A DNA stretch of 63,257 nucleotides, counting the filler, from Licmophora abbreviata (taxonomy: Eukaryota): assembly GCA_900291995.1 (NCBI GenBank). It is 15 parts of 15 records of this genome, joined end to end, with 100 filler letters (N's around TTAATTAATTAA, not from the genome) between each part and the next. Parts side by side here need not be neighbours in the genome. Positions count along the whole stretch, not along the records: positions 56,579 to 59,784 come from OLMU01005166.1; positions 59,885 to 63,257 come from OLMU01005167.1; 13 more parts are not named here. The stretch is one strand, 5' to 3'. Below are positions 1-63,257 of this stretch, one piece after another. Made by a program: the position numbers and the translations under genes. The notes below the pieces were generated by a model. That model was not told where the DNA came from. It saw nothing but the letters and a program-made list of their open reading frames with translations, and ran no database searches. Position 1 is the stretch's first letter, and every line of letters begins with the position of its first letter.

Positions 1-889
1 TATTACCTACCTCAAGTCCAAGTTTGACTACGAGTGGGATCCACACACGGATCTGCACGATCCCAACACTCCCGACCCCAACAAGCTCTATGTTGCAGAA
101 ACTGCAAAAGACGAAGAGGGCGTGGAGAAATTCTACGATCCCATCTTTGGTCCCAGCAATCCTCTCGATACCAGAACCATCGTAGGCTCGGTCGACTCCT
201 ACATGATAGACCCAACCACACGAGACGATACCATGCTCACTCCCTCCTTTCCACCAGGAGACGTTGAAAATGACTTTAATGACAAGGTACGAGACTTTCG
301 CAAGTCTCTTGATATTATTGAAACATACATTGACCCCTACTTGCCAGACAACATGCCTGTACCGAGACACACTGCCAAGTGGCATGGCTACCCCGAACGA
401 GAGACCTATCCGCAAAAGGACTATTCCAACAATCGCTTTACGAAACCGCAGGATCTGACGCCCTTTGACGACTACGACCCGCACAAGGCGCGCAAGTTGG
501 CGGTGCAGTATGCGCGCGCCAAGAATTGTGAGTGGCTGGTAGAGGGAATCAGTTTGGAGCATCACACCAAGGTAAGAGCTCCCTATGAAGAGCATGGGAC
601 GATTGTTGGGACCTTGCGCAAGGGAAGGAGTGATCCAGGGTTGGTGGAACAGATTCAGCCTGCCTTGGGAGTATTGGGCAGTGTGGCAGAGTTGTTGAGT
701 ATTGAGCAGGACACAGTCTTTCGATTCCATTATCACGGTCTCATGAAGAACAAGTTTGGTATGGCAGCATGGACGGAGACGTTGATTCGAGATTGTGGAG
801 TGGAATGTACGGGAGTTGTATTTGAAACGGGATATCGGCGGCGTGATCCGGCCTATGATGGTGGGGATGCGTGGTATGGGCCGTACTAA
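1..889 (+). CDS. Hypothetical protein, 5'-truncated by the window edge
   Basis: The frame of ORF 122..889 stays open back to position 2 (ITYLKSKFDYEWDPHTD...). Composition is protein-like; no family recognised. Confidence 0.7.
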   Translation, partial: ITYLKSKFDYEWDPHTDLHDPNTPDPNKLYVAETAKDEEGVEKFYDPIFGPSNPLDTRTIVGSVDSYMIDPTTRDDTMLTPSFPPGDVENDFNDKVRDFRKSLDIIETYIDPYLPDNMPVPRHTAKWHGYPERETYPQKDYSNNRFTKPQDLTPFDDYDPHKARKLAVQYARAKNCEWLVEGISLEHHTKVRAPYEEHGTIVGTLRKGRSDPGLVEQIQPALGVLGSVAELLSIEQDTVFRFHYHGLMKNKFGMAAWTETLIRDCGVECTGVVFETGYRRRDPAYDGGDAWYGPY

Positions 890-996
890 CCATCGCATGA
901 ATGAAAATTCCTCAATCATAATAGCTGCTCAGCGACTGTAATTCGAAAGAGAACATGTCCTATAGAGTACGCCTTCTCTAGTAGACTAGGCATACA

Positions 997-3497
997 TTAG
1001 ATGCGATCCACATGACGAATGCCAAGGAGATCAAAGCATTCGCGCATGGCCATTGTCGTTGCGCGGCAGAGGAGCAATCGGCTGTTCATCTCGGGGCTGC
1101 CCAATACCTTGCACTGTGTGACAAAGTCGGAGGCTGCAATCGAGAGATTGTACACGTACTCGCATATATGATAGGGGAAGAGATCGTCGAGCGTTACAAC
1201 CAACGTATCTGAAAAAGCTGCAGGTTGAATGCAAGGTTCCGTTCCGATGGATGCGTAATGGCAATGGGCGACTTTTCTGCAATCAACTTGTTCACGTCCA
1301 CGCCGTGAGTCGCAAGAGCCTTCGAGCAGATGCTCTCCAGGCGTGCGTGCGCGTATAATAAGTAAACAGCCGTGTTGCCCTTGGTATCGAGCATCTGATC
1401 GTAGCTGAATTTGTAGTTGGTAGTGGGGTTGCGGCGCAAGTCAAAATACTTGACAGCACCGTAGCCAATCGCTTCTGCCACCTTGTGAACCTCTTCTGGA
1501 GAAATGTTGGCTTTGCCCTCTTCGATACGAGCATTGAGACTGGCTTCCATACGACCGACTGCCTCGTCCAAAAGGTCCACCAGGCGAACCGTATCTCCCG
1601 AACGCGTCTTGAATCGTTTGCCATCTTCTCCCATGACTGTCCCGAAACCAACATGCTCGAGCTTTTGATCCTGAACCCATCCAATCTTGTGAGCCGCGGC
1701 GTAACACATCTTGAAGTGGTCTCCTTGCGAGAAGTCCGTGACGACGATGATCCGCTGGCAGTTGAGGTGACGAAGGCGATGAGATAGCGCAGCCATATCG
1801 GTACTGTCGTAACCAAAGCCCCCATCGCTCTTTTGTAACATTAAAGGGATCTGGAATTTGTCGAGAAAGACACACTTGGCACCTCCCTCTTCGATCGTCA
1901 ACAATCCCGCCTTGTCGAATTCTTGAACAACGGCTGGAATTTTGTCATTGTAAAAGGACTCCCCGAATTCTTCGACCTTAATGTCCAGACGATCGTACAC
2001 TTTCTGAAATTCTTGTCGCGAGACGTCGCACAGGATCTTCCAGATTTCCAGACACTCTTCATCGCCGGACTGGAGCTTCACCACATTCGTCTGCGCGAGC
2101 TTCTTGAAGTCGGGCGATTCGTCGAAACGTCCCTTGGCGCTCTTGTAGAACTCGGTCAAGTCAGTGATGTTTGGCATATTTTCGTGAAAGGTGGGAAATT
2201 CTTCCTTGAGATACTGAATCAGCATACCAAACTGGGTTCCCCAGTCGCCGACGTGGTTCACGCGATGCACGGAATGTCCGACACGCTCCAAGATTCGACA
2301 CATGGCTTCTCCCAGGATGGTACTTCTTAAGTGTCCCACATGCATTTCCTTGGCAATGTTGGGACTCGAGAAATCAACCAGGCAGGTTGCGGGAGTGACC
2401 TGCGGGTTCGGGAGGTGACCAATGTCGTACATGTAATGACTGATGCGACGCTCCAACAAACTGGGTGCGACTCGAACCTGCACAAATCCACGGTCCATTC
2501 TGGGGTCAATGACCACGTCGCTCGCATTCCGCAACACCTCAACGAGCGCATTCGCCACATCGGGAGGACTGCGAATAGTATCTGGCAATGCGTTTGCCTT
2601 TTTCAAATCGGAAAAGAGGCGCATGGCAATACTGCTCTGATAGTCACCATGCTTGGAATCTTTGCACTTGGAAACGAGAGAGTCTGGGAGCTTTCCCTCC
2701 AAAAGTTCCTCCCCAAACAGCTCAACCAGGGCATTGGTGAAGACTTCCTTGATGAGTCCAGCCAGACTGGGATTGTCCAGGTCGACTGGTTTGTTGCCAC
2801 CCCTTGCTGCCGGAAGAACCGAGATGGCTTCCTTGGCATTCGCCAGCGCCGAGGCATGCGCCTCGAGGTACTGAGACACATGCGGGGGCAAGTGATGGCC
2901 TCCCGTCAAACTAGAGAGCGTAGTCACGATACAGATATCGGCCACCGTGGTGTCATGAGCAATCAAGTGAAAGGGGGACCCGCCTCCCTCCGTCAAGAAA
3001 TGTTCGAGATGGCCGAGAGCATTGTGAAGATTGTGCGAGTGACGCAAATGGGTTCGTTCCCATTCGCACCATTCATCTACCTGCATGACTTCTGCCGGGG
3101 AGAGGACAGATTCGGTTCCCAGACAGGATATCGCCTTGGCCATGCTGTTACCGCCCATGACAACGTGCGAGTCGTACACCAGTGCGGGTCCGTGGGCCAA
3201 GGGTAGTTTTTGTTTGGTGGACTTGAGGGGAACCTTGTAGAGCAAGGATGACCAGACAGCCTTGATGGCTGAAATACTTCCTTCTCCTTGAGCATCAGCG
3301 TTGGCTAAAAGAAACTCTGGCTGCTGCTTTGGAGGTGCGGGTACAGCTGCTGGTTGTTCAGTGTTTGACGGCGGGGCAGGACCACCCGCGCGAGAGGCCT
3401 TGGCTGCCTCTTTTTTCTGTTGCTTTTCGGCCATCTTGGCCATCTTCTTCAGCTGTTTCTTCGAAGGGCCCTCTGTTTCATTGATTTCGTTCGCCAT
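997..3497 (-). CDS. RARS: Cytosolic arginyl-tRNA synthetase with Lys-rich and GST-like N-terminal extension; one frameshift near 1212
   Basis: Motifs VDFSSPNIAKEMHVGHLRST, NHVGDWGTQFG, FKTRSG and GNTAVYLLYAHAR. The C-terminal anticodon-binding part (ICEYVYNL...RLLLC...LLGI) lies in ORF 997..1203; one extra T in CTTTTTCAG restores the frame. Confidence 0.96.
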
Positions 3498-4308
3498 GGT
3501 GGTGGATGGACGACCTTCCGGATGGACGAATGATGAAAGGTATGGTACAGTCAATGAGTCTCGTGCTGCCCGTTTCAAAATCAAAATGAAAATGGACGGC
3601 TGTCACCTGTCACTCAAGTTTGTCACTTTCGGCTAGAAAATTTGACTCGCTCGACTAGCGAAGAAGAAACAAGCTCACAGATGACTCAGAACGTGTTTCT
3701 GATACAGCGCCAGAAGTAGAATGTCTCTTTCTTTTGATGTGTTAAACGAATATATCTCATTCAATGCCTCCTTATACCCTTTTGTGTTAATTTCTTATAG
3801 TATAGAAACGCTTTAGCTCATAGGTTGAAGTAAGTGTACTATCTTCAAACCATCCTCTATCATTTGTGGAAATATAGTATTCAAGACGGTAGTTTAGTAC
3901 TCGCGCGCAATACCACTGCGACATGCAGCTTATGACGCGGCACCGTCACCACGCAAGCAGTGCTCCGAAGCGCGCAGATATCGTGGTACTGTCGCCAGCT
4001 TGTATGATTGACTGTCCTTGTCGTCCTTGAAGGACATGCCACGTGAGGGCAGGGCCACCAAGGTGATGGGAGCCACACATAAACGGGTTTAGCCTTCCAC
4101 ATCTCTGAACCTTGAGACTATCGTGTATTCGAAGAAGTGCGATATCACCTTGGCGTGTATATTGAGGAGAAAGCGGCCAGCCAGAGAAGCCACGACAACG
4201 CAGAGAACTGCTTTACTCTACTAGTAGTACCTGGTACTTTTTGGAGTTCGGATCTGAAACAGTCCTTTTTTCAGTCGTTATAAAGAAGACGAAGACACCT
4301 CGACTGCT

Positions 4309-4408
4309 NNNNNNNNNNNNNNNNNNNNNNNNNNNNNNNNNNNNNNNNNNNNTTAATTAATTAANNNNNNNNNNNNNNNNNNNNNNNNNNNNNNNNNNNN
4401 NNNNNNNN
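4309..4408. other. Artificial gap spacer N44-TTAATTAATTAA-N44, first of 14; the others start at 8713, 17185, 18373, 27306, 29100, 32347, 34533, 46680, 49950, 52223, 54443, 56479 and 59785
   Basis: Identical 100-bp structure with stop codons in all six frames. Confidence 0.98.
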
Positions 4409-4454
4409 ACACCTCGACTGCTACTCGGACTCTGACGACTCGACAAGAGCCAGC

Positions 4455-7400
4455 ATGATGGGCAGTAACTCGATCCCGTCGAACAATACCAACCGGAGAA
4501 GGAACATCTTCCCGCATTCGGATTCCCGGTCACATCGCAGCGCCTCTTCCCACCATTCCACTTCATCGTCATCGAAGGAGACCACGAGCGCCGTGTCGCT
4601 GGACGAAGCCTTTAGACGTGTGGGGCATCGACTTAGTCAGAGGGTAGGAGGGGTCAGAGATACGCCGAGGCCGGTGGCGAATCTGTTGGCGGGACAGGCG
4701 ACGTCTGCTTTCTCTGCTCCGAGGAGGGAGTCGCAGGATGCCGCATCTCCGGGGGTCGAAGATACGGTCGTGTCCCCTGCTGCGTCCGTGGCGAATTCCA
4801 CCTCTAGTCCTCATGATGGGGAGGTACGTATTCCTACCGACTTTTCTTGAAACCTGTAAATACACTGTGGAGACTGCGAAGTTCATCATCTCTGACCCAC
4901 TGTCTTCCACCACTCCGCTGTAGGTATTTGATCGATCTCCCAAGGTGGCGAAGACAAGATATACGGATCATGGCAATCATCAGAGGCCTCCAGATCAGGT
5001 GCACGAAAGCATACTGAAGAGGCTCACACAACGAGCGCAAGACACCTACGAAAAGGCGCGGCAGACACCCCAAGATCCACACAAGGAGCCGAAGAAACAT
5101 GTCCCTCCCTCTAACTCAAGTCGCAATGGAGGTTTCGAGGGGACTGCCATGTCGCCACACAGACAAGCGTTATCGCAACTGGCGCTGGATGACGGCACCT
5201 CGAGCACTATGAGTATGGAGCCCGATCCTATAATACGCAAGGACCCACAGGGCACCGTTGACAGCTCACACAAGGGTCTATTGGAAGCTGCACTGGAGCA
5301 ACAAGACCCATCTGGAGATCAGCGGAAACCAGGGAAATGTCTGACATTACCGGAAGAGCCAATGTCGAACGATGGGCTGGACAATTCAGACGGTAATCTC
5401 ATTGTACATCAAGGCGACCATATTGAGGTCCCGCCGGCTCAGGTCACCAACACAATACATGGCGGTCCCGAAACACGAAGCAAATTTGTTGTAATCGAGC
5501 CGCTGGGACAAGGAACTTTCGCCCAGGTTTTCAAGTGTCGTTGTGTTGCGACCGGTGACTTGGTGGCGGTCAAGATTGTCAAGAACAAGCCGGCGTACAC
5601 GCGACAGGCAGCTGTGGAAATTGATGTATTTCGAGTTCTTCGGGAGTCAAATCTGATGGAGAAGAATCATATGGTTCGGCTCATGTGTCACTTTGTCTAC
5701 AAGTCGCATTTGTGTTTGGTATTTGAACTGCTGGGGTTGAATCTCTACGAAGTACTCAAGAAACGCCAGTTTCGGGGCCTCCCGCTGGCGATTGTAAGGA
5801 ATGTAATCCAACAAGCAATCGAGGGTATCAAGGATCTGAGCCAGAAAAGCATTGTTCATTGCGACATCAAGCCCGAGAATATCCTCCTATGCAGCGACGA
5901 GGATGTAGAGGCCATTGTCACTGAGGGAGAGCGCCCAAAGCTTGCCATGGCTAATGACGCCGCTGACTTGGTTTCCGGGGGCAAGTCAGGAACGCCGTCA
6001 ACCGAAGATACTGGTCAGACTAGTGCATCTGATGTCTCGAGTCACTCCTATGAAAGAATAATCAAGTTGATTGATTTTGGTTCAGCTTGCTTCGAAGGAC
6101 ACACGGCGCACACGTACATCCAGTCAAGGTTCTATAGGAGTCCGGAAGTGTTAATTGGACTACCGTACGACTCAGCGATTGACATGTGGTCGCTGGGCTG
6201 TGTGACTGCAGAGCTCTTCTTAGGACTGCCGATTCTTCCTGGTGTTCATGAGCACGATCAGCTTGGGAGAATAAGTGAGATGATTGGCACGTTTCCGGAC
6301 TGGATGATAGAACAGGGGTAAGCTTACCTGCATTTCGCTTTTGTCGCATGTATGTACCATGAATGCGCCTACTCACCGTTGCCGTCGTTCTACCGATACT
6401 TAGGTCCAAGTCATCAAAGTATTTTTTGAAGGAGCTCTCTCGAACGTCCGATGACAAGAAACCATCACAGAATATTGACATACTTCATCGTGAATCTCCG
6501 CCGCCTCCACAGGTTTCATGGCGTCTGAGGACCCTCCATGAATACATCCAGTCCCTGTCAGCCCATGAATTACGAAAGAAAGGTGGTGTGGCAAAATTGG
6601 AGAAACAGCCGACGAATCGTTACTTTAAACGGAAACGGCTAGCAGACATAATTATGCTGCACGGTCAGGCGAGCCCCAACACAAGCAGCGAGGAACTCGG
6701 CCTGTTTGTTCATTTTTTGCTAGGTAAGTTTATCTTGTTGCGCAAATGAGCACCGGTGAAACGAACCGACCCACTCATTTTTTGGTCGCTCCTCGTTTGG
6801 TCAGGAATCTTGCATCCCGACCCCTGGAAGAGATGGACCGCCTACCAGGCATCCATGCATCCGTTCATAACTGGTGGCTCGTCGCATCGGCGCCGAATGG
6901 GAGCCGGATCAGTTGCCACAGGCAGAGAAGTAGGATCCACAGAAGCACATGACTATGACATATATTGGGTCCCTCCTTGGGATCCATCGATCTGCAAACG
7001 CAAGCTTTTGAATGTCCAGAAGACGAGAGAAAAGCAGCAAGCTATGCGGCGGAGTAGTCGAAGCAGCATCGGAAGTCAGTCCCAGGGTATCCCGGACAGG
7101 AGTAGCCGCGGCGCCCAACCGAAGTCGTCAGATTTGGCTACCAGCAGGTAAGGATTGGGACGAGATACTCTTTTGTACCATAGGGATCGTCTTCGTTCTC
7201 ATTATTTATCTCTCCCGTCACCAGGCGCTCTCGTGTGGCTCACATGCGCGACGATGCCATCCTTCGTCGCCAAACCTCGCTCCCAACAGTCCCGCAGCGG
7301 CAGCAAACTATAATTTCCTCTGGAGCAATGCACAACAGCGTTTTCCACTTATCGCAGCAAGGTATGGCAGGTGACCAGGGCATCTCTGCAACTCCGTCTG

Positions 7401-8469
7401 GTGGAATGTTGTTCGATGGAATGCAGCATCCTCAGTATGTGGCTTTCTCTGGACCAGGGTACCAGCCTCCGATGATGGCCAATCCATCGGGGCTTCCTGG
7501 CGCTCACAGCGGGTACAGAGAGCTTCCAATGACTCAACCGATGCAGTTCGTCTCGGGACCACAAAGCCTGACTGCATTTAGCTACGGTGGACATGGCCAT
7601 ATGCCTGTCGAAGGTGATCTCGGATACGCTCTGCAACGCCCTGGGGTCGTACCTGGAATGAGCGGTGATCTTTCGGGGTCGTTAACGATGAACCAGCCAG
7701 TGCAGGTCGGCGCTGTTGGGGGGTACTCACCGCATCAGTTTGCATCTCACATGGGCGGACACGGCAGTTTCACGGGGCAGCCTGGTTCTCATGGGGCGCA
7801 CCGGCGACACACTCACTCCTACAGTGGCGGGATACCTGCTTCATACGAATACTCAGGTGGCCCCCCTCGGCATCCCAGTCCATGCATGTACCAAGCGGCT
7901 TTATGACTTCGCCCACGTCGATCCGGGAGGATGCGACGAACTTCAACCTTGGAAGCCTGCATTCAGATCAACCACGCATGCTCTCATCCTCTCTTCAGAC
8001 TAGTAGCCAAGGATCCAGTGCGAGTCTTCTGGCTCTGCAACTTGAAGGTCGCTCTGGTACGCAGACTTCGCACCAAGGGTCAATACAGGATATGACACAA
8101 CAGGGGATGGACGACAATGGTGGTCAAGCTGGTCTTCCTCAATACATTGGTCCTGGAGCCACTGCTTTCAGTCATTCGGGTGGCCTACCTGCGGGCACGT
8201 ACTACACGACATATTTCCCGACCGCTGGTGCTGGCATGATGTCTGCCCCTGCAGCTGTGACCGGAATGCCCCAGCATGTAGGCTATGGCGGATACGTTCA
8301 ACAGCCAGGGCCCTACTTATCTGGGGCTGCACCTCCGAGCTCTCTCGAATATCCGGCATATCCTCCGAATGCTCTCGAACCATCTTCGGAAGAAGCTCGG
8401 CGAGCGACCGAACAGAGCGCTTCACGTGCTGTACCACGTCCTCCTTTCTATCAAGGAACAAGCATGTAG
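4455..8469 (+). CDS. YAK1: YAK1/DYRK-family dual-specificity protein kinase, multi-exon
   Basis: Motifs GQGTFAQV, VAVKIVKNKPAY, HCDIKPEN, DFGSAC and YIQSRFYRSPEV. Phase-compatible GT-AG introns at 4824-4923, 6318-6403, 6724-6804 and 7148-7224. A C-run frameshift near 7860 precedes the low-complexity tail. Confidence 0.9.
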
Positions 8470-8891
8470 CGGGTCGTCGTATCGGGAAGAAGGCATGAGT
8501 CGAATCGCTGCGCTATAGTGCGTCTTTCGCGAACGATGGGATCATTAGACCTACCAGTCGTCTGATTCTTTTAAATTGATACAGATACTTGCAATCGTCT
8601 TCGTCCTGTACCTTCTTCTGGCTGTTGCTCGAGAGAGAGAGCTGCTGTACCGTTACCTGGGTACCTATCGTAGTAGAGCACGGGACGGAACTGACTTGCA
8701 TGTTTGACACGTNNNNNNNNNNNNNNNNNNNNNNNNNNNNNNNNNNNNNNNNNNNNTTAATTAATTAANNNNNNNNNNNNNNNNNNNNNNNNNNNNNNNN
8801 NNNNNNNNNNNNAGCCAGCTTCTCCCCTCTCTTCTCACAAGAGACTTTAATTCTGCAGTGTGAACCTAGACAGAGCCGGAAGAAAGGCAGA

Positions 8892-11800
8892 ATGTCGACG
8901 AAAGCGCTGCAAATCAACCAAGAGCACGAAGCCTTCAAAAATCAGTACGTACCTGCGGTAGAAGTTGGTACAAAAGTTACGACAAATAAATTGAAAAAAA
9001 GATTGATTGTTTGAAGAGAGAGGATCACGTTCTTGTGTCTCACATCACCCTTGCTCGCACATTTTAACAGACTCGTGGACGATGTCTTTGGCAAGGACAA
9101 CCAGGGACATGTCGAGATGGAAAAAGTTACGATGCTCATGTGGCAGTTTCGTGACGACCCCAGTGTCGTGCAGTTCATGGCGCAGTTTGTAGCCAAGGTG
9201 CGTGAGGACGAAGAGAGAGAAACACAGAAAGTGAAGATCACACGATGAAATAGCGCAATCAGCACAAGAGAAATATTCTACTGTTGTTGACTATGTTTGC
9301 TGGCGGCCTGCTGTGCTGTTCTTTCCATACGGACCATTCTTCCCTCTCACTCGTCGTGACTTTCTTCATCGTTTACGAAATTTCAGTTCTCTGGCTCTCG
9401 CGATGTCTTTAATGGAATTGAATTCTACTTGCCTCAGCTAGCACACATGATTATTCACCTCGAGGCCGACTGGGACGATGCTGTATTGGAGCGCTTCGCT
9501 CTCATGATCGCGCAGCAATCCCTGCACTTTGCCCTACAGCTCAACTGGATCCTCAACGGTGCCATTGAAGACTACGAGCCAGAATTGCCTTCAGGAGAGC
9601 CCAACCCAGACCATAACCCCTTGTTCTACTCAAGATGCATCAAACTACTGAGTAACATTGAGCGATGTGTCGTCTATGGACGACCTCGCTCGCAAGAGCT
9701 GCACCGTCTCTACGAGATGGGCAAAATTACCAAGAAGGAGTATGAGATACTCGAACAAGCCGATCGCAGGTACAATGCCTTTCAAATTACATCTGATGAC
9801 GCGAATCTTGACAACGGACGATTGCACGCCTTTGGGGGAGAGCTTCTCTACAAACGTAAAGTCCGACGCAGCTGCGTCAAGCGCAAACCTTGGAAGAAAC
9901 GATACTTTACGGTTGAAGAGCGCATGTTGCACTGTTACAATTACAAGGATGGGACACTGGTACGCAGTATGCCTTTGGAGGGAGCCGATGTGGTGGAACA
10001 TGAGGATGGAAAGTATCCTCACATGTTCTCGGTGAGCAACCGCAACTTTCGCTTCGTCATGCGCGCCAAGTCGGCAGAGCAGAAGCTCTTGTGGACGACA
10101 CAACTCAAGGACGAGGCTCAAGCACATGCCTTATTTTTGCACGGAACGGACGAAAATTCCAGGCATTTGCAGGTCGTGCAGGATCTGACGCCATCGCAAA
10201 AGACGCGGTTTGACTTTTTCCGGGATGAGCGGGACTTTGTGAGGGAAGTTTGTGATATTGCGGAGCGCTTGCGCTTCGAGGACCGAGCACAACGTAAGAA
10301 GTTGGCACCGGGCTTGATGAAAGAACTCAAAATCCCGCCCTGTGTCTATCTTCCCCTGTGCAACAGTACCGATATTTGGCGACGAGTGCAGCAGCCTGTT
10401 GCGAAAGACACCAGGGTCTTCAACACGAAGGAGCGGTGTCCGATCATTATGTACTTTGTTGCAAAGCGTGGTGAAACGCTGAAGCATCGTCGGGGTGGTA
10501 TGAAGGATGTGAATCTGGACGTGGCGGAGTTTTTGCATCTCCAGTTTGACACTCGGGAGCTGTCGGAATCATCCAACGGCAGCATGGGAAAGATCGTCGA
10601 GGAAGAGAGCGGGGGCGGAGACGACTCGCAGCACAATAGTTCCGATAGCGGTCCAGAGGAAAAGGAAGAGGAAGGAGGAGGCTCGAAAAGAGAAGAGTTT
10701 GCTTTGTCCGCCATTCCTGAGGATAGTGCGAGAAGCAACATTAGCACAGTCTGGCATGATCCAAACACTCTCGAAGCTCACGGAAGCGGAGCTCATCGTG
10801 GCAGTCTGAACAAGGGAAACCGACAGGTGCAGAGCTTTCTTCGAGAGAATCTGGTTTCACTCCCGCGAAAACTTGCTACGCGGATCGAGTCACGCCGAAG
10901 TCTCCGATCCAAATCGATTCTAGATAAAGCTGCTGGCAAAAATGCACACCGTCCCCATTCTGGGATCGAAGAGCGAGGACGATGGGGACGCGGCCTCCGT
11001 GGACGGCGTTGAGGTGGCTGTGCAGCGGGGAAGTATTATCGCCTCGGGAAACATCTTGCTCGGAGATGAGCACGAAGGCGAGATCGACATTGTGGGTGTT
11101 GAGAGAGCCAAGGAGATCATCTGTCACGGAGAGAGCTGGCCAGAGAAGAGTGCCCGGATGCTTCGTGAATTTAAGGAAGACGAACCGGAGGGCGTGGCTG
11201 AAGTCGTCTCCCTCATGGCGAAATCAAACGATGATTTGCGACAGGAGATGTTTGTCATGCAGATGATTCACTACTTCAAGTCTGTTTTTGCCAGTGCAGA
11301 TCTACCCCTCTGGCTCAAGACTTACAGCATCCTTAGCGTGTCCAAGGATACAGGCTTGATTGAAGTGCTGACCGACGCTACGTCCATCGACGGACTGAAA
11401 AAGTCAGAGGGCTTTCCGACAGAAGGTGGTCTCCGAAAGTATTTTGAGAACACGTATGGTGACCCCGACTCAAAGTCATTTCAAGCCGCTCAAACGAACT
11501 TCATGCAGTCTCTAGCGGCGTACTCTTTGGTATCGTACTTTTTGGGATTGAAAGACCGCCACAATGGAAACATTATGATTGACACGCGTGGTCGCCTCAT
11601 TTTCATCGACTTTGGTTTTGCCATGGGCATGGCGCCTGGGCACGAGTTCTCGTTCGAGCGTGCGCCATTCAAACTGACAAAGGAATATGTTGAAGTCATG
11701 GGCGGTCCACAGTCAAAGTGCTTTGCCGAGTTTAGGCGCCTGTTCGCGGCTGGGTTTCAGCAAGCTCGGAAGAGTTCACAAATCGCACTTGGACTAGTGG

Positions 11801-12104
11801 AGATTATGATGTACAAGAGCAACTACCCATGTTTTGCTGGCTTCCGATACGGTGGCGGCGTTGCCCTGAAGAAATTCGAAAAGAGATTGATGCTTCACGT
11901 ACCAGACAAGCAGGTGGAGAAGAAGGTGCTTCAGCTCGTCGAGTAAGTTGTTCCCTTTTTTCTTTGTACTATGATAGTCAATTTTGTTGTTGAGCGTCCG
12001 ACTCACTCTCTGCCTCCTATCATCACTTCAGTCGATCGATGGACAATTTCGGAACTTGGTTCTACGATCGCTTCCAAAAGTGGTCGAATGACTATGCCAT
12101 GTAG
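8892..12104 (+). CDS. Phosphatidylinositol 4-kinase (type III beta-like) with internal PH domain
   Basis: Motifs EFYLPQLAH (helical region), KSNDDLRQE, LKDRHNGNIMID, IFIDFGF and FERAPFKL, plus a PH-like segment WKKRYF...W. A-run frameshift near 10938. The last intron (11943-12031) leads to ...YDRFQKWSNDYAM*. Confidence 0.9.
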
Positions 12105-12192
12105 GGGCTACGGGCTCGCTTGAGAGGGGCGCCTCTTGTCTACTAAAATAACAGGCGCCGCCATGAAACGTCACCAATTCTAGAGAGCAAGT

Positions 12193-14716
12193 CTAATCCA
12201 TTGCTCCAGGGTTTCGCTGCCGGGTCGTCGGTCGCCGGGTAATCTCGCCATCGTCCATATCCACGACTGACGCCGATTCTTCCTCTTCGATGTAGCTGGT
12301 GTCGTCCCCATCCTCTTCCTCGTCTAGTGGCAAACTCTCGTCGTCGTCTAGTAGCGAACTTTCGCCATCTGCCTCCCCATCGTCGCCCTTTTGTACTTGT
12401 CCACTCTCGCCATTATCCTCATGACAGTTTTCGGAGGCGTCCACCAAGACGACGTCGTCCCCACCCGTAAAAGACGACTCCATCGCACCCCGTTGCTCAC
12501 CCTCATCTCCATTAGCTATTTGTTGGACATCTTTTTCTTTTTTCTTATTTGCGTCGTCGTCCATCACCCCCGATGGGAGCGCCCGAGCCAATCTTCGCAA
12601 GACAGAAACAGTCACACTCTGATCCAACTGCATCGCATCTTCCTTCCCTCCTCCACTGCTGTCCAGCAATCCAAACGCTTGAAGCTCCCCCTCAAACTTG
12701 TCATACCATCCTGCCACACTAGTTGGATATTGCAAATGACACCAGGCGACGAACGTCACATGCATCGACAGCGGAATCCACCACAAGACGGGCGCCCACC
12801 AATTCAACACGGCAGAGAACAAGACATGCAGGACCCAGTACTCGAGACATTGCATTCGTTGCTTCAACGACGACGATGACGGCGTCATTGCTACTACGGA
12901 CTTGTGAGAAGGAACAACGGCGCGGACGTACAAGACACCATAGGCGGTAATGAAGGATGGCATAAGGCAAGTGATACTGGGCAGGAGCAATGCCCGCGAG
13001 TGCTCCACCAAGTCCACCACGGCGTCTTTCGTCTCTTGCCTAACCATTTTGACCATGACCATCAAGTCCAAGAGAGATCGGAGTTTGCTGACGACAAGCT
13101 GCTGCCATAAGTTCGCAGGCACAGCACGAAGGACGGTATCTCCCAACGCCTGGACGGCCGGCGCTAGTTGCGAATACAACAAGACCAAGGGGCGTGCGTC
13201 GTGTTGTCGACGATCTGTCTTTGTTGGTGTTGTTACCAAGGATGGTACGACAAAGATCCAAACCACAAAGACAAGTTGAAGTTCTCTTGTCATGGTGTTC
13301 CACCACAGAGTCTTGGAAAGCATACGTCCCACGACTGGAATCATGTGGAGCATTTGCAGTGTCGCATGAAACAGAGCATGGACCATCCAATATTGCAACC
13401 AATGGTCGGCTTCCGAATCGAGAGCAAGATCAACACTGCTGTCATCATTGTCGTCATGAAGTATTCGTTGTTGAGGAGTTGCAGCCTTTCTCATCCATCG
13501 CTGGATTGATTTACTTGGAGTGGTGCGTGGAAAGAAAGTGTGGCGTCTCGAGGTCGATTTTGGAGTTGTCAGGTCATCATGGTTGCGGTTTGACTTCCTC
13601 TTGTTGCTTTGCTCTTGTACCGTCAGCTCCTCCTCCTCCTTCTGATTTTTACTTGCAAGAATTGGATTCCGATAAGAGTGCAGGAGTGCAATGGTATGAA
13701 GGAGCGGGTATAGAACGGACAAGAGCGTAATCAAGTACGTGTCGGTGGCCAGATAGGTCACGAGGCGCGGTAGCGTGTACTTGATGGACACTGCGGCGGT
13801 CAAGAAGACTCCGTGAGGAAGACACATTGCCAGGAAGAAAGACGTTTTTTCGACGCGATGCAGCGTTCGTGTATAGGACTGTGTAGGGAGTGCAGGAATG
13901 AGGATAGAATGATGTATGCATAGTACCACAACCACAGCAACAACAAAAAGTGAGAATGTGCGGCACATCATTTTTTGCATCAACGGCCAAATTTGAATTT
14001 GTCAACAGGTAGAACCACGTAGAAAGTGTACTGAGACACGATGCGCGAGTCGAGTCCATCGAGAAACGTTTCACCCGGCAAGTCGTGAAGAATGAACCAT
14101 GGTGATGACGATGATGAAAGCAAGAACGCAAGGGGAGAGCCTCACGACAACGACTGAATTATACTCTTTCAACAAGAGAGCATACCGTCCCCGATCAAAT
14201 CTCTTCTTTGCAACATAAGAGATACTTTAAAAAAAACAAGTCACTTCTTACCTCTCTCACCCGGCGTCGCTGCTTTCGATACCAACGACTCGCCCTCGGA
14301 ATGTACCGTCTTCGACGAATAAAGCGTCGCAGGGCAAAGCATACGAGCAGGGCAATCAAGAAACACACTTCGACGATACAAAGTCGTCTGGAGGCTTTCC
14401 TAGTTTGCCATGTCCACAGTACTTGAACTGCCCACTGTAACTGCACGACGCCCTTTCGTGTCGACAGGTAGAGTCCATGAAAGACGTAATTGGACAATAA
14501 GAACCATGTGCATTGCAAGAGCAGGACTGTTGCAATGAAAATTGGTCTCAAGGTGACGTTTCCGAGCTCAGTGAGACTGCTTGCGGCGAGCCACGAGTGA
14601 TGGAGTGCCTGGCGCAAGAGCACGACGTACTCGGTCGTTGTGGGCAACTGCAGCGTCTCTTGAACGACCTGCCATGCATTTGTTATCACTGCTATCATAT
14701 GTGATGACTGTGGCAT
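12193..14716 (-). CDS. Multi-pass membrane protein with two TB2/DP1/HVA22-like segments and an acidic tail
   Basis: Exon 14716-14252 ends at GTAAG and joins ...CAG|SYTRTL near 13878. Repeated motifs WLQYWMVHALF and CLEYWVLHVLF. Confidence 0.6.
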
Positions 14717-15000
14717 AGTGTTAACATCTATCTATGAAACGAGAGAGTATAACAGTGGAGCGAGACGACGGCGACTGAATGTGTACCGGTATGTATGTCT
14801 TCACACTTTGTGTCTCTCGTCTCCTTTTTGTGACGAGATGGATTGCGAGCTCCAACTTGCCAAAATGAGAGCTCGCGAACCGAAAGTCGCAATGTCCACA
14901 CACGCAACACAATAAAACTGACACAACCATGATGAAATGCCGTCGTTCTCTTGCTTTTCATTGATACACATTCGTACACATTCGCTCTACAGTCGCCAGG

Positions 15001-16260
15001 ATGCCTTGTCTTGTCCTTACAGGCCATCCTTGCGTTGGAAAGACTCGTATCGCCGAGCTCTTGAAAGACCGTGCACTGCTCCATGACAAAATTCAACACG
15101 TTGAAATTGTCAATGAAGAGAGCGTCTGCGTCGATTCCTCCAAATCCGACTGCTATCTGGATTCACATCATGAAAAGTCCACACGAGGAGCTTTAAAAGC
15201 AAGAGTAGATGCTGCCTTGATCAGCAGCAGAAGCAATACATTGGTGATTGTCGATAGTTTGAACTACATCAAGGGCTTTCGATATGAATTGCACTGTATT
15301 ACCAAGGCACAGCAGGATCGCCATGGAGTCTTGTGGGTGCTACTCAACAATAGTAACAATACACAGGTAGCTAGAGAGTGGAATCGCAAACGGAAGGATC
15401 GGTATACGGACGAACAAATGGAAGAACTTGTCTTGAGGTATGAACCACCGGATGCTCGGAATCGATGGGATCGGCCACTATATCGACTAGACCTGACAAC
15501 GGCGCAGGAGGGCGGTACAACAGCAGCAGAAACAATGGCGACAGCACAACAGGATGTCCTGCAGCGATCCGTCTACAATATGCACTCCTTGAGCGAAGTT
15601 ATAAATGGGACATCATCATCAACAACAACAACGACGAAAAAGACCCCGACTAGCACAAATCAAACGGCAGCCTCGACCTTCAAACGGCGGACTGCTGCAT
15701 CGACCTTTCGTCGTGCCAACAACAAAAACAGCAACAACGACAACACGCCTCCGTCTCCCACAACACCAGTTGTCATACCAGCGGAGGAGACACCTGTGAT
15801 ACAACCACCACCAACCACAACCATTCAAAGTGACGTGACGGTTCCGCATGGTAAGAACGACACGACGTCGACTCCTCAAAAGTCGTTGCAAGATCGCATT
15901 GATGACATACTGGACTCCTTCTTGAACGACATTAAGCCATTGAAGGAAGGTATCTCGACTCAACAAGCGGAAACGGCAGATGCCGACACCTTGCATCAAC
16001 TGGATCGTTGTACTTTGCAAGTATGTCAGGCCATCGTCAAGGCTCAACAAGAGCAATATAGCGATGGTGCAGTACTCGTCTTGAAGTTTAGTGAAAGTGT
16101 AGGCGTCGTCATAATGAAACGGCCCTCGAGGACAGTGTCGTCGATGGAATTGAAACGACTTCGACAACAGTACTTGCAATGGGCTGGGCTTCATCCTCCA
16201 GAGGATGTCTCGGAGAAGGGGTTGGTATCTTCCTTTGTACAGTACCTGGAGGCTCAGTAG
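15001..16260 (+). CDS. KTI12: KTI12, Elongator-associated P-loop protein
   Basis: Motifs LTGHPCVGKT, VIVDSLNYIKGFRYELHC and RYEPPDARNRWDRPL. Confidence 0.93.
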   Translation: MPCLVLTGHPCVGKTRIAELLKDRALLHDKIQHVEIVNEESVCVDSSKSDCYLDSHHEKSTRGALKARVDAALISSRSNTLVIVDSLNYIKGFRYELHCITKAQQDRHGVLWVLLNNSNNTQVAREWNRKRKDRYTDEQMEELVLRYEPPDARNRWDRPLYRLDLTTAQEGGTTAAETMATAQQDVLQRSVYNMHSLSEVINGTSSSTTTTTKKTPTSTNQTAASTFKRRTAASTFRRANNKNSNNDNTPPSPTTPVVIPAEETPVIQPPPTTTIQSDVTVPHGKNDTTSTPQKSLQDRIDDILDSFLNDIKPLKEGISTQQAETADADTLHQLDRCTLQVCQAIVKAQQEQYSDGAVLVLKFSESVGVVIMKRPSRTVSSMELKRLRQQYLQWAGLHPPEDVSEKGLVSSFVQYLEAQ

Positions 16261-16469
16261 ACCATAGAAGAGACAGAGACGGATGAATAGTCGTCGTTTA
16301 TTAGAGCAGGACACCGAGTGAGTTAGCGGAGTGTAGACTAGTAGCCTGCGATTGTGACTGCACTCAGCCCCCATCCGTCGATGGGTAAATCGCCTGTCTG
16401 CCACCCGCACCATGTCGCGTAACTTCGCGACCACGATGACGCGAGGCTCACACAAGACAGAAGCGCACC

Positions 16470-17560
16470 ATGACGAACGCAACGGAGCAAGCGAACAAAG
16501 AGACGCCGGTTCCTTCTGCTCAACCGGCTATTAATGGAGGCGTAGCTCAAGGTGGTATTGGGAACGATAAGGGAAAATCCGGTGCCGCAGAAAAGGCGGC
16601 GAAAGCCGTCGACGGAGCCACCCCTCCTCCACCTCCAGCCGCCGTACTAGCACCACCAGCTGTTGCTCCTCGTGTCCCGCTGAATCCCGCCTCGCTACCC
16701 AAATCGACAGCACTGTCAACAACGAAACCACCGGATTCACTTCCACCCCGATCGCCAGCCACACAGTCCGTCGCACTGAGCAGTACTTCTGCGAAACCTG
16801 TTGCGAAACCTGTTGCGACGAAGAAACGCAAACTATCCGCCGCCTCCAACAGCGCAGCGGCACAGTCCCGCGCATCCCCTTCCACCACTATTGGTGGCAC
16901 CCCTTTGACAGACCCAGCTGTGATTAAGGCTGTTCACAACATTCTCGGCTTACTACAGACCTACGGGCCTCTTTCACTCGGACAACTTGAACACAATCTA
17001 CCCCCGTTATCGTCGTCATCGTTGTCGGACGTGGTGCAGCTCTTGGTGGCGACGGGTGTTGTCCAAGTCGTGGACGGGCCTCCTCCAAAACGCTATACGA
17101 CTCTGTCAGGTAAAGTTCGAGCGGACGTTATTCTGCCACATGAGGTTGTAGACGAGATACTGGCCACACAAGAACAAGTCAAACNNNNNNNNNNNNNNNN
17201 NNNNNNNNNNNNNNNNNNNNNNNNNNNNTTAATTAATTAANNNNNNNNNNNNNNNNNNNNNNNNNNNNNNNNNNNNNNNNNNNNGATCGAACGGAACTCA
17301 TCCGACAAGCCTTGCTGGAGGAAGAAGAGCAGCCGCCGAAACAGCTTTTGGAGAAGTTATTGTCCAAGTATCCCGATATTGTGCAAGATCCAGTCTATAT
17401 GACTGCATTTCGTAACTTCAATGTGAATGTTGCTGCTGCCGGCATGGATCATCGGGGACAGGCGACGACGGTGCAGGGCAAGAAGCGTGCTACTACTAGT
17501 AGTGGTGGCGAATCCATCAGTACCAATGCGGGTGGTGGTGGTACTGCAAAAGCGACGTGA
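16470..17560 (+). CDS. Hypothetical protein with Pro/Ala-rich N-terminus, basic KKRK signal and possible winged-helix region; spans a gap
   Basis: ORF 16470..17184 runs into the gap and ORF 17312..17560 follows it. Confidence 0.6.
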
Positions 17561-18555
17561 CCATAGAAAGATAACAAACGATATGGAAGATGGATGAATG
17601 GGAGGACTACGAATTGCAGCAAGAGGCGCCCAGGAAGAGAGCGACGCTCGAAGATATCCGATAGGGAGAGTTTCGTCGTTGTAAAAACCACCAATGGATC
17701 ACGCTTGGGCATCACGCACGCATCACATCATGCATCACGCAAAAATATCACATCACAGCGCGACACGGAACAATGATACGCACCGGTACTCTGCATTTCG
17801 ATAATTCCAGTGGCAACCGCAATGGAAGAGGCCCAGGATCCTGTCGAGTACTGCAAAGATTTTGGTGGTGGTCTTCCCGCCGAATCCTATGGTCTCTCAG
17901 AGGAATGCGAACAAGAGCTTGAGCATGAATTTGAACATGAAGAAGAAACCGAGTTGTCAATTGCTAGCAGACAAGACCCATACGCTCCGGTTTCTTTTTA
18001 AATCTCAATTCTTTCATTCGCGACAAAGTGTGAAGCATCGCCGCGATTGAATGGACCATGTTCGATTCAACGAGTCCGAACAAAAGATTCTCGCCAAGTC
18101 CCTTCGCCATGTCCCACAGCGACACGTCGTGGTGCAAGAACTCTTGAGAATGCGTGGTCGTCTGAGGCATTTCGATAGGAGTGACCTTGAAACCATCTCG
18201 ACAAAGTTCTATCTGTAAAGTTGCAAATTACGTACTTTGTACGTCGTAAAATAGTAGGTAAGGACTGCAACCTGTCACTGCCTGGTAGAGAGAGAGAGTA
18301 GAGTCAGTCTCGATAAGTCGTTACGAGTGGTATGATAGGTACAATCGCTGTCTTGTACAAAGTCGTAAAACCNNNNNNNNNNNNNNNNNNNNNNNNNNNN
18401 NNNNNNNNNNNNNNNNTTAATTAATTAANNNNNNNNNNNNNNNNNNNNNNNNNNNNNNNNNNNNNNNNNNNNCTGAACGGAGTAGGTACAATCGCTGTCT
18501 TGTACAAAGTCGTAAAACCGGGATTCAGTAAAGAGACGACAAAAGTCCAGGATAC

Positions 18556-18573
18556 AAAAAAGAAAAAAAGAAA
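18556..18573 (-). terminator. RNA polymerase III oligo-T terminator of the tRNA
   Basis: T-tracts on the minus strand directly 3' of the tRNA. Confidence 0.7.
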
Positions 18574-18574
18574 G

Positions 18575-18657
18575 CTCTCCGTGCTGGGATCGAACCAGCG
18601 GCCTCAAGATTACTAAGGTCTAACAGTCTCGCGCTCTACCAACTGAGCTAACGGAGA
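18575..18657 (-). tRNA. trnN-GTT: tRNA-Asn(GTT) with 10-nt intron (18611-18620)
   Basis: Acceptor stem TCTCCGT/ACGGAGA with discriminator G. D-arm GCTCAGTTGGTAGAGC. Anticodon arm CGAGA-CTGTTA[GACCTTAGTA]A-TCTTG. T-arm GCTGGTTCGATCCCAGC. Length 83 nt = 73 + 10. Confidence 0.9.
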
Positions 18658-19159
18658 TCAGTCACTTGTTTTCTAGCTGGTGGCTAGTGGGGTATATAAA
18701 CTTTATTTGAGATGTCATCAAAGTATGGAGCAATCTTCAATCTTCCCCCCTTTCCTTGTGCTCCGTCGAAAGAGCTCGAGCACTCGTGCAGGTAAATGAA
18801 AACTACGAGTAAATGTGGGGCGTAATGTGGTAGACTAAGCAGTCCTGAAGTCTTTGTAGGATCACCTCTCCCTGTCGACCCCCTTCGTGTGGGTACTAGA
18901 CTAGTAGTGTTAGAGATCACGTGCGGTTTCTCATGGTTCTCACATTGACAATCAGTTTCGAATAGCCACGAGCTCGTAGTGTACGTAGGAATCAGTACAA
19001 GCCTGTACGCGGAGCTACTACTCAACGGCCGCACGGTCATTCTTTCGGCGACTGGCCGTGACCGCACAATCTCATCGCGATCCAGCACACAACAGCGACG
19101 ACGGCACAGCAGTCATTGCTGCAATCTTGTACTTTCGTTCTTCGCCCCTTTCCCACACC

Positions 19160-21122
19160 ATGAGCCCCAAACCGAACGAAGCAGAAGACGAACTCGTCGA
19201 CTACGATGAGGAAGAGGTGCGTTTCGAAACAAACGAACAGGCGTCGATTTTGCTTACAGCTCGACTCGACTCGACTCAGTTTTCGTTCGCCAGGAGCTCG
19301 GATTCGTCTCACTCACCGCATTTGTATCCTCGTTTTCTTTACTCTTCTAATTTAACGAAACAGGAAGTCGCCGACGTTGCCGCGGAAAAGCCCGTGGCAT
19401 CCGATAGCAAGGACGTGAAGAAGTGAGTTTTCCGACTTAGATTTTCAAACTTGTATCCAAAATGATTCGATCGTGCCGCCGCTGCCACGCGACTGGGACT
19501 TTTGCGGGCCCTACCTTCTCTACGACTTGTACCTGTACTGGATAGATCTACTGTACTGCTGGACTGGTGTATATCTCATATACGAAAAGACAAGCGTGGA
19601 GAAGCTGGCCTGGGCACGATCACAGACGTCCTTTTTGTTCCCTTATCCTTGTTCGAGCACTGGTAGTGACAATGAGACGATTTGTTAAACCTTCTCATCA
19701 ATCAACAACTGCTGCAGGGGAACAAAAGAGGGAGGACTCTGAGACCGACTCCAGCGTACGGTACCCGGGTACTTCATCACACCGGACTACTCCTGCAAAG
19801 AAGATCACCCTCAGAGTCAGCCAGGGCAGGGCCGCCGAGATATCATGCTCATCACTCCCATCACAACTCAACATTCTATTTTCCCATTTATTACCATTTC
19901 TTCAACTGTTTTTCACTACACCGCGTGTTCCAGGGGCCACTATGTTGGCATTCACGCATCTGGATTCAAGGATTTCATTCTCAAGCCGGAATGCCTCCGC
20001 GCGGTTGTCGACTGTGGATTCGAGCACCCTTCCGAGGTGCAGCACGAGTGCATCCCGCAGGCAGTCCTGGGCATGGATATCGTCTGTCAGGCCAAGAGTG
20101 GAATGGGAAAGACGGCCGTCTTTGTCCTTGCCACACTCCACCAGCTCAACGCATCCGCCTTTCCAGAAGGAGAGAACCAGGTTTCGGTCCTCGTGCTTTG
20201 CCACACTCGCGAGCTCGCCTTCCAGATTGCGCACGAGTACGAGCGCTTCTCCAAGTACCTGCCCGACATCAAGACGGCGGTCTTTTACGGTGGTGTCAAC
20301 ATCAAGCAGAACCGTGATATTCTCAAGAACGACACGCCTCACGTCGTCGTCGGTACTCCGGGGCGCATCCTTGGACTGGCCCGCGAAAAGACCTTGAAGC
20401 TCGATCACATCAAGCACTTTGTCATGGATGAGTGTGACCGCATGTTGGAGGCTCTTGACATGCGCCGTGATGTCCAGGAGATCTTCCGCATGACCCCACA
20501 CGAGAAGCAGGTGATGATGTTTAGTGCGACTCTTGGAAAGGAGATTCGTCCGGTCTGTAGGAAGTTCTGCCAGGACCCCATGGAAATTTACGTAGACGAT
20601 GACACCAAGCTCACTCTACACGGTCTGCAGCTCTACTACATCAAGCTTGCAGAGGCAGAGAAAAACCGCAAGCTCAATGACTTGTTGGATGCGTTGGAGT
20701 TCAATCAAGTTGTGATCTTCGTCTCCAAGGTCGCGCGTGCCAACGAGCTGAACCGCCTCTTGACAGAATGTAACTTCCCCTCCATCTGCATCCATGCTGG
20801 ACAGAAGCAGGAGGAACGCATCGCCAAGTACAAGTCGTTCAAGGAGTTCAATGCTCGAATCTTGGTATCGACGGACTTGTTTGGTCGCGGTATCGATATT
20901 GAACGCGTGAACGTGGTGATCAACTACGACTTTCCCGACGACTCGGATCAATTCTTGCATAGGGTCGGCCGAGCTGGACGCTTCGGAACCAAGGGCGTTG
21001 CAATCTCGTTCGTTTCGAGCGACGCCGACCAGGAGATTCTCGACAAGGTGCAGAGCCGATTCGAGGTAAACATTCCGGAATTGCCGGATGAGATTGATAT
21101 GTCTAGCTACATGAGTACTTAA
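19160..21122 (+). CDS. UAP56: UAP56/SUB2/DDX39B DECD-box RNA helicase
   Basis: Motifs [39 protein letters not shown] and [13 protein letters not shown]. Exons 19160-19216, 19364-19422 and 19934-21122. Confidence 0.97.
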
Positions 21123-21355
21123 GCACGAGAGGGGGAGCCAGGGGCAGTGAATGACGTTGGTTTGCTTAAGACAACTGTTCTTAACTGACTCGAGTCGACG
21201 GACGGAATTCTAGTGTACGGCAAATGACAAAATACTCTTGGAGCAATTGAATTCGCAGTGAAAAAACACTCTAGACGTTACGTAGACATTTTATTTGGTA
21301 CCTGAGCATCATCGTGATTGCAGTGTACCGCAGACAACAAAGGCATAGCTCTAGC

Positions 21356-23197
21356 CTACTCGCTGGCCCTGTGGCGCAGATTTCTCCGACTGCTGCAGTC
21401 GCAAAAGTTGGGATGCACGGCAAAACACCACTCACCCGTCGACTCGCAATCAAAGTATCCTGTGCAAGGCTTTCCGCACTTTCCCCTAGCATCTATCTCG
21501 CTTGTACCGCAACGGTTACTTGTGGATGGGCTATCGTAACTGTCACATTGCGTTGCCGGCTTGGAATCGCAGTAGTTCAATTGGACTACACCAGGGACAG
21601 AGACAACGTCGACAACGTGAGAGACCGGGAATTGCCGTAACACAAGCCCTGCATACACCTCCACATTATTTACCTCCAACGCAGGTCTCCCCACTAGCAC
21701 AATCCGAAGGATGCAGGCACGGCATTCTACAGTTCCCTCGCGCGTCAACTTCAGGATTCGACCCACGACCACACCGGTGCGAGACGCCGGATAGAGTCCA
21801 CTGTGAGCTGTCCACTGGCGGAGACGTGACCGGCGCAGGACTGCCAACCGGAGCTGGGGTGACAGCGTCAACCGGCGCATCGGTGGGAACTGTTGCTGGC
21901 GCAGGAGGGACCGGAGCACTCGTGGGGACTACTACGGGTGCAGTTGTAGTGACAGGGGCGACCGATGGAGACCCAGATGGTGCGTCTGTGGGGCCGGCAT
22001 CTGCTACAGGCGTCGCCGTACCGGGGTTGTCGCAATGCGCACTCGAGGTACCACACCACCCCCACTTGGAGCAACAGTCAGTCGGATTGGGGCAGGTTGC
22101 ATCGTTGACAAAGCCGTTGCCGCATTTTCCGTCTGGTTCGCCTCCACCGCCATTTCCAGTATAGGGACCATTTCCACCTCCGGGGTACGTGGGAGTACTG
22201 TATCCAGGTACTGGACTTCCAGGAGCAGGACTGGGCGCCGAAGTGGCTGCCGGTGTAGGGCCGTCGACAATGGATACTTCCGCACAGTTCCAGAATTGTT
22301 CAGGAACACCGTTGCCATCCGGAGGCTTCATGAGAATCAATCGAAAGAAGAAGCAATATGTGAGCCCGATACAAATTTGTCAATGTCACGAATACACACT
22401 TTGGGATCAGCTTTTGTTTCCTTACAATATTGCCGCAGATACCGAGGACACCGGTCTGTGCATTCCAGTCGGCAGGAAATGCGTACGTATCGTACCCTGC
22501 GAACTCGCAAGAGTTGGCGGTCAGATAGTGCCACTGAAGCAGTACTAGATCCCCCACCAGATCATCAGGAAGCTTGAAGCGGAAGCGGTAGAAGGAGCCT
22601 GTCATTCCCGCGGCACTAGAAGCACCAAGGAGTCCAGGGTAGGAAATAGGCGCAATGTAAGCTCGCTCCGGGTAGTTGGGATCCTTTGTTCCACCATAAA
22701 GCTCGTCCGAGACAAACTCGAGCGGATACGAGTCGAAACACGCCGCAGTGGGGGTACCTCCCTCCTGGATGGGACACGCGCTGAATTCAAAATGTCCCTT
22801 GTGATGAGCAGTGAGAACGACGTCAAACTCAACAATATCGCCCTTGGAGTACGTCCACTGTGGACCGGTTGGTATGAGATCGTAGTTGTTGCCTCCGCTG
22901 ATCCCACACTCCGCCAAGGTCCCCCCTCTGTTTAGGCAGTGTGGGCAGTTTTCGTTCCCATTTTCCCAATTTTCATAGTTTCGAGATCTTTGTATGAAAT
23001 AGGAGGGGGAAAAGAAAGCAAAGGTCGAGAGACGTGAGACTATGAAAAAATCAGGGTGCCCCTTGTCGGTTGCCGGATCGACCAAGCCTGACTTACTTTG
23101 GGCTTTTCATGTAGCCGTGTCCTTCCACACGAGAAACTACAGACAACAGGACAGTAAAGAGGGCTGCTAGCCCGGTGCACGAGAGGAAGGGGATCAT
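21356..23197 (-). CDS. Secreted lytic polysaccharide monooxygenase (AA15/AA10-like) with hevein-like chitin-binding domain and Cys-rich repeats
   Basis: Exon 23197-23097 encodes signal MIPFLSCTGLAALFTVLLSVVSRVEG followed by HGYMKSPK. Later exons give TAHHKGHFEF, LLQWHYLTANSC, PEQFWNCAEV, CCSKWGWCG, a P/T linker and two RCG...DARGxC repeats. Three introns. Confidence 0.85.
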
Positions 23198-23829
23198 GAC
23201 GGCAGATGGATGAACGCGATGGATGGAGTCGACCTAGCACAGCAGAAATTATGACCTGTGCCCTGTGCCGATCGATGTTTGACCAATTTTGGCAGGACTG
23301 ATGCAGTTTCGAAAACCAGTTGGGTGTAAAATTTATATAAGGGATGAATATATTTTACTAGAGATACTCCGTAAGAGCCGACCGACCAATCTTGCAAGTG
23401 AACAGCAAAATACAAATGCAGAGACAACTTGATCTCGGCTACGCGATACCGTTGCTGAGACTTTTGGATGAAGTGCAGTAAATCATACCCGGGACCAGGA
23501 ACCAGCTTACACGCGGCATGCTGAATGTGCTGAGTGCTGATACGGGTGCGAGCGCCAGGGCGTGGTACTGGAGCCATTACGGTTCGCCCCCTGCCATTAC
23601 AGAGAACCCCGATGCTCCAGGTAAGTACCAGTACGACAACCAACAGGGCCACAAAGCGTGTACTTACAAGGAAACTAGATCATGATGATCCTGCTTCCTA
23701 GTCTCCGTGCAGACGTGCTCGTTCTAACCAATGCATAACTTCGAATCAAATACAAATATTATTGTTACGATATACAATGAAATTTTAGGCTATATACAAG
23801 CTACCAGGTACATGTACCGAAAGTCTAAC

Positions 23830-26337
23830 CTACATCCACCGCTTCAGCAGCTTGTATAGCTCTTCTTCTGCGCCCACTGGAGCTTGAAACTTGTGCTTGC
23901 CTGGAACGACCGTGTCTTCATGAATCTTGGTCGCGAGTCGGGTGCCCATATCGATTGCACGCTTGGCATCGAGCTCTCCTGCCTGAAAGGCACCGCCAAT
24001 TGTAAAAACTTTTCCCGACAGGGCATCAATATCTTTTGAAAACGTTTGCAGGTCATGTTGTTCCAGCTGACCAGCACATAGGATAATGTTGTCCACCTCC
24101 AATACGCGTTCCTTGCCTTCGCGTTCAATGCACAAGTTTCCGTCTTCGTCCACCTTCTTGTACAAGACATTGTTTACCATTTCCACAGCGTTCGACTTGG
24201 ACAAGGTCGCTCGATGGATCCAACCGGTTGTCTTTCCCAAGGTGGCTCCTAGTTTGCCCTTTTTGCGCTGGCACATGACAATCTCACGCTTGGGCGGCCC
24301 CGTCGCTTTGGGTGACACGAGGCCACCGCGATGCCGATTGTTTGGGTCCACACCCCACTCTTCCCAGAACTCTTCAACGCTCACGTCGCTGGGTTTCTTA
24401 TCCGTACCGTCGTGATGAAGAAGGAACTCGGCTACATCGAATCCAATACCACCAGCACCAATCTGAGGGAAAAAGGGGAGCGCGTCAGTTAATGGGACGA
24501 TTGAGGAGAAGTCAGACGTACCTAGCGAGGGCTGACTTACAATGGCCACCTTCTTCCCCACATGTGCGTTGTGCCTGAGCACATCGATATATGACAAAAC
24601 CTTGGGATGATCCAGGCCCGGAATCGGCGGGATCCGGGGATTGACTCCTGTCGCAACAATCCACCTGTCCGTCCCCACCTCTGCTTCCATATCCTTTACG
24701 GTCAGGTTCGTATTAAGCTTCATTTCCACACCGTGCTTGTTCAACATAGTGCGAAAGTATCGGAGCGTTTCATGAAACTCCTCCTTTCCCGGAACACGCT
24801 TTGCCATATTGAACTGCCCACCAATTTCGGCACTGCGATCGTACAACGTGACGGTGTGCCCCATCTGGGCTGCCGTCAAAGCAAACGCGCATCCAGCAGG
24901 CCCTGCGCCAATCACTCCAATCGTCCGCCGCTGATCGACATGCAGCTCGTGAATCTTGAGATTCGTTTCTTGACATGCACGAGGATTTACAAGACAGCTA
25001 GCAGTCTTGGCGACAAAGGCATGATCCAAGCATGCTTGATTGCATGCAATACAGGTATTGATCTCGTCGGTTCGTCCCTCTCGGGACTTGTTGAGAATCT
25101 CCGGGTCTGCCAAGAAAGGTCGCGCCATGGAAACCATGTCCGCTACACCGCTCTTGAGCAAGTCTTCCGCAACATGAGGGCTGTTGATGCGGTTGGTCGC
25201 GACAATCGGAATATCAACGACACCCGCCTCTTTCAAGAGATGAGTCGGTCTCGCAAAAGCCGCCCGTGGAACGGACGTTGCAATAGTGGGCACTCTCGCT
25301 TCGTGCCAGCCAATGCCCGTATTAATCATGGATGCCCCGGCATCCTCTACCGCCCTTGCCATTTCAAGACACTCCTCCCATGACATGCCCTTGTCGACCA
25401 GATCCAATAGACTCAATCGAAAGATAATTATGAAATCGTTGCCTACCGCTTGTCTCGTCTTGCGAATAATCTCCAACGGAAGGCGCATCCTGTTTTCAAA
25501 GTTCCCCCCATACTCATCCGTCCGCTGATTGGTCCGCGTGCACAGAAACTGAGAAATCAAATAACCTTCGCTTCCCATGATTTCGACTCCATCGTAGCCC
25601 GCCTCGCGGGCAAGCTCCGCACAATGAACAAAATCATGAATGGTCGCCTGCAAACCCGCCTTGGTGAGTCCCCTCGCCCGAAAGGGCGAAATGGGCGACT
25701 TGGTATCACTCGCCGACACGGCCAGAGGATGATACCCATACCTCCCCGAATGCAGTATCTGCAAGCAGATCTTGGGCGCCACGTCCGGCCCTCCCACGAG
25801 CGGTACACGACAAGCATGTACGGCTTCCGTCACGAGCTTGTGCTGCAGCATTTCATCCGTCGTAGTCAGCTTGGCAGCAAAGGGTCCCGTCCATCCCTCC
25901 CGATTGGGTGCAATCCCTCCCGTCACCAGGAGGCCCACACCACCACGGGCACGTTCGACCATGTACTCGGCCATGGCCGCAAGATGGTGCTCCTTGTTTG
26001 TATGCCCCCCTACGACTGGCAAAAGTAAACTGGGAATGGAATGTCCCTCCAATCCAGTATGCATGGAGCCCATCAAGACGCGGTTCGGAAGGACGATGCC
26101 ATTGCTTAGTTCCAACGGTGTAAAGAGCTTTGGAAAGTGAGGATTGGTGTCGTTGCGCTGTAAATCATGCGCCAGCTCTTCCCCTGATGCAGTAGTAGCA
26201 GTTGTAGTGCTAGTAGCAGAACTATGGCTTCGACTAGCCGTATTCGTACTATTAGCAGTAGTACTCCGAGTACTACGGAAAGACGCAAGGCGATGGGGAT
26301 GGCGCTGCAAGGAGCGGCGGACAGCCTGGAATGTCAT
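23830..26337 (-). CDS. fadH: 2,4-dienoyl-CoA reductase (FadH-type, FMN/4Fe-4S/FAD) with mitochondrial-type presequence
   Basis: Motifs NRVLMGSMHTGLE, GYDGVEIMGSEGYLI, NTCIACNQACLDH, CLVNPRAC, GAGPAG and LGKTTGWIHR. In-frame 78-nt intron at 24463-24540. Confidence 0.95.
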   Translation of the reverse strand: MTFQAVRRSLQRHPHRLASFRSTRSTTANSTNTASRSHSSATSTTTATTASGEELAHDLQRNDTNPHFPKLFTPLELSNGIVLPNRVLMGSMHTGLEGHSIPSLLLPVVGGHTNKEHHLAAMAEYMVERARGGVGLLVTGGIAPNREGWTGPFAAKLTTTDEMLQHKLVTEAVHACRVPLVGGPDVAPKICLQILHSGRYGYHPLAVSASDTKSPISPFRARGLTKAGLQATIHDFVHCAELAREAGYDGVEIMGSEGYLISQFLCTRTNQRTDEYGGNFENRMRLPLEIIRKTRQAVGNDFIIIFRLSLLDLVDKGMSWEECLEMARAVEDAGASMINTGIGWHEARVPTIATSVPRAAFARPTHLLKEAGVVDIPIVATNRINSPHVAEDLLKSGVADMVSMARPFLADPEILNKSREGRTDEINTCIACNQACLDHAFVAKTASCLVNPRACQETNLKIHELHVDQRRTIGVIGAGPAGCAFALTAAQMGHTVTLYDRSAEIGGQFNMAKRVPGKEEFHETLRYFRTMLNKHGVEMKLNTNLTVKDMEAEVGTDRWIVATGVNPRIPPIPGLDHPKVLSYIDVLRHNAHVGKKVAIVSQPSLGTSDFSSIVPLTDALPFFPQIGAGGIGFDVAEFLLHHDGTDKKPSDVSVEEFWEEWGVDPNNRHRGGLVSPKATGPPKREIVMCQRKKGKLGATLGKTTGWIHRATLSKSNAVEMVNNVLYKKVDEDGNLCIEREGKERVLEVDNIILCAGQLEQHDLQTFSKDIDALSGKVFTIGGAFQAGELDAKRAIDMGTRLATKIHEDTVVPGKHKFQAPVGAEEELYKLLKRWM

Positions 26338-26719
26338 TTTTGTTACGTTTGCTATCGCTACTCGACTGCGATGCTTGGACGACGAGAGAATGACGAGGGA
26401 AGGCAATGATTCGATTCGGACTTTTGTGTCTGGGTGTCACTGGCCATCATCGATGCGCTCGGCTTCGTTGACATCATCTTGCGAACCCCGCAATCTTCAA
26501 TCTTCCTCCTCAGTATCATACTACGGTTCGCGCGTCACGAACAGAGTGGGCCAGTCGGAGGAGTCGAGTCAGCCAACTTCTGCCGACGTAAAAGCAAGAG
26601 CTTGACACGACGAGTGATGCCGACCTCCTAGATGGATACCAGTACTTTAACTGTCTCACAAGTGCACCAATCTGACTCACTCCCTCTCTCTCCACCCCCC
26701 AAATGTAGCTACCTAGTAG

Positions 26720-27859
26720 CTACCCATTCGACTTCAACCACCCTTGCTGTTTTGCATGTTGAAACATACGGACAATCTCATGTCGTTCCTGTACCGTCAC
26801 ATCTGGATGCCACACGTCTACCAGTAACACGACTCGTGTTTCCTCCGTCCGATTAAATGCTTCGTGCTCATAGCTGTCATCCAACACCAACGCCTTGCCT
26901 TCCCGCCACGTTGTCGTGGACGGTCCTACTCGAAGGCCAACACTCTCACTCTCGGATGACGGCACACTCAATGGCAAATGCACACGCAAGCGAAAATTAA
27001 TAGGCCCCGTGTGAGGACGAATCGAGGAAGAGGGATGCAAGGTGGAAAAGAAGCAATAGCCAAAAGGCGTGCCTTCAAAGAGCTCGTCGCGGAGTCCTTG
27101 TAGAATCTTGGAGGACTCTGGAAAGTCTTTGACAAAGTCGGGCCGTATCTGGCCCTTGCGTAAATAAGAATGCCAGTCCCAAGAGCCACTGTGCAGACTG
27201 TGTTCCGCAGCAGTAGAACTAGTAGATGGTGATGAAGCAGTAGTAGAAGCACTACTACTACTACTAGTAGTACTACTAGTAGTAGTATAGTCGGACGGTA
27301 TAGTGNNNNNNNNNNNNNNNNNNNNNNNNNNNNNNNNNNNNNNNNNNNNTTAATTAATTAANNNNNNNNNNNNNNNNNNNNNNNNNNNNNNNNNNNNNNN
27401 NNNNNCCGCAGCAGTAGAACTAGTAGATGGTGAAGAAGCAGTAGTAGAAGCACTACTACTACTACTAGTAGTAGTAGTATAGTCGGACGGTATAGTGCCG
27501 GAAACACGCTTGTACTCTTGTTGAAAGAGCGACACGTGACTTTCCAAGTACTCCACAACGTGTGTCACCATGGGGTCTTGATAGGCGACTCGGTTTGTGT
27601 TGCTGTTGGCATCGTAGGATGTCCATAAGGGCAACGAGCGCAAGCCTGGTAAATGCATGAGCGACGGTGATGGGCGGTGTAAACCGGTTTGAAGTAACGA
27701 AGGTCCCTGGACGACGGTTGACGATAGGAAAGTAGCAGCAGCGTCATTTTTGGAGTTGGGAAAGGTGGACATGCATCTTGTTGTTGTTGTTGGTGAAGAG
27801 ACAAGACAACGCAAGCGTGCTCTTGCAGTGGAAAGGACTGACCGCTGCATCCTCACCAT
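26720..27859 (-). CDS. Aspartyl/asparaginyl beta-hydroxylase family 2OG-Fe(II) oxygenase; spans a gap
   Basis: Motifs FFSTLHPSSSIRPHTGPINFRLRVHLPL, WREGKALVLDDSYEHEA and VDVWHPD. The N-terminal part lies before the gap, with overlapping sequence on both sides. Confidence 0.88.
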
Positions 27860-28220
27860 TGTCGTCGCCCTCCGAAGAGAAAAGTGCCGGTGATGGTAGA
27901 CGAGAAACTGAGGTTGGCATGACGGACAGACGCCATGCGGCTTTGCCACTCTCGTTTCCAACCGGTCTGCCATACAACAACAACAACCGGCGCAACGGCG
28001 ATATGATCCGAATCAATGAATGGAATGCCAAGAGATCGCTGCAACCTCTCACCCTCCAAAGGTTCCTACAGTAGCCATTTGCTGTAAAAAACGAATGATT
28101 TGTTATATCGACTACTGTGTATGTCCATCTACTTTCTCCTCTAGTATAAAGTTTCCATGACCAATCCGTCGAGACGACCGCACGTCCCCACCATCTGCAG
28201 TATAAACCAAGACACGTACC

Positions 28221-28913
28221 TCAGCTTTTCTTCCCCTGCTTCTTTTTGCGGTGAACATGGAGAGAGGCGCGTCTCATCTGTTCTTGAAGCTGAGCAATCT
28301 CAAAGTCCTTCTCCAGGACCTGGTTTCTGTGCTTACGCTCCATGTCATGCATTTTCCAAGACAGTTTGGCCAGCTCATTCATAAACTCCCGTTCCATCTG
28401 CGCTCGCGCTTCCATGAGAGTCAAATTGGTCAACTTCATCTGACGAGCATGAGCTTCGCCGAGTTGTTCGGCCATTTCCTTTTGCTTCTCCATATCGTTG
28501 CACGCGACCACTAGGTCGCACTTGGAAGCTGTCGCTCGACGGAGCTGCATTGTCAGCTGCGTTGCCTTTTCATCCTTGTCCCTAGCAAGCTGCTTGAGCG
28601 ACTTGATTTCGTCCTGCAGTTGCTGCATCCGCAGACGCTCATTCGCCTGGGCGAGGAGCTCCTTGGAGTCGGGCTCTTGGTCTCGCTCGTAGTCATCAGA
28701 CTCTTCGGAGTAGACCGAGCCTTCGGTAATGGAGGAGTGATCACAGGAATCAGTATCTCGGCGCACGACAACTCGTCCAAGAAAGATGGGGGAAGTCCTG
28801 TCAGCAGCCTTCTTGGTCAAGTCGTGGACTGACTCGAGCGTCCGCTCCTCGCGTACGACGGGACCGTTCGTTGAGAGATGATGAAAGGTATCATCACGGT
28901 GAACCGGTGGCAT
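28221..28913 (-). CDS. Hypothetical coiled-coil protein
   Basis: 230-aa ORF with heptad-like E/Q/K/L-rich C-terminal half. Confidence 0.7.
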   Translation of the reverse strand: MPPVHRDDTFHHLSTNGPVVREERTLESVHDLTKKAADRTSPIFLGRVVVRRDTDSCDHSSITEGSVYSEESDDYERDQEPDSKELLAQANERLRMQQLQDEIKSLKQLARDKDEKATQLTMQLRRATASKCDLVVACNDMEKQKEMAEQLGEAHARQMKLTNLTLMEARAQMEREFMNELAKLSWKMHDMERKHRNQVLEKDFEIAQLQEQMRRASLHVHRKKKQGKKS

Positions 28914-29486
28914 GGTGGTCGAACGATGATTCAGTAAGAGAGTATAGAGACAGGAGGGATCAGTCGAAGAGTGTCGTTGTTGTTGTTGTGCAATGTGGTG
29001 GGATCAATGCTACTTCGATGCCGCCCTGTTATCAAAACGCATCGGTTTGCAAATATTGTGAGTGGGATTCAAACGTGTGGATGCTTTATATTGTTTATTN
29101 NNNNNNNNNNNNNNNNNNNNNNNNNNNNNNNNNNNNNNNNNNNTTAATTAATTAANNNNNNNNNNNNNNNNNNNNNNNNNNNNNNNNNNNNNNNNNNNNG
29201 ATAGCCGAACATTATATATCTTTAATTAATATTAAATTCTCAATATTTAGAAATATATCAAAAATTGGCATCGAGAGCGTTGAGTCTTGCTTCGTGCTCT
29301 CTAGCCGACAATTTTGGCCTGAAAGACTTCGAATTCCACGTCATCATCCAGCCCGCAGTGCATGGCGCCAAATCGAAATCGATGGCTCTCCTTGACCCAA
29401 AATTAGGAAGAAGGACGAAACGGCCATCAACAACAAGTCTAATAACAAGCTTGCTCCGTTCCATTCGTCCCGTTGCTATAGATATC

Positions 29487-30027
29487 ATGTTTCGCACAGC
29501 CGTAAGTTTGGATCTTCGAATCAGAGATCGATCAGAAAGAATTTAGTCGTGGCCCAGTCAAAGTAGAGAGGCGAACGATGTGGATCCATGCAAGCTGCTG
29601 CCGTATCTTTTGGACGTGTTTGGGCATGAATGAAGCTGCTTCACCTCCCAGGCGGCTACTCGTTATCATTCGCTTGTTTCGTTTCTTGTGTAGTTCTGAC
29701 TTTGTCCTTCCCCCGTCTTCTGTGCAGACACTCGCAGCCCGCACGCTGGCTCCATTGGGAGATCGCGTCTTGATTCGTCGTGCCGCCAAGGAAGTTCAGA
29801 CAGCTAGTGGCATTATCTTGTCAGCAGGCAGCACCAAAGACCCCAATGAGGGCGAGGTCGTGGCGGTCGGACCGGGCGAGCGCGACGTGACGGGCACTCT
29901 CCATGTTCCATCCCTCACCTCGGGTGATTCGGTTCTACTGCCGGAATACGGTGGCACCAAAGTCAAGATCGATGAGGAAGAACTGTTTTTGTTCCGGGAG
30001 AGTGATATTCTTGGAAAGTTTAGTTGA
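29487..30027 (+). CDS. HSP10: 10 kDa chaperonin (HSP10/Cpn10)
   Basis: Micro-exon MFRTA (29487-29501), intron 29502-29727, then LAPLGDRVLI, TASGIIL, GEVVAVGPG, LPEYGGTKV and RESDILG. Confidence 0.95.
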
Positions 30028-30558
30028 AAAACAAAAAACAGTGTGTAACTTGGTAGTAAGCACTCGAGTCGGTGGATAATCCTCGTAGGGTGCGTTCATC
30101 TGCTGGGACAATTACTCGTTTGCGTCGTTCGTACCGTAGAACTGTACCCACGCGACAGAAGCTGTAGACAACTAAAAGATGCGCAACCGGAACCGTAGCA
30201 CAGATAACAGTCGTAGGCTAGGAAGGAGAAGTCTTCTCCGAATGGACGCAAGCAGGGGTTGTCCGAATTGCAACACGTAGTTCAAGAAGTAGTACTCGTA
30301 GTAGGCATATGCAGTTTCAACGCCGACCGATTGTCTAACTAGCAACGCCTAACACAAAGCAAGCATCACATAAAGATAGACTTATCACCTTATTTTCTTG
30401 CAGGCTGCAACTTCTTGCAATTATGACGCGCGTCTCGACCACCAGAAAGCTCGCACTCACAGACAACGAACAAAGACGACCCATTGAAACGAGAGCGTCC
30501 ATCGTCCTCCAAACATACACAAGGTCTTCAAATCCTTGACTGCTTCCGGATTACTAGT

Positions 30559-31301
30559 CTAGTTGTCATCGTAGGGCTGGTAACTATCCGTCTCTTCACC
30601 TCGTCGGAATCCCTTTGCGTCAACGGGAGCGACTGTGATCTCGCTTCGGAAGTGTCCCAGAAGCAATGCAAAAAACGCCAAGACGCAAAAGAGAGCGAAG
30701 GCGAGATTGGAAAAGCTAGTGTTCGTCACCGAGTTCCCATAGTGGTATCCGTGAAAGGTCACGAAGAGAATGAGATTCTGGTTGGCTACCACCACGAGAG
30801 TTCCCAAAAAGAAACCGACCGAAAATGACGTCGGGAAGCGTTTCAAGACAAAGGTGCCTAGGACTGCCAGCAGCAAATGAGCCATTCCGGTCCAGATAGC
30901 GGCCAGTACGAGCGCCTTGGAAGCTCCATACGAATTCAAGTTGATCACTGCAGAAACACGGTAGTAAGAAGGGACAGTCAGAAACAAGGCAAGAACATGG
31001 TGTGAGCAAAATCGAAATATGTCAATCAAGACATCAAAACAAGAGCCACGCCCCATTCCTCCAAAAAGCTAGGAGGATTCCAGAGATTGACCGCGTCTCG
31101 TTCTCAAAGACGAATAAGAGTTCACGTACTTTCAAAGACACACAAGATAAAGTAAATCGCGACGAAAATGAGAGTGATTCCCCATCCCCGGTGCACTGCG
31201 AACTTTGGGTCTTCCGCACACGAGGAAAACATCCGTTCAAGGACGCCGTGGGCCTTGGCGCTCCAGTCATTCGTCCTGCTTCCTTCTTGCCCTTCGCTCA
31301 T
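30559..31301 (-). CDS. Hypothetical membrane protein with about four TM segments, two exons
   Basis: Exon MSEGQ...ILCVFE ends at GTACGT and splices to CAG|TGATCAAC in the frame of ORF 30559..31056. Hydrophobic segments present. Confidence 0.7.
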
Positions 31302-32004
31302 CCTTAATCCGTCGCTGTTCCTTTCAAAAGAGGACAAGTAAGCTCGAAACTGACAAGGAGAATGCGATCTGCCTGTCGGTCGAAACACCCTCTTGCGAAA
31401 AGGTAAGCTTCAGGACGCAGACTCAGACCATGCGATCTTCAGACATGAAAGTAAGTTCATGGCTTCGAATCAATCCAATGACAATTAGAAAGTTGGAATA
31501 CAAGGAATACGCCATACCATGACCTTCAAACTCTATTCCTGTTTTCTCGAATTCTCAACCGACGTGTGACTATGTGATGGAATGACAGAACATGCCTAAC
31601 GGCTAACGGCTACATACTTATGCTCATTGCCGGAGTAGAATTATATTCCATTGTATTGTATTAACGACTGGATATAATACTATGATCGCTAACACACATG
31701 GACATCTCTTTTCTATCAAAAGGTCCCAACCCCTGCAAAAAAATCATGAACACCTCCCGACACGAAGTATTTATAAAAACGTATATATTCATTAAAATAA
31801 TACTCATTGTGCTATACGTTTATATTCGCCAACGCACCTATTCGTCGCCAACATCGCCTGGTCTTCTCCACTCTTGATCGCCACTTCTCTCCGCACACCC
31901 AACGCAACTCACTTCACAATTTGATGCAATCGGTACATTGCTCGACTTGTTTCGTAGCTTCCCAGCATAGAAAGCACTCTCTACTCTGTAAAACGGATTG
32001 AATC

Positions 32005-32994
32005 ATGATGTTCAAGGTTGCTGCCGTCTTGCTGAGCTTGACGACGTTGACTGGAGCTTACAAACGCCGTGACGCGAACGAAGCGACGAGAGACCGCCAT
32101 CTCACCAAGTTGGCTCGCCAGAACCAGGCTCTTCTTCTTGAGAATATGCCCCAAAAGGAAGGTAACGCCTTTTGGCATCGTTTTCTCGAAGAGGACGGAA
32201 GCCTCCCTCCAACAACGCCTGCGACCCCGGCTCCCGTGACGCCTGCGACTCCGGCCCCTGTTGCTGGTGCTACCCCAGCGCCTGTAGTTACCCCTGCCCC
32301 AGTGACTCCAGCGCCTGTGACACCCGCTCCAGTGGCACCCGCTCCTNNNNNNNNNNNNNNNNNNNNNNNNNNNNNNNNNNNNNNNNNNNNTTAATTAATT
32401 AANNNNNNNNNNNNNNNNNNNNNNNNNNNNNNNNNNNNNNNNNNNNCTGTGTGTTTGATGTAAGAACCAGTCACTTTGTCGAAAGTTTTGTTGATGTGCT
32501 ATTTATGCTAAACTCACACATTTGACCTTTCATATTTTCTTTCTGTACAGGACAATGTGTACACGGACCATGTTATTGTAACGAACTACAACGGGACCGA
32601 TCAACAGAACAACGACCCGACTTTCGTTGAGCTCACTATCAAGGAGACCACTTTCTCAGGCAACACCATTACTGGCCCGGTCGTGTTCCCGTCAATCGTC
32701 GAGACGGCATTGCATACGACATCAACCGTCCAGAACTCGTGCTTCACTGGAAATGCTGCCACTGGCGATGCGACGGCATTGGACTCGTCCACTGTTGCCA
32801 ACCTCAACGGTGATGCTGCCTACTCCAACTTGTTTGGCAGCGGCAACACGGTTGGCACCCCGTCTCAGTGTCCTGATATCGCTGATGTCACATTCGATGA
32901 TTCTCTCTCGACGGTCCTTGATACTATGTGTATTGCTTTCGATGCTCCATCATGTCCACTTGGACGTCGTATGCTGCGCGCGGGGGGCCAGTAG
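32005..32994 (+). CDS. Secreted protein with TPAPV repeats and beta-helix-like C-terminus; spans a gap
   Basis: Signal peptide, RFLEE processing-like site and TPAP repeats before the gap. After it, an exon with FSGN/CFTGN-type repeats. Confidence 0.6.
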
Positions 32995-33309
32995 ATGATT
33001 CCCCGGGACACGTCGCACGAAGGCCAACGAACGTACACGTCCAAGATGATGTCGTCGATGTCAATGAATATGTCCTTACGGAGAGATCTTCCGTAAGAGA
33101 TTCAGGAATTTATAAGCTTTAGTTACAATGCCCGTTGCTTGATGAATTAGTGGTGCTGTGTTGTGTTTTAGAATTACAAACTCGCTGCCGGGCTATATAC
33201 ACCTCTTAGAATTGCCGCGCCATCCATGCTTGTAAAAAGCAGCGGCTTTTGATTGCTGGATTCGATACGCTTTCCACCAGCATGTGCTTACTACACAAGC
33301 AGAGCAAGA

Positions 33310-34212
33310 TCACACACTCGCCTGGCTCTTTGCTACGTATCGTCGATGAGACCAACCGAACCCGCCTCGACCCCACGACCACGCAGACATACACCATAGC
33401 ACGAAGAAGAAGGCGGGGATACCCAGCACCTGGGAAAAGCCCAAAATGAAGACCGAGTAGCCAAAGTGTCTCGTGAGACTGAGGTTGGGGTATATGCAAT
33501 CGTCGTCATGCGCGGGGTCTGCCCCCTTAAAGAGCGGGTTGGTCAAGTTCGGGTGCAAGTTGTTCACCATGAGCCATATGGTATAGCAAACGATACCAAA
33601 CCACGGAAAGACGTAATGCTTTACGCGGACAGGGATTCGACTGTGATAGATTCCGTCCCAAAACAGCATGGATAGAAAGCCACCATGCTTCATTACCGAC
33701 GAAACACGGGTTATCTCCGGCATGTTCAAGAAAACTTGGTAGTTCAGCCAGAAGAAGATGGTGACTAGCATCTGAAAGCACATAGTCATACTGAACCACC
33801 CCCAGAGGAAGCAGACGGAGCGCGAAGGTGCGCCCTTCTGAATGGTCGCCGAATCAAAGATTGCGACATAAGAAGAGACAAAGTAAAATACAATGGTCAT
33901 CGAGTGCGACCATTGCGAAATGAAAGCGTAGTAGTATTGAGCCTTGACGATAAAGAGATCGAGGTGCAAGATTTGAAGACACCAGAGGAGGATGGCCACT
34001 CGGATCGACGCCGTAAGCCACTTTGGTCTGGGGGCAAAGGTAGCTCGCACATCGAGGGTGTTTCCAGTCTCGTCTTGCAACGAGAAGAAAGGAAGAGAGA
34101 GCTCTGCCCGCAACCGACCGAGGAGCGTTTGCGGCAGGGGTCCTCCCGGGGTCCACCCTTTCGCGGGTGAAGAGGCAAGAAGCGGAAGGCCTTCCGTCCC
34201 GTCCATGTCCAC
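33310..34212 (-). CDS. Rolling-stone/FAR-17a/AIG1-like multi-pass membrane protein
   Basis: About six TM segments with motifs ISQWS, VTIFFW, MKHGG and RIPVRVKH...CIYP. Confidence 0.6.
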   Translation of the reverse strand: MDMDGTEGLPLLASSPAKGWTPGGPLPQTLLGRLRAELSLPFFSLQDETGNTLDVRATFAPRPKWLTASIRVAILLWCLQILHLDLFIVKAQYYYAFISQWSHSMTIVFYFVSSYVAIFDSATIQKGAPSRSVCFLWGWFSMTMCFQMLVTIFFWLNYQVFLNMPEITRVSSVMKHGGFLSMLFWDGIYHSRIPVRVKHYVFPWFGIVCYTIWLMVNNLHPNLTNPLFKGADPAHDDDCIYPNLSLTRHFGYSVFILGFSQVLGIPAFFFVLWCMSAWSWGRGGFGWSHRRYVAKSQASV

Positions 34213-34676
34213 GGCACTGGAATGTTTGAGCGGCCGTCAGGCGTATGAAATACAGTTCGGTGGCCTCCTTTCGTTCACCCCTGATGAACAATGAAAGCGA
34301 GGTCGAGCGTGTGATGTGAAACTACCTACTCGTACGTGCGGCCTCGAAACCATCATTTTCCCCCGCGCCTCGATTTTCTACATAAACCTCAGCTCGGGAT
34401 ATTATTTCTGTGCTGGCGCGTGTATTTCTATTTAAGATACGCCTTTATTATGTATGCTAAAAGGCCGGCCGCCTCCCTCTCAACCGAAAAAATCCAAAAC
34501 TTTTAGACCGGTTGCGGCATGATAGCAGGTACNNNNNNNNNNNNNNNNNNNNNNNNNNNNNNNNNNNNNNNNNNNNTTAATTAATTAANNNNNNNNNNNN
34601 NNNNNNNNNNNNNNNNNNNNNNNNNNNNNNNNCGCACGCTGCGACAACGTGTCTCTCGAAAATCTCTGAAGAAAGA

Positions 34677-35676
34677 ATGAGTACAGAGGGAGTGAAAAGT
34701 ATCCTGATAATTTGTCTCATAATGTCGGCTCTGGGACTTGTGCAGTTCCACAAAGTAGCCTTCCCCCTATAATCTTCGGCGGCGACTCGCCCCAGAAAAA
34801 ATGACACGGGAATTCATCGATGAGGTGGAGACGAACTGGGACTGCAGCGAACACAAATGCGTCCGGGTGTCGGATGAAGACTTCATCTACCGAGGGGGAT
34901 ACGACACGTCGCCTGTCGTGGTAGAGTCGCACAAACTCGTATTCTTCACCATTCCCAAGGTCAGTTCGTCCACATGGAAGAAACTCTTTCGAAGAATGAT
35001 GGGATACAGAGATTGGAAGGAGGGAATGGCCCATGTGAACGAGAGTACAAACGGCCTCCGATACCTGCACCACTATACCAAAGACCGCGCCACGGAAATT
35101 ATGAATTCGCCCGAGTATACGCGAGCTGTCTTCCTCCGTGATCCCAAGGACCGACTGGTGTCATCCTATTTGGATAAGACCAATCCAAGGATTCCCACAA
35201 AAGATTATATGCAGAATCATTGTTGCCACGATTTGCCGCAAGGACAGCAGGAAGACTGTATCAAGAGTGCTAAACCTTCTTTGGCGGCCTTTGTCAATCT
35301 TACACAAGCATTGTGCCCCGACGACCCGCACTGGCAACCTCAGGGCGATCGAATAGATTGCAAATTCCACTCGCTGTTAAATTTTGTTGGAAACATGGAT
35401 ACTCTGCAGGCAGACGCGAAGCGTCTGCTCGAAAAGATTGGAGCATGGGAAAAATTCGGAAAATCTGGATGGGGTCCGAAGGGAAAGACGGATCAACCGA
35501 TTTTCACTCACAGAATTCACTCCACGGCCCCCAAGGAGGAGTCTTTGGACGAGAAATGGAAGAGGTTGGGAAAGTATTTTACGCCTGAGCTCGAAAGGAC
35601 CGTTGAAACACTCTACTCTTCAGATTACGGCGTCCCACAGTTCAACTTGAAGATGAGACGAGTGTTCAAGCCGTAG
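34677..35676 (+). CDS. Carbohydrate sulfotransferase (Sulfotransfer_2 family), type II membrane
   Basis: Motifs FTIPKVSSSTWK, FLRDPKDRLVSSY, DPHWQPQ and LYSSDY. The N-terminal TM from ATG 34677 is joined by removing one C in the run near 34765. Confidence 0.88.
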
Positions 35677-35967
35677 TGCGCTAGAATCAGATTGTTTTTG
35701 TGCTTACCCCCACTCAAGCTGATGGACGTGTTCTTGTAAAGTAAATAAAAAGTGGCATCGAGTGTAGGGTCTACCGTCGTAGGTATGAAATACCGTAGCT
35801 AGACTAGACGATCGCTCTTTTGTAGTCCACTCTCTTGTAACCGACACAGCGTGCTGTCCGTTTCAATTTCCGAAAAGACAAAAAAGATGCCAACGCAATC
35901 GGTCCGCCGGTCGCATGCTTAAGACAAAAAAGACGCTATCGCAATTCGCAATCCACACATACATCTC

Positions 35968-36873
35968 ATGACAAGATCATCACTCCCTCTCGAAACTCGA
36001 ACAACAACCATGGATCAGGTGACCGACACGGGGGCGACTGTGCTTCCCATCCTTGCGGTCGCCCTACTTCAGCATGACCCCTTCCGATGGAGTGCCTCCA
36101 TTTCGAAGAGAGGAAGAGTACTGATGGTGGAAATGGCGATCGCGTGTGTTCTGTATGCCCTTCCGCCGCACACTGTCTTCGCCTTTTGGCGACCCGGCAC
36201 CCGGATAGCCCAGGAAGTCTGGCCCTACGCTTTTCACTCGGCTGTCCCGGCCTGGCTTGTTCACGGCGGTCCTCTTGGACAAGGCTGTGCCAAGCTATGC
36301 GAAGTGCTAGTTGGTTGGATTTTATGGAGAGTGGCACGTGACGAAACATCACTTGAGGCGCGCAACATCATGAGTCCGTTCCAACTGGGTCGTTGGCCAA
36401 GTGCGGAGGCGTGGGTTCTTCTCGTTCTATTTGCGACCGCTGTCAACGCAGTGCTCTCTGTGTGGTCGCATTACACCAAGAGCCGAGGCGATCATAGCGG
36501 GGTGAATGCCATGGTGGAATCATCTGTGGGACGAGAGCTCTCGTGGCTGGAACGGAGCAAGCTTGTTGGCTTGGCGGTTGTCAACGCGATCTGCGAGGAA
36601 GCGTCGTCGCGAGGCTTGTGGCGAGCAGAGTTGCAAGCGAGAGGGAAGCTGTCAGCACATTCTTCTAATTTTGTACAAGCAGCTATCTTTGGGCTATGGC
36701 ATTACCACGGTATTCCGAGTGGATGGACCGGGGTTGGGTTAACGTTCGTGTATGGCTTCATTATGGGTATCCTCCAAGACTATGGAAGAGGACTCTTGCT
36801 GCCAGTCGCGGCTCATTCGATTGCAGATTACTTCATTTTTGCAGTTATTGCAAGAAGGAAAGCAAAGGAGTAG
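35968..36873 (+). CDS. CPBP/Abi (CAAX Rce1-like) intramembrane protease
   Basis: Motifs EEASSRG, FGLWH and AHSIAD within TM segments. Confidence 0.85.
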   Translation: MTRSSLPLETRTTTMDQVTDTGATVLPILAVALLQHDPFRWSASISKRGRVLMVEMAIACVLYALPPHTVFAFWRPGTRIAQEVWPYAFHSAVPAWLVHGGPLGQGCAKLCEVLVGWILWRVARDETSLEARNIMSPFQLGRWPSAEAWVLLVLFATAVNAVLSVWSHYTKSRGDHSGVNAMVESSVGRELSWLERSKLVGLAVVNAICEEASSRGLWRAELQARGKLSAHSSNFVQAAIFGLWHYHGIPSGWTGVGLTFVYGFIMGILQDYGRGLLLPVAAHSIADYFIFAVIARRKAKE

Positions 36874-36980
36874 GCGGTATTGGCTTACATACCTTTACAT
36901 ATCACACAGTTGTTGTCGTACAGTACCACGAAGCAAGCGGCTCGACGACTCGACAATTGCATCCATGTCACAGAATAGGC

Positions 36981-39583
36981 CTAAGTATCTCGCCGCGCTA
37001 ACCCAGCCTGGACGATTGACTCCAAGTACCCAATCCAAGCCATGTACATGATAAGTTTACCAGCAACATGGCCGCCACCAACCTGAAGCATCAAGGGGCC
37101 CAGGACGAGGAGAGCCAATACGTGGAGAGCGTCTGAAATGGGCCTCACCGCGCGAGACAGCTTCGATTGGTAGTCTCCCTCGATCGCTAGTACTGGACGC
37201 CCCTTTTCAGATGGCGACATTGCGAGTCGAAGGAAGAGCGGACCACCAAGGAGCGCGCACACCTTGAGCAGATCCTTGCTCGTGCCTTCCCATTGCATTT
37301 CTGCTGCCCACAGAGCCACATCCAGTTTGCCGAATACCAAGCACGGCCACGTGGGGACTACTACTGCCGCGAAAGAAATCTCTCTGTCTGGTCTTTTGGG
37401 ACGACACGACGTCCAGCCTATAGCCGGCACGGCGAGAAAGATAATCACAAAGATCCATTGGGCAGACAGACGAAAAATTCCGTCCTGTTGATACTCCAAC
37501 AGCATTGCCACCACCTGCACGAAGGTCGCAATGATCATAATCCACACGGCCTGCATCACCAGTACCCTCGTTGTCGAAGTCTCTGTGGAAAGTTGCTCCG
37601 ACGTTACCCTGAGAGCGACCCGACACGCCCAAATTACAGCATTGGCGACAAAGGCCAACACCATAAAACAGCCTGCCGACATGTCGGCGTTTGAAAGTGT
37701 CCATCCGACAACGGAGAGAACACATGGAATAGCGACGGAATACCACGCGGCACGAGTCTCAAGGTTGGGCGCCAGCATGTAGAGACAGCAGCCCACCACG
37801 TACATTCCAATCAGTAGCTCCAGCCGATACAACATGGACGATTCCATGGCAAGCGACGTCCAAAATCCAAATTCCCGCTACACAAAAAGTAACATCAGTA
37901 TCAACACAACAACAACAACAGCATTTCAGTACCAGGTGTTACCTTCCCTCCAGGTACGATAACGCAATTCGCGACTTGCAATGTAAACTTACTCGGAACT
38001 CCTCTCGTTCCATCTCGAGTCGTTCTGCAAATGTCATGTCGTCATTCCTTCCCGAGAACTGCTCTTGCACACGACGCAACCGTTCACTCGTGCTAGTGTC
38101 GCCGGTAGTAGTAGAAGTAGTTGTTGTTCTTTCCAATCCAAGAATCATCTTGCGCACCTGCAATAGCAAGTTGTGACACCACACAATAGCCCGATGGTCC
38201 ATTCCGAATCGCGCCCTCGCCATGCCACTGTCCTGCCGTGGCTCCATTATGTCGTTTGCTAGCAGCTGACCGATACAGCAATATCAGCAATCACGGGACG
38301 ACGATGCATGAAACAGCAAGAGTGAATATCAATAATCTACATGGACAAACAATTCAAAAAATCCTCCATGCAAAATGTTGCGTATGCATTCGTACCGTCA
38401 TGGTATTCTTTCCCTCGACACGACACAATTCAGGTGCAATCAATTCATCCCTCAGTCCCCCCGAAATCGAAATGACTGCAAAATCATCCTCCAAACTACT
38501 ACTGCTACTACTAGCAGCACTGTGCTCTTCCAATGTCTTGTAGAATTCCTCTACACTCTCATCCCATGCATACGATAGCTTCGCATGCGGCGACGCCAGT
38601 GTAATGAGAGTTCTCATACCACCACCACTACTACTTCTAGTTGTAGTAGAAGATCCAGTATCCATGTACAATACACGAGCGGCACGAGCCACAACTCCCC
38701 CAATGGAATGTCCCACCACTGCAATGTGCGATGCAGAATGGCAGTTGTCTCGCTACGCCGGGGTAATATAGACGTGAGCAACGAAGAAGAAGCACCACAA
38801 TGACATACTCACTACATACTATAGACAAGTATAAATACATACCAGCATCAAGAACTCTACAACGTGTGCTACAAACTGTGCTTGCGCATGCAAGAATCGT
38901 CCATGCAAGCCTGCACCCTGTTCCAGAAAGTCAATCGCATAGACATCGTAGTAGTCGTCATCATAGATTGCAGTCGTGTTGTGTTTTATACTATTGCGCT
39001 GTTTCAAGTGCGCAAGTACCTGTTCCACATGACGTTTGGACTCGTGCTGCCTCGTAAGTTGAATCCCATGCGCTCCGAGACTTCTCGATTGAGAATAGCT
39101 ACCCCAATGTCCTGGAACGTACAAGACGACCAAGTGAGATGGATTGCAGTTGTCAATATGAACCGAGGATTTGTTGTTGTTGTTGTTGTTGTTAGTATTC
39201 TGCTCGTGAAATCGAGCATCGCGACGATCGGTGAATTGATAGAGTTTGTAATTCTTGTTGTAAGAATCATGGGTATGGGTCGTGGTGTGGATGATGGGTA
39301 CAAAGTGTCTCATGCTATAGGTCATGTCGCACTCGACTCCTGTATGAAGTGTGCGAATGCGATGAAGAATTCCAAAGACATAGAAGGATACAAAGAAGAG
39401 GTGAAGTAGTAGTGTAGTAGTTATAGTAGTAGTAGAAAGGAAGGATGATAATGATGATGATGGTCTAGTAGTAGTGGTAGAAGTAGCATCGTGTGGGGGA
39501 GGCGCCGGTGTTTTGGTCGTGTCGTCGTTTGGAAGACGGCGCCTTCGCAGCGAGTTTTGGTTGCTTTTGCCTTGTCGTTCCAT
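36981..39583 (-). CDS. PGAP1: GPI inositol-deacylase (PGAP1/Bst1-like), multi-exon
   Basis: Motifs CDMTY, YVPGHWGSYSQSRSL, VYAIDF, VGHSIGGVVAR, ITLASPH, ISGGLRD and DHRAIVWC across successive minus-strand ORFs, followed by a multi-TM C-terminus. Confidence 0.85.
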
Positions 39584-40164
39584 GCTGCTGCTGATTCATT
39601 CATGCATTCACTGAGAAAACAACAAGAACAAGAACAAGAACAACAACAACAAGAGCGACCATCATCGTTGTTGTCCTTTTTCACTAGATTTCAAGATTTC
39701 GTTCCAAAAGCACGAGGTCTGAGGTCTGATTAAAACTTCAACCTGAGCTTGGATTGATATCCGAGTGACGTTGAACTTCAACAAGCGATCCACCAATCAG
39801 AATAGACCACGTCACTTCCCAATCGTAGACTGTGGTACGATTCCTACGGGCGATCCAAAAATCCCTCCCAAGTCTACTCACCCCCAAGCAAAACTGAAAA
39901 CGAACGAGCAGCAGTTCAAGGTCGTGGTTGAAGCGAGGGGCATTCATGTTCAACATCGTGACGCCCAATCTTCTCTTTTTGAAATCGGTGTGAGAAAGCT
40001 CTGTGCTTGCTGCTGAGCACGAAGAAGAACTGATTGATTCGAAACAGGGTATGCTCCTCACCATGGCGACCCCTACTGCAGAAACTACAACGTAAGTTCT
40101 CTCTGCGAGCTAGCAAGAAATCGCAAGAACACTGAGGCACGAAAATGACTCGGACCCAAAACTA

Positions 40165-40280
40165 CAGTCTACCAGGCTAGTCGAGTCTACCGGGCTAGTC
40201 AAGTCTACCGGTACCGGCACTACAATCTATGCTAGAGTGCAGTGTACTAGCTAGTGCAGTGCAGTGCAGTGCAGTGTATA
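40165..40280. repeat. Short tandem repeats: about 18-bp AGTCTACCRGGCTAGTC units and a (GTGCA)n microsatellite
   Basis: Seen directly at 40165-40212 and 40254-40277. Confidence 0.7.
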
Positions 40281-40358
40281 GTCGTGGGATATCGGTCTTA
40301 ACCCGCTCTCACTTTTGTTCTTTCTATCGATACCTTCAGACTCCTCCCCTCGTCCTCC

Positions 40359-42453
40359 TTGCTCGTACAGGCAGCTCGTAACGCTGCTCAAGCAGACGGC
40401 CTCGTAGTGCCTGCTACTACTTTTCAGAACAACAACAGTCAAGATGCTGCAGCTGCTCTCACTTCCATTGGCACTACTACTGCTAGCACTAGCACTAACG
40501 ACCCCGTCATGGAGCAAGCCCGTGCTGCCATTGCTGCACAACAACAGACAGCAGACACGGCACCGACGGCAGGAGGCGCTGCCTTTCTTGCCTCCGCTCC
40601 TTCCACTCGTCGCAGCAGTAGCACAGTTATGACCAACACTGCCTCTACTACTACCACTTCTACTTCCAACAACAACGCCTCTTCCAAAAAGAAAGGCCCC
40701 GTCCTTCGCCGGGGCAAGTGGACACCGGAAGAAGAGGCCTACGCCAATCGCTTGATTCAAGAATTCAAGGCCGGTCTCCTGCCCCTCACGGACGGTACCA
40801 CCCTCCGCACCTTTCTTTCCAAACTCCTCAATTGCGATCCCATGCGCATTTCCAAAAAGTTTGTAGGAAACAATTGTATTGGAAAACAAGTCTTTCGAAG
40901 ACGAACGGCAGATATCAATCGATTGACGACGGAACAGATTCAACACAGTCGAGCGGAACTGAGCGAGTGAGTTCATAGTGTCGATCCGTCTCTCTCTCTC
41001 TGTTCATATTCAACAATATTAGCTCACACCACGTGGTGCGCTTCATATTCTCCATCGCACACAGACTCGAGCGCCGATTCTTGGATCGCGTGGCACAGAC
41101 GAATCGCGTCAAGTCCTCGGGAGTGGCACCCACGCCCACGGGCATTCCCACCAGCGGCGGAATCAAACTCAAGGACGAAGTCGGCGACGCGCCCAGTCCT
41201 CCCTGGCTGCAGCCTCCCCTGGGCTACAAGCACGGCACAGGAGCCGCCATGGCGGCTGCCGCGCTATCGGGAGGGAATGCCAATAGTAGAGCTGCAGCTG
41301 CGGGACGAGCGCTCCTCTTGGGAGGCTCGACGGGACGCAAGTCCTTGTCGCCGCATGGGAGTGCTGGATTCTTGGCGGAGTTGCACCGAAACAGTCAGCA
41401 GAATCTTTTGCAGAGTGCCTTGAATCGAACGTCCGCCACCAACTTGTTGGCGTCCTCGGGTCTCTCGGGGTCCGCCATGGCCCAGATTGCACGCAATGCT
41501 TCGGCCGCACGATTGGCCAGCATGGCGGCAGGTGGCAGCAGTGGGATGATGCACATGTCGCGGGATCAGTTGAATGCACTGGCGTCTGGGAATTCTCTTT
41601 CCAACATGATGGAGCGACAGTCGAGTTTTGATGCGCTCATGTCGTTGGACTTTCAAAGTTTGCAGAGTATTGACAATTTGGCGAATTTGATTCAGACGCA
41701 ACCGGAAAATGGAATGAAGAATTGGTCGGCGGATGCAACGTCGCATGGGAGTTCTGGGAATTTTGTAGACGCAAGGAGAATGACGAGTACGGGACGGATG
41801 GAATCGTTGTTGCAGTCCCTATCGAGCAACAATGTCAACAAGGCTGGTGTTGCGCCTGGTGCTGTTCCTTCGGGCAGCTCCAATTCCAACTTTGGGAACT
41901 TACTTCAGAGTATGCAGGGCAACCTCGGAGCTTCGGGAAACAGTACGAGCAGTCTGTTTGGAGGTGCAAGTGCGGCTTCACTTGCCAACTTGCTTCGACA
42001 GGACTCGTCGACGGGATTGACCGCACTGCGCATGCAGGATGGATTGACGCAGCGCAATACCAGTGTCGATGACTTTTTGAGTCTGGTGGCATCCGGGGAT
42101 ATTTCGCATCACGATCCACTGTTGAATGTGCCCATGCATATGCAGCATGGTGGAGAGCAGCAAGCAGCGCAGCTGCTGGCGCAGCAGCAGCAGTTGCTGG
42201 CTCAAGCTTGTAAGTGTCACACAACAATGTGGGAGTTTTTCGTGTGTCTTTGGATCATTTTTTTACTGACACATTGCTCTTTCATGTTTGCTTCGTAGCC
42301 TCTGGAAACTCGGCACTCGCCAACGCCCTGCGCGCTGGTTCTCTCAACAACCTTCGCAACACCGCCGCTGCAGGTCGTATCACCACCGAAAGCTCATCGG
42401 GCAGCAAACGAAAACTCGACATGGGTGAAAATCAAGGGTCCAACAAGAGATAG
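40359..42453 (+). CDS. Putative transcription factor with stramenopile-type Myb-like RRGKWTPEEE...CDPMRISKKF domain; start uncertain
   Basis: Compact conserved-looking domain at 40700-40960, then a long S/G/N/Q-rich tail. Introns near 40967-41063 and 42210-42298. Confidence 0.75.
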
Positions 42454-42920
42454 GGGAACTTCGCAGCAACACGACATACACAATACATGGGAGCATCTTT
42501 GGCGCTGCATCGGGCCAAAATACGCTACAGAGCAGCTTGCTTGACGTTTGTTTGAATTTACCTGTATGCATGATAAGACAATTATGATTTGTACTCGTAT
42601 CATGTTGTCAAAAAGCAGAAACTAGCTACGAGTACCTCGTAGAATACTCTAGTTCCAGGGACTGGTAGGTGGTAGTTCACGTACTATTATCATACTGTGA
42701 AACATCAATTCATTGCGACCGTCGAAACGTGCTTTCTGTCATGACATGTCGCATCGGACTCCACGTCATCCGGCGAACTCCGTCGTGCACCTCACCGCCA
42801 TCGATCACAATCGAACAAACTGACGATGGATGACACATCGCGTCGTTCGAGGTCACTGCAGTTTACCACAGGAGTTCTATCTCACAGTACACAGTAGTAG
42901 CTCCTAGAGATCACGAAAAA

Positions 42921-45007
42921 ATGGCTCCCCAAGAACCAATACCGCAGCAGCAGCAGGAAACGAAAGCGTCGATCAACGGCGGCGAAGTCTTTCCGCAGCA
43001 GGACCCTACTGCATCAGTACCGGTAGCAGCATCTCCACCACCGTCCAAAAAGAATGTGCCCTTGGTCGAGCTGGAACTTGAAAATGTCACTTACGCTCCC
43101 GTGACTGCCTCCGTCGGCAAGAAGCGAGACACGCTCAAGGAACGCAAGGTCGTTCTCAGCAACGTCTCGACGAAACTCACTCCGTACCAGCTGACTGCTT
43201 GGATGGGAGCTTCCGGCAGTGGCAAAACGAGTTTGATTTCCGTCGCCGCGGGATTGACACAGTCGGAGGATATATTGGAATCCAGTCTCATCAAAATCAA
43301 CGGAGAAGAGGGGACTCTTCCAAAGCGCTTGGTCGGCGTGGTATGGCAGGACGATTTGCTGCTTTCCAATCTGACGGTCGAGGAAACGATTTACTTTGCC
43401 GCCAAATTGAAGACTCCATCGACCACACCGGATTCGCAAGTACACAAGGTAGTACACGAGACTATGGAAGAGCTGGGACTTTTGCACGTGCGGGACAGTC
43501 TCATTGGCGGTGGGAACACGCGTGGCATTTCCGGAGGCGAGCGAAAGCGCGTCTCCGTCGCGTCGGAACTTGTCGTCCGGCCCTCCCTCTTGCTCCTCGA
43601 CGAACCGACCAGTGGACTCGACAGTACCAGTAGCTTCTTGCTCATGCAGACACTGCAGGATTTGGCCCACGACGGTGGACATACGATTGCCGCCGTGATT
43701 CATCAGCCGCGGACGGCCATCTTTGGACTGCTCGACCATCTGCTCTTGTTGAGTCATGGACAAGTTGTCTACAATGGCATCCCATGTGGGGCACGGGCTC
43801 ACTTTGAGTCTTGTCCCACCATTCAAGCACTTCCTCCCGAGACGGGCATTGCCGACTGGTTGATGGATCTGATCAAAGAGGATGAGAATGGAGAACAGCG
43901 ATTGCCGCAGTTGTGGAAGGAGCGACGAGTTGTTGTGTCTTCGGTGGGCGACTGCCAGGACGACCGCAGCAGCAACAGCGTCACCATCCAAAAGGCGGAA
44001 AGACAGAAACTTGTAACGCGAAAGATGAGTTCTCTGGCGGAGCTCCATTCGATTCCGAAATACGAGACAGGATTCCTCACTCAACTTTCGCTTCTGAGCA
44101 AGCGAGCATTGAAACAGAATCGTGGCGAGAAATTGACCAAGACAAGTTTGATACTTGCCATTGCGTACACAGCCTTTACTGCATTGATATGGTGGCGCAT
44201 TCCAAACGATGTGGGACACGTGTACGATCGAAATTCACTGCTCTTTTTCATGTTGATTGCGCAAAGCAACGGCATTGTCACGTCCAGTGTCACCATCTTT
44301 CAACAAGAACGTTCGCTCTTGCATCGCGAACGAGCCAAGAAAATGTACGGCGTCTTGCCGTACTTTCTTGCCAAGACGGCTTCGGACATGACCAATAACG
44401 TCTTGCTACCGTGTGTCTATGGTGGTGTCACCTACTGGTTGGCCAATCTTCGACCCACGGGCGCAGCGTACGTCAAGTTCCTTCTAGCCTTCTATTGGAC
44501 GCTGTCGACAGCCCAAAGTATGGGAACCTTTCTGTCCGTATCGATTCCCCACACGCAGATTAGTCTGCTCATTGCTCCGGCTGTGACGCTTTTTTTCATG
44601 ATGTAAGACTATGTGTGTGAAGTGGTGTCATGGAGTGCTCGTCTGGATCCACCGATTCGCTCAACTAACTCGTTCGTTTGCCTTGCATCAGTATGGGAGG
44701 TTTCTACGTTCCCTTTGAGAATCTGAACCCCGCCATTCAGTGGGCAAGCTGGTTGTCGTTTGCTCGATACGGCTACTCTGGCTTTCTCGTCAACGAATAT
44801 GAAGGCCGGAATGTTCCATGTGCGGACGGCGAGGTTGCAATTTCCATTGGTGATTCCGAGGAGTGTCCACAGCCCGGTGAAGAAATACTTTCCAGCCTGG
44901 GCATCGAGGGAGTCACTGCCAACTACTGGTTCAATCTGGGAATTGTCATTGCCCTGCAAGTGTTCTTTCGGACAGCTGCGTACGTACTACTGCGGCGTCG
45001 GCGGTAG
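42921..45007 (+). CDS. ABCG (White-family) half transporter
   Basis: Motifs GASGSGKT, ISGGERKR, LLLDEPTSGLDS and IHQP. NBD-TMD order. Intron 44603-44691. Confidence 0.95.
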
Positions 45008-45122
45008 TCTTTGGAATGATGCGTACTGCACTCTTGTATAACGATAACGTTGGGTTAGAGAAATTTGTACATGAAGAGTCTCTTCGTCAACTTCTAGTTT
45101 TTCTTACTTCGTATCTTTCTTC

Positions 45123-46490
45123 TCATCTGTCTTCCTTTTGAAGCAACCCTGCATCCATGCAAGCATAAAAGTCAGGAGTGGCAAAAACATTCGTCATAAT
45201 GGCAAAGATATCATCTTTCTCTTCCATCGAGCCAGGATAAAACTCTGGCGCAATCTTTCGCAACTCCCCCAGTTTATGAAACGGCACGGTCGGAAAGTCG
45301 TGATGTTCCATGTGAAATACCGTGTTCAACGTAAGAAGCTCATACCATCGTCCCGCATACGTGGATGACGTCGGGACGCATTTGCCACCACCGTCGTCAT
45401 TTGCAGTGATTTGTGAACCATGGTTGGTAACAAACATGGCACACGCGGGGTGCGGCGGGATCGACCAGAGCGTCTCGGAAAGGTACAAGAACAAGAGCGC
45501 CTTCCACCCCACGGCCGCCCACAGTGCGCCTCGCACGAGGAGCGCACTGCGTGCATAGGCGGCACAGTCTTGATGAAAGGAATCGGGCTTGTTGGGAAAG
45601 TAAAAGTTCCGACCACTCGCTGCTACGAAGACGTCGTTACAGGCAATGGCGCATCGCTCGAAGAGAAAGGAAGCAGCAAACATGGCAGCATTCCAAGTCG
45701 CGTTCCCATCTCGCCACAATTGGAATCCCGCATCGCTGATGGATATCTTGACTTCCTTGCCATTGGTTCCAGGAATAGGTATCTTGGGTCCAATGTCACC
45801 CTTCAACTTCATGCGATGAGCCACAAAAAGCACATCACCATCCTCAAAGTCCGCTTGTTCCGAGTCAAAGAGCTGTTCGAGGGAGGCCTTATTGGGATCC
45901 CCCAGGTTTTTATGATGCGACAAGTGCCCATACTTGAGATATAGGTAGTAGCCAAAGATGGATGGCATGGAAGCCCAGAATAAGAGTGTATCTTGAGCTT
46001 GTTTCCGATTCATGCCCAAAATAGTAGTTTTGCCCCCTTTTTCAAAAAAGCACCCATGAATGACATCGTGCAGCAATTGGAGCTGCCAGAGGGACAAGAC
46101 AGAGCCCGGAAAAATTGCTAATGCAAAAATTGCGGCGACAGGAAGCGAAGCACTCCAAAGAGACAAGATCAGAAGCGATAGATCGACAAACGCCAACAGA
46201 GGAAGTCCAATGTTCTGACTTGTAGCTCGTTCGAGCGGCGCAATCTGGTCGCCGTAGACTTCCATCATTTGACGACGGCGTTCTCGATGCCATTCAGAAG
46301 CGTCAGATTCAGAAGGGGAAGACCATTTCGACGCGGGAGTAGCTATTGGTACAGCAAAGAGTGGCTGATGGTGCTCGGATCGAACTTCTGCCCGGCGAAA
46401 ACTACCGTGAGGGGGGTTCACTTGAAAAGCTTGGGCGGTGCAGATCAGGAGTAGGCAAACGTGCATCATCATGGGAACAAGAAGAAGCAT
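45123..46490 (-). CDS. Membrane fatty-acid/sphingolipid delta4-desaturase-like protein with probable bipartite plastid signal
   Basis: His boxes HDVIHG, HLSHH and HMEHHDFP, plus an HRERRRQM motif as in DES1-like proteins. Signal peptide ends AQA-F. Confidence 0.82.
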   Translation of the reverse strand: MLLLVPMMMHVCLLLICTAQAFQVNPPHGSFRRAEVRSEHHQPLFAVPIATPASKWSSPSESDASEWHRERRRQMMEVYGDQIAPLERATSQNIGLPLLAFVDLSLLILSLWSASLPVAAIFALAIFPGSVLSLWQLQLLHDVIHGCFFEKGGKTTILGMNRKQAQDTLLFWASMPSIFGYYLYLKYGHLSHHKNLGDPNKASLEQLFDSEQADFEDGDVLFVAHRMKLKGDIGPKIPIPGTNGKEVKISISDAGFQLWRDGNATWNAAMFAASFLFERCAIACNDVFVAASGRNFYFPNKPDSFHQDCAAYARSALLVRGALWAAVGWKALLFLYLSETLWSIPPHPACAMFVTNHGSQITANDDGGGKCVPTSSTYAGRWYELLTLNTVFHMEHHDFPTVPFHKLGELRKIAPEFYPGSMEEKDDIFAIMTNVFATPDFYACMDAGLLQKEDR

Positions 46491-46898
46491 ACTACCGTAA
46501 TAACAATTTGAAACGGAGACAAACACGAGAGAGTAGAAAAGTTGATGAACGGAGCCCCACTGCCGTTACACCATGGAAGCTGAATCCAGAATCCAGCCTT
46601 GCGACAAAATCCATGAGTTCAAGCTGGGAGAGACGGTACTACCGAGTACCGGGCATCTCACAGTATCCAGCACGAAAATNNNNNNNNNNNNNNNNNNNNN
46701 NNNNNNNNNNNNNNNNNNNNNNNTTAATTAATTAANNNNNNNNNNNNNNNNNNNNNNNNNNNNNNNNNNNNNNNNNNNNGTCATGACACCGGCGCCAAAG
46801 TGCACAAGTCCGCGAGTACAACAAAAATTGCGTTGAAGAGATCTTCACAAAATCATCGTAATCTCTCACTCTTTTTCGAGCGAGGCCCAATCATCACC

Positions 46899-48011
46899 AT
46901 GTACTTCCACATTACGCTCGCAATCATCGGCTCATTCGCCTCCTTCGGCCATGCAGTCGATTCGTCCGCGTGGTTCGAACGCTACGGACTGGGCACGCCA
47001 AACTTGAATCGCTTCAATGCCACGGTTGACATGACCGTCGACCCGGATACCTGCGACTACTCGCTTACATTCATCTTTACGCACGATGACACTCTTCCCG
47101 TGCCCGATGATCCCCCGAATCAGTGCAATCCGGCCAACTCGGATCTCCTAGCTACCGATGGCGAACCCTACTTTGCCGATGCACGCTGGCATTATACGGA
47201 GCTGCCTGACTACATGATGACGGCCGCGGGCTTTGATCATATCTCTCTGGACTTTAATCCTTGTGGACACCCACCGTGAGTTTTGTCCTGTTTCAAAAGA
47301 GTGAATTTCCCATATTTGTTTACTCAAAACGCGCTGCTCCTTACTACTCACTATCATAATTTTAGCATTGGCTCCTTCAACAAGCCCCACTATGACATTC
47401 ACTTTTATCGGATGCCGCTCTCGTACCGCGAGGCAAACATGTCTTGCGATGTCATCCCTGATCTCAGTCCCTACGTTCCTCTCTGCGTGCCGTTCGACCA
47501 GACAACTGAGAGTGGCCTAGGCTTCTTCACTCGCATTAATGTCGAACTCGAAGACGCTCCGGTGGGTTTCTCAGCTCCTCCCGACACTGCAATTGCATAC
47601 ATGGGAACTCATGCATGGCTGGTAGAAGACACTCCGACAGTGGAAGAGTGGCTAGAGCCGATCACTATTACCGGCTTTCATGCAGACGAAATTACTGCCT
47701 ACTTTGAAGTCATGGTGCCACTGGAATTCATCACGGGCAGTATGGACCAGACGTTCAGCGAAGACGTGACGTATACGAACCAGACGATGACGGATCTTCC
47801 TTTTACGTACACTTTTGTGTACGATGGTGATGGTACCAAGGCGAACACCCTTGTGATAAAGGGAAAGTCTAATGTGTGTGCGGATGAGTTTGACGAGCTC
47901 AAGAATGGTGGCGACGGTGGAACGAGCGGTGGAGTTGTCTTTTCGAGCAGCAGCATTGTCACGATGCTTGGAACGATGCTGTCGGGACTTTTGTCGGTGT
48001 GGGCGCTCTAG
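46899..48011 (+). CDS. Secreted or GPI-anchored DUF5602/TTHB210-like protein
   Basis: Signal peptide, motifs FDHISLDFNPCGHP|...KPHYDIHFY and MGTH, hydrophobic C-tail. Intron near 47276-47365. Confidence 0.7.
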
Positions 48012-48489
48012 TGCACCTTTTGGTAGGTGTCCAAAACTGTGCATGTTCAAAGTCGCTCGAACACACAGAACAACCTCTCTATAAGTACTATCATGATGTT
48101 TGAACTAGCTACATTGCATCTACTCCTCCTTTAGCTAGTTAGCATGGCTTTCAAAGAACCACTTTTGATTCGCTCGTGCTCCTCTGTATCCTTTCGTATC
48201 ACTACCATCGCATTGCACTGTATGATACCGGTACGTTCTACCTGGTAATGACAGCCTACATAGAAAGAGCATCATTGTCGTGGTGTTGTTGAGCCAGAGG
48301 GGCGCCCTGGAAGACTCACTCGACTAACTCACGCGAGATCTGCGAGCTCATCAGGGGGAAAAGTATGATAAAAGCTCTAAAAAAGAAAACGGCTCAGAAC
48401 CTTTTCCCATGGTGACCACGAAATTGAGACTTGCCGCCGACACACTCCCAGACGGAGATTTACACAAAAACAAAAACAGAACAAGCACC

Positions 48490-49949
48490 ATGGGCAAGAA
48501 ATCGAAACGACAGCGCTCTTCACAGCATCAAAAGAGACAGTTTTCTGCACCAGAAGACAGTGCTAGACCAGCTCCTGCACTGCGCTCTGCCGAAGAAGAA
48601 ACAAAAGACAACTTGCGGTTTCAAGATCCCTTTGTCGATGAGTTTGAAGAGTACGATCCGGAAAATGAGGAAGAAGAGATACCAATGAAAGATGACGAAG
48701 AAGAAGAAGGACAAAATGAACAGCATGCTTCATGGAATCCCTTGACTGGTGAACCTCTCACCAGGGGTGAGACTTTGGAAATGGACGCGACAGCCTACAA
48801 AATGTACCACGCCTTTACCAACGAGTGGCCGAGCTTGACGTTTGATTTCGTCCGGGACGATCTAGGCGAATCACGGACACGCTTTCCCCACTCACTGATG
48901 GCAGTGGTAGGAACGCAAGCCCCTTCCCCAGACAAGAATCAGATAACGCTGGTAAAATTGAGTGACCTGGGACGACTGAATGTGGAAACTGAAGATGACA
49001 TACTGGGTGAAGAACTAGTAGGGCAAGAGGAGGACGACGAGGACAGCGACTCAGACGATGACGTTGACCTAGATCCAGTGCTCGAGAATGTGTCCATGTC
49101 ACACTATGGTGGTGTCAATCGTATCCGTACCATGCCACAGGGAAACTCAATTGTTGCCTGCTGGAGCGACCAGGGACAAGTGAGCGTCTACAATGTCTCG
49201 TCTTGGAAAGAACGCTTCTCGGGACATTCCAAAGGAGGAGGAGGGAGCCGGTTTGTCGAGAAACCTGTGTTCGCATACAAGGGCCACAATGGTGTTGAAG
49301 GCTATGCCATGGATTGGTCAAAGGTTATCACTGGCCTCATGGCGACGGGAGATTGCAATGGGAACGTTCACTTGTGGCAGCCAGAGGCAGAGAGTATCAT
49401 CGAGGAATCCGTCTCGCCTGTATTCCAAACGACTCCGTCGTATGAATCTGAAACGTCAGTGGAAGATTTACAGTGGAGCCCGACTGAAGGCACTGTACTA
49501 GCAGCCGCTTGTTGCGGTGGATATGTTCAAATCTACGACACACGAGCGCCCCACCGAGCCATGCTGTCCCACCAAATCCACAAAAACAGCAAAGCGGATG
49601 TGAACGTCATGAGCTGGAATCATCTGGTGGCGAACCTAATGGCAACAGGTGGCGATGATGGCATGATGAGTGTGTGGGATTTGAGAAACAATTTTAAGGA
49701 GCCGTTGGCGCGCTTTACGTCACACAAGACACCCATTACATCGGTAGAATGGCATCCCAGCGACGAGTCCATGCTTGCCGTATCCGATGATGTCGGAACG
49801 TATGTTTATGACCTATCGGTGGAGGAGGATCGTGAAGACACTGGAGGAGTGCGTAGTGAAGAAGATATTCCGCCTCAGCTATTGTTTGTCCACTGCGGGA
49901 GCGAACAATTCAAGGAAGTGCATTGGCACCCGCAGATCCGAAGCTGTCT
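48490..49949 (+). CDS. GRWD1: GRWD1/RRB1 WD40 ribosome-assembly protein, 3' end in gap
   Basis: Motifs AYKMYH...EWPSLTFD, HYGGVNRIR, EGYAMDWS, SVEDLQWSPTE and IPPQLLFVH...KEVHWHPQI. Confidence 0.93.
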
Positions 49950-50049
49950 NNNNNNNNNNNNNNNNNNNNNNNNNNNNNNNNNNNNNNNNNNNNTTAATTA
50001 ATTAANNNNNNNNNNNNNNNNNNNNNNNNNNNNNNNNNNNNNNNNNNNN

Positions 50050-51307
50050 CTAGGTCATCGCAATAGTCCACCGTTGCGGCCAATGTGGCATAGCCAAGCA
50101 CCCACGCCATTGTCATGTGACCGGTAAAGCCTACGTGCACTTCGGTCTCGGGAACGCCCCTCTGTGTACTGTTCCATGCCCACCTTGGAGAAAATGTAGT
50201 TTCTGAGTCTTTCGCGACCACAAACCGTCTTACGGCTTCTGCGTAGCTCACATACATGGTTTCGTACCAATCCGACAACTCTTGCACCACCTTGTGAACT
50301 ACAGTCTCTCCTTGAATACGATCATGTTGGTTTCCAAGATAGTCGTCCATGTATATGAGCAAAGGAGGATCCTCACAAGGACGTGACTCGAGCACTGCCT
50401 GCATGAAGCGCTGAGCAAGATTTCGTCTCTTATTCTCGTAGTCATTACTCACCGTCACATCAATGTGATGACCATGTACAAGGTTGTCGTTTGTGCTGTA
50501 CGCGTTAATGACAACATCGGGGCCACTGGGAAGCAATGTGCTTTCAGAATTGTAGAGTTTGTACTTCACAATCGGCAGAGCGAGCTGTGAGTTGGTCCCA
50601 CCTATCGCCAGGTTGATGACTTTCACGACGTCGGCGTTAGGGTCGCCGGTCAAAATCGTATTGATAAGGAAGCTGAATCGTTTTACCCAACAAAAATTGC
50701 TTACTCCTGGAGGCTTTTGGAACTCTTTGTTGGATACATCTGCCGGGGTTCCATCGGATCCACGTCCGCCTGTCACACTCCCTCCGAATATTGCGACCTT
50801 GAGTGGCGGTGCGGTAGGGTCGTCGAGTCGTCTATGAACAATGTCCAGTACCTTTCCAAAACTTTTGGGAGAGGGCGCTGTACGATAGCCTTTCCGCAAC
50901 CAATGGGTCGATACGAGCTTTAAAATAGACAAGAGGTAGTCTGAGTCTTTCGTTCGATTTGCAGGAGCAAGACTGGCATTGAGGATGGAATCGAAGTTTT
51001 CGTTCCAAAGTATCGACGCCGATTTTCCAGTAGGTAGCCTCGAGCAGAAATTGTCGACTTGGCTTCGTTGTTTCTCCACCAATTTGGTGACAGTGATTGC
51101 AGTGTTTGAAATATTGCAACCGGATGTATTACTTGTAGCTTTCTCTGCTCCTGCTGATGTCGTATTTAATAGTTCGACTTGTTCACTTCCGACCACGCCA
51201 TGAGAAACAGCAGAAACAGATTCATACGTCTCAAAGACTTGGACTACGCACAGTGCAAGCACAAAGCCACAGACTACCCCCTTCCACATTGACCGATTCA
51301 CAATCAT
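50050..51307 (-). CDS. SGNH/GDSL-hydrolase-like type II membrane protein, 3' end in gap
   Basis: N-terminal TM, then IFGGSVTGG, NLAIGGTNS, DVVINAYSTND and EVHVGFTGH. Confidence 0.7.
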
Positions 51308-52105
51308 TTTTGCTTGTTTAGAAGTTCCTGGGGATGATTACTTGATGACGGGCGTCATCGAAATGACCCGCACACGACGACCGGGCTCTTTGAAATTCAA
51401 AATTGTAAAATTGTGCCGATTCGAGATTGAAGAAGACCCGACGATGCCGGCTCGAGGTGCGAGTGGTGTTCACGTATACATGTGACTGATAATAGTATAC
51501 TGTAATTGGTAATTTCTATCAAGTGATCGTGGAACGGCGAGTATGATTTACTACAATACGTGACAATTGTATAATAATAATTTTCCTCAACTGACTTGGC
51601 GGTACCTTAAAATAGGAAAGATCTGTAGGAGCTTCGTACTACTAGAAAGTCTTGTATATCTTCAATTTTTAAAAAAGAGCAACACTCTACCATTCGAAAC
51701 TTTGACGACGACGATGAAGAATAGTCGTACACTCTCTGGGCGCAATTAAACGTGTGGCCACTGAATCGTTCGTTTCAGAACCACACCTCAGTTTCGATTG
51801 CTACTGAGGTATTCCCTGGTACTCAATTATCATCAGGGAAGCAAACCGTGTGATTAAGAAGATAAAGAGCCCAATGAGAACGAAATAAGCGGGACTTTCC
51901 TTTTTTTGGCACGATTGATTCCGCGTGCCTCATCCTCTTGGAGTTGTTCCTGTACGAGCGCATTAGGTACCGGTACCGCGCGGTAGAATCTACTTCTAAA
52001 AACTCACAATTTTGTTCGTGTGTCCAGATTTCGCAAGCTAACAAGATACCACGTTAGCCTCGAGGATCTACTTGAGTGTACCAAGCTGGAGATCCCTCTT
52101 TCACC

Positions 52106-54896
52106 ATGCTGTCGTCGTGCTACCCGACCAGATTTTCCCTGTTGCAGCAGCTGCTGCTTGCTGTCCTCGTCATAGTTGGAAGCGCTTCGGCACAACGCTG
52201 TGTCATGACGGATACAGAACGGNNNNNNNNNNNNNNNNNNNNNNNNNNNNNNNNNNNNNNNNNNNNTTAATTAATTAANNNNNNNNNNNNNNNNNNNNNN
52301 NNNNNNNNNNNNNNNNNNNNNNTGCCCAATCGCGGAAATGAACGCCCCCACAGAAGTCGAACCTGGTGGTTTCGCAAGATGCGGGTTTAGCACACTCAAC
52401 GGTCGGCAGAACCCATACTTCTTCAAAGTCTTTCCAGGGAGTCTGGACAAGCTCGTCATCTTCTTTCAAGGGGGCGGGCTCTGCACCTCAGAGCTCACCT
52501 GCGATCTTGCACTTCTGTCGGGGAACATTATTCTGGAACCTCAATCACCAGACGAAGGTATCTTTGATGATTCCAATGCGGCAAATCCTTTCAAGGATTG
52601 GACCAGAGTGCACGTGGGCTATTGTACGGGTGATTTACACAGTGGCCTCCGCAGCGATGGAGATTTCCACTTCAAGGGACAGGCCAATGTCAACGCCGTA
52701 TTGACTTGGACGTTTGAAAACGTCCCCACTGTGAGTAGGCTCTTTATAGGAGGTTGCTCGGCAGGGTCGATTGGAGCCCAGCAGTGGTCTCAACGCATCC
52801 TACAGCAGTATCATCGAGAGGGTATAGAAGCACCGATAACGTCGACTGCGTACGATTCCAGTGTTGGACTGATCGGAGACACGGCTGCTCTCTTCCTAAC
52901 GGATACGTGGAACTCTTGCTCTGACATCGCGTTTGGCTGGACACAGAGGCAGTACGAACGTTGCTTGACTGGCGAGTTTGCTCTCGAAGACGCCCAGCTT
53001 GCTGTCCAAGCTGCATACCCAGACGTCATTTTTTCGTTTGTCAACTACAAGGACGACCCATACTATTACAGCGTCTTCTACTGTGTGGTCTTGGGTTTGT
53101 TCAGTCCAGCATCCTGTCGACAGTCTACCGTGTATCGTTGGACACAAGATCGACTCCTGGACTACACTGCAGCCGCGGGTAGTCCCTCCAGTAACGTCTT
53201 GACATATTGGATAAACCGAGATGGACACTGCGTGTTGCCATTTAACCGCCTCTACAACCGAATGGCCCGAGAAGTGCTTGTGGGGATGACTGAGTTGGCG
53301 ACACGAACACGGAGCACCACCATTGAGGCGTCGTGTGTGGAAGCAACTCCACCATCGTCGGATAAGGACTACAGTTGTGACCCGATACTGAGCGATGCGA
53401 AGTTTATCGGGGGCGCACAGCCGCCAAGCACGGCGGCACCTGCGGAGCGTGCAACGTTTGCTCCCTCTGGTTTTCCCTCGGCCTCGCCGTCGGTTGCCGG
53501 TTTGACCTCTCCGTCTAGCATCCCTTCCGAATTGCCATCGGCTGCCAGTTTGACCTCTCCCTCGAGTGTTCCTTCGGCCTCGGCCTCACCGACGTTTACC
53601 AGTTTAACCTCACCATCAAGTGTTCCCTCGGAGTCGCCGTCGGTTGCTACTTTAACCTCCCCGACTAGTGTTCCTTCAGATTCGCCGTCGGTTGTTAGCT
53701 TGACCTCTCCGACGAGTGTTCCTTCGACCTCGCCGTCGGTTACTATGTTGACCTCTCCGTCGAGTGTTCCCTCGGCCTCGCCATCGGCTGCCAGCTTGAC
53801 CTCTCCGTCTAGCGTTCCTTCCGACTCGCCATCGGCTGCCAGTTTGACCTCTCCATCGAGTGGTCCATCGGCCTCGCCGTCAGTGGCCAGCTTGACCTCT
53901 CCGTCGATTGTTCCTTCGGCCTCGCCGTCGGTTGCCAGTTTGACCTCTCCGTCTAGCGTTCCTTCCGACTCGCCATCAGCTGCCAGTTTGACCTCTCCAT
54001 CGAGTGGTCCATCGGCATCGCCGTCAGTGGCCAGCTTGACCTCTCCGTCGAGTGTTCCCTCGGCCTCGCCATCGGCTGCCAGCTTGACCTCTCCGTCTAG
54101 CGTTCCCTCGGAGTCGCCGTCGGTTGCCAGTTTGATCTCTCCATCGAGTGTTCCTTCCGATTCGCCATCAGTGGCTAGCTTGACCTCTCTGTCGAGTGTT
54201 CCCTCGGCCTCGCCATCGGCTGCCAGCTTGACCTCTCCGTCTCGGGTTCCCTCGGTATCGCCATCGGTTGCCAATTTGTCCTCTCCATCGACTGTTCCCT
54301 CGGAGTCGCCGTCGGTTGCCAGCTTGACCTCTCCATCGAGTGGTTCATCCGCCTCGCCGTCGGCTGCCAGCTTGACATCTGCGTCTGGGGTGCCTTCGGT
54401 ATCGCCGTCTGTCGCCAGTCTGCCCTCTCCGTCGAGTATTCCNNNNNNNNNNNNNNNNNNNNNNNNNNNNNNNNNNNNNNNNNNNNTTAATTAATTAANN
54501 NNNNNNNNNNNNNNNNNNNNNNNNNNNNNNNNNNNNNNNNNNCCGTCTGTCGCCAGTCTGCCCTCTCCGTCGAGTATTCCCTCGGCGTCGCCGTCGGCTG
54601 CCAGGTTGAGCTCTCCGTCTAGCGTTCCGTCGGCGTCGCCTTCGGTTACGTCTCCGTCTAGTGTCCCATCAGCCTCACCGTCGGTTGCAAGTTCGACTTC
54701 TCCATCACTTGCACCTTTAGCATCACCCTCAGTTGTACAGAATTTCTCATTGCCTGACACCGCACAGCAGTTTGTGCGGCAGCAACCGCCTACTGATGCA
54801 ACTTCTAATGCATCTACGGTCGGAAATATTGCCCCTGCGGTCATCATCCTGTTGTCCACGATAAACACGTGTCTTTTGTTCGCCTACTTGTGGTGA
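52106..54896 (+). CDS. Pectin acetylesterase/Notum-family esterase with long Ser/Pro/Thr stalk and GPI-like tail; spans two gaps
   Basis: Signal peptide, motifs FFQGGGLC, NPFKDW, YCTGDLHSG, GCSAGS and GHC, repeat stalk, hydrophobic C-terminus. Confidence 0.85.
53480..54720 (+). repeat. Coding 48-bp tandem repeat (SPSVASLTSPSSVPSA), about 20 or more copies
   Basis: Seen directly in DNA and protein. Confidence 0.95.
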
Positions 54897-55352
54897 GATA
54901 TGCACAATGCGATCTTTCATTCGGCAGCAGAAGTCGGGTGAAAACATCAGTAGTCGAAGATGGGCGAATCGCAATCGGGAATGCACTTAGTGCGCATAGA
55001 TCTACCCGTGTCCCCTCATTTATTACACTTGCATAAGAGATAGAAATGTGATCTGTCATACGTTGTCTCCCGGTTGATACAAAGTGAAGTATCGGTTCTG
55101 GTAAGGCAGAGCGAAGAGGGTAGCCCTGGAGGTCAGCACGTGTGAGGAGTGGGCTTAGACCACACTACAGGTACCGGTACTTGTACCTCTACTAGCACGC
55201 GAACACGCGAGGTCGCCAGTCACAAGAAAATGTCCGTGCCGCATGAGGATGCTTTGTGCATGTTTCCATGCCGATCGTCCGCCACACAGTGAGTTTCGAG
55301 GATCCAGGCCCTGCCCCATCCTCTTCTTGTACCTTTCACAAGCTGCTTTGCC

Positions 55353-55763
55353 ATGACTCCCTTGACCGTCAAAAGCGGGGATGTCGATGACAAGCACGGC
55401 AAGCGGAACCGTCAAGTCCAGCGTGTTCAAGGGATCGTCTTGGCTCTCTTCATCGGAATCTTGGTGGTTGCATTGGTGCTCTGGCGACGTTCGCACGCGC
55501 AAGCAGCGATCGACAGCAACCTTTTCGTCGATAAGACTGCCTTCAAGAAACTTTTCGACAAAAAGTCGATCAAGGCTCTAAAGCACTTGAACAAGAAAAT
55601 GAAATTGGAAGACTCGGAGCACACGCAGGCTCGAATGGAGGAGCTGATGCACCAAAGGCAGGGGAAACTCCACAGTGATATTCTGAAGGACGCAATGAAG
55701 AACAAAATTAAGCTCCCCGGAGTGGAAGATCTTCGCGAACGACTCGATAATGGAGAAGAGTGA
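55353..55763 (+). CDS. Small single-TM hypothetical protein
   Basis: 136-aa ORF with one TM helix and a charged helical tail. Confidence 0.65.
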   Translation: MTPLTVKSGDVDDKHGKRNRQVQRVQGIVLALFIGILVVALVLWRRSHAQAAIDSNLFVDKTAFKKLFDKKSIKALKHLNKKMKLEDSEHTQARMEELMHQRQGKLHSDILKDAMKNKIKLPGVEDLRERLDNGEE

Positions 55764-55836
55764 AGATCGACAGGTGCGCTAAAAAAAGTGCGTTCAAACG
55801 AGGTACTGGTCTCTCTAGTCTAGCGTATTGAGTAAT

Positions 55837-57250
55837 TCAGCTTGCAATGGCAAATTTCAGTTCATTCTTCTTGACAGCACGGTTGATAGCCAAGAGAACC
55901 TGTTGTCGATTGTCGTGGTACATGTCTCCCACCGGTTTGATTAGGAAATGCGCATTGACAATCACTTCCAAATGATCGTCTTGGTAGCTCGTCCAGTGGA
56001 CTCGAAAGGGTCGACTGCCATCTGTAATGAGCATGGGACAAGATTCTTGTATTTCCGTTCGGATGTCTGTCAGTAGCTTTGGTATCTTGTCCACATCCTC
56101 ATATTCAAACCGCAACGTCTGTTGCACTTGACATCGATGAATCCGCGACAGATTGCTCACTTGCTGGCTGGCTAAATCACTGTTCGGCACCGCGAGTTTC
56201 GTATCATCCGGCTGTCGCAAGATCGTTTCCATCCACCCCATCTTGACAACCGTCCCCGAAATACCATTGCCAAATCTCACCGAGTCTCCCTCGTAAATTC
56301 GATCGCTAGCGCTCAGCATCAATCCATTCAACAAGTTGGACGCCAACCCTTGACCTGCCAAACTGACCATCAAGGTTCCAATGCTACCAAACGCGAATAT
56401 GCTCTTTCCGGCGAAACCCAACTCAACACTGAGTACGTCCATGACAAAGGTCAAGACGACTGCCACAATTGCCGCATTNNNNNNNNNNNNNNNNNNNNNN
56501 NNNNNNNNNNNNNNNNNNNNNNTTAATTAATTAANNNNNNNNNNNNNNNNNNNNNNNNNNNNNNNNNNNNNNNNNNNNACCTTGACACGACCCAGCTGAT
56601 CCACTTGCCCTTGCAATACGACCTCCATCAAGACGTGTTTCTTGTAAACTGCCACCTTTTTTGCAATCCATGCCGTATATACCACCTTGGCAAAGGCTTG
56701 GGGTATTTCAAGTATGTGTGGAAACGCGAATCCCAAACACACCAGTACAATCTTGACAATGTCTACCGCGTAGACAAGAACTGCAATCTTGGCGATTTCG
56801 GACAGAAGTTCGGCAAGATGATAGGTAATGGTCTTTTGAAATGGCCTGTCGTCCGTTCCCCGCACACGCTTTATTTTATAGGGATATCGCAAGAGTGGCA
56901 CAGTCCCCCACCCCAACACACCAATCAGTACCAAGTCTTGCCACTGCGTCACCATGAGTACGTTCTGGAGTATCAACTTTGGCCTTGTCGGGAGTAATGA
57001 TAAGTTTCTGCAGAGTAGGGAGAATATTGCCCGCCAGGACCGAATTGTGGACGATTTCATGCAATTCGTGCACCACAAACTCTTCGGCATCGTGGAGCGT
57101 TTCCTTGATGCCGTTGGTGAGTTTTTCGGCCGACTCGACGACATCGTGCATGGACAAGTGCATCTTCTTGTTGTTGGCGTGGGAGACGGCAACGAGAGAG
57201 GCGAAAAGACAGAGAACGAGAGGGGCAGACGACCACCGATGAAGTCTCAT
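55837..57250 (-). CDS. MscS-family mechanosensitive channel with signal peptide; frameshift near 56979; spans a gap
   Basis: Motifs SLAGQGLASNLLNG, GDSVRFG...GTVVKMGWMET and VPNS...VSNLSR. Confidence 0.88.
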
Positions 57251-57615
57251 TGTCTTTTCTTTCGCTGTTTCTCAGCTGAGCGGATGGTGAGCGCGGGATC
57301 TTTCGTTTGTTCTATTGCTTCCGACTCCAACAGCGAAGTTCAGAGTGGGAACGGCGGATCTTTTGTCTTTTGACGCGAGAGAGGTGCGCGCCAAATTCAA
57401 CACCGCGACGAAGCTGTGAGAGTGAACCGCTGACGTACGTACGTACTTTTCGGGACTCGAGCTGCACTCGTGACTGACGATGGATCTTGCGATTTTTAAA
57501 AAAGATCGAACGAAAACTGAAGTGATGATGATGATGACAGTGATGAAAGGTGTCGGATAATCTCTCTCCCAACCACTATTTCTGCTTCTTAGTTCCTCTT
57601 TGACACAATCTCAGT

Positions 57616-59676
57616 ATGTCAGTAGCAGCTCCTCCTCGCCTGATTGCCCGAACCTCTCTCAAACACGGTTTGGCACGACTTCGCGCTTCCGCCGACGACG
57701 CCACTACCCACCGTACTACTACTATTACCCGTCTGACAGAAATTTCGCACCGCAGTCCGACGCGTTTGATTCCAATTTCCAGCAGCGTCGTGTCGAGATC
57801 AGGGGCAGCGCTTTGTGCTGTGTCCAACTACGGTGGGGGCATGCTGCAAGGCGATTCGTCGTCATTGACAATTCAATGCGATGCGCACGCAACACTCAGT
57901 GTTGTGACCCAGGGGCCGACCAGAATCTATCAACAAAAAAGCAAAACGAGTGGTGGCGAGGCAACGAGTACCAGTCAGTCATCCTCTTCTCTCTTTCCAA
58001 GTACGCCGGAATCGTCGACATGCCATGCTACCATTCAAGCGACCATTGACGAGCACGGTCTGCTGGTGATCGCACCCGATCCCTGTGTCGCTTTTCGGGG
58101 AGCTAGAATTGAGCAAAATGTGCAATTGCAGGTTCTTCAGGAATCTGCCAGTGTCGTTTGCATCGATTGGTGGAGTGCTGGTCGGATCCACAGTCGCGAT
58201 CTTCAGTCTCGCGAGAGGTGGGAGTTCGAGCATTTGACATCCCGAACCACCTTGATAGACCGCGACGAGCGACCACTCGTAACGGACGCTGTCTCGCTAG
58301 ATCAAAGGGGAAACGGTGTAAAAAAGACAGATTCTTTTGGATTTGGAGATCACATTCATGCCTTTGCTTCGATACTTTTACATGGACCCCAGGCGCAACT
58401 CGTGGCGAAGCAGTGTCAACTCTTATCCCAGCAGCTTGCCGCACAGCACACGCATGTCAAACAACCCCAAGGGGATTCGATTGATAACGAAGTTTTGCAC
58501 AACACAATGATAGAGCTACCACTTCTGGCGGGACATGTCTGGATGGGTGTAAGTCCCATAGTGTGTCAAACTTCCTCGAAGGATGACGACGAACATGACA
58601 ATGAGCCCGCTGCTACTACCTACATTGTTCGATTGACGACTTGTGGCAACGAAGATATGTATCACATGCTACATGCATGCTTGTTGCCGCTCGCACCCAC
58701 GTGCGGCATTGAAATATACAAGGACCGGATTTCGGCAGCCTATCCGGGGAAAATAAGAGAACCTTCTTCGGTCAACGTATCAGCAACGAGTGATATACCT
58801 TCTTCCATGCTTAATACGGGCACCAAAAGCTTTCTATCGAAACACAAAAAGGTCAACGGTCACCCTACGTCGCAGCACACATGGTTATCGTATATGCTGG
58901 CCGATTCCGCCTTTCCTGTCGGTGGATTCGCCCATTCGGCTGGGATTGAAGCGGCGGCACAGTTGGGCGTATGGAATAAATCCAAAACTACGACCAGCCC
59001 GATTTTGTCCGTGGAGAGCTACTTGCGCGCAGCAGCACGATCGGCCGTACAGCTGCAAGTGCCATTTGTTTTGGCGGGGCATGACGTAGGAGTTAGAAGC
59101 ACGTCAGTGGAAGCATCGTTTGAGATATGGAAAGATCGACACCACTACATCCACGCATCCTTGGTTTCCAATGCTCCCGGGTGCCAGGCATCCCTGGAAC
59201 AGGGCGCCAACCTACTCCGCGTGGCCCTTCGTTGGTTGAACTCCATCGAGACGCGAGGAGTCAAAGATGGAATCAATCTGCTACATCGGCTTCAACAGGG
59301 CGTGTTGAGTGGAGAGTTGCCGCACGGAACTCACATGGCTCCTCTGTTTGGTTTGGTGGGGGGAATTTTGGAGTTGGATGAAGCTGAAACGGGCCGCTTG
59401 TTCGGATTTTGTCTTGCACGTGACATGGCGTCAGCAGCGGTGCGTCTGAACCTTGTTGGACCGTTGGAAAACGTGTCATTGCTATACAGACTACAAGAGG
59501 CGGTGGAGATCGGTCTGGGTGCGGTCAGTTCTCTGATCGACGACGAGCAGCAGAAGCGCGAGGATCACCAGTACGATATCTCGAACCTGATCAAGCGAGC
59601 GGCGACATGTGCGCCAATCACAGAGACAATACATCCCTGCCAAGAGCTCTTGGCTGTGAGACTCTTTCGCTCATAG
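57616..59676 (+). CDS. ureDF: Urease accessory UreD-UreF fusion protein
   Basis: UreD motifs SPTRL, NYGGGMLQGD, TQGPTRIY, PDPCVAF and SAGR...ERWEF. UreF motifs LADSAFPVGGFAHSAGIEAA, DMASAAVRLNLVGP and RLFRS*. Single uninterrupted ORF. Confidence 0.9.
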   Translation: MSVAAPPRLIARTSLKHGLARLRASADDATTHRTTTITRLTEISHRSPTRLIPISSSVVSRSGAALCAVSNYGGGMLQGDSSSLTIQCDAHATLSVVTQGPTRIYQQKSKTSGGEATSTSQSSSSLFPSTPESSTCHATIQATIDEHGLLVIAPDPCVAFRGARIEQNVQLQVLQESASVVCIDWWSAGRIHSRDLQSRERWEFEHLTSRTTLIDRDERPLVTDAVSLDQRGNGVKKTDSFGFGDHIHAFASILLHGPQAQLVAKQCQLLSQQLAAQHTHVKQPQGDSIDNEVLHNTMIELPLLAGHVWMGVSPIVCQTSSKDDDEHDNEPAATTYIVRLTTCGNEDMYHMLHACLLPLAPTCGIEIYKDRISAAYPGKIREPSSVNVSATSDIPSSMLNTGTKSFLSKHKKVNGHPTSQHTWLSYMLADSAFPVGGFAHSAGIEAAAQLGVWNKSKTTTSPILSVESYLRAAARSAVQLQVPFVLAGHDVGVRSTSVEASFEIWKDRHHYIHASLVSNAPGCQASLEQGANLLRVALRWLNSIETRGVKDGINLLHRLQQGVLSGELPHGTHMAPLFGLVGGILELDEAETGRLFGFCLARDMASAAVRLNLVGPLENVSLLYRLQEAVEIGLGAVSSLIDDEQQKREDHQYDISNLIKRAATCAPITETIHPCQELLAVRLFRS

Positions 59677-59738
59677 CGTAGAGCCAAACAAAGCAGTCAC
59701 CCGACAAAAGCACGAAAGGATTTCACATCAAAACTGTT

Positions 59739-60635
59739 CTACTGTATGACTTGCGTCCCTATTGTACGCCGATAGTGCTCCAGGNNNNNNNNNNNNNNNN
59801 NNNNNNNNNNNNNNNNNNNNNNNNNNNNTTAATTAATTAANNNNNNNNNNNNNNNNNNNNNNNNNNNNNNNNNNNNNNNNNNNNCGACTCCGTGATTGTG
59901 CTTGACCGACGCCAGCATGGTAGGCCCCTCCTCCCCTCTCATGGTCTTGGCATCGCGCTTCATGACATCCAGGTCAGCACCAACTGCCTCCGCAAGATCG
60001 ATCTTGTTAATTATAAGCAAGTCACTTTGAGTGATACCAGGTCCCCCTTTGCGCGGAATCTTGTCACCACCCGCAACATCGATCACGTACAGTGTCAAAT
60101 CCGCAAGCTCCCGCGAAAAGTTGGCGGCCAAGTTGTCGCCTCCTGATTCGCAAAGCAACAGCGGCGGAGTGCTAGCGGACTTCTGAATCGTTCGTGTTAA
60201 AGTCTCTAGAGCATTCAAATTCGCACTGACATCTTCTCGTATAGCCGCATGCGGACAACCACCCGTCTCAACCGCCAATATCCGTGATTTCGGCAATGCA
60301 TCGGCTCGCAGCAAGAAGTCCCGGTCTTCTTGCGTGAAAATATCGTTCGTGACAACTCCCAGTTGTATATCTGGATGGTGGATTCGAAACGCACGACACA
60401 GCTCCAGGACGAGGGCGCTCTTGCCCGAGCCGACCGGCCCGCCGACGCCGACTGTGAAGCCTCGAATTTCATAGTCAGATCGCACCGGAGGACCTGTCGC
60501 TGAGTACCGACCAGGTCCGGCGTAGGAATAATGAGAGTGACGAGGAAGTAGCGCACTCGCCATGTACTTAATCCGAGCTTTTGCAACAGAAGCAGTACGG
60601 CAAGCGACAGGGAGAAGCAGTGGCCGATGAAGCAT
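59739..60635 (-). CDS. ureG: Urease accessory GTPase UreG; spans a gap
   Basis: Motifs [37 protein letters not shown] and [27 protein letters not shown]. Probable C-terminus [14 protein letters not shown] beyond the gap (stop 59739-59741). Confidence 0.95.
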
Positions 60636-61127
60636 GGTCGATGTTCGATGTTGTGATGTTTGCGAGTTGTGAGTTTGTTAGTTGTGAGTTTTGAGTTTTG
60701 AGTTTTTTGACACGGGTTGCGGGCTGCGGGCAGACCCCCGCCCCTTCGGTTTCGAGAAAGAATAGAGAGTGACGTTCTACAGATGTGTCACGAATACCAT
60801 ATTTTACTTTAGAATAGGGAAAAGCACCCGAAAACTCACGACAATGTCACCTGATGGCCAACGGTCATTGGGCAGCAATACAATGAGCACATCCTCAAGA
60901 CGGCATCTTGTATTGAGTCGCATGTCCCTAACTATTTCAAGCGAGCATGACTATTATAAACCTTCATTTATGAGAATGAATTTCGTAGACAAATCCTTCC
61001 ACCAAATTTTCACTCAATCTGGCTCTTGTCGACACAAAGTCAGAGTTACATTTTGACTTACACTTATGGCTAGAAGAGTCAAGATTTACTCTTCAAACGT
61101 TCGAACGACCGCCCTATTCCGTCCACC

Positions 61128-61439
61128 ATGAAGATCATTACCGCCTTGTTGACATTGCTCTTTGCTGTGAGCGTCGCCGTCGCGGTGGACCAGCACCAAA
61201 ACCTGCGTTATTATCAAGAAGACGAGGGCCACCGCGAGCTTGTCGGTTGTGCCTTCCGACCGTGTTTTGGTTTTGACTTTTTCTGTGGGGGCCCGATATG
61301 TCAGAGCCATGGGAGCACGGAGTGCATTGACGGCTTTTGCAATACTCCTCCTACCTCTGCCCCCTCGTCTGCACCGTCGCCCCCACCGACTCCCCGTCCT
61401 ACTCGAGGAGACGACAAGGTTGGAAGCCCAGGGGGTTAA
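61128..61439 (+). CDS. Small secreted Cys-rich protein with Pro/Thr tail
   Basis: Signal peptide, NLR...HREL propeptide-like motif, six Cys, PTSAPS tail. Confidence 0.7.
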   Translation: MKIITALLTLLFAVSVAVAVDQHQNLRYYQEDEGHRELVGCAFRPCFGFDFFCGGPICQSHGSTECIDGFCNTPPTSAPSSAPSPPPTPRPTRGDDKVGSPGG

Positions 61440-61973
61440 GAATACCGATAAGATGACGCCGGTTGAGCCAACTCTTCGCCACAAGAAATCTCAACACTGA
61501 CTCTATACGAATATAAGTCAAAAAGGATGCTTGAGAGACCGGAATGAGACTGGTGGGTATGACTTATTTTATGTTTTAATGCATGGTTGAGAGTTGTTAC
61601 GAACGAAGGAGCTATGATAGCTAGTGGTTCTGAGTCATGAACTGACGCGATGGAACTCGTTGATTCCATGGTGCCAGAGAAAAGATAACTCTTAGTACAT
61701 GAGTGAATTTACGCTGGGAGTAGTACAGTAGTTCTCAATTGGCTGTCTTTCTGACTGCTGTGACATCCATCAGCGTCAAATACGTGGGTCATTTATTCCG
61801 CGAAGTTTTCTAGGTTGCAATCATTCGTGGGTCTCGCTCGCTCAATGAAACAGAACGATTCTTTCGTTTTCTAGTCTGCCTTACTCTACTCGAAAGGAGG
61901 ACCGTGCTCTGAAGTTCGCCGTATCCGATTGATGGCGAATACTGAAAAGTGCGACCCAGCGTTCAACTAGCAT

Positions 61974-63065
61974 TCAAAACGTGTGTCTTGCCATTCGTAG
62001 TTCGCGACATTGGCGGCGGGGCAGGAATCCAACGATAACCATACCAACGACAACCACGCCACCGAACAGACTAGCCGCAGAAAGGGCGTTCGCCGGAGGT
62101 TTCGGAGTAGAAATGAAGTCCACAAGCATTTGTTGTGTCAAATTCAAATCCTGCTTGGTGATATCGTCGAACGACAACTCCATCCAGAGAAAGTCTGTGT
62201 GGGTGCTGAGAAAGCTTCGAACAAAAGAATACCAACCCTCATGCGCATCTCGAAAGCTAGATGGCATTTCTGGAACTTTAGCGGCTGCCAAGTCTTGTTT
62301 GTGCGACTTGCCACCCATTACATGCCAGTCTCCTGTCTGTTCCCCATACCAGTGAGAAGGCCAGCGGTCCTTAACGGGTCGCTCCAATACGACCATTCTC
62401 AGGTCATACGGCAGTAATAGTTTCCATATTTGTGCATGAAACTCGTAGTCCCCGTGGACACGGTCAAGAAACTCTTTCCAGTTAACCCAGCAGTGATTCG
62501 CACACATGCGGCGCCGCTCATGCCCAGATTGTTCAAGATACTCCCGACACTTTCGTTTGGCGGCTCGGAGGACAAAGTGTGCAAGCTGAGCTGGAGAGTT
62601 TCTTTCGGGTACAGGATCTAGACCCAAGAAGGCTCCATCTACAGGCCAGGCGTCCTTAGACATTATCGGGTTGTTGCCGAAAATCTCACTCAATGTTAGG
62701 TGACAAGGAATAGGTTTCAACACATGCGATGTGAGAAATGTGGATGACGATCGCCCCATGGTCATAATTCCAATGAGCGAAACGGGTATATCATCTATTG
62801 GAATAAGACTGACATTTGTGGCTTGAAGGATCGATTCTGGTACGTGTAGGGCCTTCACCCACGATGGTGCCTCCTCTGCCGGTACTAACGAGTTTGCGTG
62901 GGTCTTGTCCTTGACGACGCCGGCGACCTTGTTCCGGACTCTGAGAGAGCCAGCAAGCCCTTCCAGCGGACCAACATCCAAAGGAAGATATCTCAACTGA
63001 ATCGCAAGATTCACAATGGTGAAGATCGTGGTAGCCAGTAGGAAAAGACTATAAGTTCTCGTCAT
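61974..63065 (-). CDS. Sulfotransferase-like P-loop protein with N- and C-terminal TM segments
   Basis: Motifs TMGRSSSTFL, LSEIF, VVLER..KDRWPS and ELSFDDI. Confidence 0.6.
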   Translation of the reverse strand: MTRTYSLFLLATTIFTIVNLAIQLRYLPLDVGPLEGLAGSLRVRNKVAGVVKDKTHANSLVPAEEAPSWVKALHVPESILQATNVSLIPIDDIPVSLIGIMTMGRSSSTFLTSHVLKPIPCHLTLSEIFGNNPIMSKDAWPVDGAFLGLDPVPERNSPAQLAHFVLRAAKRKCREYLEQSGHERRRMCANHCWVNWKEFLDRVHGDYEFHAQIWKLLLPYDLRMVVLERPVKDRWPSHWYGEQTGDWHVMGGKSHKQDLAAAKVPEMPSSFRDAHEGWYSFVRSFLSTHTDFLWMELSFDDITKQDLNLTQQMLVDFISTPKPPANALSAASLFGGVVVVGMVIVGFLPRRQCRELRMARHTF

Positions 63066-63257
63066 TTTTCATCACAGAGCGAGCTTTCCCGGTTGCTGTG
63101 TGATATTTCAAATGAAACGATTTCAATTTTTTCCGGTCGAGAAGGAGCTATAGAGTCGTGGCGGTTGCAATCTGTACCAAGGGTATAATCTTGATGGATG
63201 GCAATTCGTCCAAGATATCAGTTTTACAGTAGGTCTAGACTATCAACTCTGCCAATG

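Follow-up and report, generated by a model that had tools for sequence, protein, structure and literature searches.

Convergent on one another in the window (the whole 63,257-nucleotide stretch of Licmophora abbreviata DNA analysed here) are two genes for urease maturation proteins, whose features are collected in Table 1. The first, ureDF, encodes a UreD domain and a UreF domain in a single polypeptide, and the second, ureG, encodes the GTPase UreG and is interrupted by an artificial spacer between two pieces of the window.

Table 1. Features of the ureDF–ureG locus, in window coordinates.
Feature	Position	Strand	Details
ureDF	57616..59676	+	Single 686-codon ORF plus stop; no intron needed
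UreD (UreH) domain	57652..58743	+	aa 13–376; Pfam core aa 70–272 = 57823–58431
Linker, disordered	58744..58869	+	aa 377–418, between UreD and UreF domains; pLDDT below 50
UreF domain	58870..59673	+	aa 419–686; Pfam core aa 465–627 = 59008–59496
Spacer between convergent stop codons	59677..59738	.	62 bp
ureG, last 14 codons plus stop	59739..59783	-	On the ureDF piece; matches LEHYEKAI C-termini of P0030 and P0064
Artificial spacer	59785..59884	.	100 bp, N44 + TTAATTAATTAA + N44; replaces about 19 missing bases
ureG, first 250 codons	59886..60635	-	Pfam PF02492; H. pylori UreG 4HI0_E
ureG motif NKID	59997-60008	-	
ureG motif ESGGDNL	60129-60149	-	
ureG motif CPH	60249-60257	-	
ureG motif P-loop GPVGSGKS	60417-60440	-	

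Preceding the ATG of ureDF, four codons upstream, is an in-frame stop. The product is collinear with 19 fused homologues from its first methionine to the terminal ...RLFRS, and the window protein retains every one of the 73 invariant columns of this 20-sequence alignment. Pfam recognizes UreD (PF01774, residues 70–272, E 7.6e-33, 114.8 bits with a cut-off of 27) and UreF (PF01730, residues 465–627, E 2.8e-12, 47.6 bits with a cut-off of 23.3). The original prediction had read UreD and then UreF motifs in one 686-residue frame, with a linker at about 58750–58870, and had proposed a Pfam search of the ORF; both domains are found above cut-off in that order, and the disordered stretch of the structural model coincides with the linker.

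The AlphaFold model of UreDF (mean pLDDT 78.3, pTM 0.83) is composed of a beta-rich N-terminal domain and a helical C-terminal domain with the disordered stretch between them, the latter being variable in length and sequence across the 20-sequence alignment. With Foldseek, the UreD part matches 8HC1_C, 3SF5_B, 4HI0_B and 8HCN_D (probability 1.00, TM(target) 0.71–0.76), and the all-helical UreF part matches 3SF5_C, 4HI0_A, 8HC1_D and 6JC4_A (TM(target) 0.64–0.76); every one of the nine matches at E <= 0.001 is a UreH/UreD or UreF chain. The profile of the fused family likewise matches Helicobacter pylori UreH (E 2.8e-12) and UreF (E 1.4e-06). By profile and by fold the protein belongs to both the UreD (PF01774) and UreF (PF01730) families, and since UreD runs on into UreF without a break in the reading frame and the whole length aligns with other fusions, it belongs to the class of algal UreD–UreF fusions.

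Fusion of UreD to UreF is not new: it is widespread, annotated and mentioned in print for related algae. Both Pfam domains are present in all 29 homologues recovered, and both halves are spanned in about 80 of the best 150 cluster representatives (hand count). Annotations of the fused form exist (JGI 'UreH/UreF', Pseudo-nitzschia multiseries model 243105 and Nitzschia sp. Nitz4 P005809), bearing out the earlier caution that other stramenopiles might already have it annotated. Passages of PMC6787086 name 'URED/F' in Thalassiosira, and passages of PMC12054182 name 'one UreD-UreF' in Pelagomonas calceolata. These diatom and pelagophyte fusions, those of P. multiseries and Nitz4 included, likewise place UreD before UreF in one ORF; they measure about 600–750 residues, align with the window protein over their full length and, like it, carry the 73 invariant residues. 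The window protein is, however, only 30–44% identical to fused homologues and lies on a long branch, and at the loci nearest the diatom fusion sequences UreG does not adjoin, unlike in the window.

In the UreDF tree, the window branch is 1.81 changes per column long where the median is 0.28, with identity of at most 44%, and leaves from an open fork with respect to loci L004 and L002, described below. Judged from sequence, a branch of this length may reflect some change of function. In the UreG tree the window falls within a clade of 65 rows, supported at 98, to which every named diatom belongs.

The 250-residue ureG product matches the Pfam cobW/HypB/UreG family (PF02492, E 1.7e-32) and aligns, GGCPH included, with H. 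pylori UreG (4HI0_E, E 8.1e-61). The P-loop, the Cys-Pro-His metal motif, ESGGDNL and NKxD are hallmark motifs of UreG, and the product, which retains the P-loop, GGCPH, ESGGDNL and NKID and closely resembles a solved UreG, is identified as UreG.

The spacer that interrupts ureG belongs to a set of 14 identical 100-bp spacers joining the pieces of the window, and its length is therefore uninformative on the true gap; its 12-mer gave 0 matches in 100 shuffles of the window. At one piece end the UreG frame stops at ...SVKHNHGV, and on the UreDF piece the C-terminus resumes on the minus strand (codons 59783..59742, stop 59741..59739). The closest UreG relatives, P0064 (90% identity) and P0030 (82%), end in ...GV-DEIKDFI-LEHYEKAI and ...GV-AEIEDFI-LEHYEKAI, respectively. 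As GV and LEHYEKAI are separated by seven residues in both, about seven ureG codons are missing at the spacer. The bases flanking it agree with this register: base 59885, a C, supplies G as the first base of a minus-strand codon, as in the D/A codon of the relatives, and base 59784, a G, supplies C in the third codon position, as in their ATC Ile codon. In the six-frame translation of the 63-kb window, LEHY occurs only twice. The adjacency of ureDF and ureG is real despite the artificial spacer. It had been predicted that ureG is convergent, with its stop at 59739 about 62 bp from that of ureDF, and that a ureG C-terminus on the ureDF side argues for true adjacency; stop and interval are confirmed, and the split proves to be in register with P0030 and P0064, with the stop where these relatives end. 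Among the public sequencing runs listed as matching, none is RNA, and the best DNA runs contain only a 0.06–0.21 share of the sampled words. Mapping of four runs to 57500–59784 gave 11 contigs of 151–289 bp, of which ten align at >=99% identity and none reaches the piece end or spans the linker; no loose ends were seen.

The tight pairing of ureDF with ureG is rare, and is the sole new, small point of the locus. Among the 18 fused loci that extend 1 kb or more downstream, two show tail-to-tail UreDF/UreG; loci with a best match in the clade holding Pseudo-nitzschia all lack it. A comparison of synteny had been proposed at the outset; among these loci the UreG linkage proves not to be general. 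At locus L004, UreDF is followed by a reversed UreG with 74 bp between the stops. At locus L002, UreDF is again followed by a reversed UreG, with an EF-hand gene between the two and a urease gene divergent from UreG. Our search of main texts on fusion and linkage found no description of ureDF–ureG adjacency in diatoms. Four related contigs about the size of a gene (L005, L016, L019 and L020) were inspected for poly(A) tails, which would mark them as single transcripts, and none was present.

A complete urease or urea cluster, with the urease gene beside the accessory genes as in L002 or in the small green algal type represented by L028, is not what the window holds. In a tblastn search of the whole 63 kb with two urease queries, no match improved on E 2.9. 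No UreE is seen at the locus, and the ORFs in the 2.6 kb beyond ureG match no Pfam family significantly, the best E being 0.086 and short of the cut-off. The urea cluster of small green algae is also a eukaryotic linkage of urease-maturation genes and has the same head-to-head core as L002, UreG being divergent from urease; UreF and UreD are separate there, in the order F then D, beside urease, whereas the window has a D-then-F fusion with no urease nearby. The original prediction that the whole accessory machinery lies within 3 kb was overstated, as it goes beyond what the window itself can show. Two UreG genes are reported for Pelagomonas in the passages of PMC12054182.

The locus as a whole is an ordinary urease-maturation locus. 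We consider it very probable that it is an intact nuclear one, belonging to a diatom-like alga and consisting of a ureDF fusion with a disordered linker and a convergent gene for the UreG GTPase. In favour of such a host are the position of the window in the UreG tree and the diatom matches of the arginyl-tRNA synthetase described below. Urea is a major nitrogen source of marine phytoplankton, and urease gets its nickel through these helpers, among which UreF and UreG are a textbook interacting pair. By analogy with the H. pylori structures of UreH/UreF/UreG and of UreFD with urease, UreDF and UreG would be expected to form a complex and to transfer nickel; the two genes are presumably co-expressed as well. 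The UreD domain would dock on apo-urease, while the UreF domain would pair with a second UreF and recruit a UreG dimer holding nickel at its Cys-Pro-His motif; on GTP hydrolysis, UreG would pass the nickel via UreF and UreD to the urease active site. Joining the two halves through about 42 linker residues, the fusion would hold the two scaffold proteins close together and in a ratio of 1:1. A natural covalent UreD–UreF scaffold of this kind could be a handy reagent for structures of the eukaryotic activation complex.

In plants, the URED, UREF and UREG genes are generally unlinked. The Arabidopsis proteins (Witte et al. 2005, as cited in passages of PMC5993020) provide the same three functions, apparently without UreE, from three separate genes, in contrast to the fusion of the window. 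The H. pylori complexes (PDB 3SF5, 4HI0 and 8HC1; PMC3792862 and PMC10121161) comprise the same three families and folds as the window, and the GGCPH and GTPase motifs of H. pylori UreG align with those of window UreG. Identity of window UreDF to H. pylori UreH and UreF is about 13–16%, and the bacterial system uses three separate polypeptides from an operon with UreE, whereas in the window two are fused and no UreE is in view.

The tail-to-tail arrangement can be read, tentatively, as a relic of an ancestral ochrophyte urease gene cluster, of which L002 would show a fuller form; this reading rests on two related loci, L004 and L002. We interpret the position of ureG as most likely a remnant of an older cluster instead of a regulatory device because the genes are convergent, without a shared promoter, and because most relatives lack the layout. 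On the reading as an ancestral ochrophyte cluster, the nickel–urease system may have moved through eukaryotic evolution as one linked unit that was later scattered in most diatoms, and the window lineage would be among the few in which it is still linked. The pairing, in this lineage and one other, is in any case a modest clue to the ancestral algal urease gene arrangement, and opens no long-standing question.

Somewhat unlikely, in our view, is that the tight convergent pairing is itself functional, with ureDF and ureG co-regulated through 3′ ends that overlap or through a common chromatin domain. The distances between stops (62 bp in the window and 74 bp in L004) imply 3′ UTRs that overlap or are very short, the immediate neighbourhood of two genes of the same pathway is improbable by chance, and the layout is seen in two lineages kept apart by the UreG tree. 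However, its absence from 16 of the 18 fused loci that extend far enough downstream means that it is dispensable, another gene separates the pair in L002, and convergent genes have separate promoters.

That UreD and UreF are fused at the level of the gene only, the polypeptide being cut within the linker so that the two proteins act separately as in plants and bacteria, is improbable. The linker, being long, disordered and poorly conserved, is the kind of place where processing can happen, but nothing indicates a cleavage site, the pTM of the model suggests that the two domains may pack as one unit, and retention of the fusion in about 80 of the 150 cluster representatives counted above indicates that the covalent link is seemingly tolerated or useful. 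Least of all do we believe that the ureDF–ureG adjacency is an artefact of a spacer joining unrelated contigs, with ureG elsewhere in the genome: the window is a chain of 15 pieces and no contig recovered from the public runs bridges the gap, but UreG resumes on the other piece in the right strand and register, LEHY is scarce, and L004 and L002 have the same layout without any spacer.

Elsewhere in the window, an MS_channel beta-domain lies on one side of the spacer at 56479–56578, a weak hint that an MscS-like channel gene is split there; Pfam gives no support for such a channel in the ORF across the spacer. An arginyl-tRNA synthetase is encoded at 1197–3602, and among its 120 matches listed, at about 63–68% identity, the named ones are all from diatoms.

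Convergent at the end of the window are ureDF, encoding a fused UreD–UreF protein, and ureG, occupying two pieces (56579–59784 and 59885 to the window end). The ureDF gene is a single open frame; an in-frame stop lies four codons before its ATG, with no other ATG in between. Its product carries a UreD domain at residues 70–272 (Pfam E 7.6e-33, 114.8 bits) and a UreF domain at residues 465–627 (E 2.8e-12, 47.6 bits), and the minus-strand ORF a CobW/HypB/UreG domain (E 1.7e-32); Pfam searches of both ORFs thus confirm the original prediction of UreD and UreF in one ORF with ureG convergent. Against solved structures, a profile of the fused family matches H. pylori UreH (E 2.8e-12) and UreF (E 1.4e-06 to 6.7e-05).

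The AlphaFold2 model of UreDF, built on a 20-sequence alignment (mean pLDDT 78.3, pTM 0.83), comprises a beta-rich N-terminal domain and a helical C-terminal domain, and its pTM suggests that the two pack against each other. All nine Foldseek matches at E ≤ 0.001 are UreH/UreD or UreF chains, from 8HC1, 3SF5, 4HI0 and 8HCN (TM-score on target 0.64–0.76), and all 73 invariant columns of the alignment are kept. Inserted into the UreD domain are a Ser/Thr-rich, low-confidence segment and five residues ahead of the conserved ERW. These inserts and the long branch in the UreDF tree (1.81 changes per column versus a median of 0.28) point to rapid evolution of this copy, which stands at an unresolved fork between a 9-row clade and a 15-row Pseudo-nitzschia clade.

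Features of the urease-maturation locus, its spacers and related metagenome loci
Feature	Sequence	Position	Strand	Detail
ureDF	window	57616..59676	+	single open frame, 686 codons
Ser/Thr-rich insert, aa 108–137	window	57937–58026		UreD domain
5-residue insert, aa 188–192	window	58177–58191		UreD domain
Disordered stretch, aa 377–418	window	58744–58869	+	AlphaFold2 model
Between stop codons	window	59677–59738		62 bp
ureG stop	window	59741..59739	-	
ureG last 14 codons	window	59783..59742	-	beyond spacer, on ureDF piece
ureG first 250 residues	window	59886..60635	-	frame runs open into spacer
UreG extension motif, aa 35–42	window	60510–60533	-	H-Y-S-Y-x-G-P-G
Spacers	window	4309–4408, 8713–8812, 17185–17284, 18373–18472, 27306–27405, 29100–29199, 32347–32446, 34533–34632, 46680–46779, 49950–50049, 52223–52322, 54443–54542, 56479–56578, 59785–59884		
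UreDF	L004	55..2097	+	spacer-free
UreG	L004	2172..2996	-	74 bp from UreDF
UreDF	L002	1483..3645	+	spacer-free
EF-hand gene	L002	3686..4531	-	
UreG	L002	4548..5492	-	
Urease start	L002	from 5784	+	
Green-alga-type loci	L028, L029–L037, L039–L041, L043–L051, L053, L056–L058, L061			L028 and 26 similar

The window is eukaryotic, gene-dense and almost free of introns. Its 15 pieces (1.1–12 kb, not ordered by size) are linked by 14 identical 100-bp spacers, each N44 + TTAATTAATTAA + N44, of which the 12-mer occurs 14 times in the window versus 0 in 100 shuffles and the TTAATTAATTAA unit places stop codons in six of six frames. As every gap is the same spacer, gap lengths are uninformative and the junctions have to be judged one by one. 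A second gene may be split by spacer 56479–56578, into which minus-strand ORFs 55840–56478 (MscS beta-domain, E 7.1e-15) and 56579–57246 (no supporting match in Pfam) both run open. Elsewhere, an 868-residue ORF (23833–26436, minus strand) combines an Old-Yellow-Enzyme-type FMN oxidoreductase domain with a pyridine-nucleotide-disulphide oxidoreductase domain, resembling 2,4-dienoyl-CoA reductase and bearing no relation to the urease-maturation locus.

The spacer at 59785–59884, being artificial, is no proof of adjacency by itself. Closest to the window UreG are its relatives P0064 (90% identity) and P0030 (82%), which end ...SVKHNEGV-DEIKDFI-LEHYEKAIKS and ...SVKHKEGV-AEIEDFI-LEHYEKAIQ..., whereas the window protein reads ...SVKHNHGV, then the spacer, 14 further residues and a stop. 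Because both relatives carry seven residues between GV and LEHY, the break in ureG has cost it about seven codons; LEHY occurs just twice across the six frames of the window, and the lone base at either piece end suits the codons that flank the gap in the relatives. The in-register split, the fitting end bases and the same layout in the spacer-free metagenome contigs L004 and L002 show that the two pieces are true neighbours, bearing out the proposed adjacency along with the ureG stop at 59739, some 62 bp from that of ureDF. In L002, where the EF-hand gene separates UreDF from UreG, the urease is single-chain and lies head to head with UreG, about 290 bp apart (4548–7025); this divergent pair is also present in L028-type loci.

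The window UreG matches H. pylori 4HI0_E (E 8.1e-61) and Klebsiella 5XKT_A (E 3.6e-59), its GGCPH, ESGGDNL and NKID stretches aligning with solved UreG. Its N-terminal extension of about 60 residues holds a conserved motif, common as HY[ST]Y..PG to P0030, P0032, P0034, P0059 and P0070, and is without a histidine-rich tract; a His-rich tail instead ends some relatives (for example, L002 UreG, P0095 and P0059). Roughly the first 30 residues are basic, include no acidic ones and so could be a targeting peptide.

The fusion is widespread and already annotated in diatoms and their relatives. Both Pfam domains occur in 29 of 29 homologues from a word-indexed search, including Pseudo-nitzschia multiseries model 243105 and several entries with the JGI name 'UreH/UreF'; Nitzschia sp. 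Nitz4 was added from a cluster look-up. An exhaustive profile search at E ≤ 1e-30 returned 372 cluster representatives (clustered at 50% identity), and by hand count about 80 of the best 150 are full fusions (one-stretch matches starting at or before position 118 and ending at or after 601). In print, 'URED/F' is entered as a single gene in a metatranscriptome study of Thalassiosira (PMC6787086), and a paper on Pelagomonas gives 'one UreD-UreF ... and two UreG' (PMC12054182). The suspicion that the fusion was annotated in other stramenopiles is thus correct, and the fusion is already known, though never the subject of its own study.

Linkage to ureG is rarer. Among 79 related metagenome loci, 26 carry a collinear UreD-then-UreF fusion, at least three pairs of which (L006/L007, L011/L012 and L021/L023) look like one sequence sampled twice. 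UreG lies downstream in 2 (L002 and L004) of the 18 with at least 1 kb downstream, and upstream in none of the 13 with at least 1 kb upstream. Both linked loci are GC-rich (59–66%) and belong to the 9-row UreDF clade, separate from that with Pseudo-nitzschia. Another 27 loci are unfused, with UreG (-), a single-chain urease (+), then UreF and UreD, flanked by typically eukaryotic genes; UreG is present in all 10 with 6 kb upstream. With UreF preceding UreD as separate genes and urease alongside, in contrast to the UreD-then-UreF fusion of the window, where no urease gene was found, these are a green-alga type of urea cluster, different in kind. In L028 (5935–7782), UreF and UreD share a frame with one stop codon (6736–6738) between them, and the corresponding ORFs of L039 and L061 run a few bases into each other. 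The remaining 26 are partial matches (21 UreF only, 2 UreD only, 3 unclassified or cut). Of the original prediction, the gene identities and adjacency stand and the novelty of the fusion does not; only the tight ureG pairing is new, a small point apparently undescribed in print.

By homology to solved bacterial complexes, the UreD domain would dock on apo-urease, the UreF domain would dimerise and recruit a UreG dimer, and UreG would deliver nickel from its Cys-Pro-His site on GTP hydrolysis, a picture that likely applies here; fusion would set the ratio of the two scaffold proteins and hold them close together. Since both 3' ends have to fit into 62 bp in the convergent layout, the transcripts probably overlap or terminate close together. 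Because the promoters are separate and most relatives lack the arrangement, the pairing is judged likelier to be left over from an older cluster than to have a regulatory role. None of the ORFs past ureG matched Pfam significantly (the best, at E 0.086, fell below the cut-off).

In a tree of 123 UreG proteins, made without P0031 (an obvious tandem duplicate model), the window UreG groups with P0030 and P0064 (support 100) inside a 65-row clade (support 98) holding every named diatom; L002 and L004 UreG fall outside it. For the arginyl-tRNA synthetase at 1197–3602, the named proteins among the 120 matches listed are diatoms only (Asterionellopsis-type MMETSP, Fragilaria, Seminavis, Nitzschia, Pseudo-nitzschia and Thalassiosira; about 63–68% identity). 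On these grounds the host is taken to be diatom-like. Small contigs in marine metagenome runs match the locus at at least 99% identity.
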